Of a DNA stretch of 64,000 nt, positions 1 through 64,000 are shown piece by piece. A program made the position numbers and the translations under genes. Source of the DNA: Macrostomum lignano. Lineage: Eukaryota. The notes beneath the pieces were generated by a model. That model saw only the letters and a program-made list of their open reading frames with translations. It was not told the DNA's origin and made no database searches. The stretch covers positions 124,001 to 188,000 of the forward strand of contig NIVC01001192.1 of the NCBI GenBank assembly GCA_002269645.1, given 5' to 3'. Numbering within the stretch: the first letter of the stretch is position 1; every line of letters starts with the position of its first letter.

Positions 1-329
1 GTTCGTGTAATTTATATATTCATTTTCTGTATAATGCCTACTATATTTTACCATTTTACATTTTATCTTACTTTTTACCCCTTTTTATTGTAACTTGGGA
101 TTTTCTATAGCACTATAGAGTGTTATTTTATAACTTTTGCTAACCTGACCATTTTTAAAACACACTTTATGGGCTCTTACATGCCTTATCTATCTTTATG
201 AATGTAGATATTGAAGATAATTTAGCCTGATAAATCGCTTGCGCAATTTAGCGTCTGACACCTCGTATCCAAAATTATCTTATTTATGTGTCTTGATGTA
301 ACCGCCCTTGTCGCCTGTCCGCTCCGTAG

Positions 330-2420
330 AGAGACGAACGCATGACTAGAGGGGGCAATGACCGTAGGCTGCCTATTACCGGGCAATGACCTGACGGACC
401 TCCAGCACCAGACTGTCCCGCCCACATGATTGATAGCTTTGGTAGCGCTTTGTGACCAGAGGGCCAAGGACCCACATGGACCCCACCTGTAGCCAAGGTG
501 CAATAGTTGGTCACTCGGTCATGGTATGACCGAGTGGCTGCCACCACTCTATGTGACCTGGCGCACCTGGATCTTACTACCAGACCTCTCGAGGCTAGAG
601 CCCCGCCTGGGATGGTTACCAGGAGATTTAGGCTAACAGGGGAGACACATGCAGCCGAGTACAGGGACTCTTCTTGGGGCATGATCGGGAACTCTGGGCT
701 CAATCTGGAGGATTTCTCAGCAGGGGATTCTTTGTGGCTGTGAGCGAGGCTGACTTGCGACTTTGATTACTAAGAGTAGTATGAGGCGAACATGTACTGT
801 CTACAGTTTAGATTGCTCAGGGCGAAGGGACGCGTCAGCATGGGGTTGCAAACCTTCCTACTGCCATTCTGTGCCAAGACTCGCTAATCCCTCTACTGCA
901 CGCACACACGGCCCCGCAGCACGCACTCACAGGCGGGCTTTGCACGGGGAGAGGCCATTAGCTTACCCAACTTCCTTATACTTTGCCACCCCGGGAGAAA
1001 GGCTTAGCAAGCCATGAGTGAAATGATGGTGAGGTTAGTTAATAGTTAATAATTTGGCCCTTAGGCAAATAATCAGGCAATTAGGCGGCTTCACTATTGA
1101 GTAAAAGTACAGCAAAAGATACGGTACCACGATTGGCTCAGCTCTCTAATCAAGTAATGGCAAAATAGGCAAACCCCGGATAAGCAGAGGCAATTAGAGC
1201 ACAAATTAGTAATAGGAACTTACCGGCAGCTGCACAGAGAGAGAGAGAGAGCGGCGGAGTGACCGAGGGCGGCTGTAGGCTGCAGTCAGGCAGACAGTGA
1301 AGCGACGAGGCGCTGATGTAGATCAGGCGATGCTGATGATGCTGGGCGGTATCAGACCGCTGGCCGATAGGCGAGCTCACTTGGGAGCTAAGGATAACTG
1401 GGCAGTATCAGACCGCGGGCCGGCAGAGGTTCGTCCTACAGACGAATAGGTCAGAGCTACGTCTGGCAGCGAGTCCACAGTAGGACGAGAAGGAACGCCC
1501 AAGCAAGAAAAGGAAAGGCCAGGACCGAGACCGAGTGAGGATTCACATGCCGAAAACCGCCTCCTTATATAGCCATCCCAGCCGCCGCTCCAAGGTCGTT
1601 TCCATGACTCCCTCTCTGATTGGCTGCCGGCAGAATGACGCCAGAATGAGTCAAGATGAGAAGTATGAGAACGGCATAGCAACATGAGAAATGGGAGAAT
1701 TGCGCAATCCGGAGGTGGGCTGGGGGGGGGGGTAATTGGCGCAGCGGGAGGTCGCGAAAGTGTTGCGCAAGCAAACATTGAGAACAATGGGGCGGGGGTC
1801 GAGAACAAAGGAATTGGAAATCGGGGATAATTGTGGAGAACCGAAAACAATAGAAAAGCAAACATTGGGGAAAAGGTGATAATTAGGTGTGAAAATGAGA
1901 ACAATAGAAAGAGAAAATCGAAGAAAATGTGATAAATGGTGGAGGTAAAGAGAACAAAAGAATCAAAAACGAGAACAATAGAAGCGGAGGTGGGGTGGGT
2001 GTCGCATGAGAAATTTGGGGAGGAGAACAATAGTATGAGAAAAGGTTGCGCAAGAGAGGGGGATGAGTCATCGATGAGTCATCGAGGGGAATGAGGGGTC
2101 ACACGACATGCGTCACCGTTTGGGAGTTTGAGAAGGGAAGGGGTGACGGTGAGCGCATAAAATACTGTAAGTAGACGCAGAGAAAGGGGGCAGCGCAGGA
2201 AACTAGTTCAGAAAGAGACAAAAAAGAGGAGAGACAGGGAAAGTACACGAAGAATAGGGCGGAAAGCAGAAGAGATAGGGTGGAGGGGAGGGGGAGGGGG
2301 GCACAGAGAGGGGTAGGGAGCTCCGGAAAGGCAAGTGTGGCGGCAGGGGAGACGGAGCCAAGGCAGCAGGGGGTGCAGCAGAGCGGGAGTCTCCAGGCCT
2401 GGTCGAAGAAGGAGACCTGG
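330..2420. other. Unidentified GC/purine-rich block, probably a degraded transposable-element segment
   Basis: Composition differs from the AT-rich flanks. Homology to the repeated array unit starts only at ~2421 (compare ~24497 and ~34872). No recognisable protein motif in its ORFs. Confidence 0.3.
1564..2083 (-). promoter_or_regulatory. Promoter/U3-like motif cluster
   Basis: Minus-strand TATATAAGG at ~1564-1572 and CCAAT at ~1619-1623. TTGCGCAA x3 (1700, 1763, 2046), AACAATRG x5 (~1785-2030), tandem GATGAGTCATC x2 (2062-2083). Confidence 0.35.
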
Positions 2421-2641
2421 CCTGTAACTGTTGTAAACGATAAGGCATATTTCTCCGTGCAGTAGTTGTTACACTTTTTGTTTACTTTTCTTATTAAATG
2501 TTGTTTATTTCACTTTTGAATAAGTTTTAACACTTTAATGTTTTTACTACCGCACCATGTAAACCAAGTTTTAGATTCACAAGCGCAGTCAAACTGCATA
2601 AATTTTATTGTGGTGTATTTTTTCTAACCTGAGTAGCGTAC

Positions 2642-2834
2642 TGTAGTCTGGCTTGTTGGTGCGCGTGCACTTAGATGTGCACGTCTGGTTTTGGGGGTTG
2701 GGGTTTAGCGCTGCAGCGTGTGCGTGCTTAGGGTGGTTACACCCACCCCAACTTTGGCATTAAATATATTGGCGTGAGCCAGTGAGGTCTCCTCACGTTT
2801 TGTTATTCACTGCAATTCAACCCACGGTCTTACA
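2642..2834 (+). repeat. 5' LTR of Gypsy element
   Basis: TGTAGT...CTTACA; direct repeat of 7390-7582. Confidence 0.96.
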
Positions 2835-2835
2835 C

Positions 2836-2848
2836 TGGTGGCAGCGGT
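2836..2848 (+). promoter_or_regulatory. Primer-binding site (tRNA-Leu type)
   Basis: TGGTGGCAGCGGT, 1 nt after the LTR; complementary to the 3' end (ACCGCTGCCA-CCA) of metazoan tRNA-Leu AAG/TAG as recalled. Confidence 0.8.
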
Positions 2849-2854
2849 CTCAAT

Positions 2855-3649
2855 ATGGCCAAATCAGAGCAAGCCAGTTTATTGCCTCCAAAGTTCAGCG
2901 GCGACTCCAACGTGAGAATGTGGCTAAGCACGTTTGAAGACTTCGCCGACGACTGTGAATGGGACGACAAGAAGAAGGCAAAGAAGCTGAGACTGCTGGT
3001 GACAGGAGAAGCGCAAATCTTCGTTTGGGAGCAGCCGGCAGACGTGTCAGCCAGCTATGAAAGTCTGAAGGAGAAGCTGATCGAGTGCTTCGGCAACAGT
3101 CTGAGCTGCTACAGAGCAATGGAGGATTTTGTAGAGCGAAAGCGACAGCCCAACGAGTCGCTGAGGGAGCTCGCCTACAGCCTGAAGCTTCTCCACCTTC
3201 GGGCCCGCCCGGACGACTCCGTGGCGGCTCGGGAAAAGGACGTGAAGTTTCGCCTGATGCACCTCCTGCCATCTGCCGTGAGAGATGCGCTGTTGAAGGA
3301 CCAGGACGCGGACTCGTGTTCGCTGACCGCTATCGTCGACAGAGCTGCGCAGCTTGAGCTGGTGAGCCACGCAACTACAGCCTCATCAGCCGCGGTGTCG
3401 GTAGAAGACAGACGGCTGAGCCAGCTGGAGCAGCAGATGCAGCAGCTGACAGCCAGCGTGCGAACGGGACCACTCGGAAGAGACAGGCGTCAGAAGGGAC
3501 CCATCAAGTGCTTCAGCTGCGGCGAGCCGGGTCACATCGCTAGGCGGTGCCCAAAGGCGATCGGCAGCCGCTGCAGCCGGTGCTCAGGCAAGGGTCACTC
3601 CGCCGCGGTGTGCCCGACACCAACTGGTCAGCCGCAGGGAAACTTCTGA
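2855..3649 (+). CDS. gag: Gag (retrotransposon capsid + two CCHC zinc knuckles)
   Basis: PPKFSGD...W...F capsid start; CFSCGEPGHIARRC and CSRCSGKGHSAAVC knuckles. Confidence 0.93.
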   Translation: MAKSEQASLLPPKFSGDSNVRMWLSTFEDFADDCEWDDKKKAKKLRLLVTGEAQIFVWEQPADVSASYESLKEKLIECFGNSLSCYRAMEDFVERKRQPNESLRELAYSLKLLHLRARPDDSVAAREKDVKFRLMHLLPSAVRDALLKDQDADSCSLTAIVDRAAQLELVSHATTASSAAVSVEDRRLSQLEQQMQQLTASVRTGPLGRDRRQKGPIKCFSCGEPGHIARRCPKAIGSRCSRCSGKGHSAAVCPTPTGQPQGNF

Positions 3650-3679
3650 GGGTCGGCAGCCTGGGGCCAGCACCGACCC
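3637..3679 (+). promoter_or_regulatory. -1 programmed ribosomal frameshift signal
   Basis: G GGA AAC heptamer (3637-3643) in the gag frame, 6-nt spacer, then stem GGGTCGG (3650-3656) / CCGACCC (3673-3679). pol is in the -1 frame. Confidence 0.85.
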
Positions 3680-6600
3680 GCTCAAAAGGGGCCCTCAGAT
3701 CAGCGCCTTCAGTCTTCGTGAAGGTGCACTTTGGCAGCGTGTCAGCGCCTGCTCTGCTCGACACCGGCGCGCAAGTTTCGTTGATGGACAAGTCGCTGTT
3801 CGACAGACTGCAGTGCAAGATCGACTCCACCGACATCGGTGCGCTGCCGACGGCCGTCGACGGATCCCGGCTGCGCTGCCTTGGCCTGTCAGCAGCGGAT
3901 GTTTCGATCGGCCAGACCATCCGCGTGCGCCATCGCTTCACAGTCGTGGACGGCATCCAGCCCAACCTGATCATCGGCATGGACTTCATCGGCGAGGTGT
4001 CGCAGGCGATGACCATTGACATTAAAGAAGGCGTCGTCAGGTTCGACAGCACAGCCGTGCCTTTCAGCAGCGAGCCGGCTCGAGCAGACTGTCGCCTGGT
4101 GCCGAGTGTCCTGGTGGCGCGTGTGGCGGCAACTACGGAGTTGCCCGCCCGCAGCGAGAAGCTGGTGTGGCTCAAGGTGGATTCCAGCGGCGAGCAGGGA
4201 GTCTTTGAGCCGTCTGGGGACTTCTTGAAGTCCACTGCCGTCCTGCCGGTCCGCGTGCTGGCGGTCTCGGACGACTGCCGCATCCCGGTGAAAATGTGCA
4301 ACCTGGAAGAGGAGCCCGTGCTGCTGTACGCCAACAAGGCGGTCGGCACGTTCGAAGGCGCGATGACAGACGGGGACGGTCGCCAGGAGGCGGCCCAGGA
4401 GAACCCCGTCGGTTGGAACATGAACGCGGAGCTGCCCGAACCGGATGCTGCGAGGCTGCGACAGCTGCTGGAGAGCAACGAGGACCTGTTCGCCAGGCAC
4501 GAGTACGACCTGGGCACGACGGCGTTGCTGCAGCACCAGATCGAGCTGGAGCCGGGAGCGCGGCCACACCGGCAGGTCCAGCGCCGGCTGCCGCTGTCTG
4601 TGCGAGACCAGGTGGACAAGAAGATCGGCCAGATGCTGGAAAGCGGCATCATCGAGCCGTCGACATCGCCATGGGCCAGCAACCTGCTGGTGGTCCGCAA
4701 GAAGAACGGCGACATCAGACTGTGCACGGACTGGCGGCAGCTCAACGCCTGCACGGTCAAGGATGCGTACCCGCTGCCGCACCTGCAGCAGGCCATGGAT
4801 GCGCTTGTCGGATGCTCCTGGTTCTCCACCATCGACTGCCGGCAGGGCTACCACCAGGTGGAGGTGGCGGAGGAGGACCGGTACAAGACGGCTTTCTATT
4901 CGACGCGCGGCCTGATGCAGTTCTGCAAGATGGGCTTCGGGATGTGCAATGCCCCGGCGACGTTCCAGCGGCTCATGGAACTGGTGATGTCCGGCCTGTC
5001 CTGGGAGTCCGTGCTGACTTATATCGACGACATCATTGTCTTCAGCAGGACGTTCGACGAGCACTTAGAGAGGCTGGCGGAAGTTTTTAAGCGGTTGCGA
5101 GACGCGGGACTCAAGCTGCATAAGGCCAAGAGCGCGTTCGGCCATCGCCGGGTGCTGTACCTGGGACACCTGATCAGCGAGCAGGGCATCGCACCGGATC
5201 CCGGCAAGGTCGAGGCCATTCGCAGCATGCCCAGCCCAACGACGACCGAGGAGGTGAAGCGGTTTCTTGGAATGCTGGGGTTCTACCGTCGGTTCATCCC
5301 AGGCTTCAGCCAGACGGCGAGGGTCCTGCACGACGTCAGCGTGAAATCGAGGGACTTCGCGTGGAGCAGCGACTGCGAGCGAGCGTTCCACGAGTTGAAG
5401 GACCGACTGACGACGGCTCCGGTGCTGAGGCTGCCGGATTTTACCAAGCAGTTCGTGCTCAGCTGCGACAGCAGTCAGTTCGCCGTCGGCGCGGTGCTCA
5501 GCCAGCTGCACAGTGACGCCGAGCTGCCTGTGTCGTTCGCCTCTCGCACCCTCAACAAGGCCGAGCGCAACTACTCGGCGACCGACCGCGAGCTGCTGGC
5601 GCTGGTCTGGAGTCTGAAGCACTTCAGGACGTACCTGCTGAGTGTCCCGAGCTTCAGAGTCTACTCGGACCACCGGCCACTGCAAGGTCTGCTGGCAACG
5701 AAGGACCCCGAAGGTCGGCTGGCGCGATGGCTTTCTACGCTGCAGCAGTTTTCGTTCGAGCTGCTGTACCGGCCTGGCAGGGACAACGTCGTGCCGGATG
5801 CGCTGAGCCGGGTGGCCGGCACGCGCCTGCAGCCTCGGTGGGACGACAGCCGCCTGCACGAGGAGCAACTGCAAGACCCGCTGCTGAGCAAGGTGTTCCA
5901 GGCGCTGACCGACGGGATTGACAGCCTGTCCGATTCATGGGCGGCGCAGGTTCGCGAGCTGCTGGACGAGGCCTCGGTGAGCTCGGCGGGTGTCCTGCTG
6001 GTGGGTGGCCGGCCAGTCATTCCCGGTCACCTGCGGCCGCATTTTCTGCAGCAGGCGCACTCGTGCGACCAGAGCGGACACCTCGGCGTCGACAGGACCG
6101 GAGCGAGATTGTCTGAGCGCTGCTGGTGGCCTGGTCTGCGACGGGACGTCGAGAACTGGGTGGCCAGCTGCGCGGTCTGCCTGGCCAAGAAGAGTCCAAC
6201 CAAGCCGCAGAAGGCGCCGCTACAGTCGACGTGCCAGCCGACGGCTCCGTGGCAGCTGGTGCAGATCGACATCAAAGGGCCGCTTCCGCGTACGACTGAT
6301 GGCAAGGCGTACATCCTGAGCATGTGCGACGCCTTTTCCAAGTGGATGGAGACGGCAGCCCTGGCGGCGATCGACGCGGTGACGGTGGCGGAGGCGCTGC
6401 TCAAGTCGGTGGTTCTGCGTCACGGCGCTCCTCAGGTGCTGCACAGTGACCAGGGACGGCAATTCGAGAGCGAGGTGTTCGGCCGGCTCTGCGAGCAGCT
6501 GGGCGTTGAAAAGACGCGCACGTCGCCGTTTCATCCGAGCGGCAACGGAATCGTCGAGCGAGGCAACCGGACGCTCGGCGATATGCTGGCGACGACGGTG

Positions 6601-7353
6601 GCCGAGAACCAGCAGGATTGGGACAGCAAGCTGCCGTATGTGACCTGGGCCTACAACACCTCCGTGCACAGCACCACCGGCCTCAGTCCGTACCAGGTCC
6701 TCCACGGCTGGCCACCGAGGCTGGCTCTCGAAAGCTGGCTGATAAGCGGCGACCGGCCGGCAGCCGACGGTGGACATCACGGCTTCCTGCGGCGGACTCA
6801 GGAGAACCTGCAGAGCGCTTTCGACACAGTGCACGGCCGACTGCGGAGCGCCCAGGTCGAGCGCAACCGGCTGGCCAACCAGGACTCTCGGTTCGTGCCG
6901 TTCGAAGAGGGCCAGCTCGTGATGCTGCGCAACTCCGTCATCAAGCGCGGCCAGACGCGGTGCCTGAGCGCCAAGTGGAAGGGGCCGTACCGAGTCCTGA
7001 GGCGCCTGGGCGAGGTCAATTACCGCATCCAGGACGAGACCGGCCGCAGGCGCCGGCTGGTGGTGCACCACGACCGCCTCAAGCGCTTCGTGCAGCGGCG
7101 GGCGTCACTGGAGCTTCCGGCCGCAGCAGACCACCAGCCGCCGGCCGCCGACTCCAACAACGACGGCACCGTCGCTGAGCCGCCCGGGCAGGCGGCCGAT
7201 CCTGACGGCGACGCGGTGACCTTCTGGCCCGAGCTGCAGGCAGACGAGGCACCCGAGGAGCAGCCGGCGGCACCGGCCGAGCTGGTCACGGTTCCCCGGC
7301 GGTCGGCGAGAGAGCGGCGGCCACCTGACTTGTACATGGCGGGCTTTGCTTGA
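3640..7353 (+). CDS. pol: Pol polyprotein (protease, RT, RNase H, integrase), expressed via -1 frameshift
   Basis: LLDTGA (PR); YPLP and YIDDII (RT); CDSS...GAVLSQ, ERNYS, DHRPL (RH); H-H-C-C, QIDIKGP, SDQGRQF, VERGNRTL, WKGPY (INT). Uninterrupted frame. Confidence 0.96.
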   Translation, partial: KLLRVGSLGPAPTRSKGALRSAPSVFVKVHFGSVSAPALLDTGAQVSLMDKSLFDRLQCKIDSTDIGALPTAVDGSRLRCLGLSAADVSIGQTIRVRHRFTVVDGIQPNLIIGMDFIGEVSQAMTIDIKEGVVRFDSTAVPFSSEPARADCRLVPSVLVARVAATTELPARSEKLVWLKVDSSGEQGVFEPSGDFLKSTAVLPVRVLAVSDDCRIPVKMCNLEEEPVLLYANKAVGTFEGAMTDGDGRQEAAQENPVGWNMNAELPEPDAARLRQLLESNEDLFARHEYDLGTTALLQHQIELEPGARPHRQVQRRLPLSVRDQVDKKIGQMLESGIIEPSTSPWASNLLVVRKKNGDIRLCTDWRQLNACTVKDAYPLPHLQQAMDALVGCSWFSTIDCRQGYHQVEVAEEDRYKTAFYSTRGLMQFCKMGFGMCNAPATFQRLMELVMSGLSWESVLTYIDDIIVFSRTFDEHLERLAEVFKRLRDAGLKLHKAKSAFGHRRVLYLGHLISEQGIAPDPGKVEAIRSMPSPTTTEEVKRFLGMLGFYRRFIPGFSQTARVLHDVSVKSRDFAWSSDCERAFHELKDRLTTAPVLRLPDFTKQFVLSCDSSQFAVGAVLSQLHSDAELPVSFASRTLNKAERNYSATDRELLALVWSLKHFRTYLLSVPSFRVYSDHRPLQGLLATKDPEGRLARWLSTLQQFSFELLYRPGRDNVVPDALSRVAGTRLQPRWDDSRLHEEQLQDPLLSKVFQALTDGIDSLSDSWAAQVRELLDEASVSSAGVLLVGGRPVIPGHLRPHFLQQAHSCDQSGHLGVDRTGARLSERCWWPGLRRDVENWVASCAVCLAKKSPTKPQKAPLQSTCQPTAPWQLVQIDIKGPLPRTTDGKAYILSMCDAFSKWMETAALAAIDAVTVAEALLKSVVLRHGAPQVLHSDQGRQFESEVFGRLCEQLGVEKTRTSPFHPSGNGIVERGNRTLGDMLATTVAENQQDWDSKLPYVTWAYNTSVHSTTGLSPYQVLHGWPPRLALESWLISGDRPAADGGHHGFLRRTQENLQSAFDTVHGRLRSAQVERNRLANQDSRFVPFEEGQLVMLRNSVIKRGQTRCLSAKWKGPYRVLRRLGEVNYRIQDETGRRRRLVVHHDRLKRFVQRRASLELPAAADHQPPAADSNNDGTVAEPPGQAADPDGDAVTFWPELQADEAPEEQPAAPAELVTVPRRSARERRPPDLYMAGFA

Positions 7354-7376
7354 CTCTGGAACTGTCTTTTGCTTCT

Positions 7377-7389
7377 AGGGGGAAAGTAG
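7377..7389 (+). promoter_or_regulatory. Polypurine tract
   Basis: AGGGGGAAAGTAG immediately before the 3' LTR. Confidence 0.85.
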
Positions 7390-7582
7390 TGTAGTCTGGC
7401 TTGTTGGTGCGCGTGCACTTAGATGTGCACGTCTGGTTTTGGGGGTTGGGGTTTAGCGCTGCAGCGTGTGCGTGCTTAGGGTGGTTACACCCACCCCAAC
7501 TTTGGCATTAAATATATTGGCGTGAGCCAGTGAGGTCTCCTCACGTTTTGTTATTCACTGCAATTCAACCCACAGTCTTACA
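7390..7582 (+). repeat. 3' LTR of Gypsy element
   Basis: Copy of 2642-2834; single G/A difference (2826 vs 7574). Confidence 0.96.
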
Positions 7583-8905
7583 GTACTATTCCGCTTTTTT
7601 GTCTGCTGCATCCTGCTTCCGTGTCCTACGACTACCGGTTTTGTTAACTTGAAGTTTACTGAACTGTAATCTTTATCTGCCACTATGAAAGCGCCGTGTG
7701 TGTGCGCTACTTCTGCCGGTCCTTTGTGTGACTCATCGAAATTAATTTTAAAGTTTCTGTTTCTGCACTTTTACAATCTTAATACTCGTAGATAATTTTC
7801 TAAAATGCGATATTTATATATGCATTAATGCTGCATTAGCCAACAGCAGAAGCGACTCACGGTCATGAGACCAAACCTCCTTATTCAGCTTTAACAGCGA
7901 TAAATAACTGGAACAGTGGAACTGCGGATCAGTCTAAACTACCTAGAAGGCAATGCTGATTGCACTGTCACTATACGTCGCTTGCGATTGCGACACTAAG
8001 CATAGCAGTCCGTTTTATTGGCTTTTTATTAAAATATATAACTTTGCCTGCAATTAGGTCTGCTTGTCCATAAAATGACAAGTGCTTTTGATTTTTACTC
8101 ATTTTCTATCATCCTAATATTTAGTTTTAGAAATCAATATTATATCTTTAGATGCTCAGCACATCTTTAGTATGTTAGAAGATTAGAGAATTAAAAACTA
8201 AATTGGCAGTTAGACGTATTGTCATAATATTATGGCACGATCGTTTTTTTACTTTCAGTTCAGTAGCAAGAAAGCATGTGTAAGCTATTTTATAAAAAGA
8301 AACGCTGTCAGAGTGACTTGCAGTCGTAAACAACTTGCTATTGGTGCAGCCGCAATGTACATTAGCCAGCGTCACTAAAAATGTACATGGCAGACAGCTT
8401 TAGGCTGGAATACCGAGGAAGGCAATAAAAAGATGGGGGGTGGGGTAGTCGGGGTAGAGATTTTTCGGCCGGAGGGATTAAACTGAAGATTAAGAGGTCC
8501 AATAATAAACGAATCTATATAATTCACATGGCAGCTTTAGGCGGAACAACAGACAAGGCTACAAAATTTTGCCGTCGTTGGGGGGATTCAATTTAGTGAA
8601 TTAATTTTCATTTTTAGTATATAGGAAATTGATAGAATTTAATTTTCTACTGAGCTGGAAGTTGCTTAGATGCAAATGTACTCTGTTGATACAATAATAG
8701 ACTATCACTATAGCTTAGGCAATTCTTTACTAAACCTTCCTATAGTAGTTATTTATTGATAGATAAGTGCAGAAGTCTTATCAGCTATCGAGTAGCATTG
8801 TATAGTAACCAGGCCTTACTTAGCTACCTATAAGCTACTTTTTGTCTGAATGAAAGTATCTGATATACAAAAATGGCGTCTGTTGTTTTTTCAGAGTTGA
8901 GTACA

Positions 8906-11150
8906 ATGAAGTGCAAGTGCGTTATAATATTGGTTTCGCTTTTGACGTGTAAGTAAAAATACCCATTAATAATAGGACCAGTTATATGGTCCAGGGTGGC
9001 AGTAATTTGCACGCACTTGCACGTTATTCTGTCTATTCATTTTTTCTATCCCTTGGTGTCGCAAACTCTATATTAATTACTGAGAATTTATTTCTCGTTC
9101 GCTAAGATTTTCACTTGTCATATTAGCTGAGGAATGTGTTTTACAGGTTCAGTAGGACTCTTCAATGATAGCACGGAGACCTGGCAGTAATGCCAGGGAC
9201 ACTTAAAGCTGTTCTTAATTGCAATTTGAATCAACCAACGACGAAGAGAAACGAGCTGTGCTGCTTTGTACGTGCAGCAGAGACACGCTGAGATCGACCT
9301 CTTCTGCTGACTGTTTAAACAAAGCATTGAAGGTCATAAATGTTGAAATCGGTGGGCGATAATTCATAGAGGGTAAATTTTCACACCCTTTAAAATTCGC
9401 TAATTGGGAACCTGCAAAAAAGGGCATTAATGGTTTATAATTAAGTCAGTTCGATTGTTTGGCTCTTTCAAGTTGTTGAATAGTTTGCAGTCGCTAGTTG
9501 CTAATTGGTTGGCAGTTGCTAGTTGCTAATTGGTTGACAGTCGCTAGTTGCTAATTGGTTGGCAGTTGCTAGTTGTTGATTGGTTGACAGTTGCTATTTG
9601 CTAATTGGTTGGCAGTTGCTAGTTGCTAATTGGTTGACAGTCGCTAGTTGCTAATTGGTTGGCAGTTGCTAGTTGCTAATTGGTTGGCGGTTGCTAGTTG
9701 CTAATTGGTCTGCAGTTGCTAGTTGCTAATTGGTTGACAGTCGCTAGTTGCTAATTGGTTGGCAGTTGCTAGTTGCTAATTGGTTGGCGGTTGCTAATTG
9801 TTAATTGGTTGACAGTCGCTAGTTGCTGATTGGTTGGCAGTTGCTAGTTGCTAATTGGTTGGCAGACTGGCAGTTGCTAGTTGCTAATTGGTTGGCAGTT
9901 GCTAGTTGCTAATTGGTTGGCAGACTGGCAGTTGCTAGTTGCTAATTGGTTGGCAGACTGGCAGTTGCTAGTTGCTAATTGGTTGGCAGTTGCTAGTTGC
10001 TAATTGGTTGGCAGACTCGCAGTTGCTAGTTGCTAATTGGTTGGCAGACTGGCAGTTGCTAGTTGCTAATTGGTTGGCAGTTGCTAGTTGCTAATTGGTT
10101 GGCAGACTCGCAGTTGCTAGTTGCTAATTGGTTGGCAGACTGGCAGTTGCTAGTTGCTAATTGGTTGGCAGACTCGCAGTTGCTAGTTGCTAATTGGTTG
10201 GCAGACTCGCAGTTGCTAGTTGCTAATTGGTTGGCAGACTGGCAGTTGCTAGTTGCTAATTGGTTGGCAGTTGCTAGTTGCTAATTGGTTGGCAGTTTCT
10301 AGCTGCTGATTTTTATAATCGCTACCAAAAATTGTATAAAACTGCAAAGTTAATCAAATTCTACGCGCCAGGTGATGCCATTTGTTCGAGGTGAACTAGA
10401 TGAGCCTGCAGTGCCAGTGGACTCTGCAGCCTGCCAACTACGATAATCCGAGGCAGATGTACATTCGTGTACCCGTTATCAACTTTGACACCCAACGATA
10501 GGTCTGAGGCTCAGTGCTGCATCTCTACAGCCAAAGTCGATGTGTTCAGCCTAAAGTTAAAACTGGACGATAGTGAGTTAGCCGTTTTAATTTAACTTGA
10601 ATTATAATTTTACAATTTTCGTTTTTAAAAACAAACTAATCGTATAATCTTGCATTTCAGCAACGTACCGAAATGAGTTCTGGTGCTCAAATAATTCAGT
10701 AAAAGTCAAGAGCCCAATTGGGAATTTATGGAACTCGTGAGTGTCTTGAAGCATCTGCGATTTTGGACTGGTTATTCCCTGAAGTATTAATTATCATATT
10801 TGCTCTCTTACCTTTGCTCAGGTCGTACAAGCTGGCTTTGGAGTTCCGCTCTGACGATAAGCAAGTCCGGTCCGGTCCGGTTCTTTGAGGGCTCCTGCTA
10901 ACACCTGACACTTGATCTGATAACACCTGAGATTACACCTGCTGAGGCATTCAACATCGCAAAGAATTACCTTGGCAACGTCTTCACGGTTCCTAAAAAC
11001 AGAAACGACTCAGCCTTTTTCCGTCCCTTTATTCAGCGAAGTGAGCATTGCGTTTATTATATGGCATGCTTTATCGCCTGTTGATCGATTTGTTGGTATC
11101 CCAATCATTGCAGACTCGGACAGAGCTGGCGAGTTCCCATTCGAGTTTCT
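8906..11150 (+). pseudogene. CUB-CTLD receptor pseudogene P1 (B-type)
   Basis: Exon 1 MKCKCVIILVSLLT (8906-8948, GTAAGT donor). Exon 2 frameshifted with a stop; exons 3 and 5 carry indels; exon 6 is cut off next to a SINE. Homologous to the intact copy at 47296-50221. Confidence 0.85.
9487..10310. repeat. 25-bp minisatellite (GTTGCTAGTTGCTAATTGGTTGGCA, with 33-bp variants) in intron 2 of P1
   Basis: Direct tandem repeats; variants add GACTGGCA or GACTCGCA. Confidence 0.95.
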
Positions 11151-11177
11151 GTGAATGACAAATAGAAGCATCTGACA

Positions 11178-11497
11178 AATAATAATAATAATAAATAATA
11201 ATTGATAACGCCTGCCATAATGGACAGATGTGCAGCCGACAGCTCAGCCGCAGCTATTGCGCGGCACATCTGAAGGCTGCGTACGGCTGTTCAATCCAAG
11301 GACTGGGGGGTCACCACAGACATCCCTCTGTGGCTAATGACTAATGCAGGCACCCCTTTTACAGCTGGGTGAACTGAAGCAATGCAGAGATAAGCGTCTT
11401 GCTCAAGGACACAAATTGTTCCAGTGGGATCGGGAGTCGAACCCCTGACCTTCAAGTCGTGAGTCCGACGCTCTAACCCTTGTGCTACAATCCCCTC
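11178..11497 (-). mobile_element. tRNA-derived CORE-type SINE
   Basis: Minus strand: tRNA-like head with A/B boxes (GGTTCGACTCC), then GTGTCCTTGAGCAAGACGCTTA resembling the MIR/CORE motif, then a (TTA)n tail. Confidence 0.8.
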
Positions 11498-11656
11498 GGT
11501 ACCGAGCAAAGCAAACAAGGCAAAAGCAAAAGCTATAACAAAGCAATATTATGTACTGTTTTAAGTTTTTTTGTCTAGTGCTGTGTGCTAAACCATTCTA
11601 AACTGTGTTTGTATTTTAAATGTCATTACATGTAGCAAACAATCAATAAATGTTTC

Positions 11657-12516
11657 TGATGTGCTCCTTATTACCCGACTTTTGATAATCAAGAAACAAT
11701 CACTTCTAGCTCTGTAGCTAGGCAACCCAGTAAGTCAACAGAAGGTATTTAATTACCTTTAATCCGGATTCGTAGATCTCGTCCTTGAGATGTCCTCAAC
11801 CGAAGATCTCTCAGTAGATCTCGTAGACGTCTAGTTGTCTTCAGGCGTAGACCTGGTCCGAGTTTCCTTCTTCTTCGTAGAAGTAGTTCCGGCCGGAATC
11901 TGTCGTTCGGACCAATAGGAAGCTTCCAAATTAACATTTGGTACCCTGCACCAAACTGCGGTATAAAATAAGCCTACTCCTTCTAGCCTTCTAGCAGTGC
12001 CTCTCTGCACTCTAGGTATAGCTCCGGAAACCACTGATAGTCTTCTAAGACCTATCAGGGGCAGTCCTTCTGGAGACTGCAACCAGTGGAGTCTAAGTGG
12101 GGTCACGATTCGGTGGTTGTCAAGCATGACAGGGCAGAAAGTTATGCTACTAGTCTACTGTAAAACACACATGATTGGTTACCTTATCTGGTGTTTTTCT
12201 GTCGCGTTTGATTGGTTCATCCGGGTGCAAACCGGGTGCAAGCCAAATGACGAATCGTAGGTGGGGTTGAACTGAAAAACGTAGGTTGCACGTGGCCAAT
12301 GATGAATCGCAAATGGGATTTAACTTGACAATTGTGGGTCACGAGTGATTGGTTGGTTACTAAAAATACCATGACCAACTTTTCGCATTTCTGATTGGTT
12401 AATACAAATTTAGCCATGGTTCAATACTTATTTTTGTACGTGCCTTTGCTATACTACTGTATAAGTAGCATGTGAACAATGCTTATAGATTTTTAAAGGA
12501 GATGAAATACTCTACA
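11657..12516. mobile_element. Solo LTR (860 bp)
   Basis: TGATG...CTCTACA with 4-bp TSD TTTC (11653-11656, 12517-12520). Absent at the homologous site in unit 3 (~39508). Its ends resemble the neighbouring 917-bp LTR. Confidence 0.75.
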
Positions 12517-12568
12517 TTTCTACGCTTGTACCTTAAAAACTGCTAAAAGCCGACTACTCTTCTGTCGG

Positions 12569-13485
12569 TGAAGAGTTTAAGAGTGGTGATCAGTCACTCA
12601 AAAACTCCCACTTCTAGACACGGGGGAACAAGTGCCTAGGTATTTATCAGTTCAAATAACTTACTTCAGCGGATCCTCTTGGGGTCGGCAGCCGGTGGAG
12701 TTCTGTGGCGCGTCGGGATAGCAAGCTTGCTGAGCGGTTACGGCGACCGGTTCCGGTGAACCACTGTTTTTCTTTGGTGTCCTTAACTTTATCTGTGGGT
12801 CGACCAAACGAGAGCGAATCAGAACTTCTTAACGGTCCTCGAGCTCGGAATTCACAATAGAACGTGCGCCCTAATGAACAATTGAATTCTCTAATTTTCT
12901 GTGATAGGTCCTCCTGAAGGGCGGCTTCTTCGTTACGTCCGAAACGTAACGGATAACTCAATTAAATCAATAAATCCTCTAGGAATATCCTAGGAAACAA
13001 GGAGGCCTTTCTCAAATGTATCGACAATGAACTGCTCTCGTATACTCAATCAATCACTTTATTAGCGCTACTAACAATTAACTAAATCGGGTAAACGCTT
13101 ACCAATTGGACAGGGATGGTCCCTCAGAGATTGGTCTTCTTATTTCTTCGGTGTCTTCTTAGAGACCGCTCCGAGTCTGAATTTTGACTTGAATTTTCAC
13201 TTATATTTATAGCAAAATTTTGGAGAAAAACCGGTTTGGGATTGGGTATTTACTTAGGTCAAAAATGTTTGATTAAGCGGTCATGCATGTTTGAGCATTA
13301 CCATATATGGAGTTAAACAAATACAGCTGTTGAAATCCGGTTCCTTGATCAAACAATGTAGGGTTCTAAATCATTCTGTTTGCGCGTGATTCCTAAAATA
13401 GATATGACTCATTTTGAAAGAAATTGACTTCCTTAGAATATTACTTTAAGTAGAGCATTACGGTATGGTCTAATAACTCTCTACA
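12569..13485 (-). repeat. 3' LTR of env/RING element
   Basis: TGTAGAGAG...CTCTTCA on minus. CArG box CCATATATGG at 13301-13310, TATAAATA at 13204-13211, AATAAA at 13058-13063 (minus). Confidence 0.95.
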
Positions 13486-13500
13486 ATATCTCCCCTTTTC
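13486..13500 (-). promoter_or_regulatory. Polypurine tract
   Basis: GAAAAGGGGAGATAT on minus, abutting the 3' LTR. Confidence 0.85.
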
Positions 13501-13678
13501 ACGAAAAATTCGTCCCGAATTTTAAAGTTAAAGCGGTGAAGTGGGGTTTTATCTTCTAATAAACATGAAAATGTATTTAAGGATTAGAAATTTTGAACCA
13601 GTAGTAGTATAGTAGATGGATAGGTAGATAGGTAGGTCACATTGTTATTGTGTTGCTTGGCAGGATGCATTGTTATTG

Positions 13679-14278
13679 TTAATAGGAAAGCGTATTATTC
13701 AGTATATCGTTTACTTTGGTTGTCAATCTCGCGAGTGGCCACAGTAAGTGCTGTATCGGCGTAAATTGTGTTGATTCGGTGGCGTTGAGGAATTCCAGGT
13801 AGATCTCTTCAGTTGTACTCGTAGTATTTATTGGATGCGCCGCATATTGACGTACCAAGTCAAAAAGATATTCCAAATGGTCTCTCTTGTTGAATGGTAT
13901 TGGCCAGGTTCGTATAGCTGTTGCTAGTTCCTTGGCCGTCATACTGTCCATGGTCTCCTTTGTAAGTTGGATCTTTGGTAATGTTGTTGTTCCGGCGTAA
14001 ATTTCCTTAGATATTGGCGCTGCACAAGTTATGCAATGCTTATAGTCGCGGCACCGAATTTTTAGAGCACAATCTCGGCAGACCCAGTGTCCGTTGGCGC
14101 ACATCCTTTGTTGCGGTGTTGTATTGCATACCTGGCACAGGGTAGGTGGTGCGCGGCATAGCGGGCATTTGTCTATTCTATCCGTTGTGCAGCAGTTATA
14201 GCAGAACTTATGCCCATGCTGACAGTAGACATACTGTTCAGTGTCTTCATAACAAACAATGCACTCGTCGCTATCCAT
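13679..14278 (-). CDS. Accessory protein B: two SINA/SIAH-like RING fingers + helical C-terminal domain (199 aa)
   Basis: CIVC...CQHGHKFCYNC...CPLC and CQVC...CANGHWVCRDC...CITC. Shares the IRTWPIP motif with the adjacent ORF. Confidence 0.85.
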   Translation of the reverse strand: MDSDECIVCYEDTEQYVYCQHGHKFCYNCCTTDRIDKCPLCRAPPTLCQVCNTTPQQRMCANGHWVCRDCALKIRCRDYKHCITCAAPISKEIYAGTTTLPKIQLTKETMDSMTAKELATAIRTWPIPFNKRDHLEYLFDLVRQYAAHPINTTSTTEEIYLEFLNATESTQFTPIQHLLWPLARLTTKVNDILNNTLSY

Positions 14279-14350
14279 GTCTGAAAATGGTCAATTTGAT
14301 AAGTAATATCTGTGCAAGAATGGTTGCAATATCTGTGGGTGCATGGTATT

Positions 14351-15001
14351 TTAATCAATTTCTGAAGCGGAACTATTATAGTCATATGATTCTTGGGGTG
14401 GTAATATATAAGACAAGTCCTCATTACGCAGAATGAGTGCAGGTAGAGCTGTACAGAGGATGGGGCATGGGTGAAAATTCATATCGTTAACAATTTTAAA
14501 CAGCTTATGTTCAATTTCTTGTGGAGATAATTGCCGGAGTCTAGAACCGTAGGAAGAGGAATAGCGAACGAGGTATTTACGTGTTTTATGAGCAGCACGT
14601 GGTATGGGCCATGATCTGAGGCGGATAATTATAGCATGTGATGGAAAAAGAGCATAAGTGAATGGGTGAAGCTGTAGGTTGTAGTCCGCTTGAATGCATG
14701 CAAGTTTGTTGTTAACTTTAGGTAAAGGGGTGGCATCGCATATAGGACACTGACAAATGGAGCGATAAGCAAGCTTCTTAATACATTGTGTGCACATAAA
14801 ATGTTGATTTAAGCAATATTGTTCAGTGCGCCAGGAGTTGCATATCATGCATTGACGGAGATTACCTCGACACATAGGGCAATTTTTTAAAGGTTTTTTG
14901 TAATGTGCAAGGCTTAAGCAAGAACCACACACCTGGTGTCTATTGACACATATACAAGGTAGTTTACATGAAAATTCTCCGAGACAGATAGGACAATCCA
15001 T
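14351..15001 (-). CDS. Accessory protein A: two SINA/SIAH-like RING fingers + helical C-terminal domain (216 aa)
   Basis: CPIC...CVNRHQVCGSC...CPMC and CMIC...CLNQHFMCTQC...CPIC; LRSWPIP motif. Confidence 0.85.
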   Translation of the reverse strand: MDCPICLGEFSCKLPCICVNRHQVCGSCLSLAHYKKPLKNCPMCRGNLRQCMICNSWRTEQYCLNQHFMCTQCIKKLAYRSICQCPICDATPLPKVNNKLACIQADYNLQLHPFTYALFPSHAIIIRLRSWPIPRAAHKTRKYLVRYSSSYGSRLRQLSPQEIEHKLFKIVNDMNFHPCPILCTALPALILRNEDLSYILPPQESYDYNSSASEID

Positions 15002-15132
15002 TGTCGTGTTTGTCGTAGTTGTGTGAGCGTTTGTAGGAAAACAAGGATTTAGTCGCCTCTTACGACAAGCTTGAGGAAGCTGTAGTGCTATTCTTTATCC
15101 CGGTCACTACACGGGGACATGAAGCGAATAAT

Positions 15133-18100
15133 TTAACGAGGTCTTAGGTTGTACGTATGACCGACAGGTGGTGCGTTTGTTGTTTGTGTTTCGGCGTGTG
15201 CAGTGGCAATGTGTTTATTTGTTGTTTTTGTGTGGTCTGGATTTTGTAGGTCTGGGAGGAATGTAGTGTCGTTAGTGATACGTTTTAGACGTTGAATGTG
15301 AACATAGAACTGAGGTTGATGTGGATCCTGGATATTAGCGAGGCGTGCTGATACTAGAGAAGGCTTAGGTAGGTCTCGCTTATGTCGTTCTATGACATCT
15401 TTTCTCTGATAGGTTCCATTTACTACCTTCAGGAAAACATTCTTATCCATATCCTTAAGCGCGATTGGTATTTCTTGGTCGGAGAGGATTAGTTGCTCGT
15501 CCTTGTTTTTACATTTCAAGTGTGTGTAGCTTGGTTGCTTTGGAAATGTAAGAGCCAAATCTCCTGAGTCGGCAAGGAAGGTGTTAGATAGCAGTTTCCC
15601 TTGAACAGTGTGATATTTTTGCAGCTTGCAGTCAATTTCAGTTTTTACTTCCCATGCAGTGAAATATTTGCGGGTTCGGCTGGGCTCCTCATATCGGGAA
15701 TCCGATCTATATTCAATTTGGTATCGATAGTCATGGAAATAAATCGGTGCTAGGGGTAAATTTTGAGCTTCTTCTTTGTTGTAGTTAGGGGTAGAACAAT
15801 ATCCAGAGCTGTAGTGACACTGGTCGAGTGGTAGCTGTAAGGATTCCATGTTGTCAAATGGATTGTGGTAGAATAAAACATTTCGGATGAGGTAGCTATT
15901 GTAGACTGAGTATGTAGGCCATCGTGATTGATGATAATGGACATATCTTCCATCGGCTACATTTTTTGTGCGAAATAGCTGTGCTCCGCTGGCGGACGTC
16001 TCATGAAGTTTTAATTGACCATCTTCGGAAAACAGAGTTTGATTCCACCGAAGGCATTCTTCTTGTGATACCATCATCGAAGTTTGCCAATACCTGATTC
16101 GGTTCCATTGTACCAGCCAAACCTTTTCAATTTCATCCTTGTCTCGGAAGCACACAATTCCCATTTGTCGATGCTTCTTTGTATTTGCTTTGTATATTTC
16201 AATAGTTAGTGGTAGTGGCTTGGTTTGGTTTGTCTTAAAGTAACTGCATTTGATTTCCGTAGGAATCTTGTAAATGACTGGCTGGATGTCTCCATCAGTG
16301 GGACAGATCATTGGAGATGGAGACGGCAGTACCGTGGGAACAATTGCCATCATCAAGATCGTGAGGAAGCATTGCAGTAGCGGATGTTTTTTCTTTCGTC
16401 TTGTTGGTACTGGTGGAGTGTCTTCAATCTCGTCATGACTATCTTCAGGATACGGCGGAGGAGTAAGGCGAGTCGAAAAGTGCCATTTGTTAGAACATGG
16501 TAATGGTGTGGGTGGCTGCGATTGCAACATCGGACGCATAAAGTTGGTTGATTTTGATATATTGGTAAGATGTGTAGTTGTATTCTCATCAGTTGGAGTG
16601 TTAACCGGTTCCATTATTGTTATCGGTTCATCATATTCGCTTTCATAGTCTAGGTTCATTGAAACATATGTGTCATCCTCCGTCTGTACGAACTTTTCAT
16701 CTGTCGAATGGTTAGATTGTGTGTTCGTGGCCTTGTCATGTTTCCATTTTTCGTGGACTGGACTAGGGGAGACAATATTTTCATAGTCTGGTTCCTGTGT
16801 TGGAGGTGTTTCTGACAGGTCTATATCGTCGACTAGGACCTGCAACATGTCAACGCTTTCTTCAAAGATGTTTTGAGAAGTTGCTGGATCTCTGTCTTCT
16901 TCAAGTGTTGTCATTTCTTTACGATCCTGGAAATTGTCATCTCGGTGAGTTTCCGAAAGATTGTCGATCGTCGGAACTTTAAATAGATTGCTTTGTTGCT
17001 TAGAAATAGTTTGTTGTTGTCTTTTGTTTTCTCGGAAGACTGGACTTGCTTTAGAAGAGGTAGGAATGGGTGGATCTTCTTCAAACAGAGAATCCATCAT
17101 GCAGCTACTTTCGCTGCTTGTGCTATCTTTTCGTTTTTCAAACTCCTCAAGGACATTGATTGTGAAATCCGGCATAAGATCCTCTATCTTAAACTCTGGT
17201 TCGATGACTTGAGTGTATTCCGGTTCAATAGCTTGAGCATATTGTCTGCGGACCTGAGTAGGCTGTCTTGGAGGAGGAGGATTTCTTTGTTGTCGATAAG
17301 GTACCAAGGCATTTCCTTGTCTATTCTGTGGTGGGTTCCAATTGCGATTTTGAGGACGAGTCCAATTTTTTCTTCTGTTGTCATTATATTGTCTTGGATT
17401 GCCACGTGATCGGCAGTCTCTGGTGTAATGACCAATTCTTCCACAGGTGTAACAAGTGGGTGGCGGAGCGTATCTCTGTCGCTGTGGCATGATTGCAGAA
17501 GTTTGGTACTGCTGCATGAGTTTGCTCAATTGTTCTCCCAATTGTGTCGTATCACTACTACGAGAAGTCAGGAGTGGGGCACTTGCTTCCCATTGTATGC
17601 CGCAACGAATTAATTGTTCCTCTGTCTCAATGGTTTCTCTTAACAACCTGTCTCGCAGCGAAGGTTGAGCATTATTAATGACATGGAGGATTAGGCTTTG
17701 TTCTTGGTCAGCAAGGCGTTGTCTTTCTCGTGCAGCTAGTTCTGCTGGTCCGATAGGCTGAGCTCCTGGGTTCGGTGGTGGTGGCTGGTGCAACGCTTTA
17801 ATAATTTTGCGGACGTCATCGACGAAAGTAAGGAAGGATTCCGTCGGACTCATTTTTCGATTATGAAGTTTGTGTAGAAGCACAGATCGATTGGTTCCAC
17901 ATCTGGCGAATTGTGCTCTCAGTTGTGTAACTAAAGTATGATAGTCTTGCTGTGCGGCGGCATTTAGTTTGCCATAAATTTCTCGAGCAGTACCTTCTAA
18001 CAGTGGAGGAAGAAGAAGTGCCTTTTCTGGATTTTGTAGTCCGTATTCGCGAGTTACAAGGTCGAAGTGTTCAATGAAGGTGTTAAAATCTTTATCCATG

Positions 18101-18207
18101 GTATACATTCCAACAGTTTCCTTGACATCGCGATGCACTGTAGGGTTTCTTCGAGCCATATTTTCAAATGGGAACGGCAAGAGGACCAGATCTGGATCAA
18201 TTTCCAA
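15133..18207 (-). CDS. Gag - acidic linker - internal signal peptide - Env-like ectodomain - integrase C-terminal tail fusion (1024 aa)
   Basis: Gag-type N-terminus (FNTFIEHF...LLEGTAREIY) and CYTCGRIGHYTRDC knuckle. RRKKKH followed by hydrophobic PLLQCFLTILMMAIVPTVLP. Cys-patterned ectodomain, RHKR furin-like site, ends VHIQRLK...YNLRPR. Confidence 0.85.
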   Translation of the reverse strand: MEIDPDLVLLPFPFENMARRNPTVHRDVKETVGMYTMDKDFNTFIEHFDLVTREYGLQNPEKALLLPPLLEGTAREIYGKLNAAAQQDYHTLVTQLRAQFARCGTNRSVLLHKLHNRKMSPTESFLTFVDDVRKIIKALHQPPPPNPGAQPIGPAELAARERQRLADQEQSLILHVINNAQPSLRDRLLRETIETEEQLIRCGIQWEASAPLLTSRSSDTTQLGEQLSKLMQQYQTSAIMPQRQRYAPPPTCYTCGRIGHYTRDCRSRGNPRQYNDNRRKNWTRPQNRNWNPPQNRQGNALVPYRQQRNPPPPRQPTQVRRQYAQAIEPEYTQVIEPEFKIEDLMPDFTINVLEEFEKRKDSTSSESSCMMDSLFEEDPPIPTSSKASPVFRENKRQQQTISKQQSNLFKVPTIDNLSETHRDDNFQDRKEMTTLEEDRDPATSQNIFEESVDMLQVLVDDIDLSETPPTQEPDYENIVSPSPVHEKWKHDKATNTQSNHSTDEKFVQTEDDTYVSMNLDYESEYDEPITIMEPVNTPTDENTTTHLTNISKSTNFMRPMLQSQPPTPLPCSNKWHFSTRLTPPPYPEDSHDEIEDTPPVPTRRKKKHPLLQCFLTILMMAIVPTVLPSPSPMICPTDGDIQPVIYKIPTEIKCSYFKTNQTKPLPLTIEIYKANTKKHRQMGIVCFRDKDEIEKVWLVQWNRIRYWQTSMMVSQEECLRWNQTLFSEDGQLKLHETSASGAQLFRTKNVADGRYVHYHQSRWPTYSVYNSYLIRNVLFYHNPFDNMESLQLPLDQCHYSSGYCSTPNYNKEEAQNLPLAPIYFHDYRYQIEYRSDSRYEEPSRTRKYFTAWEVKTEIDCKLQKYHTVQGKLLSNTFLADSGDLALTFPKQPSYTHLKCKNKDEQLILSDQEIPIALKDMDKNVFLKVVNGTYQRKDVIERHKRDLPKPSLVSARLANIQDPHQPQFYVHIQRLKRITNDTTFLPDLQNPDHTKTTNKHIATAHAETQTTNAPPVGHTYNLRPR

Positions 18208-18505
18208 AGGATTTTCCAGATTGGACTTTCAAAGTGGCGAACAAGTGTTGTGTGTGTGTGCAAGCTCTTATTTACTTAAAGGAAGAAAGGAAAATGGACA
18301 CGGGGGCAAAAAAAATTCTGTGTTGCCTTTACCAAAGAAAGAAATTGAGATAGGATATTCGCAAATTTAACAAAAGTATAAAACGGTGCACGAAGAATCA
18401 AAGGGTCTCTATGCAAACAATGGCGGTTCGGTAAAAAGTTCAGAAAAATTTGCGCAAAGGACTTGTGTCAAAGTACTTTCAGCGATCTAGCCTGGTAGCG
18501 CTTGA

Positions 18506-18523
18506 GCCTGGGCGAGATCACCA
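18506..18523 (-). promoter_or_regulatory. Primer-binding site (tRNA-Val-like)
   Basis: TGGTGATCTCGCCCAGGC, 2 nt from the 5' LTR; the implied tRNA 3' end (CCTGGGCGAGATCA-CCA) resembles tRNA-Val as recalled. Confidence 0.65.
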
Positions 18524-18525
18524 GT

Positions 18526-19442
18526 TGAAGAGTTTAAGAGTGGTGATCAGTCACTCAAAAACTCCCACTTCTAGACACGGGGGAACAAGTGCCTAGGTAT
18601 TTATCAGTTCAAATAACTTACTTCAGCGGATCCTCTTGGGGTCGGCAGCCGGTGGAGTTCTGTGGCGCGTCGGGATAGCAAGCTTGCTGAGCGGTTACGG
18701 CGACCGGTTCCGGTGAACCACTGTTTTTCTTTGGTGTCCTTAACTTTATCTGTGGGTCGACCAAACGAGAGCGAATCAGAACTTCTTAACGGTCCTCGAG
18801 CTCGGAATTCACAATAGAACGTGCGCCCTAATGAACAATTGAATTCTCTAATTTTCTGTGATAGGTCCTCCTGAAGGGCGGCTTCTTCGTTACGTCCGAA
18901 ACGTAACGGATAACTCAATTAAATCAATAAATCCTCTAGGAATATCCTAGGAAACAAGGAGGCCTTTCTCAAATGTATCGACAATGAACTGCTCTCGTAT
19001 ACTCAATCAATCACTTTATTAGCGCTACTAACAATTAACTAAATCGGGTAAACGCTTACCAATTGGACAGGGATGGTCCCTCAGAGATTGGTCTTCTTAT
19101 TTCTTCGGTGTCTTCTTAGAGACCGCTCCGAGTCTGAATTTTGACTTGAATTTTCACTTATATTTATAGCAAAATTTTGGAGAAAAACCGGTTTGGGATT
19201 GGGTATTTACTTAGGTCAAAAATGTTTGATTAAGCGGTCATGCATGTTTGAGCATTACCATATATGGAGTTAAACAAATACAGCTGTTGAAATCCGGTTC
19301 CTTGATCAAACAATGTAGGGTTCTAAATCATTCTGTTTGCGCGTGATTCCTAAAATAGATATGACTCATTTTGAAAGAAATTGACTTCCTTAGAATATTA
19401 CTTTAAGTAGAGCATTACGGTATGGTCTAATAACTCTCTACA
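18526..19442 (-). repeat. 5' LTR of env/RING element
   Basis: Copy of 12569-13485 at offset 5957; no differences seen by eye. Confidence 0.95.
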
Positions 19443-19839
19443 TCGGGTCTGTATGCCGGTTTTATCTTTTGTTCAAATTCCCCTTTTACAGCCAACGTTA
19501 GCACCAATGCGAGTTCAAGTGTGAGAGAGAATGTGCCTTCGGTTCTTTTATATACATGCAGATATCTTTGTGGCCTCTAAGCTCTTGAAAGAGTAAAAAT
19601 TATATAATGCTTTCTGGATTGCTTGCTCATTTTATGTTGTTCAGGCACTTAGAAAGATACAAATGTTTATTCCCCATTGGTAGTAGCAAGTGGGACATAG
19701 AATTGAAACAGACTTTTTTAATAGTTTTGGCCAGCTTCAAATAGTCGTCAGACTACGTCGCGACTGACTCTCCTGATTAATACAAACGATTCGTTTTCAG
19801 GCACCCATATTGTACTTACTGATTTCAGCCAAGTTAACG

Positions 19840-22378
19840 ATGCTCTTTCAATCCATCCGTTTCGCCGTTTCAATCTCCATTCTGATGATGACCGGTGAGT
19901 GCTGGCGCCAGTCGCTATACATGTCCTCAAATTCGAGAAATTTATCGGTACCCGTTTTAATATCGAGGTACCCATGGACGTGATTGCAAGAGACTAATGT
20001 TCAAAGGAATAAGTTTTGCGACTTTCATATTTTCGATTCTAAATCCAGAACCACATACTAGAAGGCTTAGAAATACAGTTTCGAGTATAAATTGAAACCG
20101 TCTTAAAAGTAGCTAAATTCTAAGGTAACATAAGAGTCACTTGTAGTAAAAATAAAATTGTAATGCAGAATTGCAAAACGGAAAATAATGGTCAATTATC
20201 AAAATTTCATGGTGTCTGTTTCGATAGAAATGGTTACATGACAGTCTTTGTGCCAAGATCATGCTATAAAAGAATAGTACTAGCCTCTGTACTAAATTTT
20301 ATACTATTGATAATTAGCGCTTAAATCTAAAGAACTATGCCTAAATTTTTAGTAGCGACTGTTGGAGCTGAGGATCAGCACTGCATTGACAAGCCCGTTA
20401 GAAATATCAGCGTTGAAATCGGTGACGAGAACCCGCAGCGGGTAAATAAAATTCGTCGATTTTTAAGAAACGTTTCCCCGTCCTACTTAAGTGGTGCTTG
20501 CTCTGTACATGTACACCTAGTGTCAATTGCGTGCATGTGTGCATATTCTTGTACATGTGTTGTTTCAGTGAAGATTGCTTTTACTACGGATGAAATATTG
20601 GCCAATGTTTAGGGTGAGTATTTTTTTTCACTTCAGGTGATGACTTATATTCGAGACGAGCCAGGCTACCAGGTGAACCTGCGGTGCAAGTAGACTCTGC
20701 AGCCTGCCAACTACGATAATCCGAGGCAGATGTACATTCGTGTGCTCGTTATCGACTTTGACACCAGCGATGTGTCTGGGGATCAGTGCAATATCTCCAA
20801 TCCAGATATCGATATTCTCACATTTTCACTGAAGCAAAATTTGAGTACGTGGCTTTTAGTATCAATGATCTTTTTTGTGTTACCAATATAAACTCAAGCA
20901 GAACTCGGGTGTTTCAGGGGAAAGGGATATTCATCCCTGTAATGGAGGCCAGAGTACGTACATGTCGATGCAGACTTCAGGTGAGTAATTTATGTGATTC
21001 TTTGTTTAATTTTCATTTATTTGAATTCAACTGCTTATTCTAAGCTGCAACATTGGCTCCTGTGTAATTTGCAGCCGAAGAGAAGCCACAATACATGTGC
21101 TCAAGCAAGTCATTCAAAATCAAGGAACAAATCGTGAACTTGTGGGACCCGTGAGTGTCTTGAAACATCTGTGCTTTTCGTGCATCATGTGGAAATGGAT
21201 TTTGGTATTTGCTCTCTTACCTTTGCTCAGGTCGTACAAGCTGGCTTTGGAGTTCCGCTCTGACGATAAGCAAGTCCGGTCCAACGCCAAGGGAGTGCAG
21301 GTGGATGTGCAGGTGCTGGGCAGAGACTATTGCCACAGGACCATGCTGTTCTTTGAGGGCTCCTGCTATCTGATAACACCTGAGATTACACCTGCTGAGG
21401 CGTTCAGCATCTCGAAGAATTACCTTGGCAACGTCTTTACGGTTTCTAAGAACAGAAACGACTCAGACTTTTTCCGTCCGTTCGTTCAGCGAAGTGAGCC
21501 TTTTAACATTGCTAAACATAGCTGTATGTATCTGCTAGTCGATTTTATGCAAAGCGTACTGTTTCTGCATCGCGTATTGCACTAGCTGATGTAGTAGCTA
21601 TTTACAGTTCTCTAACTGGAATGTTTTGCACTTCAGACAACGACAGAAACGGTGAGTTCCCATTTGAGTCTCCGCTGTCCCTGGTCGGCAGAAAGATGTG
21701 GACCGGCTACTTTGTGGATCGGCCAGCCCAGAGCCCCGTCAACGGAGCCCTGTTTATGAACCCGGCTAAGAAATGCTGTCAGGAGAGGCGAAATATGACT
21801 GTGTGAGTTACCTTATAAAATATTTCTCTCAGTTTTGATAGAGCCTTGCTTTGAATTTTGCTAAGGTCATCAGTTATTGTCCCATTTATACGTATTTTAG
21901 CTACATCAGTAGCACTGTCACCCTGGCTGTGGAGCCAGTTTGTGCCGTTGCCATGGTGATTACTAGTGGTTCCCGTGTGAATTTCACCTGCGAATCGTTG
22001 AGCTCAAAGCTACCAGCTCTGATCGAGTTCAAGCAGATTCCCGCCATCAAAGGCGACACGCATCCGCAACTGTTCACCACTTGCGACACGATGCCTGCGA
22101 AGCAGCTCGACACGAGTTCCGCACCGACAACAACTGTTACTGAAGCCGAGCCTCAGTCTACAAAGACTGTCATTGTTATCGCTTTAGTTGTCATAGTAGC
22201 TTTTATAATCGCCGTAATTGTAGTTGCCATTGTAATATTCTTTAAAAGAAGAGCCAGCCCGCAAAGCGGTGGCCAAACTGAAGCTGAGACTCCTGCTGGA
22301 CCGGAGAAAGTGCCTCTGAATGCACGCGGTGAGGATGGGGAGGCTTCTCAGCCGAGCAAGACCGACCCGACAGTCTGA
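19840..22378 (+). pseudogene. CUB-CTLD receptor A1 (A-type) with a nonsense codon
   Basis: Exons 19840-19894, 20353-20441, 20637-20844, 20918-20980, 21075-21150, 21231-21493, 21637-21802, 21901-22378, all GT-AG and in phase. TGG>TAG at 20691 in exon 3. Confidence 0.88.
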
Positions 22379-22581
22379 GATTCATATTGACGAGAAAGAA
22401 GTTGAAAGCGAATTGTTTGAATTAGTTTGTTAATTTTAGCTTAACAGTTTATTGCTGTGTTGTATGCTTATACATAAAAATTAAGAAATTAAAACACAGT
22501 GGAATGTTGCTGATTTTTTTGATTATTAAAAGTTAAAATCAACATAGATTGTAATAAATTCTTTCTTACATGGGATTTCAG

Positions 22582-23090
22582 TTCCTCTTGCTCTGGCGGC
22601 AGGTGTTGTGTATAAGTTCTCTTGTTCTGTTGACCAGAACATTACCTATATAGGTAAAACTAAAAGGCACCTGTACACCAGAGTCAGAGAGCATTGGTTA
22701 AAAAGGTCGGCTATCCAAGACCACCTGCTCTGTTGCAACAGTTGTTGCGAAATTGAGCAAACTCAGCAGTTTAAAATTATTGATCGGTGTAGAACTGATT
22801 TTAGGCTCAACATACTTGAATCCATGTACATTAAAGACCAAAAACCTAATCTGAATATTCAGCTCTCCCATAGTGGTGCGGGCCATTTGCTCAAGGTATT
22901 CTAAGTAAAGGCACTAGTCTGAACAATGTACTTGCAATCTATGCTTAACATTTTTTGGAAAATTCTGCCCATGACATGCCCTTTGGACTGTACAGTTAAC
23001 ATTTGTTCACTTATAAAGTTGTTGTGTGAGTTAAAAATACACCAGACCCTGAAGATGGTCATTGCTGGACCGAAACGCGTCGGAAGAAAG
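22582..23090 (+). mobile_element. 5'-truncated Penelope-like element (GIY-YIG endonuclease tail + 3' region)
   Basis: VVYKFSC...YIGKTKRHLYTRVREH...SAIQDH...ILESMYIK...PNLN, followed by a hammerhead motif. Confidence 0.85.
23047..23083 (+). ncRNA. Minimal hammerhead ribozyme of the Penelope element
   Basis: CC-CTGAAGA-T-GGTC(ATTGCTG)GACC-GAAA-CGCG-TC-GG: conserved core, stem II, palindromic stem III. Confidence 0.75.
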
Positions 23091-23588
23091 AATTAATTAT
23101 AATCTATGTTGATTTTAACTTTTGTATTTCTCTGCCTGCTAAAGCGTGCTACCTTACCTCAATTTTCTGATTATTATATTTTACCGTTGTATTAGCATCA
23201 TGACGCACCGGTTTTCAAGCTTAGACCTTCGATTGTAATATTAACGTTGACTATATTTTATTCATATTAGTTTATTCTATTTACGTTTAGCGTTTTCTCT
23301 GGTCCTCGCGCAAAACAACTGAGACCCTAAAACGCAAAAGCACGTAAAAAATTGATTCCTTGATTTCAACTTTTGTTGAACTACCTTCGTTTGGAAGTAT
23401 TTTGATTAAAAGAAACGCTAGATTACAAGCAAAGAATTATGAATCTGCCGGTTGCCCAATCTACAGTATTTTAGATAGGTAAACCTAAATCAGTAAAAAG
23501 TGCCCGGAAATTGTTTTTTAACAGAATTTGTACGAATAAAACCTGGGCGTTGCACACGCATGGGACAAAAAAGTATATGGAAGGGTAG

Positions 23589-24058
23589 GCAGGCACGGGA
23601 CAGAAAAGTGAAGGGGAGAGTGCACAGGCACGGAGCAGAAAAGTAAAGGGGAGGGTGCACAGGCACGGTACAGAAAAGTAAAGGGGAGGGTGCACAGGCA
23701 CGGTACAGAAAAGTAAAGGGGAGGGTGCACAGGCACGGAGCAGAAAAGTAAAGGGGAGGGTGCACAGGCACGGAGCAGAAAAGTAAAGGGGAGGGTGCAC
23801 AGGCACGGGACAGAAAAGTAAAGGGGAGGGTGCACAGGCACGGGACAGAAAAGTAAAGGGGAGAGTGCACAGGCACGGAGCAGAAAAGTAAAGGGGAGGG
23901 TGCACAGGCACGGGACAGAAAAGTAAAGGGGAGAGTGCACAGGCACGGAGCAGAAAAGTAAAGGGGAGGGTGCACAGGCACGGGACAGAAAAGTAAAGGG
24001 GAGGCTGCACAGGCACGGGACAGAAAAGTAAAGGGGAGAGTGCACAGGCACGGAGCAG
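23589..24058. repeat. 35-bp minisatellite (AAGTAAAGGGGAGGGTGCACAGGCACGGRRCAGAA), ~13 copies
   Basis: Head-to-tail repeats with no spacers. Confidence 0.95.
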
Positions 24059-26043
24059 AGGTATTTACCGAAGGGCAAGATGAGAGCCGCGTCACAGAGT
24101 GCACTAGTTGTGCAAAGGGTCAGGCAGAAGCAAAAACAGTTTATTATAAGCGGTCTACAATCTCTTTGTTCAGTCTTTGACAACTCAGCGAGGTTCTGCC
24201 GCAGAAAAGTTATTCCGTATGATTTTTCCCGCGATGTGCCATATCTCGACAGCAAAACCTCGGCCGGCCGTGAGTGGCAGGAAAAGATTGCACAGAATAA
24301 CTTCGCTGTGGGAAAACCTCCTGCAAGAAAATTAGAAAATGTTTCTTCGGGAAACTCGACTACAAAAAAGTCTCACAGATCCGCATAATTCGAATGCTTT
24401 GCACTTGAATGACCGGTTAAAATTTTTTGAATAATGTCTCCAGTAGCAAAACATTCTGCTAAAGCCACTGTAACATGCGCCTAATTCATTACTGCGCCTG
24501 TAAATTTTGTAAACAATAAGCCATATTACTCGTAGCAGTAGTTGTTACACTTTTTGTTTACTTTTCTTATTAAATGTTGTTTATTTCACTTTTAAATAAA
24601 TTCAAACGCTTCAATGTTTTAGTACTGCACCATGTAAACCAAGTTTTAGATTCACAAGCGCAGTCAAACTGCATAAATTTTATTGTGGTGTATTTTTTTC
24701 TAACCTGAGTAGCGTACTATTCCGCTTTTTTGTCTGCTCCATCCTGCTTCCGTGTCCTACGACTACCGGTTTTGTTAACTTGAAGTTTACTCAACTGTAA
24801 TCTTTATCTGCCACTATGAAAGCGCCGTGTGTGTGCGCTACTTCTGCCGGTCCTTTGTGTGACTCATCGAAATTAATTTTAAAGTTTCTTTTTCTGCACT
24901 TTTAGAATCTTAATACTCGTAGATAATTTTCTAAAATGCGATATTTATATATGCATTAATGCTGCATTAGCCAACAGCAGAAGCGACTCACGGTCATGAG
25001 ACCAAACCTCCTTATTCAGCTTTAACAGCGATAACTAACTGGAACAGTGGAACTGCGGATCAGTTTAAACTACCTAGAAGGCTATACTGATTGCACTGTC
25101 ACTATACTTCGCTTGCGATTGCGACACTAAGCATAGCAGTCCGTTTTATTGGCTTTTTATTAAAATATATAACTTTGCCTGCAATTAGGTTTGCTTGTCC
25201 ATAAAATGACAAGTGCTTTTGATTTTTACTCATTTTCTATCATCCTAATATTTAGTTTTAGAAATCAATCTTATATCTTTAGATGCTCAGCACATCTTTA
25301 GTATGTTAGAAGATTAGAGAATTAAAAACTAAATTGGCAGTTAGACGTATTGTCATGATATTACGGCACGATCGTTTTTTTTACTTTCAGTTCAGTAGCA
25401 AGAAAGCATGTGTAAGCTATTTTATAAAAAGAAACGCTGTCAGAGTGACTTGCAGTCGTAAACAACTTGCTATTGGTGCAGCCGCAATGTACATTAGCCA
25501 GCGCCACTAAAAGTGTACATGGCAGACAGCTTTAGGCTGGAACACCGAGGAAGCAAAAAATAGGGTGGGGCGGGCGAGGGTAGAGATTTTGTGCAGCAAG
25601 CCGCGGCCGGAGGATTAAACTGGAGATTAAGAGGTCCAATAATAAACTAATCTATATAATTCACATAGCAGCTTTAGACGGAACAACAGACAAGGCTACA
25701 AAAATTTGGCGTCGTTGGGGGGGATTGAATTTAGTGAATTAATTTTCATTTTTAGTATATAGGAAATTGATAGAATTTAATTTTCTACTGAGCTGGAAGT
25801 TGCTTAGATGCAAATGTACTCTGTTGATACAATAATAGACTATCACTATAGCTTAGGCAATTCTTTACTAAACCTTCCTATAGTAGTTATTTATTGATAG
25901 ATAAGTGCAGAAGTCTTATCAGCTATCGAGTAGCATTGTATAGTAACCAGGCCTTACTTAGCTACCTATAAGCTACTTTTTGTCTGAATGAAAGTATCTG
26001 ATATACAAAAATGGCGTCTGTTGTTTTTTCAGAGTTGAGTACA

Positions 26044-28407
26044 ATGAAGTGCAAGTGCGTAATAATATTGGTTTCGCTTTTGACATGTAAGTAAAAATTC
26101 CCATAAATAATAGCGCTGCAATAACATTGCCACTTGTAGTAACTTCAGTTGTATGGTCCAGGGTGCAGTAATTTGCACGCAGTTGCACGTTATTCTGTCT
26201 ATTCATTTTTTCTATCCCTTGGTGTCGCAAACTCTATATTAATTACTGAGAATGTATTTCTCGTTCGCTAAGATTTTCACTCGTCATATTAGCTGAGGAA
26301 TGTGTTTTACAGGTTCAGTAGGACTCTTCAATGATAGCACGGAGACCTGGCAGTAATGCCAGGGACACTTAAAGCTGTTCTTAATTGCAATTTGAATCAA
26401 CCAACGACGAAGAGAAACGAGCTGTGCTGCTTTGTACGTGCAGCAGAGACACGCTGAGATCGACCTCTTCTGCTGACTGTTTAAACAAAGCATTGAAGGT
26501 CATAAATGTTGAAATCGGTGGGCGATAATTCATAGAGGGTAAATTTTCACACCCTTTAAAATTCGCTAATTGGGAACCTGCAAAAAAGGGCATTAATGGT
26601 TTATAATTAAGTCAGTTCGATTGTTTGGCTCTTTCAAGTTGTTGAATAGTTTGCAGTCGCTAGTTGCTAATTGGTTGGCAGTTGCTAGTTGCTAATTGGT
26701 TGACAGTCGCTAGTTGCTAATTGGTTGGCAGTTGCTAGTTGTTGATTGGTTGACAGTTGCTATTTGCTAATTGGTTGGCAGTTGCTAGTTGCTAATTGGT
26801 TGACAGTCGCTAGTTGCTAATTGGTTGGCAGTTGCTAGTTGCTAATTGGTTGGCGGTTGCTAGTTGCTAATTGGTCTGCAGTTGCTAGTTGCTAATTGGT
26901 TGACAGTCGCTAGTTGCTAATTGGTTGGCAGTTGCTAGTTGCTAATTGGTTGGCGGTTGCTAATTGTTAATTGGTTGACAGTCGCTAGTTGCTGATTGGT
27001 TGGCAGTTGCTAGTTGCTAATTGGTTGGCAGACTGGCAGTTGCTAGTTGCTAATTGGTTGGCAGTTGCTAGTTGCTAATTGGTTGGCAGACTGGCAGTTG
27101 CTAGTTGCTAATTGGTTGGCAGACTGGCAGTTGCTAGTTGCTAATTGGTTGGCAGTTGCTAGTTGCTAATTGGTTGGCAGACTCGCAGTTGCTAGTTGCT
27201 AATTGGTTGGCAGACTGGCAGTTGCTAGTTGCTAATTGGTTGGCAGTTGCTAGTTGCTAATTGGTTGGCAGACTCGCAGTTGCTAGTTGCTAATTGGTTG
27301 GCAGACTGGCAGTTGCTAGTTGCTAATTGGTTGGCAGTTGCTAGTTGCTAATTGGTTGGCAGACTCGCAGTTGCTAGTTGCTAATTGGTTGGCAGACTGG
27401 CAGTTGCTAGTTGCTAATTGGTTGGCAGACTCGCAGTTGCTAGTTGCTAATTGGTTGGCAGACTCGCAGTTGCTAGTTGCTAATTGGTTGGCAGACTGGC
27501 AGTTGCTAGTTGCTAATTGGTTGGCAGTTGCTAGTTGCTAATTGGTTGGCAGTTTCTAGCTGCTGATTTTTATAATCGCTACCAAAAATTGTATAAAACT
27601 GCAAAGTTAATCAAATTCTACGCGCCAGGTGATGCCATTTGTTCGAGGTGAACTAGATGAGCCTGCAGTGCCAGTGGACTCTGCAGCCTGCCAACTACGA
27701 TAATCCGAGGCAGATGTACATTCGTGTACCCGTTATCAACTTTGACACCCAACGATAGGTCTGAGGCTCAGTGCTGCATCTCTACAGCCAAAGTCGATGT
27801 GTTCAGCCTAAAGTTAAAACTGGACGATAGTGAGTTAGCCGTTTTAATTTAACTTGAATTATAATTTTACAATTTTCGTTTTTAAAAACAAACTAATCGT
27901 ATAATCTTGCATTTCAGCAACGTACCGAAATGAGTTCTGGTGCTCAAATAATTCAGTAAAAGTCAAGAGCCCAATTGGGAATTTATGGAACTCGTGAGTG
28001 TCTTGAAGCATCTGCGATTTTGGACTGGTTATTCCCTGAAGTATTAATTATCATATTTGCTCTCTTACCTTTGCTCAGGTCGTACAAGCTGGCTTTGGAG
28101 TTCCGCTCTGACGATAAGCAAGTCCGGTCCGGTCCGGTTCTTTGAGGGCTCCTGCTAACACCTGACACTTGATCTGATAACACCTGAGATTACACCTGCT
28201 GAGGCATTCAACATCGCAAAGAATTACCTTGGCAACGTCTTCACGGTTCCTAAAAACAGAAACGACTCAGCCTTTTTCCGTCCCTTTATTCAGCGAAGTG
28301 AGCATTGCGTTTATTATATGGCATGCTTTATCGCCTGTTGATCGATTTGTTGGTATCCCAATCATTGCAGACTCGGACAGAGCTGGCGAGTTCCCATTCG
28401 AGTTTCT
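26044..28407 (+). pseudogene. CUB-CTLD receptor pseudogene P2 (chimera of P3 5' part and P1 3' part)
   Basis: Same lesions as P1. Diagnostic bases match P3 up to ~26283 and P1 from ~26652. Confidence 0.85.
26653..27567. repeat. 25/33-bp minisatellite, copy 2
   Basis: As 9487-10310 but 91 bp longer. Confidence 0.95.
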
Positions 28408-28434
28408 GTGAATGACAAATAGAAGCATCTGACA

Positions 28435-28753
28435 AATAATAATAATAATAAATAATAATTGATAACGCCTGCCATAATGGACAGATGTGCAGCCGACAGC
28501 TCAGCCGCAGCTATTGCGCGGCACATCTGAAGGCTGCGTACGGCTGTTCAATCCAAGGACTGGGGGTCACCACAGACATCCCTCTGTGGCTAATGACTAA
28601 TGCAGGCACCCCTTTTACAGCTGGGTGAACTGAAGCAATGCAGAGATAAGCGTCTTGCTCAAGGACACAAATTGTTCCAGTGGGATCGGGAGTCGAACCC
28701 CTGACCTTCAAGTCGTGAGTCCGACGCTCTAACCCTTGTGCTACAATCCCCTC
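28435..28753 (-). mobile_element. CORE-type SINE, copy 2
   Basis: Duplicate of 11178-11497. Confidence 0.8.
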
Positions 28754-28912
28754 GGTACCGAGCAAAGCAAACAAGGCAAAAGCAAAAGCTATAACAAAGC
28801 AATATTATGTACTGTTTTAAGTTTTTTTGTCTAGTGCTGTGTGCTAAACCATTCTAAACTGTGTTTGTATTTTAAATGTCATTACATGTAGCAAACAATC
28901 AATAAATGTTTC

Positions 28913-29772
28913 TGATGTGCTCCTTATTACCCGACTTTTGATAATCAAGAAACAATCACTTCTAGCTCTGTAGCTAGGCAACCCAGTAAGTCAACAGAAG
29001 GTATTTAATTACCTTTAATCCGGATTCGTAGATCTCGTCCTTGAGATGTCCTCAACCGAAGATCTCTCAGTAGATCTCGTAGACGTCTAGTTGTCTTCAG
29101 GCGTAGACCTGGTCCGAGTTTCCTTCTTCTTCGTAGAAGTAGTTCCGGCCGGAATCTGTCGTTCGGACCAATAGGAAGCTTCCAAATTAACATTTGGTAC
29201 CCTGCACCAAACTGCGGTATAAAATAAGCCTACTCCTTCTAGCCTTCTAGCAGTGCCTCTCTGCACTCTAGGTATAGCTCCGGAAACCACTGATAGTCTT
29301 CTAAGACCTATCAGGGGCAGTCCTTCTGGAGACTGCAACCAGTGGAGTCTAAGTGGGGTCACGATTCGGTGGTTGTCAAGCATGACAGGGCAGAAAGTTA
29401 TGCTACTAGTCTACTGTAAAACACACATGATTGGTTACCTTATCTGGTGTTTTTCTGTCGCGTTTGATTGGTTCATCCGGGTGCAAACCGGGTGCAAGCC
29501 AAATGACGAATCGTAGGTGGGGTTGAACTGAAAAACGTAGGTTGCACGTGGCCAATGATGAATCGCAAATGGGATTTAACTTGACAATTGTGGGTCACGA
29601 GTGATTGGTTGGTTACTAAAAATACCATGACCAACTTTTCGCATTTCTGATTGGTTAATACAAATTTAGCCATGGTTCAATACTTATTTTTGTACGTGCC
29701 TTTGCTATACTACTGTATAAGTAGCATGTGAACAATGCTTATAGATTTTTAAAGGAGATGAAATACTCTACA
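28913..29772. mobile_element. Solo LTR, copy 2
   Basis: Duplicate of 11657-12516, with TTTC TSD. Confidence 0.75.
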
Positions 29773-30217
29773 TTTCTACGCTTGTACCTTAAAAACTGCT
29801 AAAAGCCGACTACTCTTCTGTCGGGTCTGTATGCCGGTTTTATCTTTTGTTCAAATTCCCCTTTTACAGCCAACGTTAGCACCAATGCGAGTTCAAGTGT
29901 GAGAGAGAATGTGCCTTCGGTTCTTTTATATACATGCAGATATCTTTGTGGCCTCTAAGCTCTTGAAAGAGTAAAAATTATATAATGCTTTCTGGATTGC
30001 TTGCTCATTTTATGTTGTTCAGGCACTTAGAAAGATACAAATGTTTATTCCCCATTGGTAGTAGCAAGTGGGACATAGAATTGAAACAGACTTTTTTAAT
30101 AGTTTTGGCCAGCTTCAAATAGTCGTCAGACTACGTCGCGATTAACTCTCCTGATTAATATAAACGATTCGTTTTCAAGCACCCATATTGTACTTACTGA
30201 TTTCAGCCAAGTTAACG

Positions 30218-32753
30218 ATGCTCTTTCAATCCATCCGTTTCGCCGTTTCAATCTCCATTCTGATGACCGGTGAGTGCTGGCGCCAGTCGCTATACATGTC
30301 CTCAAATTCGAGAAATTTATCGGTACCAGTTTTAATATCGAGGTACCCATGGACGTGATTGCAAGAGACTAATGTTCAAAGGAATAAGTTTTGCGACTTT
30401 CATATTTTCGATTCTAAATCCAGAACCACATACTAGAAGGCTTAGAAATACAGTTTCGAGTATAAATTGAAACCGTCTTAAAAGTAGCTAAATTCTAAGG
30501 TAACATAAGAGTCACTTGTAGTAAAAATAAAATTGTAATGCAGAATTGCAAAACGGAAAATAATGGTCAATTATCAAAATTTCATGGTGTCTGTTTCGAT
30601 AGAAATGGTTACATGACAGTCTTTGTGCCAAGATCATGCTATAAAAGAATAGTACTAGCCTCTGTACTAAATTTTATACTATTGATAATTAGCGCTTAAA
30701 TCTAAAGAACTATGCCTAAATTTTTAGTAGCGACTGTTGGAGCTGAGGATCAGCACTGCATTGAGAAGCCCGTTAATAATATCAGCGTTGAAATCGGTGG
30801 CGACAACCCGCAGCGGGTAAATAAAATTCGTCGATTTTTAAGAAACGTTTCCCCGTCCTACTTAAGTGGTGCTTGCTCTGTACATGTACACCTAGTGTCA
30901 ATTGCGTGCATGTGTGCATATTCTTGTACATGTGTTGTTTCAGTGAAGATTGCTTTTACTACGGATGAAATATTGGCCAATGTTTAGGGTGAGTATTTTT
31001 TTTCACTTCAGGTGATGACTTATATTCGAGACGAGCCAGGCTACCAGGTGAACCTGCGGTGCAAGTAGACTCTGCAGCCTGCCAACTACGATAATCCGAG
31101 GCAGATGTACATTCGTGTGCTCGTTATCGACTTTGACACCAGCGATGTGTCTGGGGATCAGTGCAATATCTCCAATCCAGATATCGATATTCTCACATTT
31201 TCACTGAAGCAAAATTTGAGTACGTGGCTTTTAGTATCAATGATCTTTTTTGTGTTACCAATATAAACTCAAGCAGAACTCGGGTGTTTCAGGGGAAAGG
31301 GATATTCATCCCTGTAATGGAGGCCAGAGTACGTACATGTCGATGCAGACTTCAGGTGAGTAATTTATGTGATTCTTTGTTTAATTTTCATTTATTTGAA
31401 TTCAACTGCTTATTCTAAGCTGCAACATTGGCTCCTGTGTAATTTGCAGCCGAAGAGAAGCCACAATACATGTGCTCAAGCAAGTCATTCAAAATCAAGG
31501 AACAAATCGTGAACTTGTGGGACCCGTGAGTGTCTTGAAACATCTGTGCTTTTCGTGCATCATGTGGAAATGGATTTTGGTATTTGCTCTCTTACCTTTG
31601 CTCAGGTCGTACAAGCTGGCTTTGGAGTTCCGCTCTGACGATAAGCAAGTCCGGTCCAACGCCAAGGGAGTGCAGGTGGATGTGCAGGTGCTGGGCAGAG
31701 ACTATTGCCACAGGACCATGCTGTTCTTTGAGGGCTCCTGCTATCTGATAACACCTGAGATTACACCTGCTGAGGCGTTCAGCATCTCGAAGAATTACCT
31801 TGGCAACGTCTTTACGGTTTCTAAGAACAGAAACGACTCAGACTTTTTCCGTCCGTTCGTTCAGCGAAGTGAGCCTTTTAACATTGCTAAACATAGCTGT
31901 ATGTATCTGCTAGTCGATTTTATGCAAAGCGTACTGTTTCTGCATCGCGTATTGCACTAGCTGATGTAGTAGCTATTTACAGTTCTCTAACTGGAATGTT
32001 TTGCACTTCAGACAACGACAGAAACGGTGAGTTCCCATTTGAGTCTCCGCTGTCCCTGGTCGGCAGAAAGATGTGGACCGGCTACTTTGTGGATCGGCCA
32101 GCCCAGAGCCCCGTCAACGGAGCCCTGTTTATGAACCCGGCTAAGAAATGCTGTCAGGAGAGGCGAAATATGACTGTGTGAGTTACCTTATAAAATATTT
32201 CTCTCAGTTTTGATAGAGCCTTGCTTTGAATTTTGCTAAGGTCATCAGTTATTGTCCCATTTATACGTATTTTAGCTACATCAGTAGCACTGTCACCCTG
32301 GCTGTGGAGCCAGTTTGTGCCGTTGCCATGGTGATTACTAGTGGTTCCCGTGTGAATTTCACCTGCGAATCGTTGAGCTCAAAGCTACCAGCTCTGATCG
32401 AGTTCAAGCAGATTCCCGCCATCAAAGGCGACACGCATCCGCAACTGTTCACCACTTGCGACACGATGCCTGCGAAGCAGCTCGACACGAGTTCCGCACC
32501 GACAACAACTGTTACTGAAGCCGAGCCTCAGTCTACAAAGACTGTCATTGTTATCGCTTTAGTTGTCATAGTAGCTTTTATAATCGCCGTAATTGTAGTT
32601 GCCATTGTAATATTCTTTAAAAGAAGAGCCAGCCCGCAAAGCGGTGGCCAAACTGAAGCTGAGACTCCTGCTGGACCGGAGAAAGTGCCTCTGAATGCAC
32701 GCGGTGAGGATGGGGAGGCTTCTCAGCCGAGCAAGACCGACCCGACAGTCTGA
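30218..32753 (+). pseudogene. CUB-CTLD receptor A2 (A-type) with a nonsense codon
   Basis: Duplicate of A1 (offset 10375); same TAG at 31066. Confidence 0.88.
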
Positions 32754-32956
32754 GATTCATATTGACGAGAAAGAAGTTGAAAGCGAATTGTTTGAATTAG
32801 TTTGTTAATTTTAGCTTAACAGTTTATTGCTGTGTTGTATGCTTATACATAAAAATTAAGAAATTAAAACACAGTGGAATGTTGCTGATTTTTTTGATTA
32901 TTAAAAGTTAAAATCAACATAGATTGTAATAAATTCTTTCTTACATGGGATTTCAG

Positions 32957-33465
32957 TTCCTCTTGCTCTGGCGGCAGGTGTTGTGTATAAGTTCTCTTGT
33001 TCTGTTGACCAGAACATTACCTATATAGGTAAAACTAAAAGGCACCTGTACACCAGAGTCAGAGAGCATTGGTTAAAAAGGTCGGCTATCCAAGACCACC
33101 TGCTCTGTTGCAACAGTTGTTGCGAAATTGAGCAAACTCAGCAGTTTAAAATTATTGATCGGTGTAGAACTGATTTTAGGCTCAACATACTTGAATCCAT
33201 GTACATTAAAGACCAAAAACCTAATCTGAATATTCAGCTCTCCCATAGTGGTGCGGGCCATTTGCTCAAGGTATTCTAAGTAAAGGCACTAGTCTGAACA
33301 ATGTACTTGCAATCTATGCTTAACATTTTTTGGAAAATTCTGCCCATGACATGCCCTTTGGACTGTACAGTTAACATTTGTTCACTTATAAAGTTGTTGT
33401 GTGAGTTAAAAATACACCAGACCCTGAAGATGGTCATTGCTGGACCGAAACGCGTCGGAAGAAAG
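32957..33465 (+). mobile_element. Penelope-like fragment, copy 2
   Basis: Identical GIY-YIG ORF at 32983-33279. Confidence 0.85.
33422..33458 (+). ncRNA. Minimal hammerhead ribozyme, copy 2
   Basis: Same motif as 23047-23083. Confidence 0.75.
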
Positions 33466-33963
33466 AATTAATTATAATCTATGTTGATTTTAACTTTTGT
33501 ATTTCTCTGCCTGCTAAAGCGTGCTACCTTACCTCAATTTTCTGATTATTATATTTTACCGTTGTATTAGCATCATGACGCACCGGTTTTCAAGCTTAGA
33601 CCTTCGATTGTAATATTAACGTTGACTATATTTTATTCATATTAGTTTATTCTATTTACGTTTAGCGTTTTCTCTGGTCCTCGCGCAAAACAACTGAGAC
33701 CCTAAAACGCAAAAGCACGTAAAAAATTGATTCCTTGATTTCAACTTTTGTTGAACTACCTTCGTTTGGAAGTATTTTGATTAAAAGAAACGCTAGATTA
33801 CAAGCAAAGAATTATGAATCTGCCGGTTGCCCAATCTACAGTATTTTAGATAGGTAAACCTAAATCAGTAAAAAGTGCCCGGAAATTGTTTTTTAACAGA
33901 ATTTGTACGAATAAAACCTGGGCGTTGCACACGCATGGGACAAAAAAGTATATGGAAGGGTAG

Positions 33964-34433
33964 GCAGGCACGGGACAGAAAAGTGAAGGGGAGAGTGCAC
34001 AGGCACGGAGCAGAAAAGTAAAGGGGAGGGTGCACAGGCACGGTACAGAAAAGTAAAGGGGAGGGTGCACAGGCACGGTACAGAAAAGTAAAGGGGAGGG
34101 TGCACAGGCACGGAGCAGAAAAGTAAAGGGGAGGGTGCACAGGCACGGAGCAGAAAAGTAAAGGGGAGGGTGCACAGGCACGGGACAGAAAAGTAAAGGG
34201 GAGGGTGCACAGGCACGGGACAGAAAAGTAAAGGGGAGAGTGCACAGGCACGGAGCAGAAAAGTAAAGGGGAGGGTGCACAGGCACGGGACAGAAAAGTA
34301 AAGGGGAGAGTGCACAGGCACGGAGCAGAAAAGTAAAGGGGAGGGTGCACAGGCACGGGACAGAAAAGTAAAGGGGAGGCTGCACAGGCACGGGACAGAA
34401 AAGTAAAGGGGAGAGTGCACAGGCACGGAGCAG
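33964..34433. repeat. 35-bp minisatellite, copy 2
   Basis: Duplicate of 23589-24058. Confidence 0.95.
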
Positions 34434-36415
34434 AGGTATTTACCGAAGGGCAAGATGAGAGCCGCGTCACAGAGTGCACTAGTTGTGCAAAGGGTCAGGC
34501 AGAAGCAAAAACAGTTTATTATAAGCGGTCTACAATCTCTTTGTTCAGTCTTTGACAACTCAGCGAGGTTCTGCCGCAGAAAAGTTATTCCGTATGATTT
34601 TTCCCGCGATGTGCCATATCTCGACAGCAAAACCTCGGCCGGCCGTGAGTGGCAGGAAAAGATTGCACAGAATAACTTCGCTGTGGGAAAACCTCCTGCA
34701 AGAAAATTAGAAAATGTTTCTTCGGGAAACTCGACTACAAAAAAGTCTCACAGATCCGCATAATTCGAATGCTTTGCACTTGAATGACCGGCTAAAATTT
34801 TTTGAATAATGTCTCCAGTAGCAAAACATTCTGCTAAAGCCACTGTAACATGCGCCTAATTCATTACTGCGCCTGTAAATTTTGTAAACAATAAGCCATA
34901 TTACTCGTAGCAGTAGTTGTTACACTTTTTGTTTACTTTTCTTATTAAATGTTGTTTATTTCACTTTTAAATAAATTCAAACGCTTCAATGTTTTAGTAC
35001 TGCACCATGTAAACCAAGTTTTAGATTCACAAGCGCAGTCAAACTGCATAAATTTTATTGTGGTGTATTTTTTTCTAACCTGAGTAGCGTACTATTCCGC
35101 TTTTTTGTCTGCTCCATCCTGCTTCCGTGTCCTACGACTACCGGTTTTGTTAACTTGAAGTTTACTCAACTGTAATCTTTATCTGCCACTATGAAAGCGC
35201 CGTGTGTGTGCGCTACTTCTGCCGGTCCTTTGTGTGACTCATCGAAATTAATTTTAAAGTTTCTTTTTCTGCACTTTTAGAATCTTAATACTCGTAGATA
35301 ATTTTCTAAAATGCGATATTTATATATGCATTAATGCTGCATTAGCCAACAGCAGAAGCGACTCACGGTCATGAGACCAAACCTCCTTATTCAGCTTTAA
35401 CAGCGATAACTAACTGGAACAGTGGAACTGCGGATCAGTTTAAACTACCTAGAAGGCTATACTGATTGCACTGTCACTATACTTCGCTTGCGATTGCGAC
35501 ACTAAGCATAGCAGTCCGTTTTATTGGCTTTTTATTAAAATATATAACTTTGCCTGCAATTAGGTCTGCTTGTCCATAAAATGACAAGTGCTTTTGATTT
35601 TTACTCATTTTCTATCATCCTAATATTTAGTTTTAGAAATCAATCTTATATCTTTAGATGCTCAGCACATCTTTAGTATGTTAGAAGATTAGAGAATTAA
35701 AAACTAAATTGGCAGTTAGACGTATTGTCATGATATTACGGCACGATCGTTTTTTTACTTTCAGTTCAGTAGCAAGAAAGCATGTGTAAGCTATTTTATA
35801 AAAAGAAACGCTGTCAGAGTGACTTGCAGTCGTAAACAACTTGCTATTGGTGCAGCCGCAATGTACATTAGCCAGCGCCACTAAAAGTGTACATGGCAGA
35901 CAGCTTTAGGCTGGAACACCGAGGAAGCAAAAAATAGGGTGGGGCGGGCGAGGGTAGAGATTTTGTGCAGCAAGCCGCGGCCGGAGGATTAAACTGGAGA
36001 TTAAGAGGTCCAATAATAAACTAATCTATATAATTCACATAGCAGCTTTAGACGGAACAACAGACAAGGCTACAAAATTTGGCGTCGTTGGGGGGATTGA
36101 ATTTAGTGAATTAATTTTCATTTTTAGTATATAGGAAATTGATAGAATTTAATTTTCTACTGAGCTGGAAGTTGCTTAGATGCAAATGTACTCTGTTGAT
36201 ACAATAATAGACTATCACTATAGCTTAGGCAATTCTTTACTAAACCTTCCTATAGTAGTTATTTATTGATAGATAAGTGCAGAAGTCTTATCAGCTATCG
36301 AGTAGCATTGTATAGTAACCAGGCCTTACTTAGCTACCTATAAGCTACTTTTTGTCTGAATGAAAGTATCTGACATACAAAAATGGCGTCTGTTGTTTTT
36401 TCAGAGTTGAGTACA

Positions 36416-39010
36416 ATGAAGTGCAAGTGCGTAATAATATTGGTTTCGCTTTTGACATGTAAGTAAAAATTCCCATAAATAATAGCGCTGCAATAACATT
36501 GCCACTTGTAGTAACTTCAGTTGTATGGTCCAGGGTGCAGTAATTTGCACGCAGTTGCACGTTATTCTGTCTATTCATTTTTTCTATCCCTTGGTGTCGC
36601 AAACTCTATATTAATTACTGAGAATGTATTTCTCGTTCGCTAAGATTTTCACTCGTCATATTAGCTGAGGAATGTGTTTTACAGGTTCAGTAGGACTCTT
36701 CAATGATAGCACGGAGACCTGGCAGTAATGCCAGGGACACTTAAAGCTGTTCTTAATTGCAATTTGAATCAACCAACGACGAAGAGAAACGAGCTGTGCT
36801 GCTTTGTACGTGCAGCAGAGACACGCTGAGATCGACCTCTTCTGCTGACTGTTTAAACAAAGCATTGAAGGTCATAAATGTTGAAATCGGTGGGCGATAA
36901 TTCATAGAGGGTAAATTTTCACACCCTTTAAAATTCGCTAATTGGGAACCTGCAAAAAAGGGCATTAATGGTTTATAATTAAGTCAGTTCGATTGTTTGG
37001 CTCTTTCAAGTTGTTGAATAGTTGGCAGTCGCTAGTTGCTAATTGGTTGGCAGTTGCTAGTTGTTGATTGGTTGGCAGTCGCTAGTTGCTGATTGGTTGA
37101 CAGTTGCTAGTTGTTGATTGGTTGGCAGTCGCTAGTTGCTGATTGGTTGGCAGTTGTTAGTTGCTGATTGGTTGGCAGTTGCTAGTTGTTGATTGATTGA
37201 CAGTCGCTACTTGCTAATTGGTTGGCAGTCGCTAGTTGCTAATTGGTTGGCAGTCACTAGTTGCTAATTGGTTGGCAGTTGCTAGTTGTTGATTGATTGA
37301 CAGTCGCTAGTTGTTAATTGGTTGGCAGTCGCTAGTTGCTGATTGGTTGGCAGTTGCTAGTTGCTAATTGGTTGGCAGTCGCTAGTTGCTAATTGGTTGG
37401 CAGTCACTAGTTGCTAATTGGTTGGCAGTTTCTAGTTGTTGATTGATTGACGGTCGCTAGTTGTTAATTGGTTGGCAGTCGCTAGTTGTTAATTGGTTGG
37501 CAGTTGCTAGTTGTTAATTGGTTGGCAGTTGCTAGTTGTTAATTGGTTGGCAGTTGCTAGTTGCTAATTGGTTGGCAGTCGCTAGTTGCTAATTGGTTGG
37601 CAGTCACTAGTTGCTAATTGGTTGGCAGTTGCTAGTTGTTGATTGATTGACAGTCGCTAGTTGCTAATTGGTTGGCAGTTGCTAGTTGCTAATTGGTTGG
37701 CAGTCGCTAGTTGCTAATTGGTTGGCAGTTGCTAGTTGTTGATTGATTGACGGTCGCTAGTTGTTAATTGGTTGGCAGTCGCTAGTTGCTAATTGGTTGG
37801 CAGTTGCTAGTTGTTAATTGGTTGGCAGTTGCTAGTTGCTAATTGGTTGGCAGTCGCTAGTTGCTAATTGGTTGGCAGTCACTAGTTGCTAATTGGTTGG
37901 CAGTTGCTAGTTGTTGATTGATTGACAGTCGCTAGTTGTTAATTGGTTGGCAGTCGCTAGTTGCTAATTGGTTGGCAGTTGCTAGTTGCTAATTGGTTGA
38001 CAGTCACTAGTTGCTAATTGGTTGGCAGTTGCTAGTTGCTAATTGGTTGGCAGTTGCTAGTTGCTGATTGGTTGGCAGTCGCTAGTTGCTAATTGGTTGG
38101 CAGTTGCTAGTTGCTAATTGGTTGGCAGTTGCTAGTTGCTGATTGGTTGGCAGTCGCTAGTTGCTGATTTTTGTACAAGTAATCGCTACGAAAAATTGTA
38201 TAAAACTGCAAAGTTAATCAAATTCTACGCGCCAGGTGATGCCATTTGTTCGAGGTGAACTAGATGAGCCTGCAGTGCCAGTGGACTCTGCAGCCTGCCA
38301 ACTACGATAATCCGAGGCAGATGTACATTCGTGTGCCCGTTATCAACTTTGACACCCAACGATGTGTCTGAGGCTCAGAGCTGCATCTCTACAGCCAAAG
38401 TCGATGTGTTCAGCCTAAAGTTAAAACTGGACGATAGTGAGTTAGCCGTTTTAATTTAACTTGAATTATAATTTTACAATTTCGTTTTTAAAAACAAACT
38501 AATCGTATAATCTTGCATTTCAGCAACGTACCGAAATGAGTTCTGGTGCTCAAATAATTCAGTAAAAGTCAAGAGCCCAATTGGGAATTTATGGAACTCG
38601 TGAGTGTCTTGAAGCATCTGTGATTTTGGACTGGTTATTCCCTGAAGTATTAATTATCATATTTGCTCTCTTACCTTTGCTCAGGTCGTACAAGCTGGCT
38701 TTGGAGTTCCGCTCTGACGATAAGCAAGTCCGGTCCGGTCCGGTTCTTTGAGGGCTCCTGCTAACACCTGACACTTGATCTGATAACACCTGAGATTACA
38801 CCTGCTGCCTCAACATCTCGAAGAATTACCTTGGCAACGTCTTCACTGTTCCTAAAAACAGAAACGACTCAGACTTTTTCCGTCCCTTTATTCAGCGAAG
38901 TGAGCATTGCGTTTATTATATGGCATGCTTTATCGCCTGTTGATCGATTTGTTGGTATCCCAATCATTGCAGACTCGGACAGAGCTGGCGAGTTCCCATT
39001 CGAGTTTCTG
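36416..39010 (+). pseudogene. CUB-CTLD receptor pseudogene P3
   Basis: Same exon lesions as P1/P2, plus private substitutions. Confidence 0.85.
37021..38170. repeat. 25-bp minisatellite, copy 3
   Basis: Same unit but a different variant set (no 33-bp variants). Confidence 0.95.
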
Positions 39011-39036
39011 TGAATGACAAATAGAAGCATCTGACA

Positions 39037-39354
39037 AATAATAATAATTATTATTAATAATTGATAACGCCTGCCATAATGGACAGATGTGCAGCCGACA
39101 GCTCAGCCGCAGCTATTGCGCGGCACATCTGAAGGCTGCGTACGGCTGTTCAATCCAAGGACTGGGGGGTCACCACAGACATCCCTCTGTGGCTAATGGC
39201 TAATGCTGGCACCCCTTTTACAGCTGAGTTAACTGAAGCAATGCAGAGTTAAGCGTCTTGCTCAAGGACACAAATTCTTCCAGTGGGATCGGGAGTCGAA
39301 CCCCTGACCTTCAAGTCGTGAGTCCGACGCTCTGACCACGGCTACAATCCCTTC
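39037..39354 (-). mobile_element. CORE-type SINE, copy 3
   Basis: Same site as in P1/P2, with several substitutions. Confidence 0.8.
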
Positions 39355-39988
39355 GGTACCGAGCAAAGCAAACAAGGCAAAAGCAAAAGCTATAACAAAG
39401 CAATATTATGTACTGTTTTAAGTTTTTTTGTCTAGTGCTGTGTGCTAAACCATTCTAAACTGTGTTTGTATTTTAAATGTCATTACATGTAGCAAAAAAT
39501 CAATAAATTTTTCTACGCTTGTACCTTTAAAACTGCTAAAAGCCGACTACTCTTCTGTCGGGTCTGTATGCCGGTTTTATCTTTTGTTCAAATTCCCCTT
39601 TTACAGCCAACGTTAGCACCAATGCGAGTTCAAGTGTGAGAGAGAATGTGCCTTCGGTTCTTTTATATGCATGCGGATATCTTTGTGGCCTCTAAGCTCT
39701 TGAAAGAGTAAAAATTATATAATGCTTTTTTTCTCCTTTTTACTGTATTTATAAATTGCAATCTGGATGGCTTGCTCATTTTATGTTGTTCAGGCACTTA
39801 GAAAGATGCAAAAGTTTATTCCTCATTGGTAGTAGCAAGTGGGACATAGAATTGAAACAGACTTTTTTAATAGTTTTGGCCAGCTTCAAATAGTCGTCAG
39901 ACTACGTCGCGACTGACTCTCCTGATTAATATAAACGATTCGTTTTCAAGCACCCATATTGTACTTACTGATTTCAGCCAAGTTAACG

Positions 39989-42886
39989 ATGCTCTTTCAA
40001 TCCATCCGTTTCGCCGTTTCAATCTCCATTCTGATGACCGGTGAGTGCTGGCGCCAGTCGCTATACATGTCCTCAAATTCGAGAAATTTATCGGTACCAG
40101 TTTTAATATCGAGGTACTCATGGCCGTGATTGCAAGAGACTAATGTTCAAAGGAATAATTTTTGCGACTTTCATATTTTCGATTCTAAATCCAGAACCAC
40201 ATACTAGAAGGCTTAGAAATACAGTTTCGAGTATAAATTGAAACCGTCTTAAAAGTAGCTAAATTATAAGGTAACATAAGAGTCACTTGTAGTAAAAATA
40301 AAATTGTAATGCAGAATTGCAAAACGGAAAATAATGGTCAATTATCAAAATTTCATGGTGTCTGTTTCGATAGAAATGGTTACATGACAGTCTTTGTGCC
40401 AAGATCATGCTATAAAAGAATAGTACTAGCCTCTGTACTAAATTTTATACTATTGATAATTAGCGCTTAAATCTAAAGAACTAAGCCTAAATTTTTAGTA
40501 GCGACTGTTGGAGCTGAGGATCAGCACTGCATTGACAAGCCCGTTAGAAATATCAGCGTTGAAATCGGTGACGAGAACCCGCAGCGGGTAAATAAAATTT
40601 GTCGATTTTTATACGGACTTTATATTGACTGCGTTTCTTAAAAATTTAAGGAGGCGGGTTTTTCGAAAAAAAACATTTTTTCGTACAAACGAAATAGAAG
40701 CTTCTTTTTTCAGCACAGAAATTTATTGCTTTTGATCGCTGGCAGATCCCGTGTCCATATTTTTAGATTTTTTGCCTTTCTTATGGCTCTGTTCATAGAG
40801 CTTTTCGTCTAGAAAATCGGATTCTATTTTATTTTATATCCTACGTACAAGCATACATGTTTTGTGCCCTGAACATTTTTATTGTCTCTTATCAAAAGCA
40901 ATAACAATTGATAAAAAAACTCCTATCACCGTAATGTTTTTTCCTGTAAAACCTGCCGCCTAAAATTTTCAAAAAAAAACGTTTCCCGTCCTACTTAAGT
41001 GGTGCTTGCTCTGTACATGTACACCTAGTGTCAATTGCGTGCATGTGTGCATATTCTTGTACATGTGTTGTTTCAGTGAAGATGGCTTTTACTACGGATG
41101 AAATATTGGCCAATGTTTAAGGTGAGTATTTTTTCACTTCAGGTGATGACTTATATTCGAGACGAGCCGGGCTACCAGGTGAACCTGCAGTGCAAGTGGT
41201 ATCTGCAGCCTGCCAACTACGATAAACCGAGGCAGATGTACATTCGTGTGCCCGTTATCGACTTTGACACCAACGATGTGTCTGAGGCTCAGTGCAATAT
41301 CTCCAATCCAAAGGTCGATGTTTTCACATTTTCACTGAAGCAAAGTTTGAGTACGTGGCTTTTAGTATCAATGATCTTTTTTGTGTTACCAATATAAACT
41401 CAAGCAGAACTCGGGGTGTTTTCAGGGGAAAAGGAGATTAATCCCTGTAATGGAGGCCAGAGTACGTACATGTCGATGCAGACTTCAGGTGATTCTGTTT
41501 GATTCTTTGTTTAATTTTCATTTATTTGAATTCAACTGCTTATTCTAAGCTGCAACATTGGGTCCTGTGTAATTTGCAGCCGAAGAGAAGCCACAATACA
41601 TGTGCTCAAGCAAGTCATTCAAAATTAAGGAGCAAATCGTGAACTTGTGGGACCCGTGAGTATCTTGAAACATCTGTGCTTTTCGTGCATCATATGGAAA
41701 TGGATTTTGGCATTTGCTCTCTTACCTTTGCTCAGGTCGTACAAGCTGGCTTTGGAGTTCCGCTCTGACGATAAGCAAGTCCGGTCCAACGCCAAGGGAG
41801 TGCAGGTGGATGTGCAGGTGCTGGGCAGAGACTATTGCCACAGGACCATGCTGTTCTTTGAGGGCTCCTGCTATCTGATAACACCTGAGCGCCTGACACC
41901 TGCTGAGGCGCTCAACATCTCGAAGAATTACCTTGGCAACGTCTTCACGGTTCCTAAAAACAGAAACGACTCAGACTTTTTCCTTCCGTTCGTTCAGCGA
42001 AGTGAGCCTTTTAACATTGCTAAACATAGCTGTATGTATCTGCTAGTGGATTTTGGGCAGAGCATCCTGTGTCTGCATCGCGTATTGCACTAGCTGATGT
42101 AGTAGCTATTTACAGTTCTCTAACTGGAATGTTTTGCACTTCAGACAACGACAGAAGCGGTGAGTTCCCATTTGAGTCTCCGCTGTCCCTGGTCGGCAGA
42201 AAGATGTGGACCGGCTACTTTGTGGATCTGCCAGCCCAGAGCCCCGTCAATGGCGCCCTGTTTATGAACTCTGCTAAGAAATGCTGTCAGGAGAGGCGAA
42301 ATATGACTGTGTGAGTTACCTTATAAAATATTTATCTCAGTTTTGTTAGAGCCTTGTCTTGAATTTTGCTAAGGTCATCAGTTATTGTCCTATTTATACG
42401 TATTTTAGCTACATCAGTAGCACTATTAACCAGGCTGTGGAGTCAGTTTGTGCCGTTGCCATGGTGATTACTAGTGGTTCCCGTGTGAATTTCACCTGCG
42501 AATCGTTAAGCTCAAAGCTACCAGCTCTGATCGAGTTCAAGCAGATTCCCGCCACCAAAGGCGACACGCATCCGCAACTGTTCACCACTTGCGACACGAT
42601 GCCTGAGAAGCAGCTCGACACGAGTTCCGCACTGACAACAACTGTTACTACAGCCGAGCCTCAGTCTACAAAGACTGTCATTATTATCGCTTTAGTTGTC
42701 ATAGTAGCTTTTATAATCGCCGTAATTGTAGTTGCCATTGTAATATTCTTCAAAAGAAGAGCCAACCCGCAAAGCAGTGGCCAAACTGAAGCTGAGACTC
42801 CTGCTGGACCGGAGAAAGTGCCTCTGAATGCACGCGGAGAGGATGGGGAGGCTTCTCAGCCGAGCAAGACCGACCCGACAGTTTGA
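39989..42886 (+). CDS. CUB-CTLD type I membrane receptor A3, apparently intact (465 aa, 8 exons)
   Basis: Exons 39989-40040, 40499-40587, 41143-41350, 41426-41488, 41580-41655, 41736-42001, 42145-42310, 42409-42886 join in frame. Signal peptide MLFQSIRFAVSISILMTVATVGA; TM VIIIALVVIVAFIIAVIVVAIVIFF followed by KRR. Confidence 0.82.
40632..40981. mobile_element. MITE-like foldback element in intron 2 of A3
   Basis: Imperfect ~32-bp inverted ends (CGTTTCTTAAAAATTTAAGGAGGCGGGTTTT / AAAACCTGCCGCCTAAAATTTTCAAAAAAAAACG). Absent from A1/A2. Confidence 0.55.
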
Positions 42887-43368
42887 ACATATCTGTTGGT
42901 ATGAACGACGGCAAAACAAAAACTTCTAAACAATGAGTTTGGAAGAGTTTGTTCGTTTTTCTACTGCAAATCAAAATTGGTTGTGTCACGTTACCTGGTC
43001 AATAATTAGTACAATTATATTATAAATCTCGAGTAAAGGGTTGATATTGTGCAATTCAAACTTTAATGCTGTATCATCGAAGTATACATTGTTAACAAAT
43101 TAGTTTTTTTCTATTCTCAGACACAGACATTCAAGCTGCCCTTTTACTTGGTTGCTTTTGTACCGACAAGTTTCCAGTGTGGCCTATAGCTTTAGCATTA
43201 GGCACTCGACCCACGGGCCGCTTGCGAGGAGTCTAACAACTCTTGATTATTGCCTCTAACCCCTGAGCACTTGAGAGCCCTTACACTCTCGCGCAGGGTG
43301 TACAGCCGCCTTTAATTTCAAAAGATCATGAGTCATCTATACGCTGATTTTGAGCTGTTTATCCTTGT

Positions 43369-43391
43369 GTCTGTCTGACTGTCTGTCTGAC

Positions 43392-43447
<56 letters not shown>

Positions 43448-43451
43448 AGAG

Positions 43452-43530
<79 letters not shown>

Positions 43531-43533
43531 GAC

Positions 43534-43574
<41 letters not shown>

Positions 43575-43625
43575 GCCTGTCTGTCTGTCTTTTTGTCTGT
43601 CTGTCTTTTTGTCTGTCTGTCTTAG

Positions 43626-43662
<37 letters not shown>

Positions 43663-43695
43663 GCCTGTCTGTCTGTCTTTTTGTCTGTCTGTCTT

Positions 43696-43750
<55 letters not shown>

Positions 43751-43773
43751 GACTGTCTGTCTGTCTGTCAGAG

Positions 43774-43808
<35 letters not shown>

Positions 43809-43855
43809 GTCTGTCTATCTGTCTGACTGTCTGTCTGTCTGTCTGACTGTCTGAC

Positions 43856-43894
<39 letters not shown>

Positions 43895-43911
43895 ATGTCT
43901 GTCTGTCAGAG

Positions 43912-43942
<31 letters not shown>

Positions 43943-44008
43943 GTGTCTGTCTGTCTGTCAGAGTGTCTGTCTGTCTGTCTGGCTTTCTGTCTGTCTGTCC
44001 GTCTGTCT
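43369..44008. repeat. (TCTG)n microsatellite
   Basis: Long imperfect tetranucleotide run. Confidence 0.97.
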
Positions 44009-45659
44009 GTGGTTGATTTTTTCGAGAACCTTCTTCTTTCGATTTAAACCTTCTGATGGAGCTTTAAAATTTTAATTCTTCGGCGGTCATACATAACTTT
44101 TTTGATGAAAACTTCGAATTTGAAGTTAGTCAAATATTCGGATGTTTTTTAATGGTTTCACTGGGTGCTCCGTTTCAATTTTGAACTTGAATGCCCCATT
44201 GGGGGCTTGGTGCGCTAGTATTAACTAATTATAAAAACGGAACATTTTCTATGCCTATTTTATCTATAATCTTATATTAAGTGCTGCATTCAATGGTGTA
44301 TTGTTAAAACTCGCATTGAGATGCAGAATGTCTCGAAATATCCTTTGACGTGCATGTGAAATATGTTTTTTTCTGTATGTCAATTGCATGCCACGTTCTA
44401 AATGCTATCAATGGAATATGATCTATCCCATGTTTTGACTAGAGGGAAGGTAAAATTTGCACAGCTGCTTTCTGAGACTGCTCTATATTTTTTCGGTAGT
44501 TACGCTATTTCAGATATACGGAATTCACAGGCATTTGGCGGAAAGTTAACAAAAGATGCACTGGCTTGGGGTAGAAAAGTATAGTGCACAGACACGGGGA
44601 AGAAGAGTCATTTCTTCAAACGCTTTGGACATGATTTACAATTTAAATTGTTTTCTCCGTGTTCGCCGTTGCAAAAGCAAAGTAGTTTTTGAGTAAACGG
44701 ACGATATTGATCTTATATATTTCCCGGTTTAATTATATTATACACAGAGTTATACATTGTACTCTTATACTATTTTTAACAATAATTAGTTAATTAGTAC
44801 AAAAAATAGTTTTGCAATCAATTGGTGCAAACCAAACTCTTTTTAATTTGTTTGCTCCAGCGTTTCATACTAATTTTATGCACTAAAAGCAGTCAAACTG
44901 CGTAATTTACTTGCAATATTTTTATGTTTCGCAACGTATTATTCAGCTTTGTGACCTCTGCATCTGTCAGTGGCTTGCTCCTTTTGAACCTTAGCGACTA
45001 ATACAATATTGATTAATATATTCATGCTGCATTAGCCAACAGTAGAAGCGACTCACGATCATTAGGTCAAGCCTCCTTATTTAGCTTTAGCGGCAATAAT
45101 AACTAATAACTGGAACAGTGGAACTGCAGTCTAAATCAGTCTAAAATACCTAGAAGGCTGTACTGATTGCATTCTCACTATAATTCACTTGCGGTTGCAA
45201 CACTAATCATAGCAGTCCGTTTTTATTTGCTTCTTATTAAAATATATAACTTTACCTGCAATAAGTCTTATTGTTCGTCAAAAATGACAAGTGCTTTGCT
45301 TTTTACTCATTTTCTATCTTCCTAATATTTAGGTTTAGAAATTAAGATTATATTAGATCTCAGATGCTCAGCACATCTTTAGTATGTTGAATTTACGAGC
45401 TTGTCGGAGTCGCTTATGCCGCACAATAGTACCGTATTTCGTTGGCTTCTACGGTGTAACCATAGCAACGGATAGACAACTAGCGAAGCTTAGTATAAGT
45501 GTATGGATTAAAAGTTTAAAAATAGATGGGCCACTTAGGCATATTGTCTTGCTATAATAGTTTTTCTTTACTTTCAGTTCAAATAGTAAGAAAGCATGCG
45601 TAATTTTTTGCAGTGACTTGCAGACGTAAACAACTCGCTATTGGTGCAGCCGTAATGTA

Positions 45660-46872
45660 TTGGGTTGTAACAAAAGTTTCGAGCGTTTTTGTACTCAAAC
45701 TTTGAACTCATTTTTCCAGTCCCATAACAGTTTCTATTCCAGGATATAATCACCATCCTGATCAATGACCTGTTTCCATCTGGCGATGAGATCGTGGATG
45801 CCCTTCTTAAAGAACTCAGGCAGCAGCAACTTCCTCCTCGTCTTTTAACGTCACGTCATTTATGTGGTTCTGCATAGAGCGGAACAGGTGGTAGTCTGAT
45901 GGCGCAAGGTCAGGCGAGTATGGAGGGCGGGCATGACTTTCCAGCCCAGCTCGAGCAGCTTCTGCCGTGTCCTCTTTGCCACTTGGGCGTTGTCGTGAAG
46001 AAATCGAATTTTCGCGCCAGCGCCCTGCTGCTTGACAATAGCCTGGTGCAGTCTGTCCAGCTGCTCACAGTGGACATCGGCAGTGATGCTGGTGTTACGA
46101 GGCAGGAGCTCCCAGTGGACGATTCCACTGGAATTCCACCAGACGCACAGCATGACCTTTTGGTGTGAATCAGGTTTGGGCGTTGGTTGTGGCTGATCCG
46201 CCACGCCAAGCCACTGGCGCTTGCGTGTGATGTTGAAGTAGGCCACCCAGTTCTCATCGCCAGTCACCAGGTTATTAAGCCATCCTGGGTTGCGACGATA
46301 GGACAGGAGTTGGGTGCATGTGATGATGCGCTGATCCTTGTTCTCACGTGAAAGTTTGTGCGGAACCCATCGACCAAGCTTGTGCACTTAGCCGAGTTGA
46401 TGAAGGCCGCGGTTGATGGTCATGGCAGAGACCTTGAAGTACTCTGCCATTTCACGTGTTGTGAGATGTGGCTCAGCTTCAACAAGCAGGGCAAGCTGCT
46501 GGATATCGAGCTCAGGTGGGCGACCAGAGCGCTCCTTGTCTTCGAGTGATTCGTCACCCTTCTTGAACTGTGCAAACCAGGCACGGCAGCGTTGCTCGCT
46601 CAGACAGTCCTCGCCATACGCCTGACATAACTTGCGATGCGCCTCAGCTGCTGAGTCGCCCAGCTTGAAGCAGAAAAGTAAAGATGCTCGAATGAGGTGA
46701 CGTTGATCGTGTTGTTGCGTAGCCATTGTAGGTGAAGGTTGATCATAACCAAGTCGATCTGGTAGTGCGCACTGGTCACTCTTATATACCCCCATAGAAC
46801 ATTCTGAGAAATTTCTCTAGATAAAGTTCTAGAAGTTTAAAGAAAACGCTCGAAACTTTTGTTACAACCCAA
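45660..46872 (-). mobile_element. Mariner (Tc1/mariner, DD34D) transposon
   Basis: 30-bp perfect TIRs TTGGGTTGTAACAAAAGTTTCGAGCGTTTT; TA TSD. Empty site visible in the homologous units. Confidence 0.95.
45734..46726 (-). pseudogene. Mariner transposase pseudogene
   Basis: HTH, ERSGRP, WVPHKL, VTGDENW, HDNA and YSPDLAPSDY motifs. In-frame TAA at 46388-46390, a deletion at HDNA(RPH), and frameshifts near the C-terminus. Confidence 0.92.
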
Positions 46873-47295
46873 TACAAGCCAACGTTCAGCTAGCTAATAA
46901 TATAATGTACATACGTTGCAGCCTTGGGCGGAACAACCGACAAGGCTATAAAGAATTGCGGCGGTGGCGGGGCAGTCAGTGAAAGACTAGGCGGATGTGT
47001 TAACTGTTAAGCGAGGGGCGATCGACAAATCATGACATAAAGTACATTTAAAATGCTTCAATTTAATTTTCTACTGACCTAAAAGTAGCTTAGATGCAAA
47101 GGCTATACATTAATTAGTTATGTTGATTGTTACTAAACCTTCCTATTTATTAATAGAACAGTGCAGTAGTCTTATCAGCTATCGAATGGCATTGTCTATT
47201 AACAATGTTTTACCTAGCTATACCTATAAATCACTCTCGGTCTTATAGTGTCTGATATAAATAATGGTATCTGTTGTGTTTCAGAGTTAAGTACA

Positions 47296-50221
47296 ATGAA
47301 GTGCAAGTGCGTTATTCTACTGGTTTTGCTTTGGACTTGTAAGTAGAAATACCCATAAGGTAATACTGCTCTTATTGCATTCAAAGTAAACAAATTGCTT
47401 TTGTATTCAATTTAATGCTTATAGTGTACGTCAGCTCAGAAGATCAGCACTGTATGAACAATGCGATGAAGGACATCTCTGTTGAAATTGGGGACGATAA
47501 TCCGCAGAGGGTAATTCAATTTTTACTCCTTATTGCCATCAATATACGGACCCGTAATAATGATCCTGATAGGTTTTAGTTAATGATTTCCTATTGATTA
47601 ACAGTTGCTATTTTCTAATTGGTTTGCAGTTACTAGTTGCTGATTGGTTCGCAGTTGCTAGTTGCTGATTGGTTGGCAGTTGTTAGTTGCTGATTGGTTC
47701 GCAGTTGCTAGTTGCTAATTGGTTGGCAGTCACTAGTTGCTGATTAGTTGGCAGTTGTTAGTTGCTGATTGGTTGGCAGTTGCTAGTTGCTAATTGGTTG
47801 GCAGTTGCTAGTTGCTGATTGGTTAGCAGTTGTTAGTTGCTGATTGGTTGGCAGTTGCTAGCTGCTGATTGGTTGGCAGTTGCTAGCTGCTAATTGATTT
47901 ACAGTTGCTAGTTGCTAATTGTTTGGCAGTTTCTAGTTGCTGATTGGTTGGCAATTGCTAGTTGCTGATTGGTTAGCAGTTGTTAGTTGCTGATTGGTTG
48001 GCAGTTGTTAGTTGCTGATTGGTTGGCAGTTGCTAGTTGCTAATTGGTTGGCAATTGCTAGTTGCTGATTGGTTGGCAGTTGCTAGTTGCTAATTGGTTG
48101 GCAGTTGCTAGTTGCTAATTGTTTGGCAGTTGCTAGTTGCTGATTGGTTGGCAGTTTCTAGTTGCTGATTGGTTGGCAATTGCTAGTTGCTGATTGGTTG
48201 GCAGTTGCTAGTTGCTAATTGTTTGGCAGTTGCTAGTTGCTGATTGGTTGGCAGTTTCTAGTTGCTGATTGGTTGGCAGTTGCTAGTTGCTGATTGGTTG
48301 ACAGTTGCTAGTTGCTAATTGTTTGGCAGTTGCTAGTTGCTGATTGGTTGGCAATTGCTAGTTGCTGATTGGTTGGCAGTTGCTAGTTGCTGATTGGTTG
48401 GCAGTTGTTAGTTGCTAATTGGTTGGCAGTTGCTAGTTGCTGATTGGTTGGCAGTTGTTAGTTGCTGATTGGTTGGCAGTTGCTAGTTGCTAATTGGTTG
48501 GCAATCTCTAGCTGATTTTTGTAATCCGTACAAAAAACTGTATAAAACCGTAAGGTGAATTAAATTCTACGCTTCAGGTGATGTCATTTGTTCGAGACGA
48601 GCCAGGCTACCAGGTGAACCTGCAGTGCAAGTGGACTCTGCAGCCTGCCAACTACGATAATCCGAGGCAGATGTACATTCGTGTGCCCGTTATCGACTTT
48701 GACACCAGCGATGTGTCTGAGGCTCAGTGCAATATCTCCAATACCAAGGCTGATGTGTTCAGCCTGAAGTTAAAACTGAACGATAGTGAGTTTCTCAGCC
48801 GTTTCAACTCGACTTGAATTATAATTTTACGATCTTCAGTTTTTGTTTTAAACTGTTTACCTTCATTTCAGCAACGTACCGAAATGAGTTCTGGTGCTCA
48901 AACAAATCAGTGAAAGTCAAGAGCCAAATCGTGAACTTGTGGGACTCGTGAGTGTCTTGAAGCATCCGTGATTTTGGACTGGTTATTCTCTGAAGTATTA
49001 ATTATCATATTTGCTCTCTTACCTTTGCTCAGGTCGTACAAGCTGGCTTTGGAGTTCCGCTCTGACGATAAGCAAGTCCGGTCCAACGCCAAGGGAGTGC
49101 AGGTGGATGTGCAGGTGCTGGGCAGAGACTATTGCCACAGGAACATGCTGTTCTTTGAGGGCTCCTGCTATCTGATAACACCTGAGCGCCTGACACCTGC
49201 TGAGGCGTTCAGCATCGCAAAGAATTACCTTGGCAACGTCTTCACGGTTCCTAAAAACAGAAACGACTCAGGCTTTTTCCGTCCCTTCATTAAGAGAAGT
49301 GAGCATTGCGTTTATTATATGGCATGCTTTATCGCCTGTTGATCGATTTGTTGGTATCCCAATCATTGCAGACTCGGACAGAGCTGGCGAGTTCCCATTC
49401 GAGTCTCCGCTCCGCCTGACTGGCTCCATGTGGACCGGCTATTTCATAGATATTTTGTCTAGCAGTCCGCCTGCCGTTTTCAAGTCTGCGAAGTACTGCG
49501 ACCCGCAGGCCGGTTGCGGTGTTGCTTTGAGAAACTTTTCTGTGTAAGCAGTGTGAGCCACTTACTGTTGTACTGCTGTGCGTAGCCGTGACGGAGAGTA
49601 GAGGTCAAAGATTGAAAGCCTCAGTGTTATCTGTTGCATTTATCGGTGATCTTATTATTTTCTGCTTTTAGCTTTTTCAAATCGAGTTCGAAATTCGAAT
49701 ATTTCAACCGTTGTGCTGTGGCCATGCATTGGGGCAGCGGTGGCTCGGTGAATTTCACCTGCGAATCCATGGAATCTAAACTGCCAGCCATGATCGAGTT
49801 GAAGCAGATTCCTCCAACAAAAGGTGACCTGCATCCGCAGCTGTTCACATCTTGTGACACCCTGCCTCTGCCGCCAACTCCGCAGCCTCCAACTACAACA
49901 ACAGCTGAGCCTTCAACAAAAGTTCCGCCAATTTCTCCCAAACCATCCCCAGACGTACTTGAGTCCGGACTGAGTTCTAAAATCGTTATCGCGATTATAT
50001 TTCCAATTGTTTTGTTCAGCATTTTACTTTTTGTTTTGGTATTTTTCTACCTAAAACGCCGCGGTTCGCTAGCCTGTTGCAGTGCAGCCGCTCGGCAATC
50101 TAACGAAGCGGAGGCTCACGCCTTGAAACAGACTGAACAGGATGCGAGACATTCCGCAACTGCTGGAAAGGAGGATAAATTAATTGCAAATGACACGGAT
50201 GATGCTGCAGCTCGAGCGTAA
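47296..50221 (+). CDS. CUB-CTLD type I membrane receptor B4, apparently intact (466 aa, 7 exons)
   Basis: Exons 47296-47338, 47425-47510, 48578-48785, 48872-48947, 49033-49298, 49372-49543, 49672-50221, all GT-AG and in frame. TM IVIAIIFPIVLFSILLFVLVFFYL followed by KRR. Confidence 0.85.
47600..48515. repeat. 25-bp minisatellite in intron 2 of B4
   Basis: Same family as in P1-P3, with mostly GCTGATTGG variants. Confidence 0.95.
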
Positions 50222-50280
50222 TCTGACCCTCGCGGACTCGCTGTTCTGTGCAAATCTGCGCTTGCGCGCGCCTTTTGACA

Positions 50281-50529
50281 GCAACCCAACTTGGGTCCAA
50301 GCAACCCAACTTGGTTCCAAGCAACCCAACTTGGGTCCAAGCAACCCAACTTGGTTCCAAGCAACCCAACTTGGGTCCAAGCAACCCAACTTGGGTCCAA
50401 GCAACCCAACTTGGTTCCAAGCAACCCAACTTGGTTCCAAGCAACCCAACTTGGTTCCAAGCAACCCAACTTGGGTCCAAGCAACCCAAATTGGTTCCAA
50501 GCAACCCAACTTGGGTCCAAGCAACCCAA
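50281..50529. repeat. 20-bp minisatellite (GCAACCCAACTTGGKTCCAA)
   Basis: ~12 tandem copies just after the B4 stop codon. Confidence 0.95.
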
Positions 50530-50694
50530 GCGTGTGCGTGCACGTCTTGGTAGTTTTTAGGCTGCGGTTCCTGATGTAATACGAGCGCTCGTATTCCCCA
50601 TGGAATTAGCGAGGCCACACCGCTCCTTGAAGCGAACCTTAGGTCCTCTCGCACAGAAAGAGAATGCGACCGCCATTTCTGCGACACAGCACTT

Positions 50695-51098
50695 AGAATC
50701 ACTCATAGACAGCACTGAGAATCACCCATAGACAGCACTGAAAATCACCCATAGACAGCACTGAGAATCGCCCGTAGGCAGCCTGAGAATCACCCATAGG
50801 CAGCCTGAGAATCACCCATAGGCAGCCTGAGAATCACCCATAGGCAGCCGGAGAATCACCCATAGGCAGCCCGAGAATCACCCATAGGCAGCCGGAGAAT
50901 CACCCATAGGCAGCCTGAGAATCACCCATAGGCAGCCGGAGAATCACCCATAGGCAGCCCGAGAATCACCCATAGGCAGCCGGAGAATCACCCATAGGCA
51001 GCCTGAGAATCACCCATAGGCAGCCTGAGAATCACCCATAGGCAGCCTGAGAATCACCCATAGGCAGCCTGAGAATCACCCATAGACAGCATTGAGAA
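50695..51098. repeat. 22/23-bp minisatellite (TGAGAATCACCCATAGGCAGCC)
   Basis: Tandem copies; flanking units are 23-bp variants. Confidence 0.93.
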
Positions 51099-53034
51099 TA
51101 AACTATGATCGATATACTATTAATAATATACATGTAAAATGATTATTTGCTCTGAATTTTATTTCATTGCCTTTGCTCCTCTCTTGATTGCATGGAAGCT
51201 TCTCTATTTCCTTGTTCAGCAGGCTAATTCTTGGGAGATTTGCTAATATACTTGAATTTCATACGTGCCGTCTCTGCAGTGCCTAGTAATATAATTTTTG
51301 GATTAATTATTTCTTATTTGTACTATATAACAGTATAGCTCTAATATATTTTAATCATGGTAAGTTGTTCTGTACTAAAGTATTTTATAAGTAGTAGTAA
51401 TTGTATTATATTAGTAATTATAGTATACAGTAGTAATTATATTAGCTCACTTTAATTTTATTGAATTGTGTTTTAAATGCTTTTTGTTCACTTATTCAGT
51501 GTTAGAACACTTTTGTTTATTAGTATACAGCTCGTAAACGGTAAGCGCTGCGTTAAATAATATTGTTTTTAATAAACAATTTGTTCAGCAGTGAAAGGTA
51601 CTCTTAATTAATTATTCGAGAATCGCCCATAGACAGCGCCTATTCCAAGAATCACACCTATAAATCGAAAAATCATACCTAAAGAACTTTTTTCAAGCAT
51701 TAAAAGTCACAAAATTAAAAGAATACACTTTATGCACTATAGTTTTTGGTAGTTACGAGTATATCAACATTATTTTACCATGACCTTTGTGCCCGCTGGG
51801 CACTTATTCCTGCCTTGTAAAGCCATAGACTACATTTAAGCCCGCTTGCAGGAGTCAAACTTACTTTAATGCAAATTAGCGGGCAGTTAATGTCATTTAA
51901 GGCCCGATTGTCTATTTCAAACTTACTTTAATGCAAAATAGCGGGCAGTTAATGTCATTTACTGCCCGCTAATTTTGTCCCACTTTGTCAAGGACACAAA
52001 TGTCTATGGCACAATGATGGTAATACCAACGGCACCCTCTGATTTTCCCATTAACGCCCTTAAAGCATGGGTATTAATGTACTATTGTAACTGCGTGTGT
52101 GTTTCGAGCTTGAAATTAAACAGCTGCATGCAATATTGATAACATTTGCCTAAATGCTTTTAACTATTATGCAATAGTTTGGTACTTTTGGGTGATTAGT
52201 AAGATCTTCCATGTTTTTTGCCCGTGTTGGAACCGGTTTGCGCCTTTGTTAAAGCACTGGGCAGTTTTTTTGAAAACTTTAAAGCAATTTTTTAAATTGA
52301 ATTTTAAAATTTAATCTAAAAAATTGATTATGAAATATGAACAGGAATTACCACTGGAACTTGCACTATCATCTTGCCACCAGTGAAATATACGATCGTC
52401 AGTTTTTTTTTAATCTAACTTTTATTAGAGTCTGAGAGTATTACAGAATCTGATTCATCCCAGGATTATTAATCTTAAAAATGCCACGAATGGATATCAA
52501 TAGACTCAACTGACAGCAAAATATAAAATATGCGAAGGACATGCTTTGCTAGATATTTGTGTAGTTTTTTGTTGGCGCAATATAAAAATCACGTCATGCG
52601 CGTGTTATGCTGCTCTGCACGTGTCTGCATGCTACATAGTGAATCAAATTCAATTTGTTATACATGTAGCATCAAAGTCTCTGTAATTTCAAAACATTTT
52701 ATGTGGCCTGATAAAGTACTTTTCACTGTGCTTGTAACTTGTTTTATTAAATTGCGCCTAATATAAGTATTCTAATCGTAGCAAAATATCTAACTCACTC
52801 CCATCTATTTAGCTCTGTTATACTCACCTATAATTTATCATTGTTATAGTGCTACTATGCCATTCCTAATAAAACTAAATTTTACCTTGGCGTTTTACAG
52901 TGCAGTTTGTGGTTGTTGTCGTTTTGCAAACTGCACGTACTCGTAAGTAGCCTTAAGAATCATGTATAGCCATCATCTTGTTAAAGCATTTATCAGCAGC
53001 TTGAGAATTATTACCTTTAGGCAGCTTAAGAATG

Positions 53035-53170
53035 ATCCATAGGCAGCCTGAGAATCACCCATAGGCAGCCTGAGAATCACCCATAGGCATCTTGAGAATC
53101 ACCCATAGGCATCTTGAGAATCACCCATAGGCAGTCCGAGAATCACCCATAGGCCATGCCAAATCACCCA
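53035..53170. repeat. 22-bp minisatellite, second block
   Basis: Same unit as 50695-51098. Confidence 0.88.
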
Positions 53171-53654
53171 TATTGGTTTCTCAAAATGGTTTAAAGGTTT
53201 ATGTTTTAAGGATTGATAAACAGAAGGAGCTGCGGGACTTTATCGATTTTCCAAAAACGTTCACTCCTCCCTAAAACTTGACTCGCTCTGTCTAAAAAAG
53301 CGATGTAAAACTGCTAATATACTCAACAACATTAAAAATTCCCCACCTTTTAAGGTGCACAGTAAATTCCAGCTCAGTATTGACTTTTGAGTGACGCAAC
53401 TTGCGCCACGCGACGTAGAGTTGGGCTGGGTGAGGAGAGATTGGAAAGAGCGGAGGGCGAAGATTGATGGATTGAAGCTTGAACATGGATTTTGTCTTGC
53501 TTGAAAAAATCGCTGGCCATGCGATAGACAGCGGTCGAAAGGCACTGCTCACTGAGCAAAGGGTGGCGACTTTTCAATGTTGCTGAGTATACTTCAACAA
53601 ATTAATTCTCGATTATTTGCGTATTAATCGCTTCTTCGCATTTATTAACTCCAG

Positions 53655-54000
53655 TGCTACTGATAACAGACAGAGCCGCGACCCTGGAGAATTTGATCGA
53701 GCGCTGTACGTTGACAGTACGTTGAAATTAAAGCCAATGTCGACAACAGTATCCACTAGTGTCAACCTACACCATCCTCCTACGTCTGAAGAGGCTAGTT
53801 TTGCTATTGCGATAATCATTGGCGCACTAGTTGTTTTATTCGTTGTATCGACAACGCTGATTTGTTACAAAGTGGCAAGGATAGTTTATAAGAGGCGCAA
53901 CGCTTTTCCGCAGGTTAATAACACTGCACAAGTCGTAATGCCTCTTCGAAAGCATGCAAGCAATCCTGTGTATACTGCAAACAGTGTTTATGTAGTTTAA
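53655..54000 (+). other. Orphan terminal exon encoding stalk + TM + cytoplasmic tail with NPxY
   Basis: Acceptor TTAACTCCAG; S/T-rich segment; FAIAIIIGALVVLFVVSTTLICY followed by K/R residues; NPVY. The upstream candidate exon (~53230-53590) has several stops. Confidence 0.5.
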
Positions 54001-54521
54001 TAAAGGTCTCTTGCAGCCTAGTGTTGGCCTTTATGTTGGCCTAGTGCAGCCTAGCAGCTGAACTTAAAGCAAACAGATCTATGTGCATAGGTTTGGCCAA
54101 TTAGGACTTCAAACCACATCGCGTAAACTGCTGCTGCTCAATAGTAAAATCAGCCCCAGAACCGTGAAGACTGGAGAAAATTTCAAATTTTGTCAGAGGT
54201 GAGCATTCAAAATATCTATCGCAAGATTGCTGACTACCTCAAGATCAAATGTGCTTAGATGCATAGAGACAGAGCAGCTCAGTGGTAAACGCGCATCTGT
54301 ATTGCACTTATTAGGCTTTTAACTTGATGTTCCAGAGTACATTATACATCCTGTTGACTGTTTTTGTGTATTCGGTACTTCCGATGCTTTCTAATCATCA
54401 ATATTTGGTAGCTATTTTTAACTGCCTACTTTTATTTTATTCTAGCATTTGTAATTTTTTACGAGAGGGCTGTCTGGAGTCCGGAGAACACTTTTACTGT
54501 TGATTGTATCTCCTCATTAAT

Positions 54522-54985
54522 GTAAACCGCAGGCCCAGACATTTGGTGTTGATGAAAAGCGGTAAGTGTCTTCTTTAAAATAGTTTTTATTTCAGCGGCT
54601 TTGGATGGGCACTGTCAGAGATGTGATTAGTTGGGTAGAGCAAGGTCAGTTATGGACGTATAAAACCGCAAGCATCTACAAAAAATATCTGAATGGACGT
54701 CCATTTGACAGTTGAAAATTGAACAAGGGGCTGCTGTAGGTAGTCTCCCATTTACTGTATCACTTTTTGACCATAGACAACGAACGTGTGCAAAAAACCA
54801 ATATATCGTAGCTGCACGTGGCTATTAGCAGATACGGGAGGTTGTGCAAATCTATGACTAACCTTGCTCTATTCGAATGACCATGTCTCTGAAACTGCTA
54901 ATCCAAAGCCTCTGAAAGTACACTTATTTTAAAGAAGACACTTGTCGCTTTCCAGCGACACCAAATGAGTGGGCCGGTGGTTTAC
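54522..54985. mobile_element. MITE-like element with ~60-bp imperfect TIRs
   Basis: 54522-54583 is the reverse complement of 54926-54985 (core AAGTGTCTTCTTTAAAATA). Confidence 0.7.
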
Positions 54986-55609
54986 TAACGATGAGCTGCG
55001 ATCAAAAGTAACAGTTCTTTCCGGACAGCCCTTGCTGTCCGATCTGATCTGATCTCTTTTGTTGGTCATTTGAGACTTTTATTCTCAACACCACAGTATT
55101 AACATGATATTTTAAGTTTTTAATAATGACTTTATGGACATTGCGATAAACGCTATGAATAGCTAAGAAGATATAAATAAATAGTAAAGTATTTTCAAGG
55201 CAGTATTTTTGCTTTTTAAAGATTTTACTTTGCGTGTCCTAATTTCTGTCCGATGTCTATTGCAGTGGCAATGCTCTTATAGTTAAAAGTGCACTTAACA
55301 AACAAAATAGTCCTGCGGGGCTCGTCTGTCCGATATTTTCTAATAGACCGATTTCATCTGACGCATTTCTGGCTTCAAACGGCCTTTGAATTATCCAGTG
55401 TCATGGTAAAATTCAAATTGACATATAGGTACGAACGTAAATTCAAATTCAAATACCAGAGATTATGGTAAAAATATTGTCTGTAATTTAATTCTACAAA
55501 TTGAAGATTTTCTGATAGCACTAGTTTCTCTAATTTTTTTGAATTTTCATCAAAGCTACTATTAAATTAATCAGCTACTTCTTTTACTTTAGATTACATT
55601 TTATATAGC

Positions 55610-56385
55610 TTTTTGCAGCCCATTTGGGCTTACGCGCATTTAATTTAATCCAATATAGGTTTACCCAAGGTACCCAAGGTTTACCAATGTAACGGAGCTT
55701 TTGTCTATGGTAGCAAGGCTGCCACAGCGGCACTTAATCTGGTCCAACAAGCATCAATTTGGTCCATAGCTTCATTTGCAACTGTTGCGGTGGAGCAAGA
55801 TCAGCCCCAGAATTGTGAACCATGCTAGGTTGTCGAACGTATGCCACTGGCTTGTGATCAAAGCACTCAACAGAGGTGAACACCCAAAGGACATTGCAAG
55901 GTTGCTGAATATAGAAGAAAGATGGTTTACAGCATCCATCAGCGTGTTGAAACCACTTCTGGCATAGGTCGCCTGTGAAAGGTGGCAATCGCCAAGGCAA
56001 TTTGCTAGAGACTCAGGTCCAACTGCTACTTAATGCAATTGAGACGAACCCTTTTTTGACGTTGCAGAAAATGCAGCAGCAGTTGAAGGAACAGTTCCAG
56101 TTGGTTATCAGATTCTGACTATCAGCAGAGCTATGGAAAAGCGACTGAAAATTGCTGGTAGAGACGCTGACCTTCCAGCGGTGCGCAACAACCCTTAGGC
56201 GGTTGCGAGAAGGCAAGGGTTTGCCATTGGCTCACAAGAATTTGGACCAAATTGATGCTTGTTGGACTAAATCAAATGCCGCTGTGCCAGCCTTGCTACC
56301 ATAGACAAAAGCTCCGTTACATTGGCAAACCTATATTGGATTAAATTCAATGCGCGTAAGCCCAAATAAGCTGCAAAAAGCGATA
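55610..56385 (+). mobile_element. Internally deleted Tc1/IS630-like DNA transposon
   Basis: Inverted repeats of roughly 140-165 bp (~55610-55775 / ~56245-56385). Interior has HTH-like remnants (IKALNRGEHPKDIARLLNI; LLNAIETNPFLTLQKMQQQL). Confidence 0.7.
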
Positions 56386-56655
56386 TTTAATATTCTTAGA
56401 GAGCTCTTGTCGGTCACTGTTGAAGTACTTCACTCTCTATGATGATAATGGTCCATATACTTGGTTTAGTGCTGTAGGATTCTGGCAATGTACGGTAGAT
56501 TGCTGTAAGAGACATACAGTAGGTATAGGTTTAATTTTTTGTAGCTAATTACAATTGTGATGCTGTTCCTGTTTCAAATCCATGCCAATAACAAATTTAC
56601 GAGCGTAGTGTGCAATAATCAACAACTATTCTGTATTATTTCAGCTTCCGCCAAT

Positions 56656-59600
56656 ATGAAGCTCCTTATTTGCTGCTTTTATTCAGCCTTTACTCTGTTT
56701 GCGGCCTGCATCCGTAAGTCTTGTTGTTGAATATTTGCTATATGACAGGTTAAACAATTCTCTTACACTCCGTGTTGGCAAGTCTATCTATATTTGTTTA
56801 CTATTTTACAGTCACGGTCAGATCGGAAGCTCAGCACTGTATAGAAAGGCATTTGAAAGATATTAGCGTTGAGATCGGCGACGACAATCCACAGCGGGTA
56901 AACGTCTTAACTGCATAATTGTGCTCAGCCTCAGTTAGTTTTATGTGCTCAATGCTTGAATGCTCATTGAGCTGACTTAAGTGACAATCCCGTTGGATTT
57001 TGAGTTTTTAAAGTAGGCATGAAAGGTGAAGAGTTTTGCACCTTCTGCCTCACTTTCGCCTCCCCTATGCCTATTTTGTGCCACTTGTGCACCTTTTGTT
57101 CACCTGAGTGCCTCTGCAGGGGCGGAAGGTGAATTTAAGGCACGAACTAGGCGGTAGGAGCACAGGTGTCGTAGGGGATTTAGGTGCATAAAAGGTGCAC
57201 AGTGTGCGTTGAGGCACAAAAGGTGAACAAAGTAGGAATTGGGGGCATTGGTGGAGTGAAAGGTGAAAAAAAGGTGCGCTGCGGTGGAGGTGCATAAAAG
57301 GTGTACAGTGTGCACTGGAGGCACGAAAGGTGAATAAAAGGTGCACAGTGGGCACTTTATTTTTATTTAAAAAAAGTGGGCACTTTAGGCGTAGAGGCAA
57401 TGCAAGGGGCGTTAAAGTTTCAACTGGCGAAGTTCTTTGCTACCTTTTCTCACTATTCGAAGTTTTTACTCACTAATGCAAACCTTTTCATCACTTTTCG
57501 GAGCTTTTCCTGAGTATTTGAAAGTCATTAAAACTTATCAGTATAGGAAATGTTTTGTTTAGGTTTGTCAGGATCAGGAAGGGGATAGCAGCGATTAGTA
57601 TAGGTGTAAATTAAGCTTTTCTATGTTTAATCTGTGCGTGCAATATACGAGTATGTAACTCTCAGTTAATTTTTTTGTTACGAATTCTTAATGCGTTAAT
57701 TCGTGTATAGGCATGAAAGGTGAGCGAGGTGCACAGAAGAGGCACTTTAGGGGTCTATTTCGAGCGTGTTTTGGAAATGCACCTGTATACATATTTACGG
57801 CGCACATGTACACCTTATGCACCTCTAATTCACCTTTCGTGCACTTTCTGCGCCCCTTCAGCATCTTTCCTGCACCTGCTGTGCCTCACTTGTGAGCCTA
57901 CTGTTCACCTTTTGCGCACCTCCAGTGCCCCTTACGCACCTTTACTGCCCCTACCGCCGCAACCAATCAAAAGTGAGAATTCACCTACTGCCTGACCACT
58001 TCACCTATTTTACACCTTTCATGCCTCTTTTCAAAAATATTGGTTACATTTAGGCATAAAAGGTGCACTCAGGTGCATTTCTAAAACACACACGAAATAG
58101 GCCACCAAAGTGCCTCTTTTGTGCACCTCGCTCACCTTTTATGCCTCTGCAGGTGCATAACTTTTCCAACGGAAATGCACTAATAGATAAACAAATATGC
58201 AACTTGGATTTACCATGCGAAACACAATTCTTCAAAAAATTACGCTTCAGGTGTTGTCATTTGTTCGAGACGAGCCAGGCTACCAGGTGAACCTGCAGTG
58301 CAAGTGGACTCTGCAGCCTGCCAACTACGATAAACCGAGGCAGATGTACATTCGTGTGCCCGTTATCGACTTTGACACCAACGATGTGTCTGAGGCTCAG
58401 TGCAATGTCTCTAATACCAAGGCTGATGTGTTCAGCCTGAAGTTGAAACTGAACGATAGTGAGTTTCTCAGCCGTTTCAGTTTAGCTTGAATTATAATTT
58501 TACGAACTTCATTTTTTGTTTTTTAACTGTATTCCTTCATTTCAGCAACGTACCGAAATGAGTCCTGGTGCTCAAACAAATCAGTGAAAGTCAAGAGCCA
58601 AATCGTGAACTTGTGGGACTCGTGAGTGTCTTGAAGCATCTGTGATTTCGGACTGTTTATTCTCTGAAGTATTCAGTATCATATTTGCTCTCTTACCTTT
58701 GCTCAGGTCGTACAAGCTGGCTTTGGAGTTCCGCTCTGACGATAAGCAAGTCCGGTCCAACGCCAAGGGAGTGCAGGTGGATGTGCAGGTGCTGGGCAGA
58801 GACTATTGCCACAGGACCATGCTGTTCTTTGAGGGCTCCTGCTATCTGATAACACCTGAGCGCCTGACACCTGCTGAGGCATTCAGCATCGCGAAGAATT
58901 ACCTTGGCAACGTCTTCACTGTTCCTAAAAACAGAAACAACTCAGAATTTTTCCGTCCGTTCATTCAGCGAAGTGAGTATTGCGTTTATTATATGGCATG
59001 CTTTATCGCCTGTTGATCGATTTGTTGGTATCCCAATCATTGCAGACTCGGACAGAGCTGGCGAGTTCCCATTCGAGTCTCCGCTCCGCCTGACTGGCTC
59101 CATGTGGACCGGCTATTTCATAGATATTTTGTCTAGCAGTCCGCCTGCCGTTTTCAAGTCTGCCCAGTACTGCGACCCGCAGGCCGGTTGCGGTGTTGCT
59201 CTGAGAAACTTTTCTGTGTAAGCAGTATGAGCTACTTACTGATGTACTGTTGTGCGTAGCCGTGACAGAGAGTAGAGGTCGAAGCTTGAAAGCCTCAGTG
59301 TTATCTCTTAACTGCTATCTGTTGCATTTATCGGTGATTTTAATATTTTTTGCTTTCAGATTTTTCAAATCGAGCTCGAAATTCGAATACTTCAACCGTT
59401 GTGCTGTGGCCATGCATTGGGGCAGCGGTGGCTCGGTGAATTTCACCTGCGAATCCATGGAATCTAAACTGCCAGCCATGATCGAGTTGAAGCAGATTCC
59501 TGCAACAAAAGGTGACCTGCATCCGCAGCTGTTCACCACTTGCGACACGCTGCCGTCGTTCCGTCTGTTTCCAACAACAACTCGGCCTCAAGAACAGCAG

Positions 59601-59840
59601 CTCAATCTACAGCGACAACAACTCAGTCTCCAACGTCAACAGCTGAGCCTGATGCAACAGCAGCTCAGCCTCCAACAGCAGCAGCTCAGCCTCCAACAGC
59701 AGCAGCTCAGCCTCCAACAGCAGCAGCTCAGCCTCCAACAGCAGCAGCTCAGCCTCCAACAGCAGCAGGTCAGCCTCCTGCTTCAGCAATTCAACCTGCA
59801 AGAGCAACAGCTCAACATCCAATACCAAAAATACCGATAG
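56656..59840 (+). CDS. CUB-CTLD protein C5, B-type ectodomain ending in (LSLQQQQ)n with no TM (448 aa as assembled)
   Basis: Exons 56656-56713, 56812-56897, 58251-58458, 58546-58621, 58707-58972, 59046-59217, 59360-59840. The ancestral Thr/Ala/Pro stalk is in another frame from ~59590. Confidence 0.7.
57015..58146. repeat. Cluster of foldback/MITE-like elements with AGGCATRAAAGGTG ends in intron 2 of C5
   Basis: 57709-58026 and 58052-58146 each have 14-bp inverted ends. The second is an inverted, shortened copy of the first. A related AAAAGGTGCAC-rich block lies at 57015-57400. Confidence 0.6.
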
Positions 59841-60377
59841 CTTAGTCATCAAGAACAACAATAGCGGCATGCAACAACCAAAAGTAATTATAGTAGTACT
59901 TCGAAGTAATAATGATAATAATGGTTACCAACAAGAACAAGAAAAACAACAACAACAAGAGCTTAGCCTCGAACAACTTTCCAGCCTCAAAAGTGTTCAT
60001 ATACGAGTAGGAGACGCAGTCCCATGCACTAAACTAACTGCTTGGCGTTCCTTTGCGCACGTTGTAGATGATAAACTTAATCGGAATTAAACATGTCGTT
60101 TCTGCTTATGGCTTTAGACGGAATCGAGCCCGTGTTGTGGTGTTGCTGTTGTTGTTGACCGATGCAATACCTTTTTTGGTGGTCACTTTTGCTGTATTTT
60201 TTCCCACCTGTAATCTTTTCGGGCCATGCCTTATTCAATATATTTTGGCTCCTGTCTGCATGTTTTGTGTGGACTTCGCCAATTTCGATGCGTTCAAATT
60301 ATACAGTATTTGCTTGTTTGAGAATGATTTATATTTTTTCAGCAACAGTGCAATTTCAATATTCTGTATTGCCTAAA

Positions 60378-62480
60378 GACATCCCTGAAAATCAGCTACA
60401 GACATCCCTGAGAATCAGCTACAGACACTCTTGAGAATCGCCTACAGACATCCCTGGCAATCGCCTACAGACATCCCTGAGAATCAGCTACAGACATCCC
60501 CGGCAATCGCCTACAGACATCCCTGAGAATCAGCTACAGACATCCCTGGCAATCGCCTACAGACATCCCTGAGAATCACCTGCAGACATCCCTGAGAATC
60601 ACCCGCAGACATCCCTGAGAATCGCCTACAGACATCCCTGGCAATCGCCTACAGACATCCCTGAGAATCGCCTACAGACATCCCTGGCAATCGCCTACAG
60701 ACATCCCTGAGAATCGCCTACAGACATCCCTGAGAATCGCCTGCAGACATCCCTGAGAATCGCTTGCAGACATCCCTGAGAATCGCCTACAGACATCCCT
60801 GAGAATCGCCTGCAGACATCCCTGAGAATCACCCGCAGACATCCCTGAGAATCGCCTACAGACATCCCTGGCAATCGCCTACAGACATCCCTGGCAATCG
60901 CCTACAGACATCCCTGAGAATCGCCTGCAGACATCCCTGAGCATCGCCTGCAGACATCCCTGAGAATCACCCGCAGACATCCCTGAGAATCGCCTACAGA
61001 CATCCCTGAGAATCGCCTGCAGACATCCCTGAGAATCGCCTACAGACATCCCTGGCAATCGCCTACAGACATCCCTGAGAATCGCCTACAGACATCCCTG
61101 GCAATCGCCTACAGACATCCCTGAGAATCGCCTGCAGACATCCCTGAGCATCGCCTGCAGACATCCCTGAGAATCACCCGCAGACATCCCTGAGAATCGC
61201 CTACAGACATCCCTGAGAATCGCCTACAGACATCCCTGAGAATCACCTGCAGACATCCCTGAGAATCAGCTACAGACATCCCTGAGAATCGCTTGCAGAC
61301 ATCCCTGAGAATCACCTACAGACATCCCTGAGAATCGCCTGCAGACATCCCTGAGAATCACCCGCAGACATCCCTGAGAATCACCCGCAGACATCCCTGG
61401 GGATCGCTTGCAGGCATCCCTGAGAATCGCCTACAGACATCCCTGAGAATCGCCTACAGACATCCCTGAGAATCGCCTACAGACATCCCTGGCAATCGCG
61501 TACAGGCATCCCTGAGAATCGCCTACAGACATCCCTGAGAATCGCCTACAGACATCCCTGGCAATCGCCTACAGACATCCCTGAGAATCGCCTACAGACA
61601 TCCCTGGCAATCGCCTACAGACATCCCTGAGAATCGCCTACAGACATCCCTGAGAATCGCCTACAGACATCCCTGAGAATCGCCTACAGACATCCCTGGC
61701 AATCGCCTACAGACATCCCTGAGAATCGCCTGCAGACATCCCTGAGCATCGCCTGCAGACATCCCTGAGAATCACCCGCAGACATCCCTGAGAATCGCTT
61801 ACAGACATCCCTGAGAATCGCCTACAGACATCCCTGAGAATCACCTGCAGACATCCCTGAGAATCAGCTACAGACATCCCTGAGAATCGCTTGCAGACAT
61901 CCCTGAGAATCACCCGCAGACATCCCTGAGAATCACCCGCAGACATCCCTGGGAATCGCTTGCAGGCATCCCTGAGAATCGCCTACAGACATCCCTGAGA
62001 ATCGCCTACAGACATCCCTGAGAATCGCCTACAGACATCCCTGGCAATCGCGTACAGGCATCCCTGAGAATCGCCTACAGACATCCCTGAGAATCGCCTA
62101 CAGACATCCCTGGCAATCGCGTACAGGCATCCCTGAGAATCGCCTACAGACATCCCTGGCAATCGCCTACAGACATCCCTGAGAATCGCCTACAGACATC
62201 CCTGGCAATCGCCTACAGACATCCCTGAGAATCGCCTACAGACATCCCTGGCAATCGCGTACAGGCATCCCTGAGAATCGCCTACAGACATCCCTGGCAA
62301 TCGCCTACAGACATCCCTGAGAATCGCCTACAGACATCCCTGGCAATCGCCTACAGACATCCCTGAGAATCGCCTACTGACATCCCTGGCAATCGCCTAC
62401 AGACATCCCTGAGAATCGCCTACAGACATCCCTGAGAATCGCCTACAGACATCCCTGGCACTCGCCTACGGACATTCTTG
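60378..62480. repeat. 23-bp satellite (CAGACATCCCTGAGAATCGCCTA), ~90 copies
   Basis: Long tandem array with variant units and re-duplicated blocks of variants. Confidence 0.97.
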
Positions 62481-62959
62481 AGGACTAACTACGAACAAAA
62501 TTACTTTATTATTCTGACTGTGCTAATAAAGATAATTTGTGTTAAACTTCAATGCTATGTTAAGTCACTATTGAAAACTGCTTGCAAAATTTCCGTGATT
62601 CGCTATTCAGTAATATTCCTGAATTTTGAACTGATTTTTTTATTGACAATTAGCTTTTTAATAGTCTTCTATGGCGTCTACTTTTTGTGCCAGGTCATTA
62701 GTGGTTTTTCATTCTATAAACATTTTTATAAACAATAAAATTGATTTGAGCTATAATTTTTTTAAAAATCAGCGTCTTAGCATTACTGTTGACTTTTTCG
62801 TGTAAGTTTCCAATAAAGCGAACCTGAGAGAAAAATACTGATTTAATGTGTATAGTATACTAGTGGTAAAGTGGTTTGCATGGTTTTAGTCATTAGAAGA
62901 CCTGATTATTAAAGGGAACAACAGTGCATTGTTTCTGTACAAATACGAGCTACTAGAAG

Positions 62960-63314
62960 TTTCCAATTCAGAATTTAAGCCTCCCCTGTCACAGTTTAGA
63001 CTAGCAAAAAAGCATAAACTTGGCCTGCGAAACAATGAGGACTGCGACACCAGATATCCCTTACGACAATAGGATTTGCCTAAAGTGCCATGTAGGGGTA
63101 GAAAGTGAAGCTCCTGTTAAGTGTAGTTGGAACTTTTATAGTACTCCCCGTGATAAATTTGAACAGGAAATCTCAGATAAAGTTTCGAATTTTAAAAAGC
63201 TGACTACAATTTTATCAAATGACACAATAGAAAGCAAAACTTTCCTTTCAAAATTTCAATAATAACACGAAAAAAGCATTAGCACGCTCGGTGTGCTCAT
63301 CTTAATAATAATAA
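62960..63314 (+). mobile_element. Degenerate non-LTR retrotransposon (LINE) 3' end
   Basis: LSQFRL..H.LACE...IPYDNRICLKC...ESE resembles the C-terminal zinc knuckle of LINE ORF2; (TAA)n tail at ~63303. Confidence 0.55.
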
Positions 63315-63356
63315 TCGACTCAAATTTTGTACTGCTGTTTCAGTTCTCTCATATCT

Positions 63357-63960
63357 ATGAAGATTGTTACCAACTGCTGTTATTTTGCTTTAACTCTGTT
63401 AGCGTCCTGCAGTCGTAAGTTTTTCTTGTTGAATATTTGCTAAATGACAGGTTAAACAGTTCTCTTACACTCTGCAGGGAAATCAATCTATGTTTGCTTA
63501 CTATTTTCAGTGATGGTCAGATCTGAAGACCAGCACTGCATGAATGCGGCCCTGAAGGATATTACCGTTGAGATCGGCGACGACAATCCACAGCGGGTAA
63601 ATGGCTCAACTGCATAATTGTGCTCAGCCTCAGTTAGTTTTGTGTGCTCAAGTAGTGTACTTTAATGTTCATAAATGTACCCAGTGATTAAATTGGTATT
63701 CGTTGCTTAAATCTATCATGCGAAACACAGTTTTCGAAATTTTACGCTTCAGGTGATGTCATTTGTTCGAGACGAGCCAGGCTACCAGGTGAACCTGCAG
63801 TGCAAGTGGACTCTGCAGCCTGCCAACTACGATAAACCGAGACAGATGTACATTCGTGTGCCCGTTATCGACTTTGACACCAACGATGTGTCTGAGGCTC
63901 AGTGCAATGTCTCCAATACCAAGGCTGATGTGTTCAGCCTGAATTTAAAACTGAACGATA
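63357..63960 (+). CDS. CUB-CTLD family member D6, partial (exons 1-3; runs off the window)
   Basis: Exons 63357-63414, 63511-63596, 63753-63960 in frame with GT-AG junctions; signal peptide MKIVTNCCYFALTLLASCS. Confidence 0.82.
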
Positions 63961-64000
63961 GTGAGTTTCTCAGCCATTTTAACTCAACTTGAATTATAAT

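Follow-up and report, generated by a model that had tools for sequence, protein, structure and literature searches.

An LTR retrotransposon in the analysed 64-kb stretch of Macrostomum lignano DNA (hereafter the window) carries two paralogous double-RING genes, RING-A and RING-B, as its last two open reading frames. This RING cassette is under purifying selection across families of the element. Judging from sequence features, and with roughly even confidence, we suggest that the two genes encode RING E3 ligases of the element itself, which would target, in trans, proteins that the host uses for restriction or silencing, with RING-B produced from a spliced subgenomic RNA.

The element, its two RING genes and their expression

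The element spans 19442-12569 on the minus strand (6.9 kb) and is a GAG-ENV-POL Ty3/gypsy LTR element of errantivirus type, with env located between gag and pol. Its features are as follows, in 5' to 3' order.

18526..19442, minus strand: 5' LTR, 917 bp, TG...CA, holding a GT-AG intron (19059-18750) and a splice donor
18512..18523, minus strand: primer-binding site TGGTGATCTCGC (from sequence)
15133..18159, minus strand: single ORF of 1008 aa with Gag, half of Env and the integrase tail (ORF and domain matches)
15050..15115, minus strand: conserved non-coding motif of ~65 nt (alignment of 8 families)
14351..15001, minus strand: RING-A gene, 216 aa; RING1 14995-14870, RING2 14851-14738, then a helical WP domain
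14279..14290, minus strand: splice acceptor TTTTCAG, cut at 14281/14280 (joint and sequence)
13679..14278, minus strand: RING-B gene, 199 aa; RING1 14263-14156, RING2 14137-14024, then a helical WP domain
13486..13500, minus strand: polypurine tract preceding the 3' LTR (from sequence)
12569..13485, minus strand: 3' LTR, 917 bp (target duplication CCGA at the flanks)

The two LTRs are identical (917/917 bases), the 4-bp target-site duplication CCGA is found at 19443-19446 and 12565-12568, and the empty insertion site is kept in a duplicated segment at 29821-29824. The identical LTRs and the preserved empty site indicate a very recent insertion. The 1008-aa ORF encodes Gag with a CCHC knuckle, then a class III (gB-type) Env of which the N-terminal half remains, as far as the furin site, and last the C-terminal tail of integrase. 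The rest of Env and PR-RT-RH-IN have been lost through an in-frame deletion of ~4.4 kb, which falls on a short microhomology near 15341-15348. Longer copies (e.g. locus L015) contain a single ORF ordered Gag-Env-PR-RT-RH-IN, which identifies the window copy as an in-frame deletion derivative that lost pol and kept both RING genes. Env is of class III and complete in longer copies of the family, where it includes the furin site and a transmembrane segment. The Env profile matches gB of the herpesvirus MHV68 (E 2.3e-5), and its similarity to Monjiviricetes_fusion falls below the cut-off (E 2.6e-4). Inspection of the LTR revealed no canonical heat-shock element, and no tRNA matched a guessed primer-binding site pattern.

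Ten genomic places match the whole cassette at 96-100% (10 of 43 matches). The window's deletion type is represented by five whole copies, each in its own flanks and with LTRs that differ from each other by 0-2 bases. The target duplications of these five copies (window, L012, L013, L014 and L016) all contain a CG (CCGA, TCGA, CTCG, CTCG and GACG), which is found in none of four copies of other deletion types (L018, L066-L068), in what are small numbers. Such a bias may reflect different helper integrases or bursts. One of the other types is a 3.2-kb Gag-only derivative (L066-L068) with identical or near-identical LTRs, which could supply extra Gag to a family encoding Gag, Env and Pol in one ORF. 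Its 13718-17377 joint appears in six of eight sequencing runs and was rejected as a Gag splice, being non-canonical at every shift, showing a 7-nt microhomology and being carried by three genomic copies.

Further repeats occupy the window. A second, unrelated GC-rich Ty3/gypsy element at 2638-7582 has 197-bp LTRs that are 99% identical and a pol frame of 1269 aa. Multi-kb tandem segmental duplications with 25-bp satellite arrays lie at 7583-37020, 9487-10307, 26653-27564 and 37021-38165, one of which contains the empty insertion site. At 22528-23123 and 32903-33498, 55-nt inverted repeats flank a 118-aa frame that resembles a GIY-YIG nuclease remnant.

The first-pass annotation had described the two genes as intact, highly diverged paralogues with four RING-like units of C-x3-H-x2-C-x2-C spacing and a shared R(S/T)WPIP stretch, and the sequence agrees with this description. 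Both ORFs are open and uninterrupted on the minus strand, in the ORF listing as well as in a check of the sequence. The full pattern C-x2-C-x(7-13)-C-x3-H-x2-C-x2-C-x(6-16)-C-x2-C (eight ligands, C3HC4) has exactly four matches when all six frames of the window are read, two of them in each ORF, with CVNRH, CLNQH, CQHGH and CANGH at the four sites. Residue shuffles of the two ORFs never gave the full eight-ligand pattern (0/300). The R(S/T)WPIP stretch is present in both proteins, which are 24% identical over 181 aa (E 3e-13). Zinc ligands are invariant or nearly so across the family alignments A1 and A2. In Pfam, RING-B matches zf-C3HC4_3 above the cut-off (32.6 bits) and RING-A has no RING match. 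The window proteins begin MDC and MDS, without a Gly2 in either.

Contigs of eight public sequencing runs were compared with the window, with GT-AG joints taken as the mark of RNA. The splice donor AA/GTAAGT lies at 18622/18621 inside the 5' LTR. A GT-AG joint (18622-14280) connects this donor to a position 2 nt before the RING-B ATG and is found in two of the eight runs (X6 and X7, from one study), its shorter side covering 29-30 nt. Neither of the two runs of unclassified kind lists it, and one of these (X15) resembles DNA. The LTR-internal GT-AG intron (19059-18750) is supported by a joint in 3/4 runs and by a matching loose end in 2/4 others. These joints apply at the level of the family, as the transcribed copy is not distinguishable among near-identical ones. 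The spliced leader contains no AUG. The donor GTAAG is kept in all 26 LTR matches listed, down to 79% identity, and CAG directly precedes the start in 9/9 second-position genes and 0/4 third-position genes.

The motif at 15050-15115 is conserved in all eight aligned families and contains a candidate acceptor, YACAG/CT at 15081, between two invariant hairpins. None of 12 hairpin pairs is compensatory, with no covariation, and Rfam returned no match for the motif. No joint to the 15081 acceptor, and none for RING-A, is listed for the eight runs. The proposed spliced subgenomic RNA is hence seen for the second gene, with 14281 as the acceptor in place of the one suggested near 15081. In the accessible part of PMC12801592, a heat-upregulated transcript (supplement 2, row 82) is annotated as zf-C3HC4_3 with 32.9 bits, close to the RING-B score; RING is found there in the transcript annotation table only (text and five supplements).

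Spread and selection of the RING cassette

RING-B has at least 149 matches in the genome, down to ~25-30% identity (150 of 186 candidates scored). The cassette context was inspected at 28 loci, to which all statements on intactness refer. RING matches are present in 24 of these, and 17 of the 24 have an integrase just upstream, either in the same locus (15) or in an adjoining one (2). The remaining seven resemble fragments. These LTR-linked homologues bear out the view that the genes are not a one-off host capture. RING ORFs extracted from the inspected loci are uninterrupted, and some copies of the cassette are broken or deleted. Cassettes consist of two or three paralogues (A+B, A+C or A+B+C). 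The A-type and B-type genes each form a well-supported clade, and the "C" genes comprise several lineages.

In a tree of RTs from this genome, the families with the cassette belong to a subclade whose RTs are ~80% or more identical. Twelve more distant GAG-ENV-POL loci (RT 28-47%) were sampled, and the cassette is found in none of the nine that have at least 1.6 kb after the integrase. Unrelated 3' ORFs of ~255-310 aa occupy the slot of the RING cassette in distant families (L053:2599-3396, L054:6603-7400, L055:2656-3465, L058:2361-3335 and L070:6612-7232). In one distant family (L052), the Env region is extended ahead of the furin site by a long mucin-like insertion rich in Thr and Pro.

Gain and loss are also apparent among close relatives. 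In an abundant sister subfamily, all five sampled copies keep only the front (RING part) of RING-A, without the second gene, and three young Gag-only copies have neither RING gene. Together with the absence from the distant loci, this indicates that the cassette is dispensable in cis. At locus L025, identity to the window family is 96-99% in pol and 85% in RING-A but falls to 32% in the second gene, a pattern that points to module exchange. RING-A of sister families starts with MGNA(L/Q)S (L041:7198-7863, L042:1890-2555, L061:6279-6689, L063 and L065), which we take to be myristoylation-like, and the short double-RING form of the abundant subfamily measures 124-144 aa. A three-gene RING cassette at L027:335-7974 lies within a Polinton/adintovirus-like region (capsid, A32 ATPase and an Eco47II-like ORF that is truncated where the two meet). 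We rejected a Polinton as the source of the cassette, as it interrupts this region and retains the upstream motif of the LTR element.

Beyond this genome, an HMMER profile search of 1.84 billion proteins gave four matches below 1e-30, one being an M. lignano model and the other three unnamed, full-length Logan proteins. Partial matches to the RING profile came from two additional Logan proteins. For the Logan proteins P0003 and P0004, identity to anything in this genome does not exceed 42% and 37%, respectively. P0003 groups with type A on a long branch (support 100/100), so that the split between A and B/C is probably old. The separate A and B clades and this outside protein agree with the old duplication that had been proposed. 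A search of 5.8 billion proteins with the single RING-B sequence returned nothing and one with the family profile only P0004, which suggests that the word index is weak here. Two matches to metagenome or viral contigs were judged non-homologous (L071, 34 residues with no matching ORF listed; L077, of single-RING length).

Selection on the genes, which the first-pass annotation had read from their intactness, is borne out by substitution rates. We compared 28 within-type RING pairs at 45% identity or more, of which 21 have unsaturated dS. In these 21 pairs, dN/dS is 0.12-0.42 (0.24 for the window RING-A against L025). Across all 28, pN is below pS at p < 0.01 in 27, the exception being a pair that is 97% identical. 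The values for comparison are 0.007-0.075 for RT and 0.045-0.12 for Env. RING genes are therefore constrained, yet the fastest-changing of the three.

Predicted ligase activity and competing explanations

AlphaFold2 models of RING-A (pLDDT 90.6, pTM 0.82) and RING-B (pLDDT 89.5, pTM 0.81) both consist of two packed RINGs and an all-helical C-terminal half. The models superpose locally on solved E3 RINGs at ~1.6-3 Å over 41-55 columns. Against the PDB, the family profile has 20 matches with E up to 0.01. Every one is a RING domain and almost every one belongs to an E3 ligase; the top match, the SIAH1 RING (9g0l, E 1.2e-5), is barely ahead of RING1B and TRIM21. On these models and profile matches a RING fold is confidently predicted for RING-A and RING-B, as had been anticipated. 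Foldseek gave local RING matches only, none at E up to 0.001 against the PDB and viral models. The helical half has no structural match above background, the best one (VIA, Z 6.6) lying within it. Given that no whole-protein fold match was obtained, a substrate-adaptor role of the helical domain is unsupported. A prediction of a complex of RING-A and RING-B, run without alignments, scored 0.00, which counts neither for nor against such a complex.

RING1 ends in C-P-x-C-R. The proline after ligand 7 is present in 26/26 sequences, the residue before Cys2 is I/V in 21/26 and otherwise C, and the arginine after the last Cys is invariant in alignment A2, including homologues of 22-40% identity. All three are marks of active RING E3s, belonging to the E2 contact or the linchpin. 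RING2 has an Arg at the linchpin position in 0/26. From these residues, RING-A and RING-B are predicted to have E3 activity, which we regard as fairly probable. Splicing from the 5' LTR, of which the joint is seen for RING-B, would yield small double-RING proteins, and RING-A may come either from an RNA of its own, spliced at 15081, or from an internal start. RING1 would bind and activate E2~ubiquitin, RING2 without the linchpin Arg might serve as a structural or partner-binding unit, and the helical WP domain might pick the substrate. This substrate would be a host factor by which the element is restricted or silenced, judging by the analogy to viral RING ligases, the faster evolution of the genes, the turnover of paralogues and the dispensability in cis. 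That the predicted activity is aimed at host defence has a little less than an even chance of being correct. As to the target class, piRNA or chromatin silencing or TRIM-like restriction would be a guess.

The same ligase features would fit a role in the element's own cycle, in which the proteins would be E3 ligases or E2 adaptors for ubiquitin-dependent budding (ESCRT), Gag and Env turnover or polyprotein processing. RING1 has the E2-contact and linchpin residues, the family encodes a complete Env of class III, furin site and TM segment included, and the MGNA(L/Q)S start of sister-family RING-A would suit such a role. We consider it unlikely, however, as the cassette is missing from the nine informative loci of more distant enveloped GAG-ENV-POL families, the window RING-A has no Gly2, and the gain, loss and swapping of paralogues would better fit a changing host target. 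Comparable doubts apply to catalytically silent decoys or matrix-like proteins, which might block host RING partners, E2s or translation factors. Arenavirus Z is a non-ligase RING with an N-terminal myristoylation Gly2. Lassa Z (7ckl_B) is among the structural neighbours of the models (rmsd 2.3-3.0 Å over 47-49 columns), the abundant sister subfamily retains a short MGNA double-RING form, and RING2 has no linchpin Arg. However, Z scores like ordinary E3 RINGs and no better, the window genes have no Gly2 start, the MGNA start being confined to sister families, and the Arg and Pro of RING1 are invariant down to the most distant homologues in the alignment, which makes decoys quite unlikely.

Non-catalytic zinc-finger regulators of the element's RNA, acting on export, splicing or translation in the manner of Rev or CERV through the hairpin motif at 15050-15115, are very unlikely in our view, although the first-pass annotation had named RNA export as one possible role. 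The element yields both spliced and unspliced RNAs, the conserved non-coding motif lies just upstream of RING-A, and Cer1 exports RNA through a spliced Cys-rich protein, CERV (PMC10309623, accessible part). CERV as described there is built of H, M and G domains and a C4-like loop and not of RINGs, however; the hairpins show no compensatory change, and the invariant E2-type residues would lack a reason to persist. The genes could also be passively carried host fragments, captured from SIAH or TRIM-like genes and without function for the element. Host SIAH and other C-x3-H RING genes are possible donors, and broken or deleted cassettes do occur, yet purifying selection across families with saturated synonymous sites largely refutes this explanation. 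The intronless ORFs are moreover fixed after the integrase in 17/24 RING-bearing loci, a dedicated splice acceptor is present, and host SIAH matches RING1 alone. We regard passive carriage as highly improbable.

Element-encoded E3 ligases directed at host proteins remain our preferred reading. The anti-restriction or anti-silencing role put forward in the first-pass annotation is plausible in view of the RING1 residues. In a stronger form, which we consider doubtful, the cassette would be a swappable double-RING E3 arsenal similar to Vif or ICP0, made from spliced RNAs and destroying flatworm piRNA, chromatin or TRIM-type factors in trans. Copies without pol, like that of the window, would then spread as ligase donors, and the ligase substrates would directly name host anti-retroelement factors. 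LTR retrotransposon proteins that attack host silencing are rarely documented. If the RING proteins are E3s, their substrates would reveal the proteins used against enveloped retroelements by a flatworm with PIWI-rich stem cells, RNAi and transgenesis, and the combination of two packed RINGs with a helical domain that has no structural match would make a small E3 of new architecture. Even if they are not ligases, they represent a conserved, spliced accessory gene family that is unmentioned in the published description of such elements (PMC13524379).

Comparison with known systems

In SIAH proteins, a single RING precedes zinc fingers and a substrate-binding domain of beta-sandwich fold. The RING genes share with SINA/SIAH the C3HC4 RING with C-x3-H spacing, and differ by the tandem double RING, an unrelated helical C-terminus, and the absence of the SIAH zinc fingers and substrate-binding domain. 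The Sina_RING profile (PF21362) scores 22.1 bits against RING-B, below the curated cut-off of 29.3, and has no match in RING-A at E up to 1. It is matched at E up to 0.01 by 23/27 family members, with some copies narrowly passing the cut-off, and the host's own SIAH scores 62-63 bits. Host SIAH aligns with the RING genes essentially over RING1 only. The C-x3-H spacing is also found in other host RING genes, in which it is followed by what we take to be a B-box-like motif, and does not therefore identify SIAH. Of the SINA/SIAH-type assignment in the first-pass annotation, the spacing holds and the membership does not. Host C-x3-H RING/B-box-like genes occur in clusters (L074-L076) and are possible donors or targets.

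Viral RINGs (herpesvirus ICP0, ostreid herpesvirus, giant-virus and arenavirus Z) are weak structural neighbours of RING1. These are local matches to a single RING, none at E up to 0.001, and none covers the architecture of a double RING with a WP domain. CERV of C. elegans Cer1, a spliced protein with an experimentally shown role in RNA export, is likewise a Cys-rich accessory protein of a Ty3/gypsy element and is set apart by the domain description in the accessible part of PMC10309623. PMC4604429 held no relevant content, and RING-ligase cargo in LTR elements was not found in the open literature, closed journals lying outside the search.

Cargo other than env is known from bdelloid LTR retrotransposons, whose ORF3 encodes a GDSL esterase or a DEDDy exonuclease (PMC5408684, accessible part). 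Like the RING genes, these are captured accessory ORFs located after a Ty3/gypsy pol and expressed as separate, typically spliced units. Unlike the RING genes, which occur as two or three paralogues beside a true env, the bdelloid cargo is described without the words "RING" or "ubiquitin" in the accessible part of that paper. GAG-ENV-POL errantiviruses with an HSV/gB-type ENV are described from Platyhelminthes, Bryozoa and Nematoda in the accessible part of PMC13524379, and the window family has in common with them the gag-env-pol order, the class III Env and the Ty3/gypsy pol. The reverse complement of the primer-binding site is identical to the 12-nt site listed for Platyhelminthes_Rhabditophora_Mlig_errantivirus_2 (PMC13524379 supplement). 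"RING" appears 0 times in the main text of that paper and "RING finger" 0 times in its seven supplements. The copy in the window departs from the published errantiviruses in having lost pol by deletion. Both the GAG-ENV-POL element type and non-env cargo of LTR elements are already known, and the RING cassette is the part for which the open literature gave no precedent.

What the first reader, a model, noticed from the sequence alone, without database searches (positions are those of the whole stretch)
15376..18207. Gag and an Env-like glycoprotein encoded in one ORF with an internal signal peptide
Seen: capsid + CCHC (17413-17454), ~300 aa acidic linker, basic cluster + 20-aa hydrophobic stretch (~16325-16386), then an ectodomain with N-glycosylation sequons and the Cys pattern MICPT...IKC...GIVC...VSQEECLRW...QCHYSSGYC...W...DC. 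Inference from recalled motif spacing: related to class III fusion proteins (rhabdo/chuvirus G-like) and to the env region of nematode Cer1-type elements. Env placed between gag and pol differs from the usual gag-pol-env order and resembles capsid-signal-glycoprotein processing in RNA viruses.
Basis: partly seen in the sequence, partly recalled or inferred. Interest (0 to 1): 0.78.

Follow-up and report, generated by a model that had tools for sequence, protein, structure and literature searches.

The report
Truncated gag-env retrotransposon lacking its enzymes
This is a young jumping gene that has lost its enzyme genes and the back half of a herpesvirus-gB-like envelope gene in one internal deletion and likely spreads with help from full-length relatives, whose capsid-envelope-enzyme layout is already published.

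Summary
The motifs are real, but the ORF is a deletion product. It lies in a 6,874-bp LTR element (12569-19442, minus strand; identical 917-bp LTRs, TSD, PBS, PPT) with no pol. The frame (15133-18228) reads Gag, linker, internal signal-like segment, the N-terminal half of an envelope up to a furin-type site (RHKR), then an integrase tail. Longer genomic copies have one frame, Gag-Env-PR-RT-RH-IN. The window form lacks 4,416 nt of it, joined at a 5-nt microhomology, and occurs at 6 places (5 insertion sites). The whole envelope is a class III, gB-like fold (Foldseek E 7e-22; VIA Z 12.5). The window keeps only the head, without central helix or membrane anchor, so it is unlikely to fuse membranes. 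GAG-ENV-POL elements with gB-type Env are published for flatworms, nematodes and bryozoans (PMC13524379), and this scan noted the layout before on other DNA of this genome. Cer1 is not the right comparison. Not found in my searches: the nested pol-less forms (6.9, 4.7, 3.2 kb; 8 of the 10 youngest elements) and two conserved tandem-RING ORFs, one with weak splice support. Interest 0.3.

The parts
12569..19442 (-). Whole element, 6,874 bp, pol-less LTR retrotransposon
18526..19442 (-). 5' LTR, 917 bp, TG...CA, identical to the 3' LTR
12569..13485 (-). 3' LTR, 917 bp
19443..19446 (-). Target-site duplication CCGA (other copy at 12565-12568); the empty site is seen in the next host repeat unit at 29821-29824
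18512..18523 (-). Primer-binding site; same 12 nt as listed for the published Mlig_errantivirus_2
13486..13502 (-). Polypurine tract before the 3' LTR
15133..18159 (-). ORF1 from the first ATG of Gag (stop-to-stop frame 15133-18228, 1031 aa): Gag, linker, signal-like segment, env head, integrase tail
17413..17454 (-). CCHC zinc knuckle
16450..16461 (-). PPPY motif (late-domain-like; motif class recalled); present in this subfamily, absent at this place in sister families
16327..16401 (-). Basic cluster plus hydrophobic stretch: predicted internal signal peptide or signal anchor
   Evidence: no SignalP available
15376..16314 (-). N-terminal half of a gB-like class III envelope (beta-rich head), ending in the furin-type site RHKR (15387-15376)
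15344..15348 (-). Deletion joint, 5-nt microhomology; 4,416 nt of the longer form (env C-half, TM, PR, RT, RH, most of IN) are absent
15133..15343 (-). Integrase C-terminal tail, in frame, ending YNLRPR
14351..15001 (-). ORF2, 216 aa, two Cys-rich RING-like units at the N-terminus
   Evidence: no significant Pfam hit; paralog of ORF3
13679..14278 (-). ORF3, 199 aa, tandem RING (Pfam zf-C3HC4_3 E 7.6e-08); splice acceptor at 14281, two bases before its ATG
18750..19059 (-). GT..AG intron inside the LTR; a second donor at 18621 joins to the ORF3 acceptor

Best explanation
This is a recently inserted, pol-less deletion derivative of a Ty3/gypsy element whose longer copies encode Gag, a gB-like class III envelope and Pol in one reading frame, and it is likely copied and integrated in trans by enzymes from those longer copies. 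Shown: one 4,416-nt in-frame deletion at a 5-nt microhomology fuses the env head to the integrase tail; LTRs, PBS and PPT are kept; the form sits at five insertion sites with their own TSDs. Inferred: the deletion arose by template switching during reverse transcription. In the parent, the internal hydrophobic segment would send the envelope into the ER, the TM helix would return the chain to the cytosol, and Pol would be cut out there; Gag would be freed by the element's protease or by signal peptidase. In the window form the same segment would translocate a head fragment that furin could release at RHKR; with no central helix or anchor it should not fuse membranes. The two RING ORFs are kept accessory genes, likely read from LTR-spliced RNAs.
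For: Structure of the element. Longer copies with one 2,502-2,535-aa frame in the order CCHC, hydrophobic segment, env, furin-type site, TM, PR, RT, RH, IN; RT closest to Ty3 RT among solved structures (E 1.3e-60). Joint found at 6 places in G000, 5 distinct flanks, and in 4 of 4 runs laid, one not guessed as RNA; skipped ends GC..CG, so not a splice. gB fold of the whole env: profile search E 1.1e-17, model pLDDT 76.7, Foldseek PDB E 7e-22, BFVD nyami/herpes/chu-like glycoproteins, VIA Z 12.5, rmsd 7.6, 421 aligned. The long helix of the model (322-369) starts at the joint. Purifying selection on env between long copies: dN/dS 0.14 (head), 0.06 (C-half); RING ORF2 dN 0.078, dS 0.393. Two more microhomology deletion forms, 4.7 and 3.2 kb. 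Contigs of two RNA-like runs cross the joint without a difference (X3 15087-17406, X7 15087-16135).
Against: Trans-mobilisation, translocation and cleavage were not tested. The end of the signal segment lacks a clear Ala-X-Ala site in this subfamily, so it may stay as an uncleaved anchor. The window form differs from the nearest long copy at 23 bases in 960 codons, 18 of them in codons 829-934, so its direct parent is not among the copies that I compared. TSDs of the 6.9-kb form all hold CG (5 of 5 against 4 of 24 other family insertions), which a shared integrase does not explain. The runs are only guessed to be RNA and are contigs.
Confidence: 0.88

Rival explanations
1. One reading: a working Gag-Env fusion gene, a complete capsid-signal-glycoprotein unit as in RNA viruses, with pol downstream.
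For: One frame with CCHC, a signal-like segment, sequons and a gB-like head; the order is true of the longer copies.
Against: No pol inside the LTRs; env stops 11 codons after RHKR; no second hydrophobic segment; the rest is integrase tail.
Confidence: 0.03
2. The short form is a selected satellite or defective-interfering element: the deletion is kept in frame and just behind the furin-type site because Gag plus a secreted env head (and the RING genes) help it spread or block the full-length element.
For: In frame; joint 11 codons after RHKR; five insertions; 8 of the 10 elements with LTRs 99% or more like the window's lack pol; contigs of RNA-like runs cross the joint.
Against: One deletion in three is in frame by chance; the joint sits at a microhomology; two other deletion forms that drop env altogether have also inserted; the six copies are 100% alike over the env kilobase searched, so selection on the fragment cannot be measured.
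Confidence: 0.12
3. The short form is an assembly artefact or a spliced RNA copied back into the genome.
For: The element does splice at other places.
Against: The joint is in 4 of 4 runs from 4 studies and in 6 genomic places with different TSDs; the skipped part ends GC..CG with 5 shared bases, not GT..AG.
Confidence: 0.02

Closest known systems
GAG-ENV-POL 'ancient errantiviruses' with HSV/gB-type ENV of Nematoda, Bryozoa and Platyhelminthes (Chary and Hayashi, eLife 2026, PMC13524379; it cites Sacco et al. 2022 for nematodes)
   Same: Ty3/gypsy pol, gB-type env between gag and pol, ectodomain between a signal segment and a TM helix, several near-identical copies (against 17-20, 46, 65).
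   Different: The window copy lacks pol and the env C-half. In the main text 'single ORF', 'polyprotein', 'fused' and 'RING' had 0 occurrences; figures were not seen.
Platyhelminthes_Rhabditophora_Mlig_errantivirus_2 (PMC13524379, Supplementary file 1; 16 copies)
   Same: Same 12-nt primer-binding site, gB-type env. Named relatives of the env come from the same flatworm species.
   Different: Distance from 5' LTR end to 3' LTR end is 9,728 nt in the table, 10,375 in the window's long form and 9,612-9,890 in 6 of 7 sister-subfamily copies (10,782 in the seventh). The published entry is therefore more likely the sister subfamily (63-68% env identity). No sequence comparison was possible.
[quoted passage not shown]
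   Same: Internal deletion with cis signals kept; microhomology deletions are described there too.
   Different: Here env is cut in half and Gag is whole; three nested forms coexist; two RING ORFs are kept in two of them.
Herpesvirus glycoprotein B and nyamivirus/chuvirus-like glycoproteins (class III fusogens)
   Same: Fold of the whole env (Pfam Monjiviricetes_fusion E 5.6e-05, under its cut-off).
   Different: 10-15% identity; the window fragment has the head only.
C. elegans Cer1
   Same: Ty3/gypsy element; PMC13524379 places Cer1 sister to one flatworm gB-type element in its tree.
   Different: Cer1 is listed there as non-env; PMC10309623 (S3 Fig legend) found only 9 conserved residues behind the old env claim.

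Membership tests
Ty3/gypsy LTR retrotransposon (Metaviridae) | LTRs TG...CA with TSD, PBS and PPT | tested here: met
Ty3/gypsy LTR retrotransposon (Metaviridae) | pol in the order PR-RT-RH-IN with Ty3-like RT (longer copies) | tested here: met
   in the window copy only the integrase tail is left
GAG-ENV-POL HSV/gB-type errantivirus | env between gag and pol (family level) | tested here: met
GAG-ENV-POL HSV/gB-type errantivirus | gB-type (class III) ectodomain | tested here: met
   on the env of a longer copy 98% identical to the window over the shared part
GAG-ENV-POL HSV/gB-type errantivirus | intact GAG, ENV and POL in the copy itself | tested here: not met
   window copy: 4,416 nt deleted; it is a derivative, not an intact member
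GAG-ENV-POL HSV/gB-type errantivirus | [quoted passage not shown] | not tested
   no tree with the published POL set was built
Mlig_errantivirus_2 | same primer-binding site | tested here: met
Mlig_errantivirus_2 | same element length and over 98% identity | tested here: inconclusive
   length fits the sister subfamily better; its sequence was not in the supplement places seen
Functional class III fusogen | central trimer helix, C-terminal domains and TM anchor present | tested here: not met
   window frame leaves env at model residue ~322; helix 322-369 and TM absent
Functional class III fusogen | ER translocation, cleavage, membrane fusion | not testable with these tools
   needs expression
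Non-autonomous LTR element | no enzymes, cis signals kept, several independent insertions | tested here: met
Cer1-type element | close RT relation to Cer1 and a CERV-like ORF | not tested
   no Cer1 sequence at hand; papers describe Cer1 as non-env
RING E3 ubiquitin ligase (ORF2, ORF3) | C3HC4-type RING domain | tested here: met
   ORF3 Pfam zf-C3HC4_3 E 7.6e-08, above cut-off; ORF2 by paralogy only
RING E3 ubiquitin ligase (ORF2, ORF3) | ubiquitin ligase activity | not testable with these tools
   needs an assay

The most novel reading that the evidence does not exclude
The family is an enveloped retrotransposon with its own accessory tandem-RING ubiquitin ligases, read from LTR-spliced RNAs, and the 6.9-kb form is a defective-interfering satellite that keeps Gag and the RING genes and sheds a soluble gB head at the furin site, out-copying or blocking its full-length helper.
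Probability: 0.12. Interest if true: 0.65.

Novelty: new member of a known kind. Interest (0 to 1): 0.3.

Why it matters
What remains of use: a single Gag-Env-Pol frame must cross the ER membrane twice, and how it is processed is untested in what I read; the natural deletion series (whole; Gag plus env head; Gag only) gives ready comparisons for that question; and conserved RING genes in a retrotransposon would, if they are ligases, be a counter-defence tool of a kind better known from large viruses (recalled).

Tried and rejected
Single-sequence PDB search with the window's env part: no viral hit (8 chance-level hits); Pfam did not see env in the window ORF. Atlas look-up gave no answer. Word-indexed homolog search: 1 hit for the env, none for ORF3 among 35 candidates; no evidence of absence. 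AlphaFold on ORF2 alone: pLDDT 30.2, unusable, not searched. No run is on record as RNA: no RNA holder listed. No joint that skips env to link gag with pol by GT..AG was listed in 4 runs, but cover of pol was patchy, so this says nothing. The 13718/17377 joint was first taken as a possible splice; it has a 7-nt microhomology and exists as DNA at 3 places. The idea that the sister subfamily's integrase explains the CG-holding TSDs: 0 of 7 sister 3' flanks began with a CG-holding 4-mer; rejected. No tRNA gene in the window. Sacco et al. 2022 is not held. Cer1 link rejected from the two papers, not by sequence.

Full report
Observation. The frame lies on the minus strand and is open from 18228 to 15133 (1031 aa; Gag ATG at 18159). 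The hydrophobic stretch is the only one in the frame. The frame goes on 80 residues past RHKR and ends in YNLRPR.

The element. Two identical 917-bp LTRs (18526-19442, 12569-13485) enclose ORF1 and two Cys-rich ORFs; there is a CCGA target-site duplication, a PBS and a PPT, and the next unit of the host tandem repeat shows the empty site. No protease, RT, RNase H or integrase core lies inside the LTRs. The pol at 3544-7353 is on the other strand and outside.

The family. A search of G000 with 1 kb of env gave 40 scored matches of 87 candidates: 6 at 100%, 4 at 94-98%, the rest at 67-84%. I fetched the surroundings of 18 of the other 39. Those at 100% have the 6.9-kb form; those at 94-98% continue after env with PR, RT, RH and IN. 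Two of them, and one sister copy, have a single frame of 2,502-2,535 aa in the order CCHC, hydrophobic segment, env, furin-type site, TM, PR, RT, RH, IN. The RT is closest to Ty3 RT among solved structures. A search with the env C-half gave 140 matches, several in frames of 2,458-2,866 aa from more distant families; six of the long frames that I checked there (C1672, C247, C1189, C4296, C106 and the part-covered C1695) show the same order. Outside this genome, 62 representatives matched; of 24 scanned, three long ones have env upstream of a whole pol and several join Gag and env in one protein.

The deletion. Against a long copy the window form skips 4,416 nt (1,472 codons), with 5 shared bases at the joint and ends GC..CG. 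The joint is at 6 places in G000; two share a flank, so 5 insertion sites, with TSDs of their own in the five copies where both flanks were read. It was seen in 4 of 4 runs from 4 studies. LTR pairs differ by 0-2 bases: very young. An RT search found 5 places at 94% or more. Of the 10 elements whose LTRs match the window's at 99% or more (best 40 of 460 candidates scored), 8 lack pol: four 6.9-kb, one 4.7-kb and three 3.2-kb copies. The window form differs from the nearest long copy at 23 bases in 960 codons, 18 of them clustered, so its parent was a mosaic or an unseen copy.

The envelope. A 53-sequence alignment (14 genomic env stretches and 39 of the 62 hits) found herpesvirus gB in the PDB at E 1.1e-17. 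The model of the whole ectodomain (pLDDT 76.7, pTM 0.54) matched HSV gB at E 7e-22 with TM-scores of only 0.40-0.46, nyamivirus, herpes and chu-like glycoproteins in BFVD, and gB at Z 12.5, rmsd 7.6, 421 aligned (a second look at Foldseek's hits). The window keeps model residues 1 to about 322, the beta-rich head; the 48-residue helix (322-369), the later domains and the TM helix are gone. Between long copies env is under purifying selection (dN/dS 0.14 and 0.06; 0.06 and 0.05 in a more distant pair). Selection on the fragment itself cannot be measured.

Expression. No run is on record as RNA. Three runs show GT..AG joints in the neighbouring host gene that the fourth lacks, which suggests RNA. 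Contigs of two of them cross the deletion joint with no difference; they cannot say which of the six copies is read. An intron inside the LTR was seen in 5 of 6 RNA-like runs and 0 of 2 others, and a joint from an LTR donor to an acceptor two bases before the ORF3 ATG in 2 of 6, both from one study and with only 29 bases on the short side: weak support.

RING ORFs. ORF3 passes the Pfam RING cut-off; ORF2 is a paralog with the same tandem Cys pattern. ORF2 is conserved (dN 0.078, dS 0.393 against C583; 0.068 and 0.391 in another pair; a third pair 0.095 and 0.341; close pairs give no signal). Function as ligases is inferred from the domain alone.

Mechanism. Shown: anatomy, deletion, copies, fold. 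Inferred: template switching as the cause; copying in trans by longer copies; in the parent, two passes through the ER membrane that leave Gag and Pol in the cytosol; in the window form, a translocated head that furin could free but that should not fuse. Against a clean signal-peptide reading, this subfamily lacks the Ala-X-Ala end seen in C3126, C106 and C1695.

What is known. PMC13524379 (seen: abstract, sections 5 and 6 part 1 of 2 each, sections 11 and 14, passages, supplement searches; no figures) reports GAG-ENV-POL elements with gB-type ENV in Nematoda, Bryozoa and Platyhelminthes and cites Sacco et al. 2022 (not held; seen only as a citation). Its Supplementary file 1 lists Mlig_errantivirus_2 with the same PBS; by length it fits the sister subfamily better. 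The 30 of 58 flatworm places seen in Supplementary file 2 were Schmidtea elements. PMC10309623 (12 of 22 passages) and PMC13524379 treat Cer1 as lacking a convincing env. PMC5408684 (12 of 19 passages) describes extra ORFs and a non-autonomous env-bearing family in rotifers, with no 'RING'. Searches for RING cargo, pol-less derivatives, this host's enveloped elements and gag-env-pol polyproteins (listings only) showed no description of these extras; subscription papers are mostly missing. This scan's own notes already cover the layout, the RING genes and the budding-like motifs on other DNA of this genome; none shown described the pol-less forms, and a sequence look-up returned nothing.

Verdict. 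A real feature, a new defective member of a published kind. Interest 0.3.

Noticed in passing
G000 C1192 (window), C2869, C525, C352, C301/C2828: All 5 TSDs of the 6.9-kb form hold CG (CCGA, CTCG, CTCG, GACG, TCGA) against 4 of 24 other insertions of the family (Fisher p 0.001, noticed after the fact; one unclear flank and duplicate flanks left out; 11% of window 4-mers hold CG). Unexplained.
   Followed up: partly
L079 (C4582); L080-L082 (C70, C3022, C1130): Two further deletion forms with near-identical LTRs: 4.7 kb (part of Gag in frame with the integrase tail, both RING ORFs kept) and 3.2 kb (Gag ending just after the knuckle; joint seen in 3 of 3 RNA-like runs).
   Followed up: yes
L033 (C4009), L031 (C391), L035 (C272), L043 (C1154): The number and type of RING ORFs vary between subfamilies: three or more paralogs in some copies, a 5' fragment only in several sister copies; the second RING ORF of C583/C262 is only about 33% like the window's.
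   Followed up: partly
L056, L057, L061-L065, L071, L073, L074: More distant gag-env-pol families in the same genome (25-28% env identity) carry a 220-290-residue insert in the middle of env, some with two furin-type sites.
   Followed up: no
window 2786-7353 (+): A separate GC-rich (about 64%) gypsy element with an open PR-RT-RH-IN frame of 1,269 aa and a probable gag frame before it; no env seen; LTRs not checked.
   Followed up: no
window 7583-42886: The element sits in one unit of a ~10.4-kb tandem host repeat with 25-bp satellite blocks; the unit holds a spliced gene on the + strand (GT..AG joints at 19893-21642 in RNA-like runs) ending in a frame with a TM-like segment (21842-22378).
   Followed up: no
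window 22528-23123: 55-bp inverted repeats around a short frame (22548-22904) with a GIY-YIG-like motif (recalled), possibly a Penelope remnant; repeated at 32903-33498.
   Followed up: no
L050 residues 1283-1295; L052, L067, L056, L062: PTAP and YPxI motifs in the cytosolic tail between env TM and protease in several long copies (PTAP absent in C583 and C1189); lost from the window form.
   Followed up: partly
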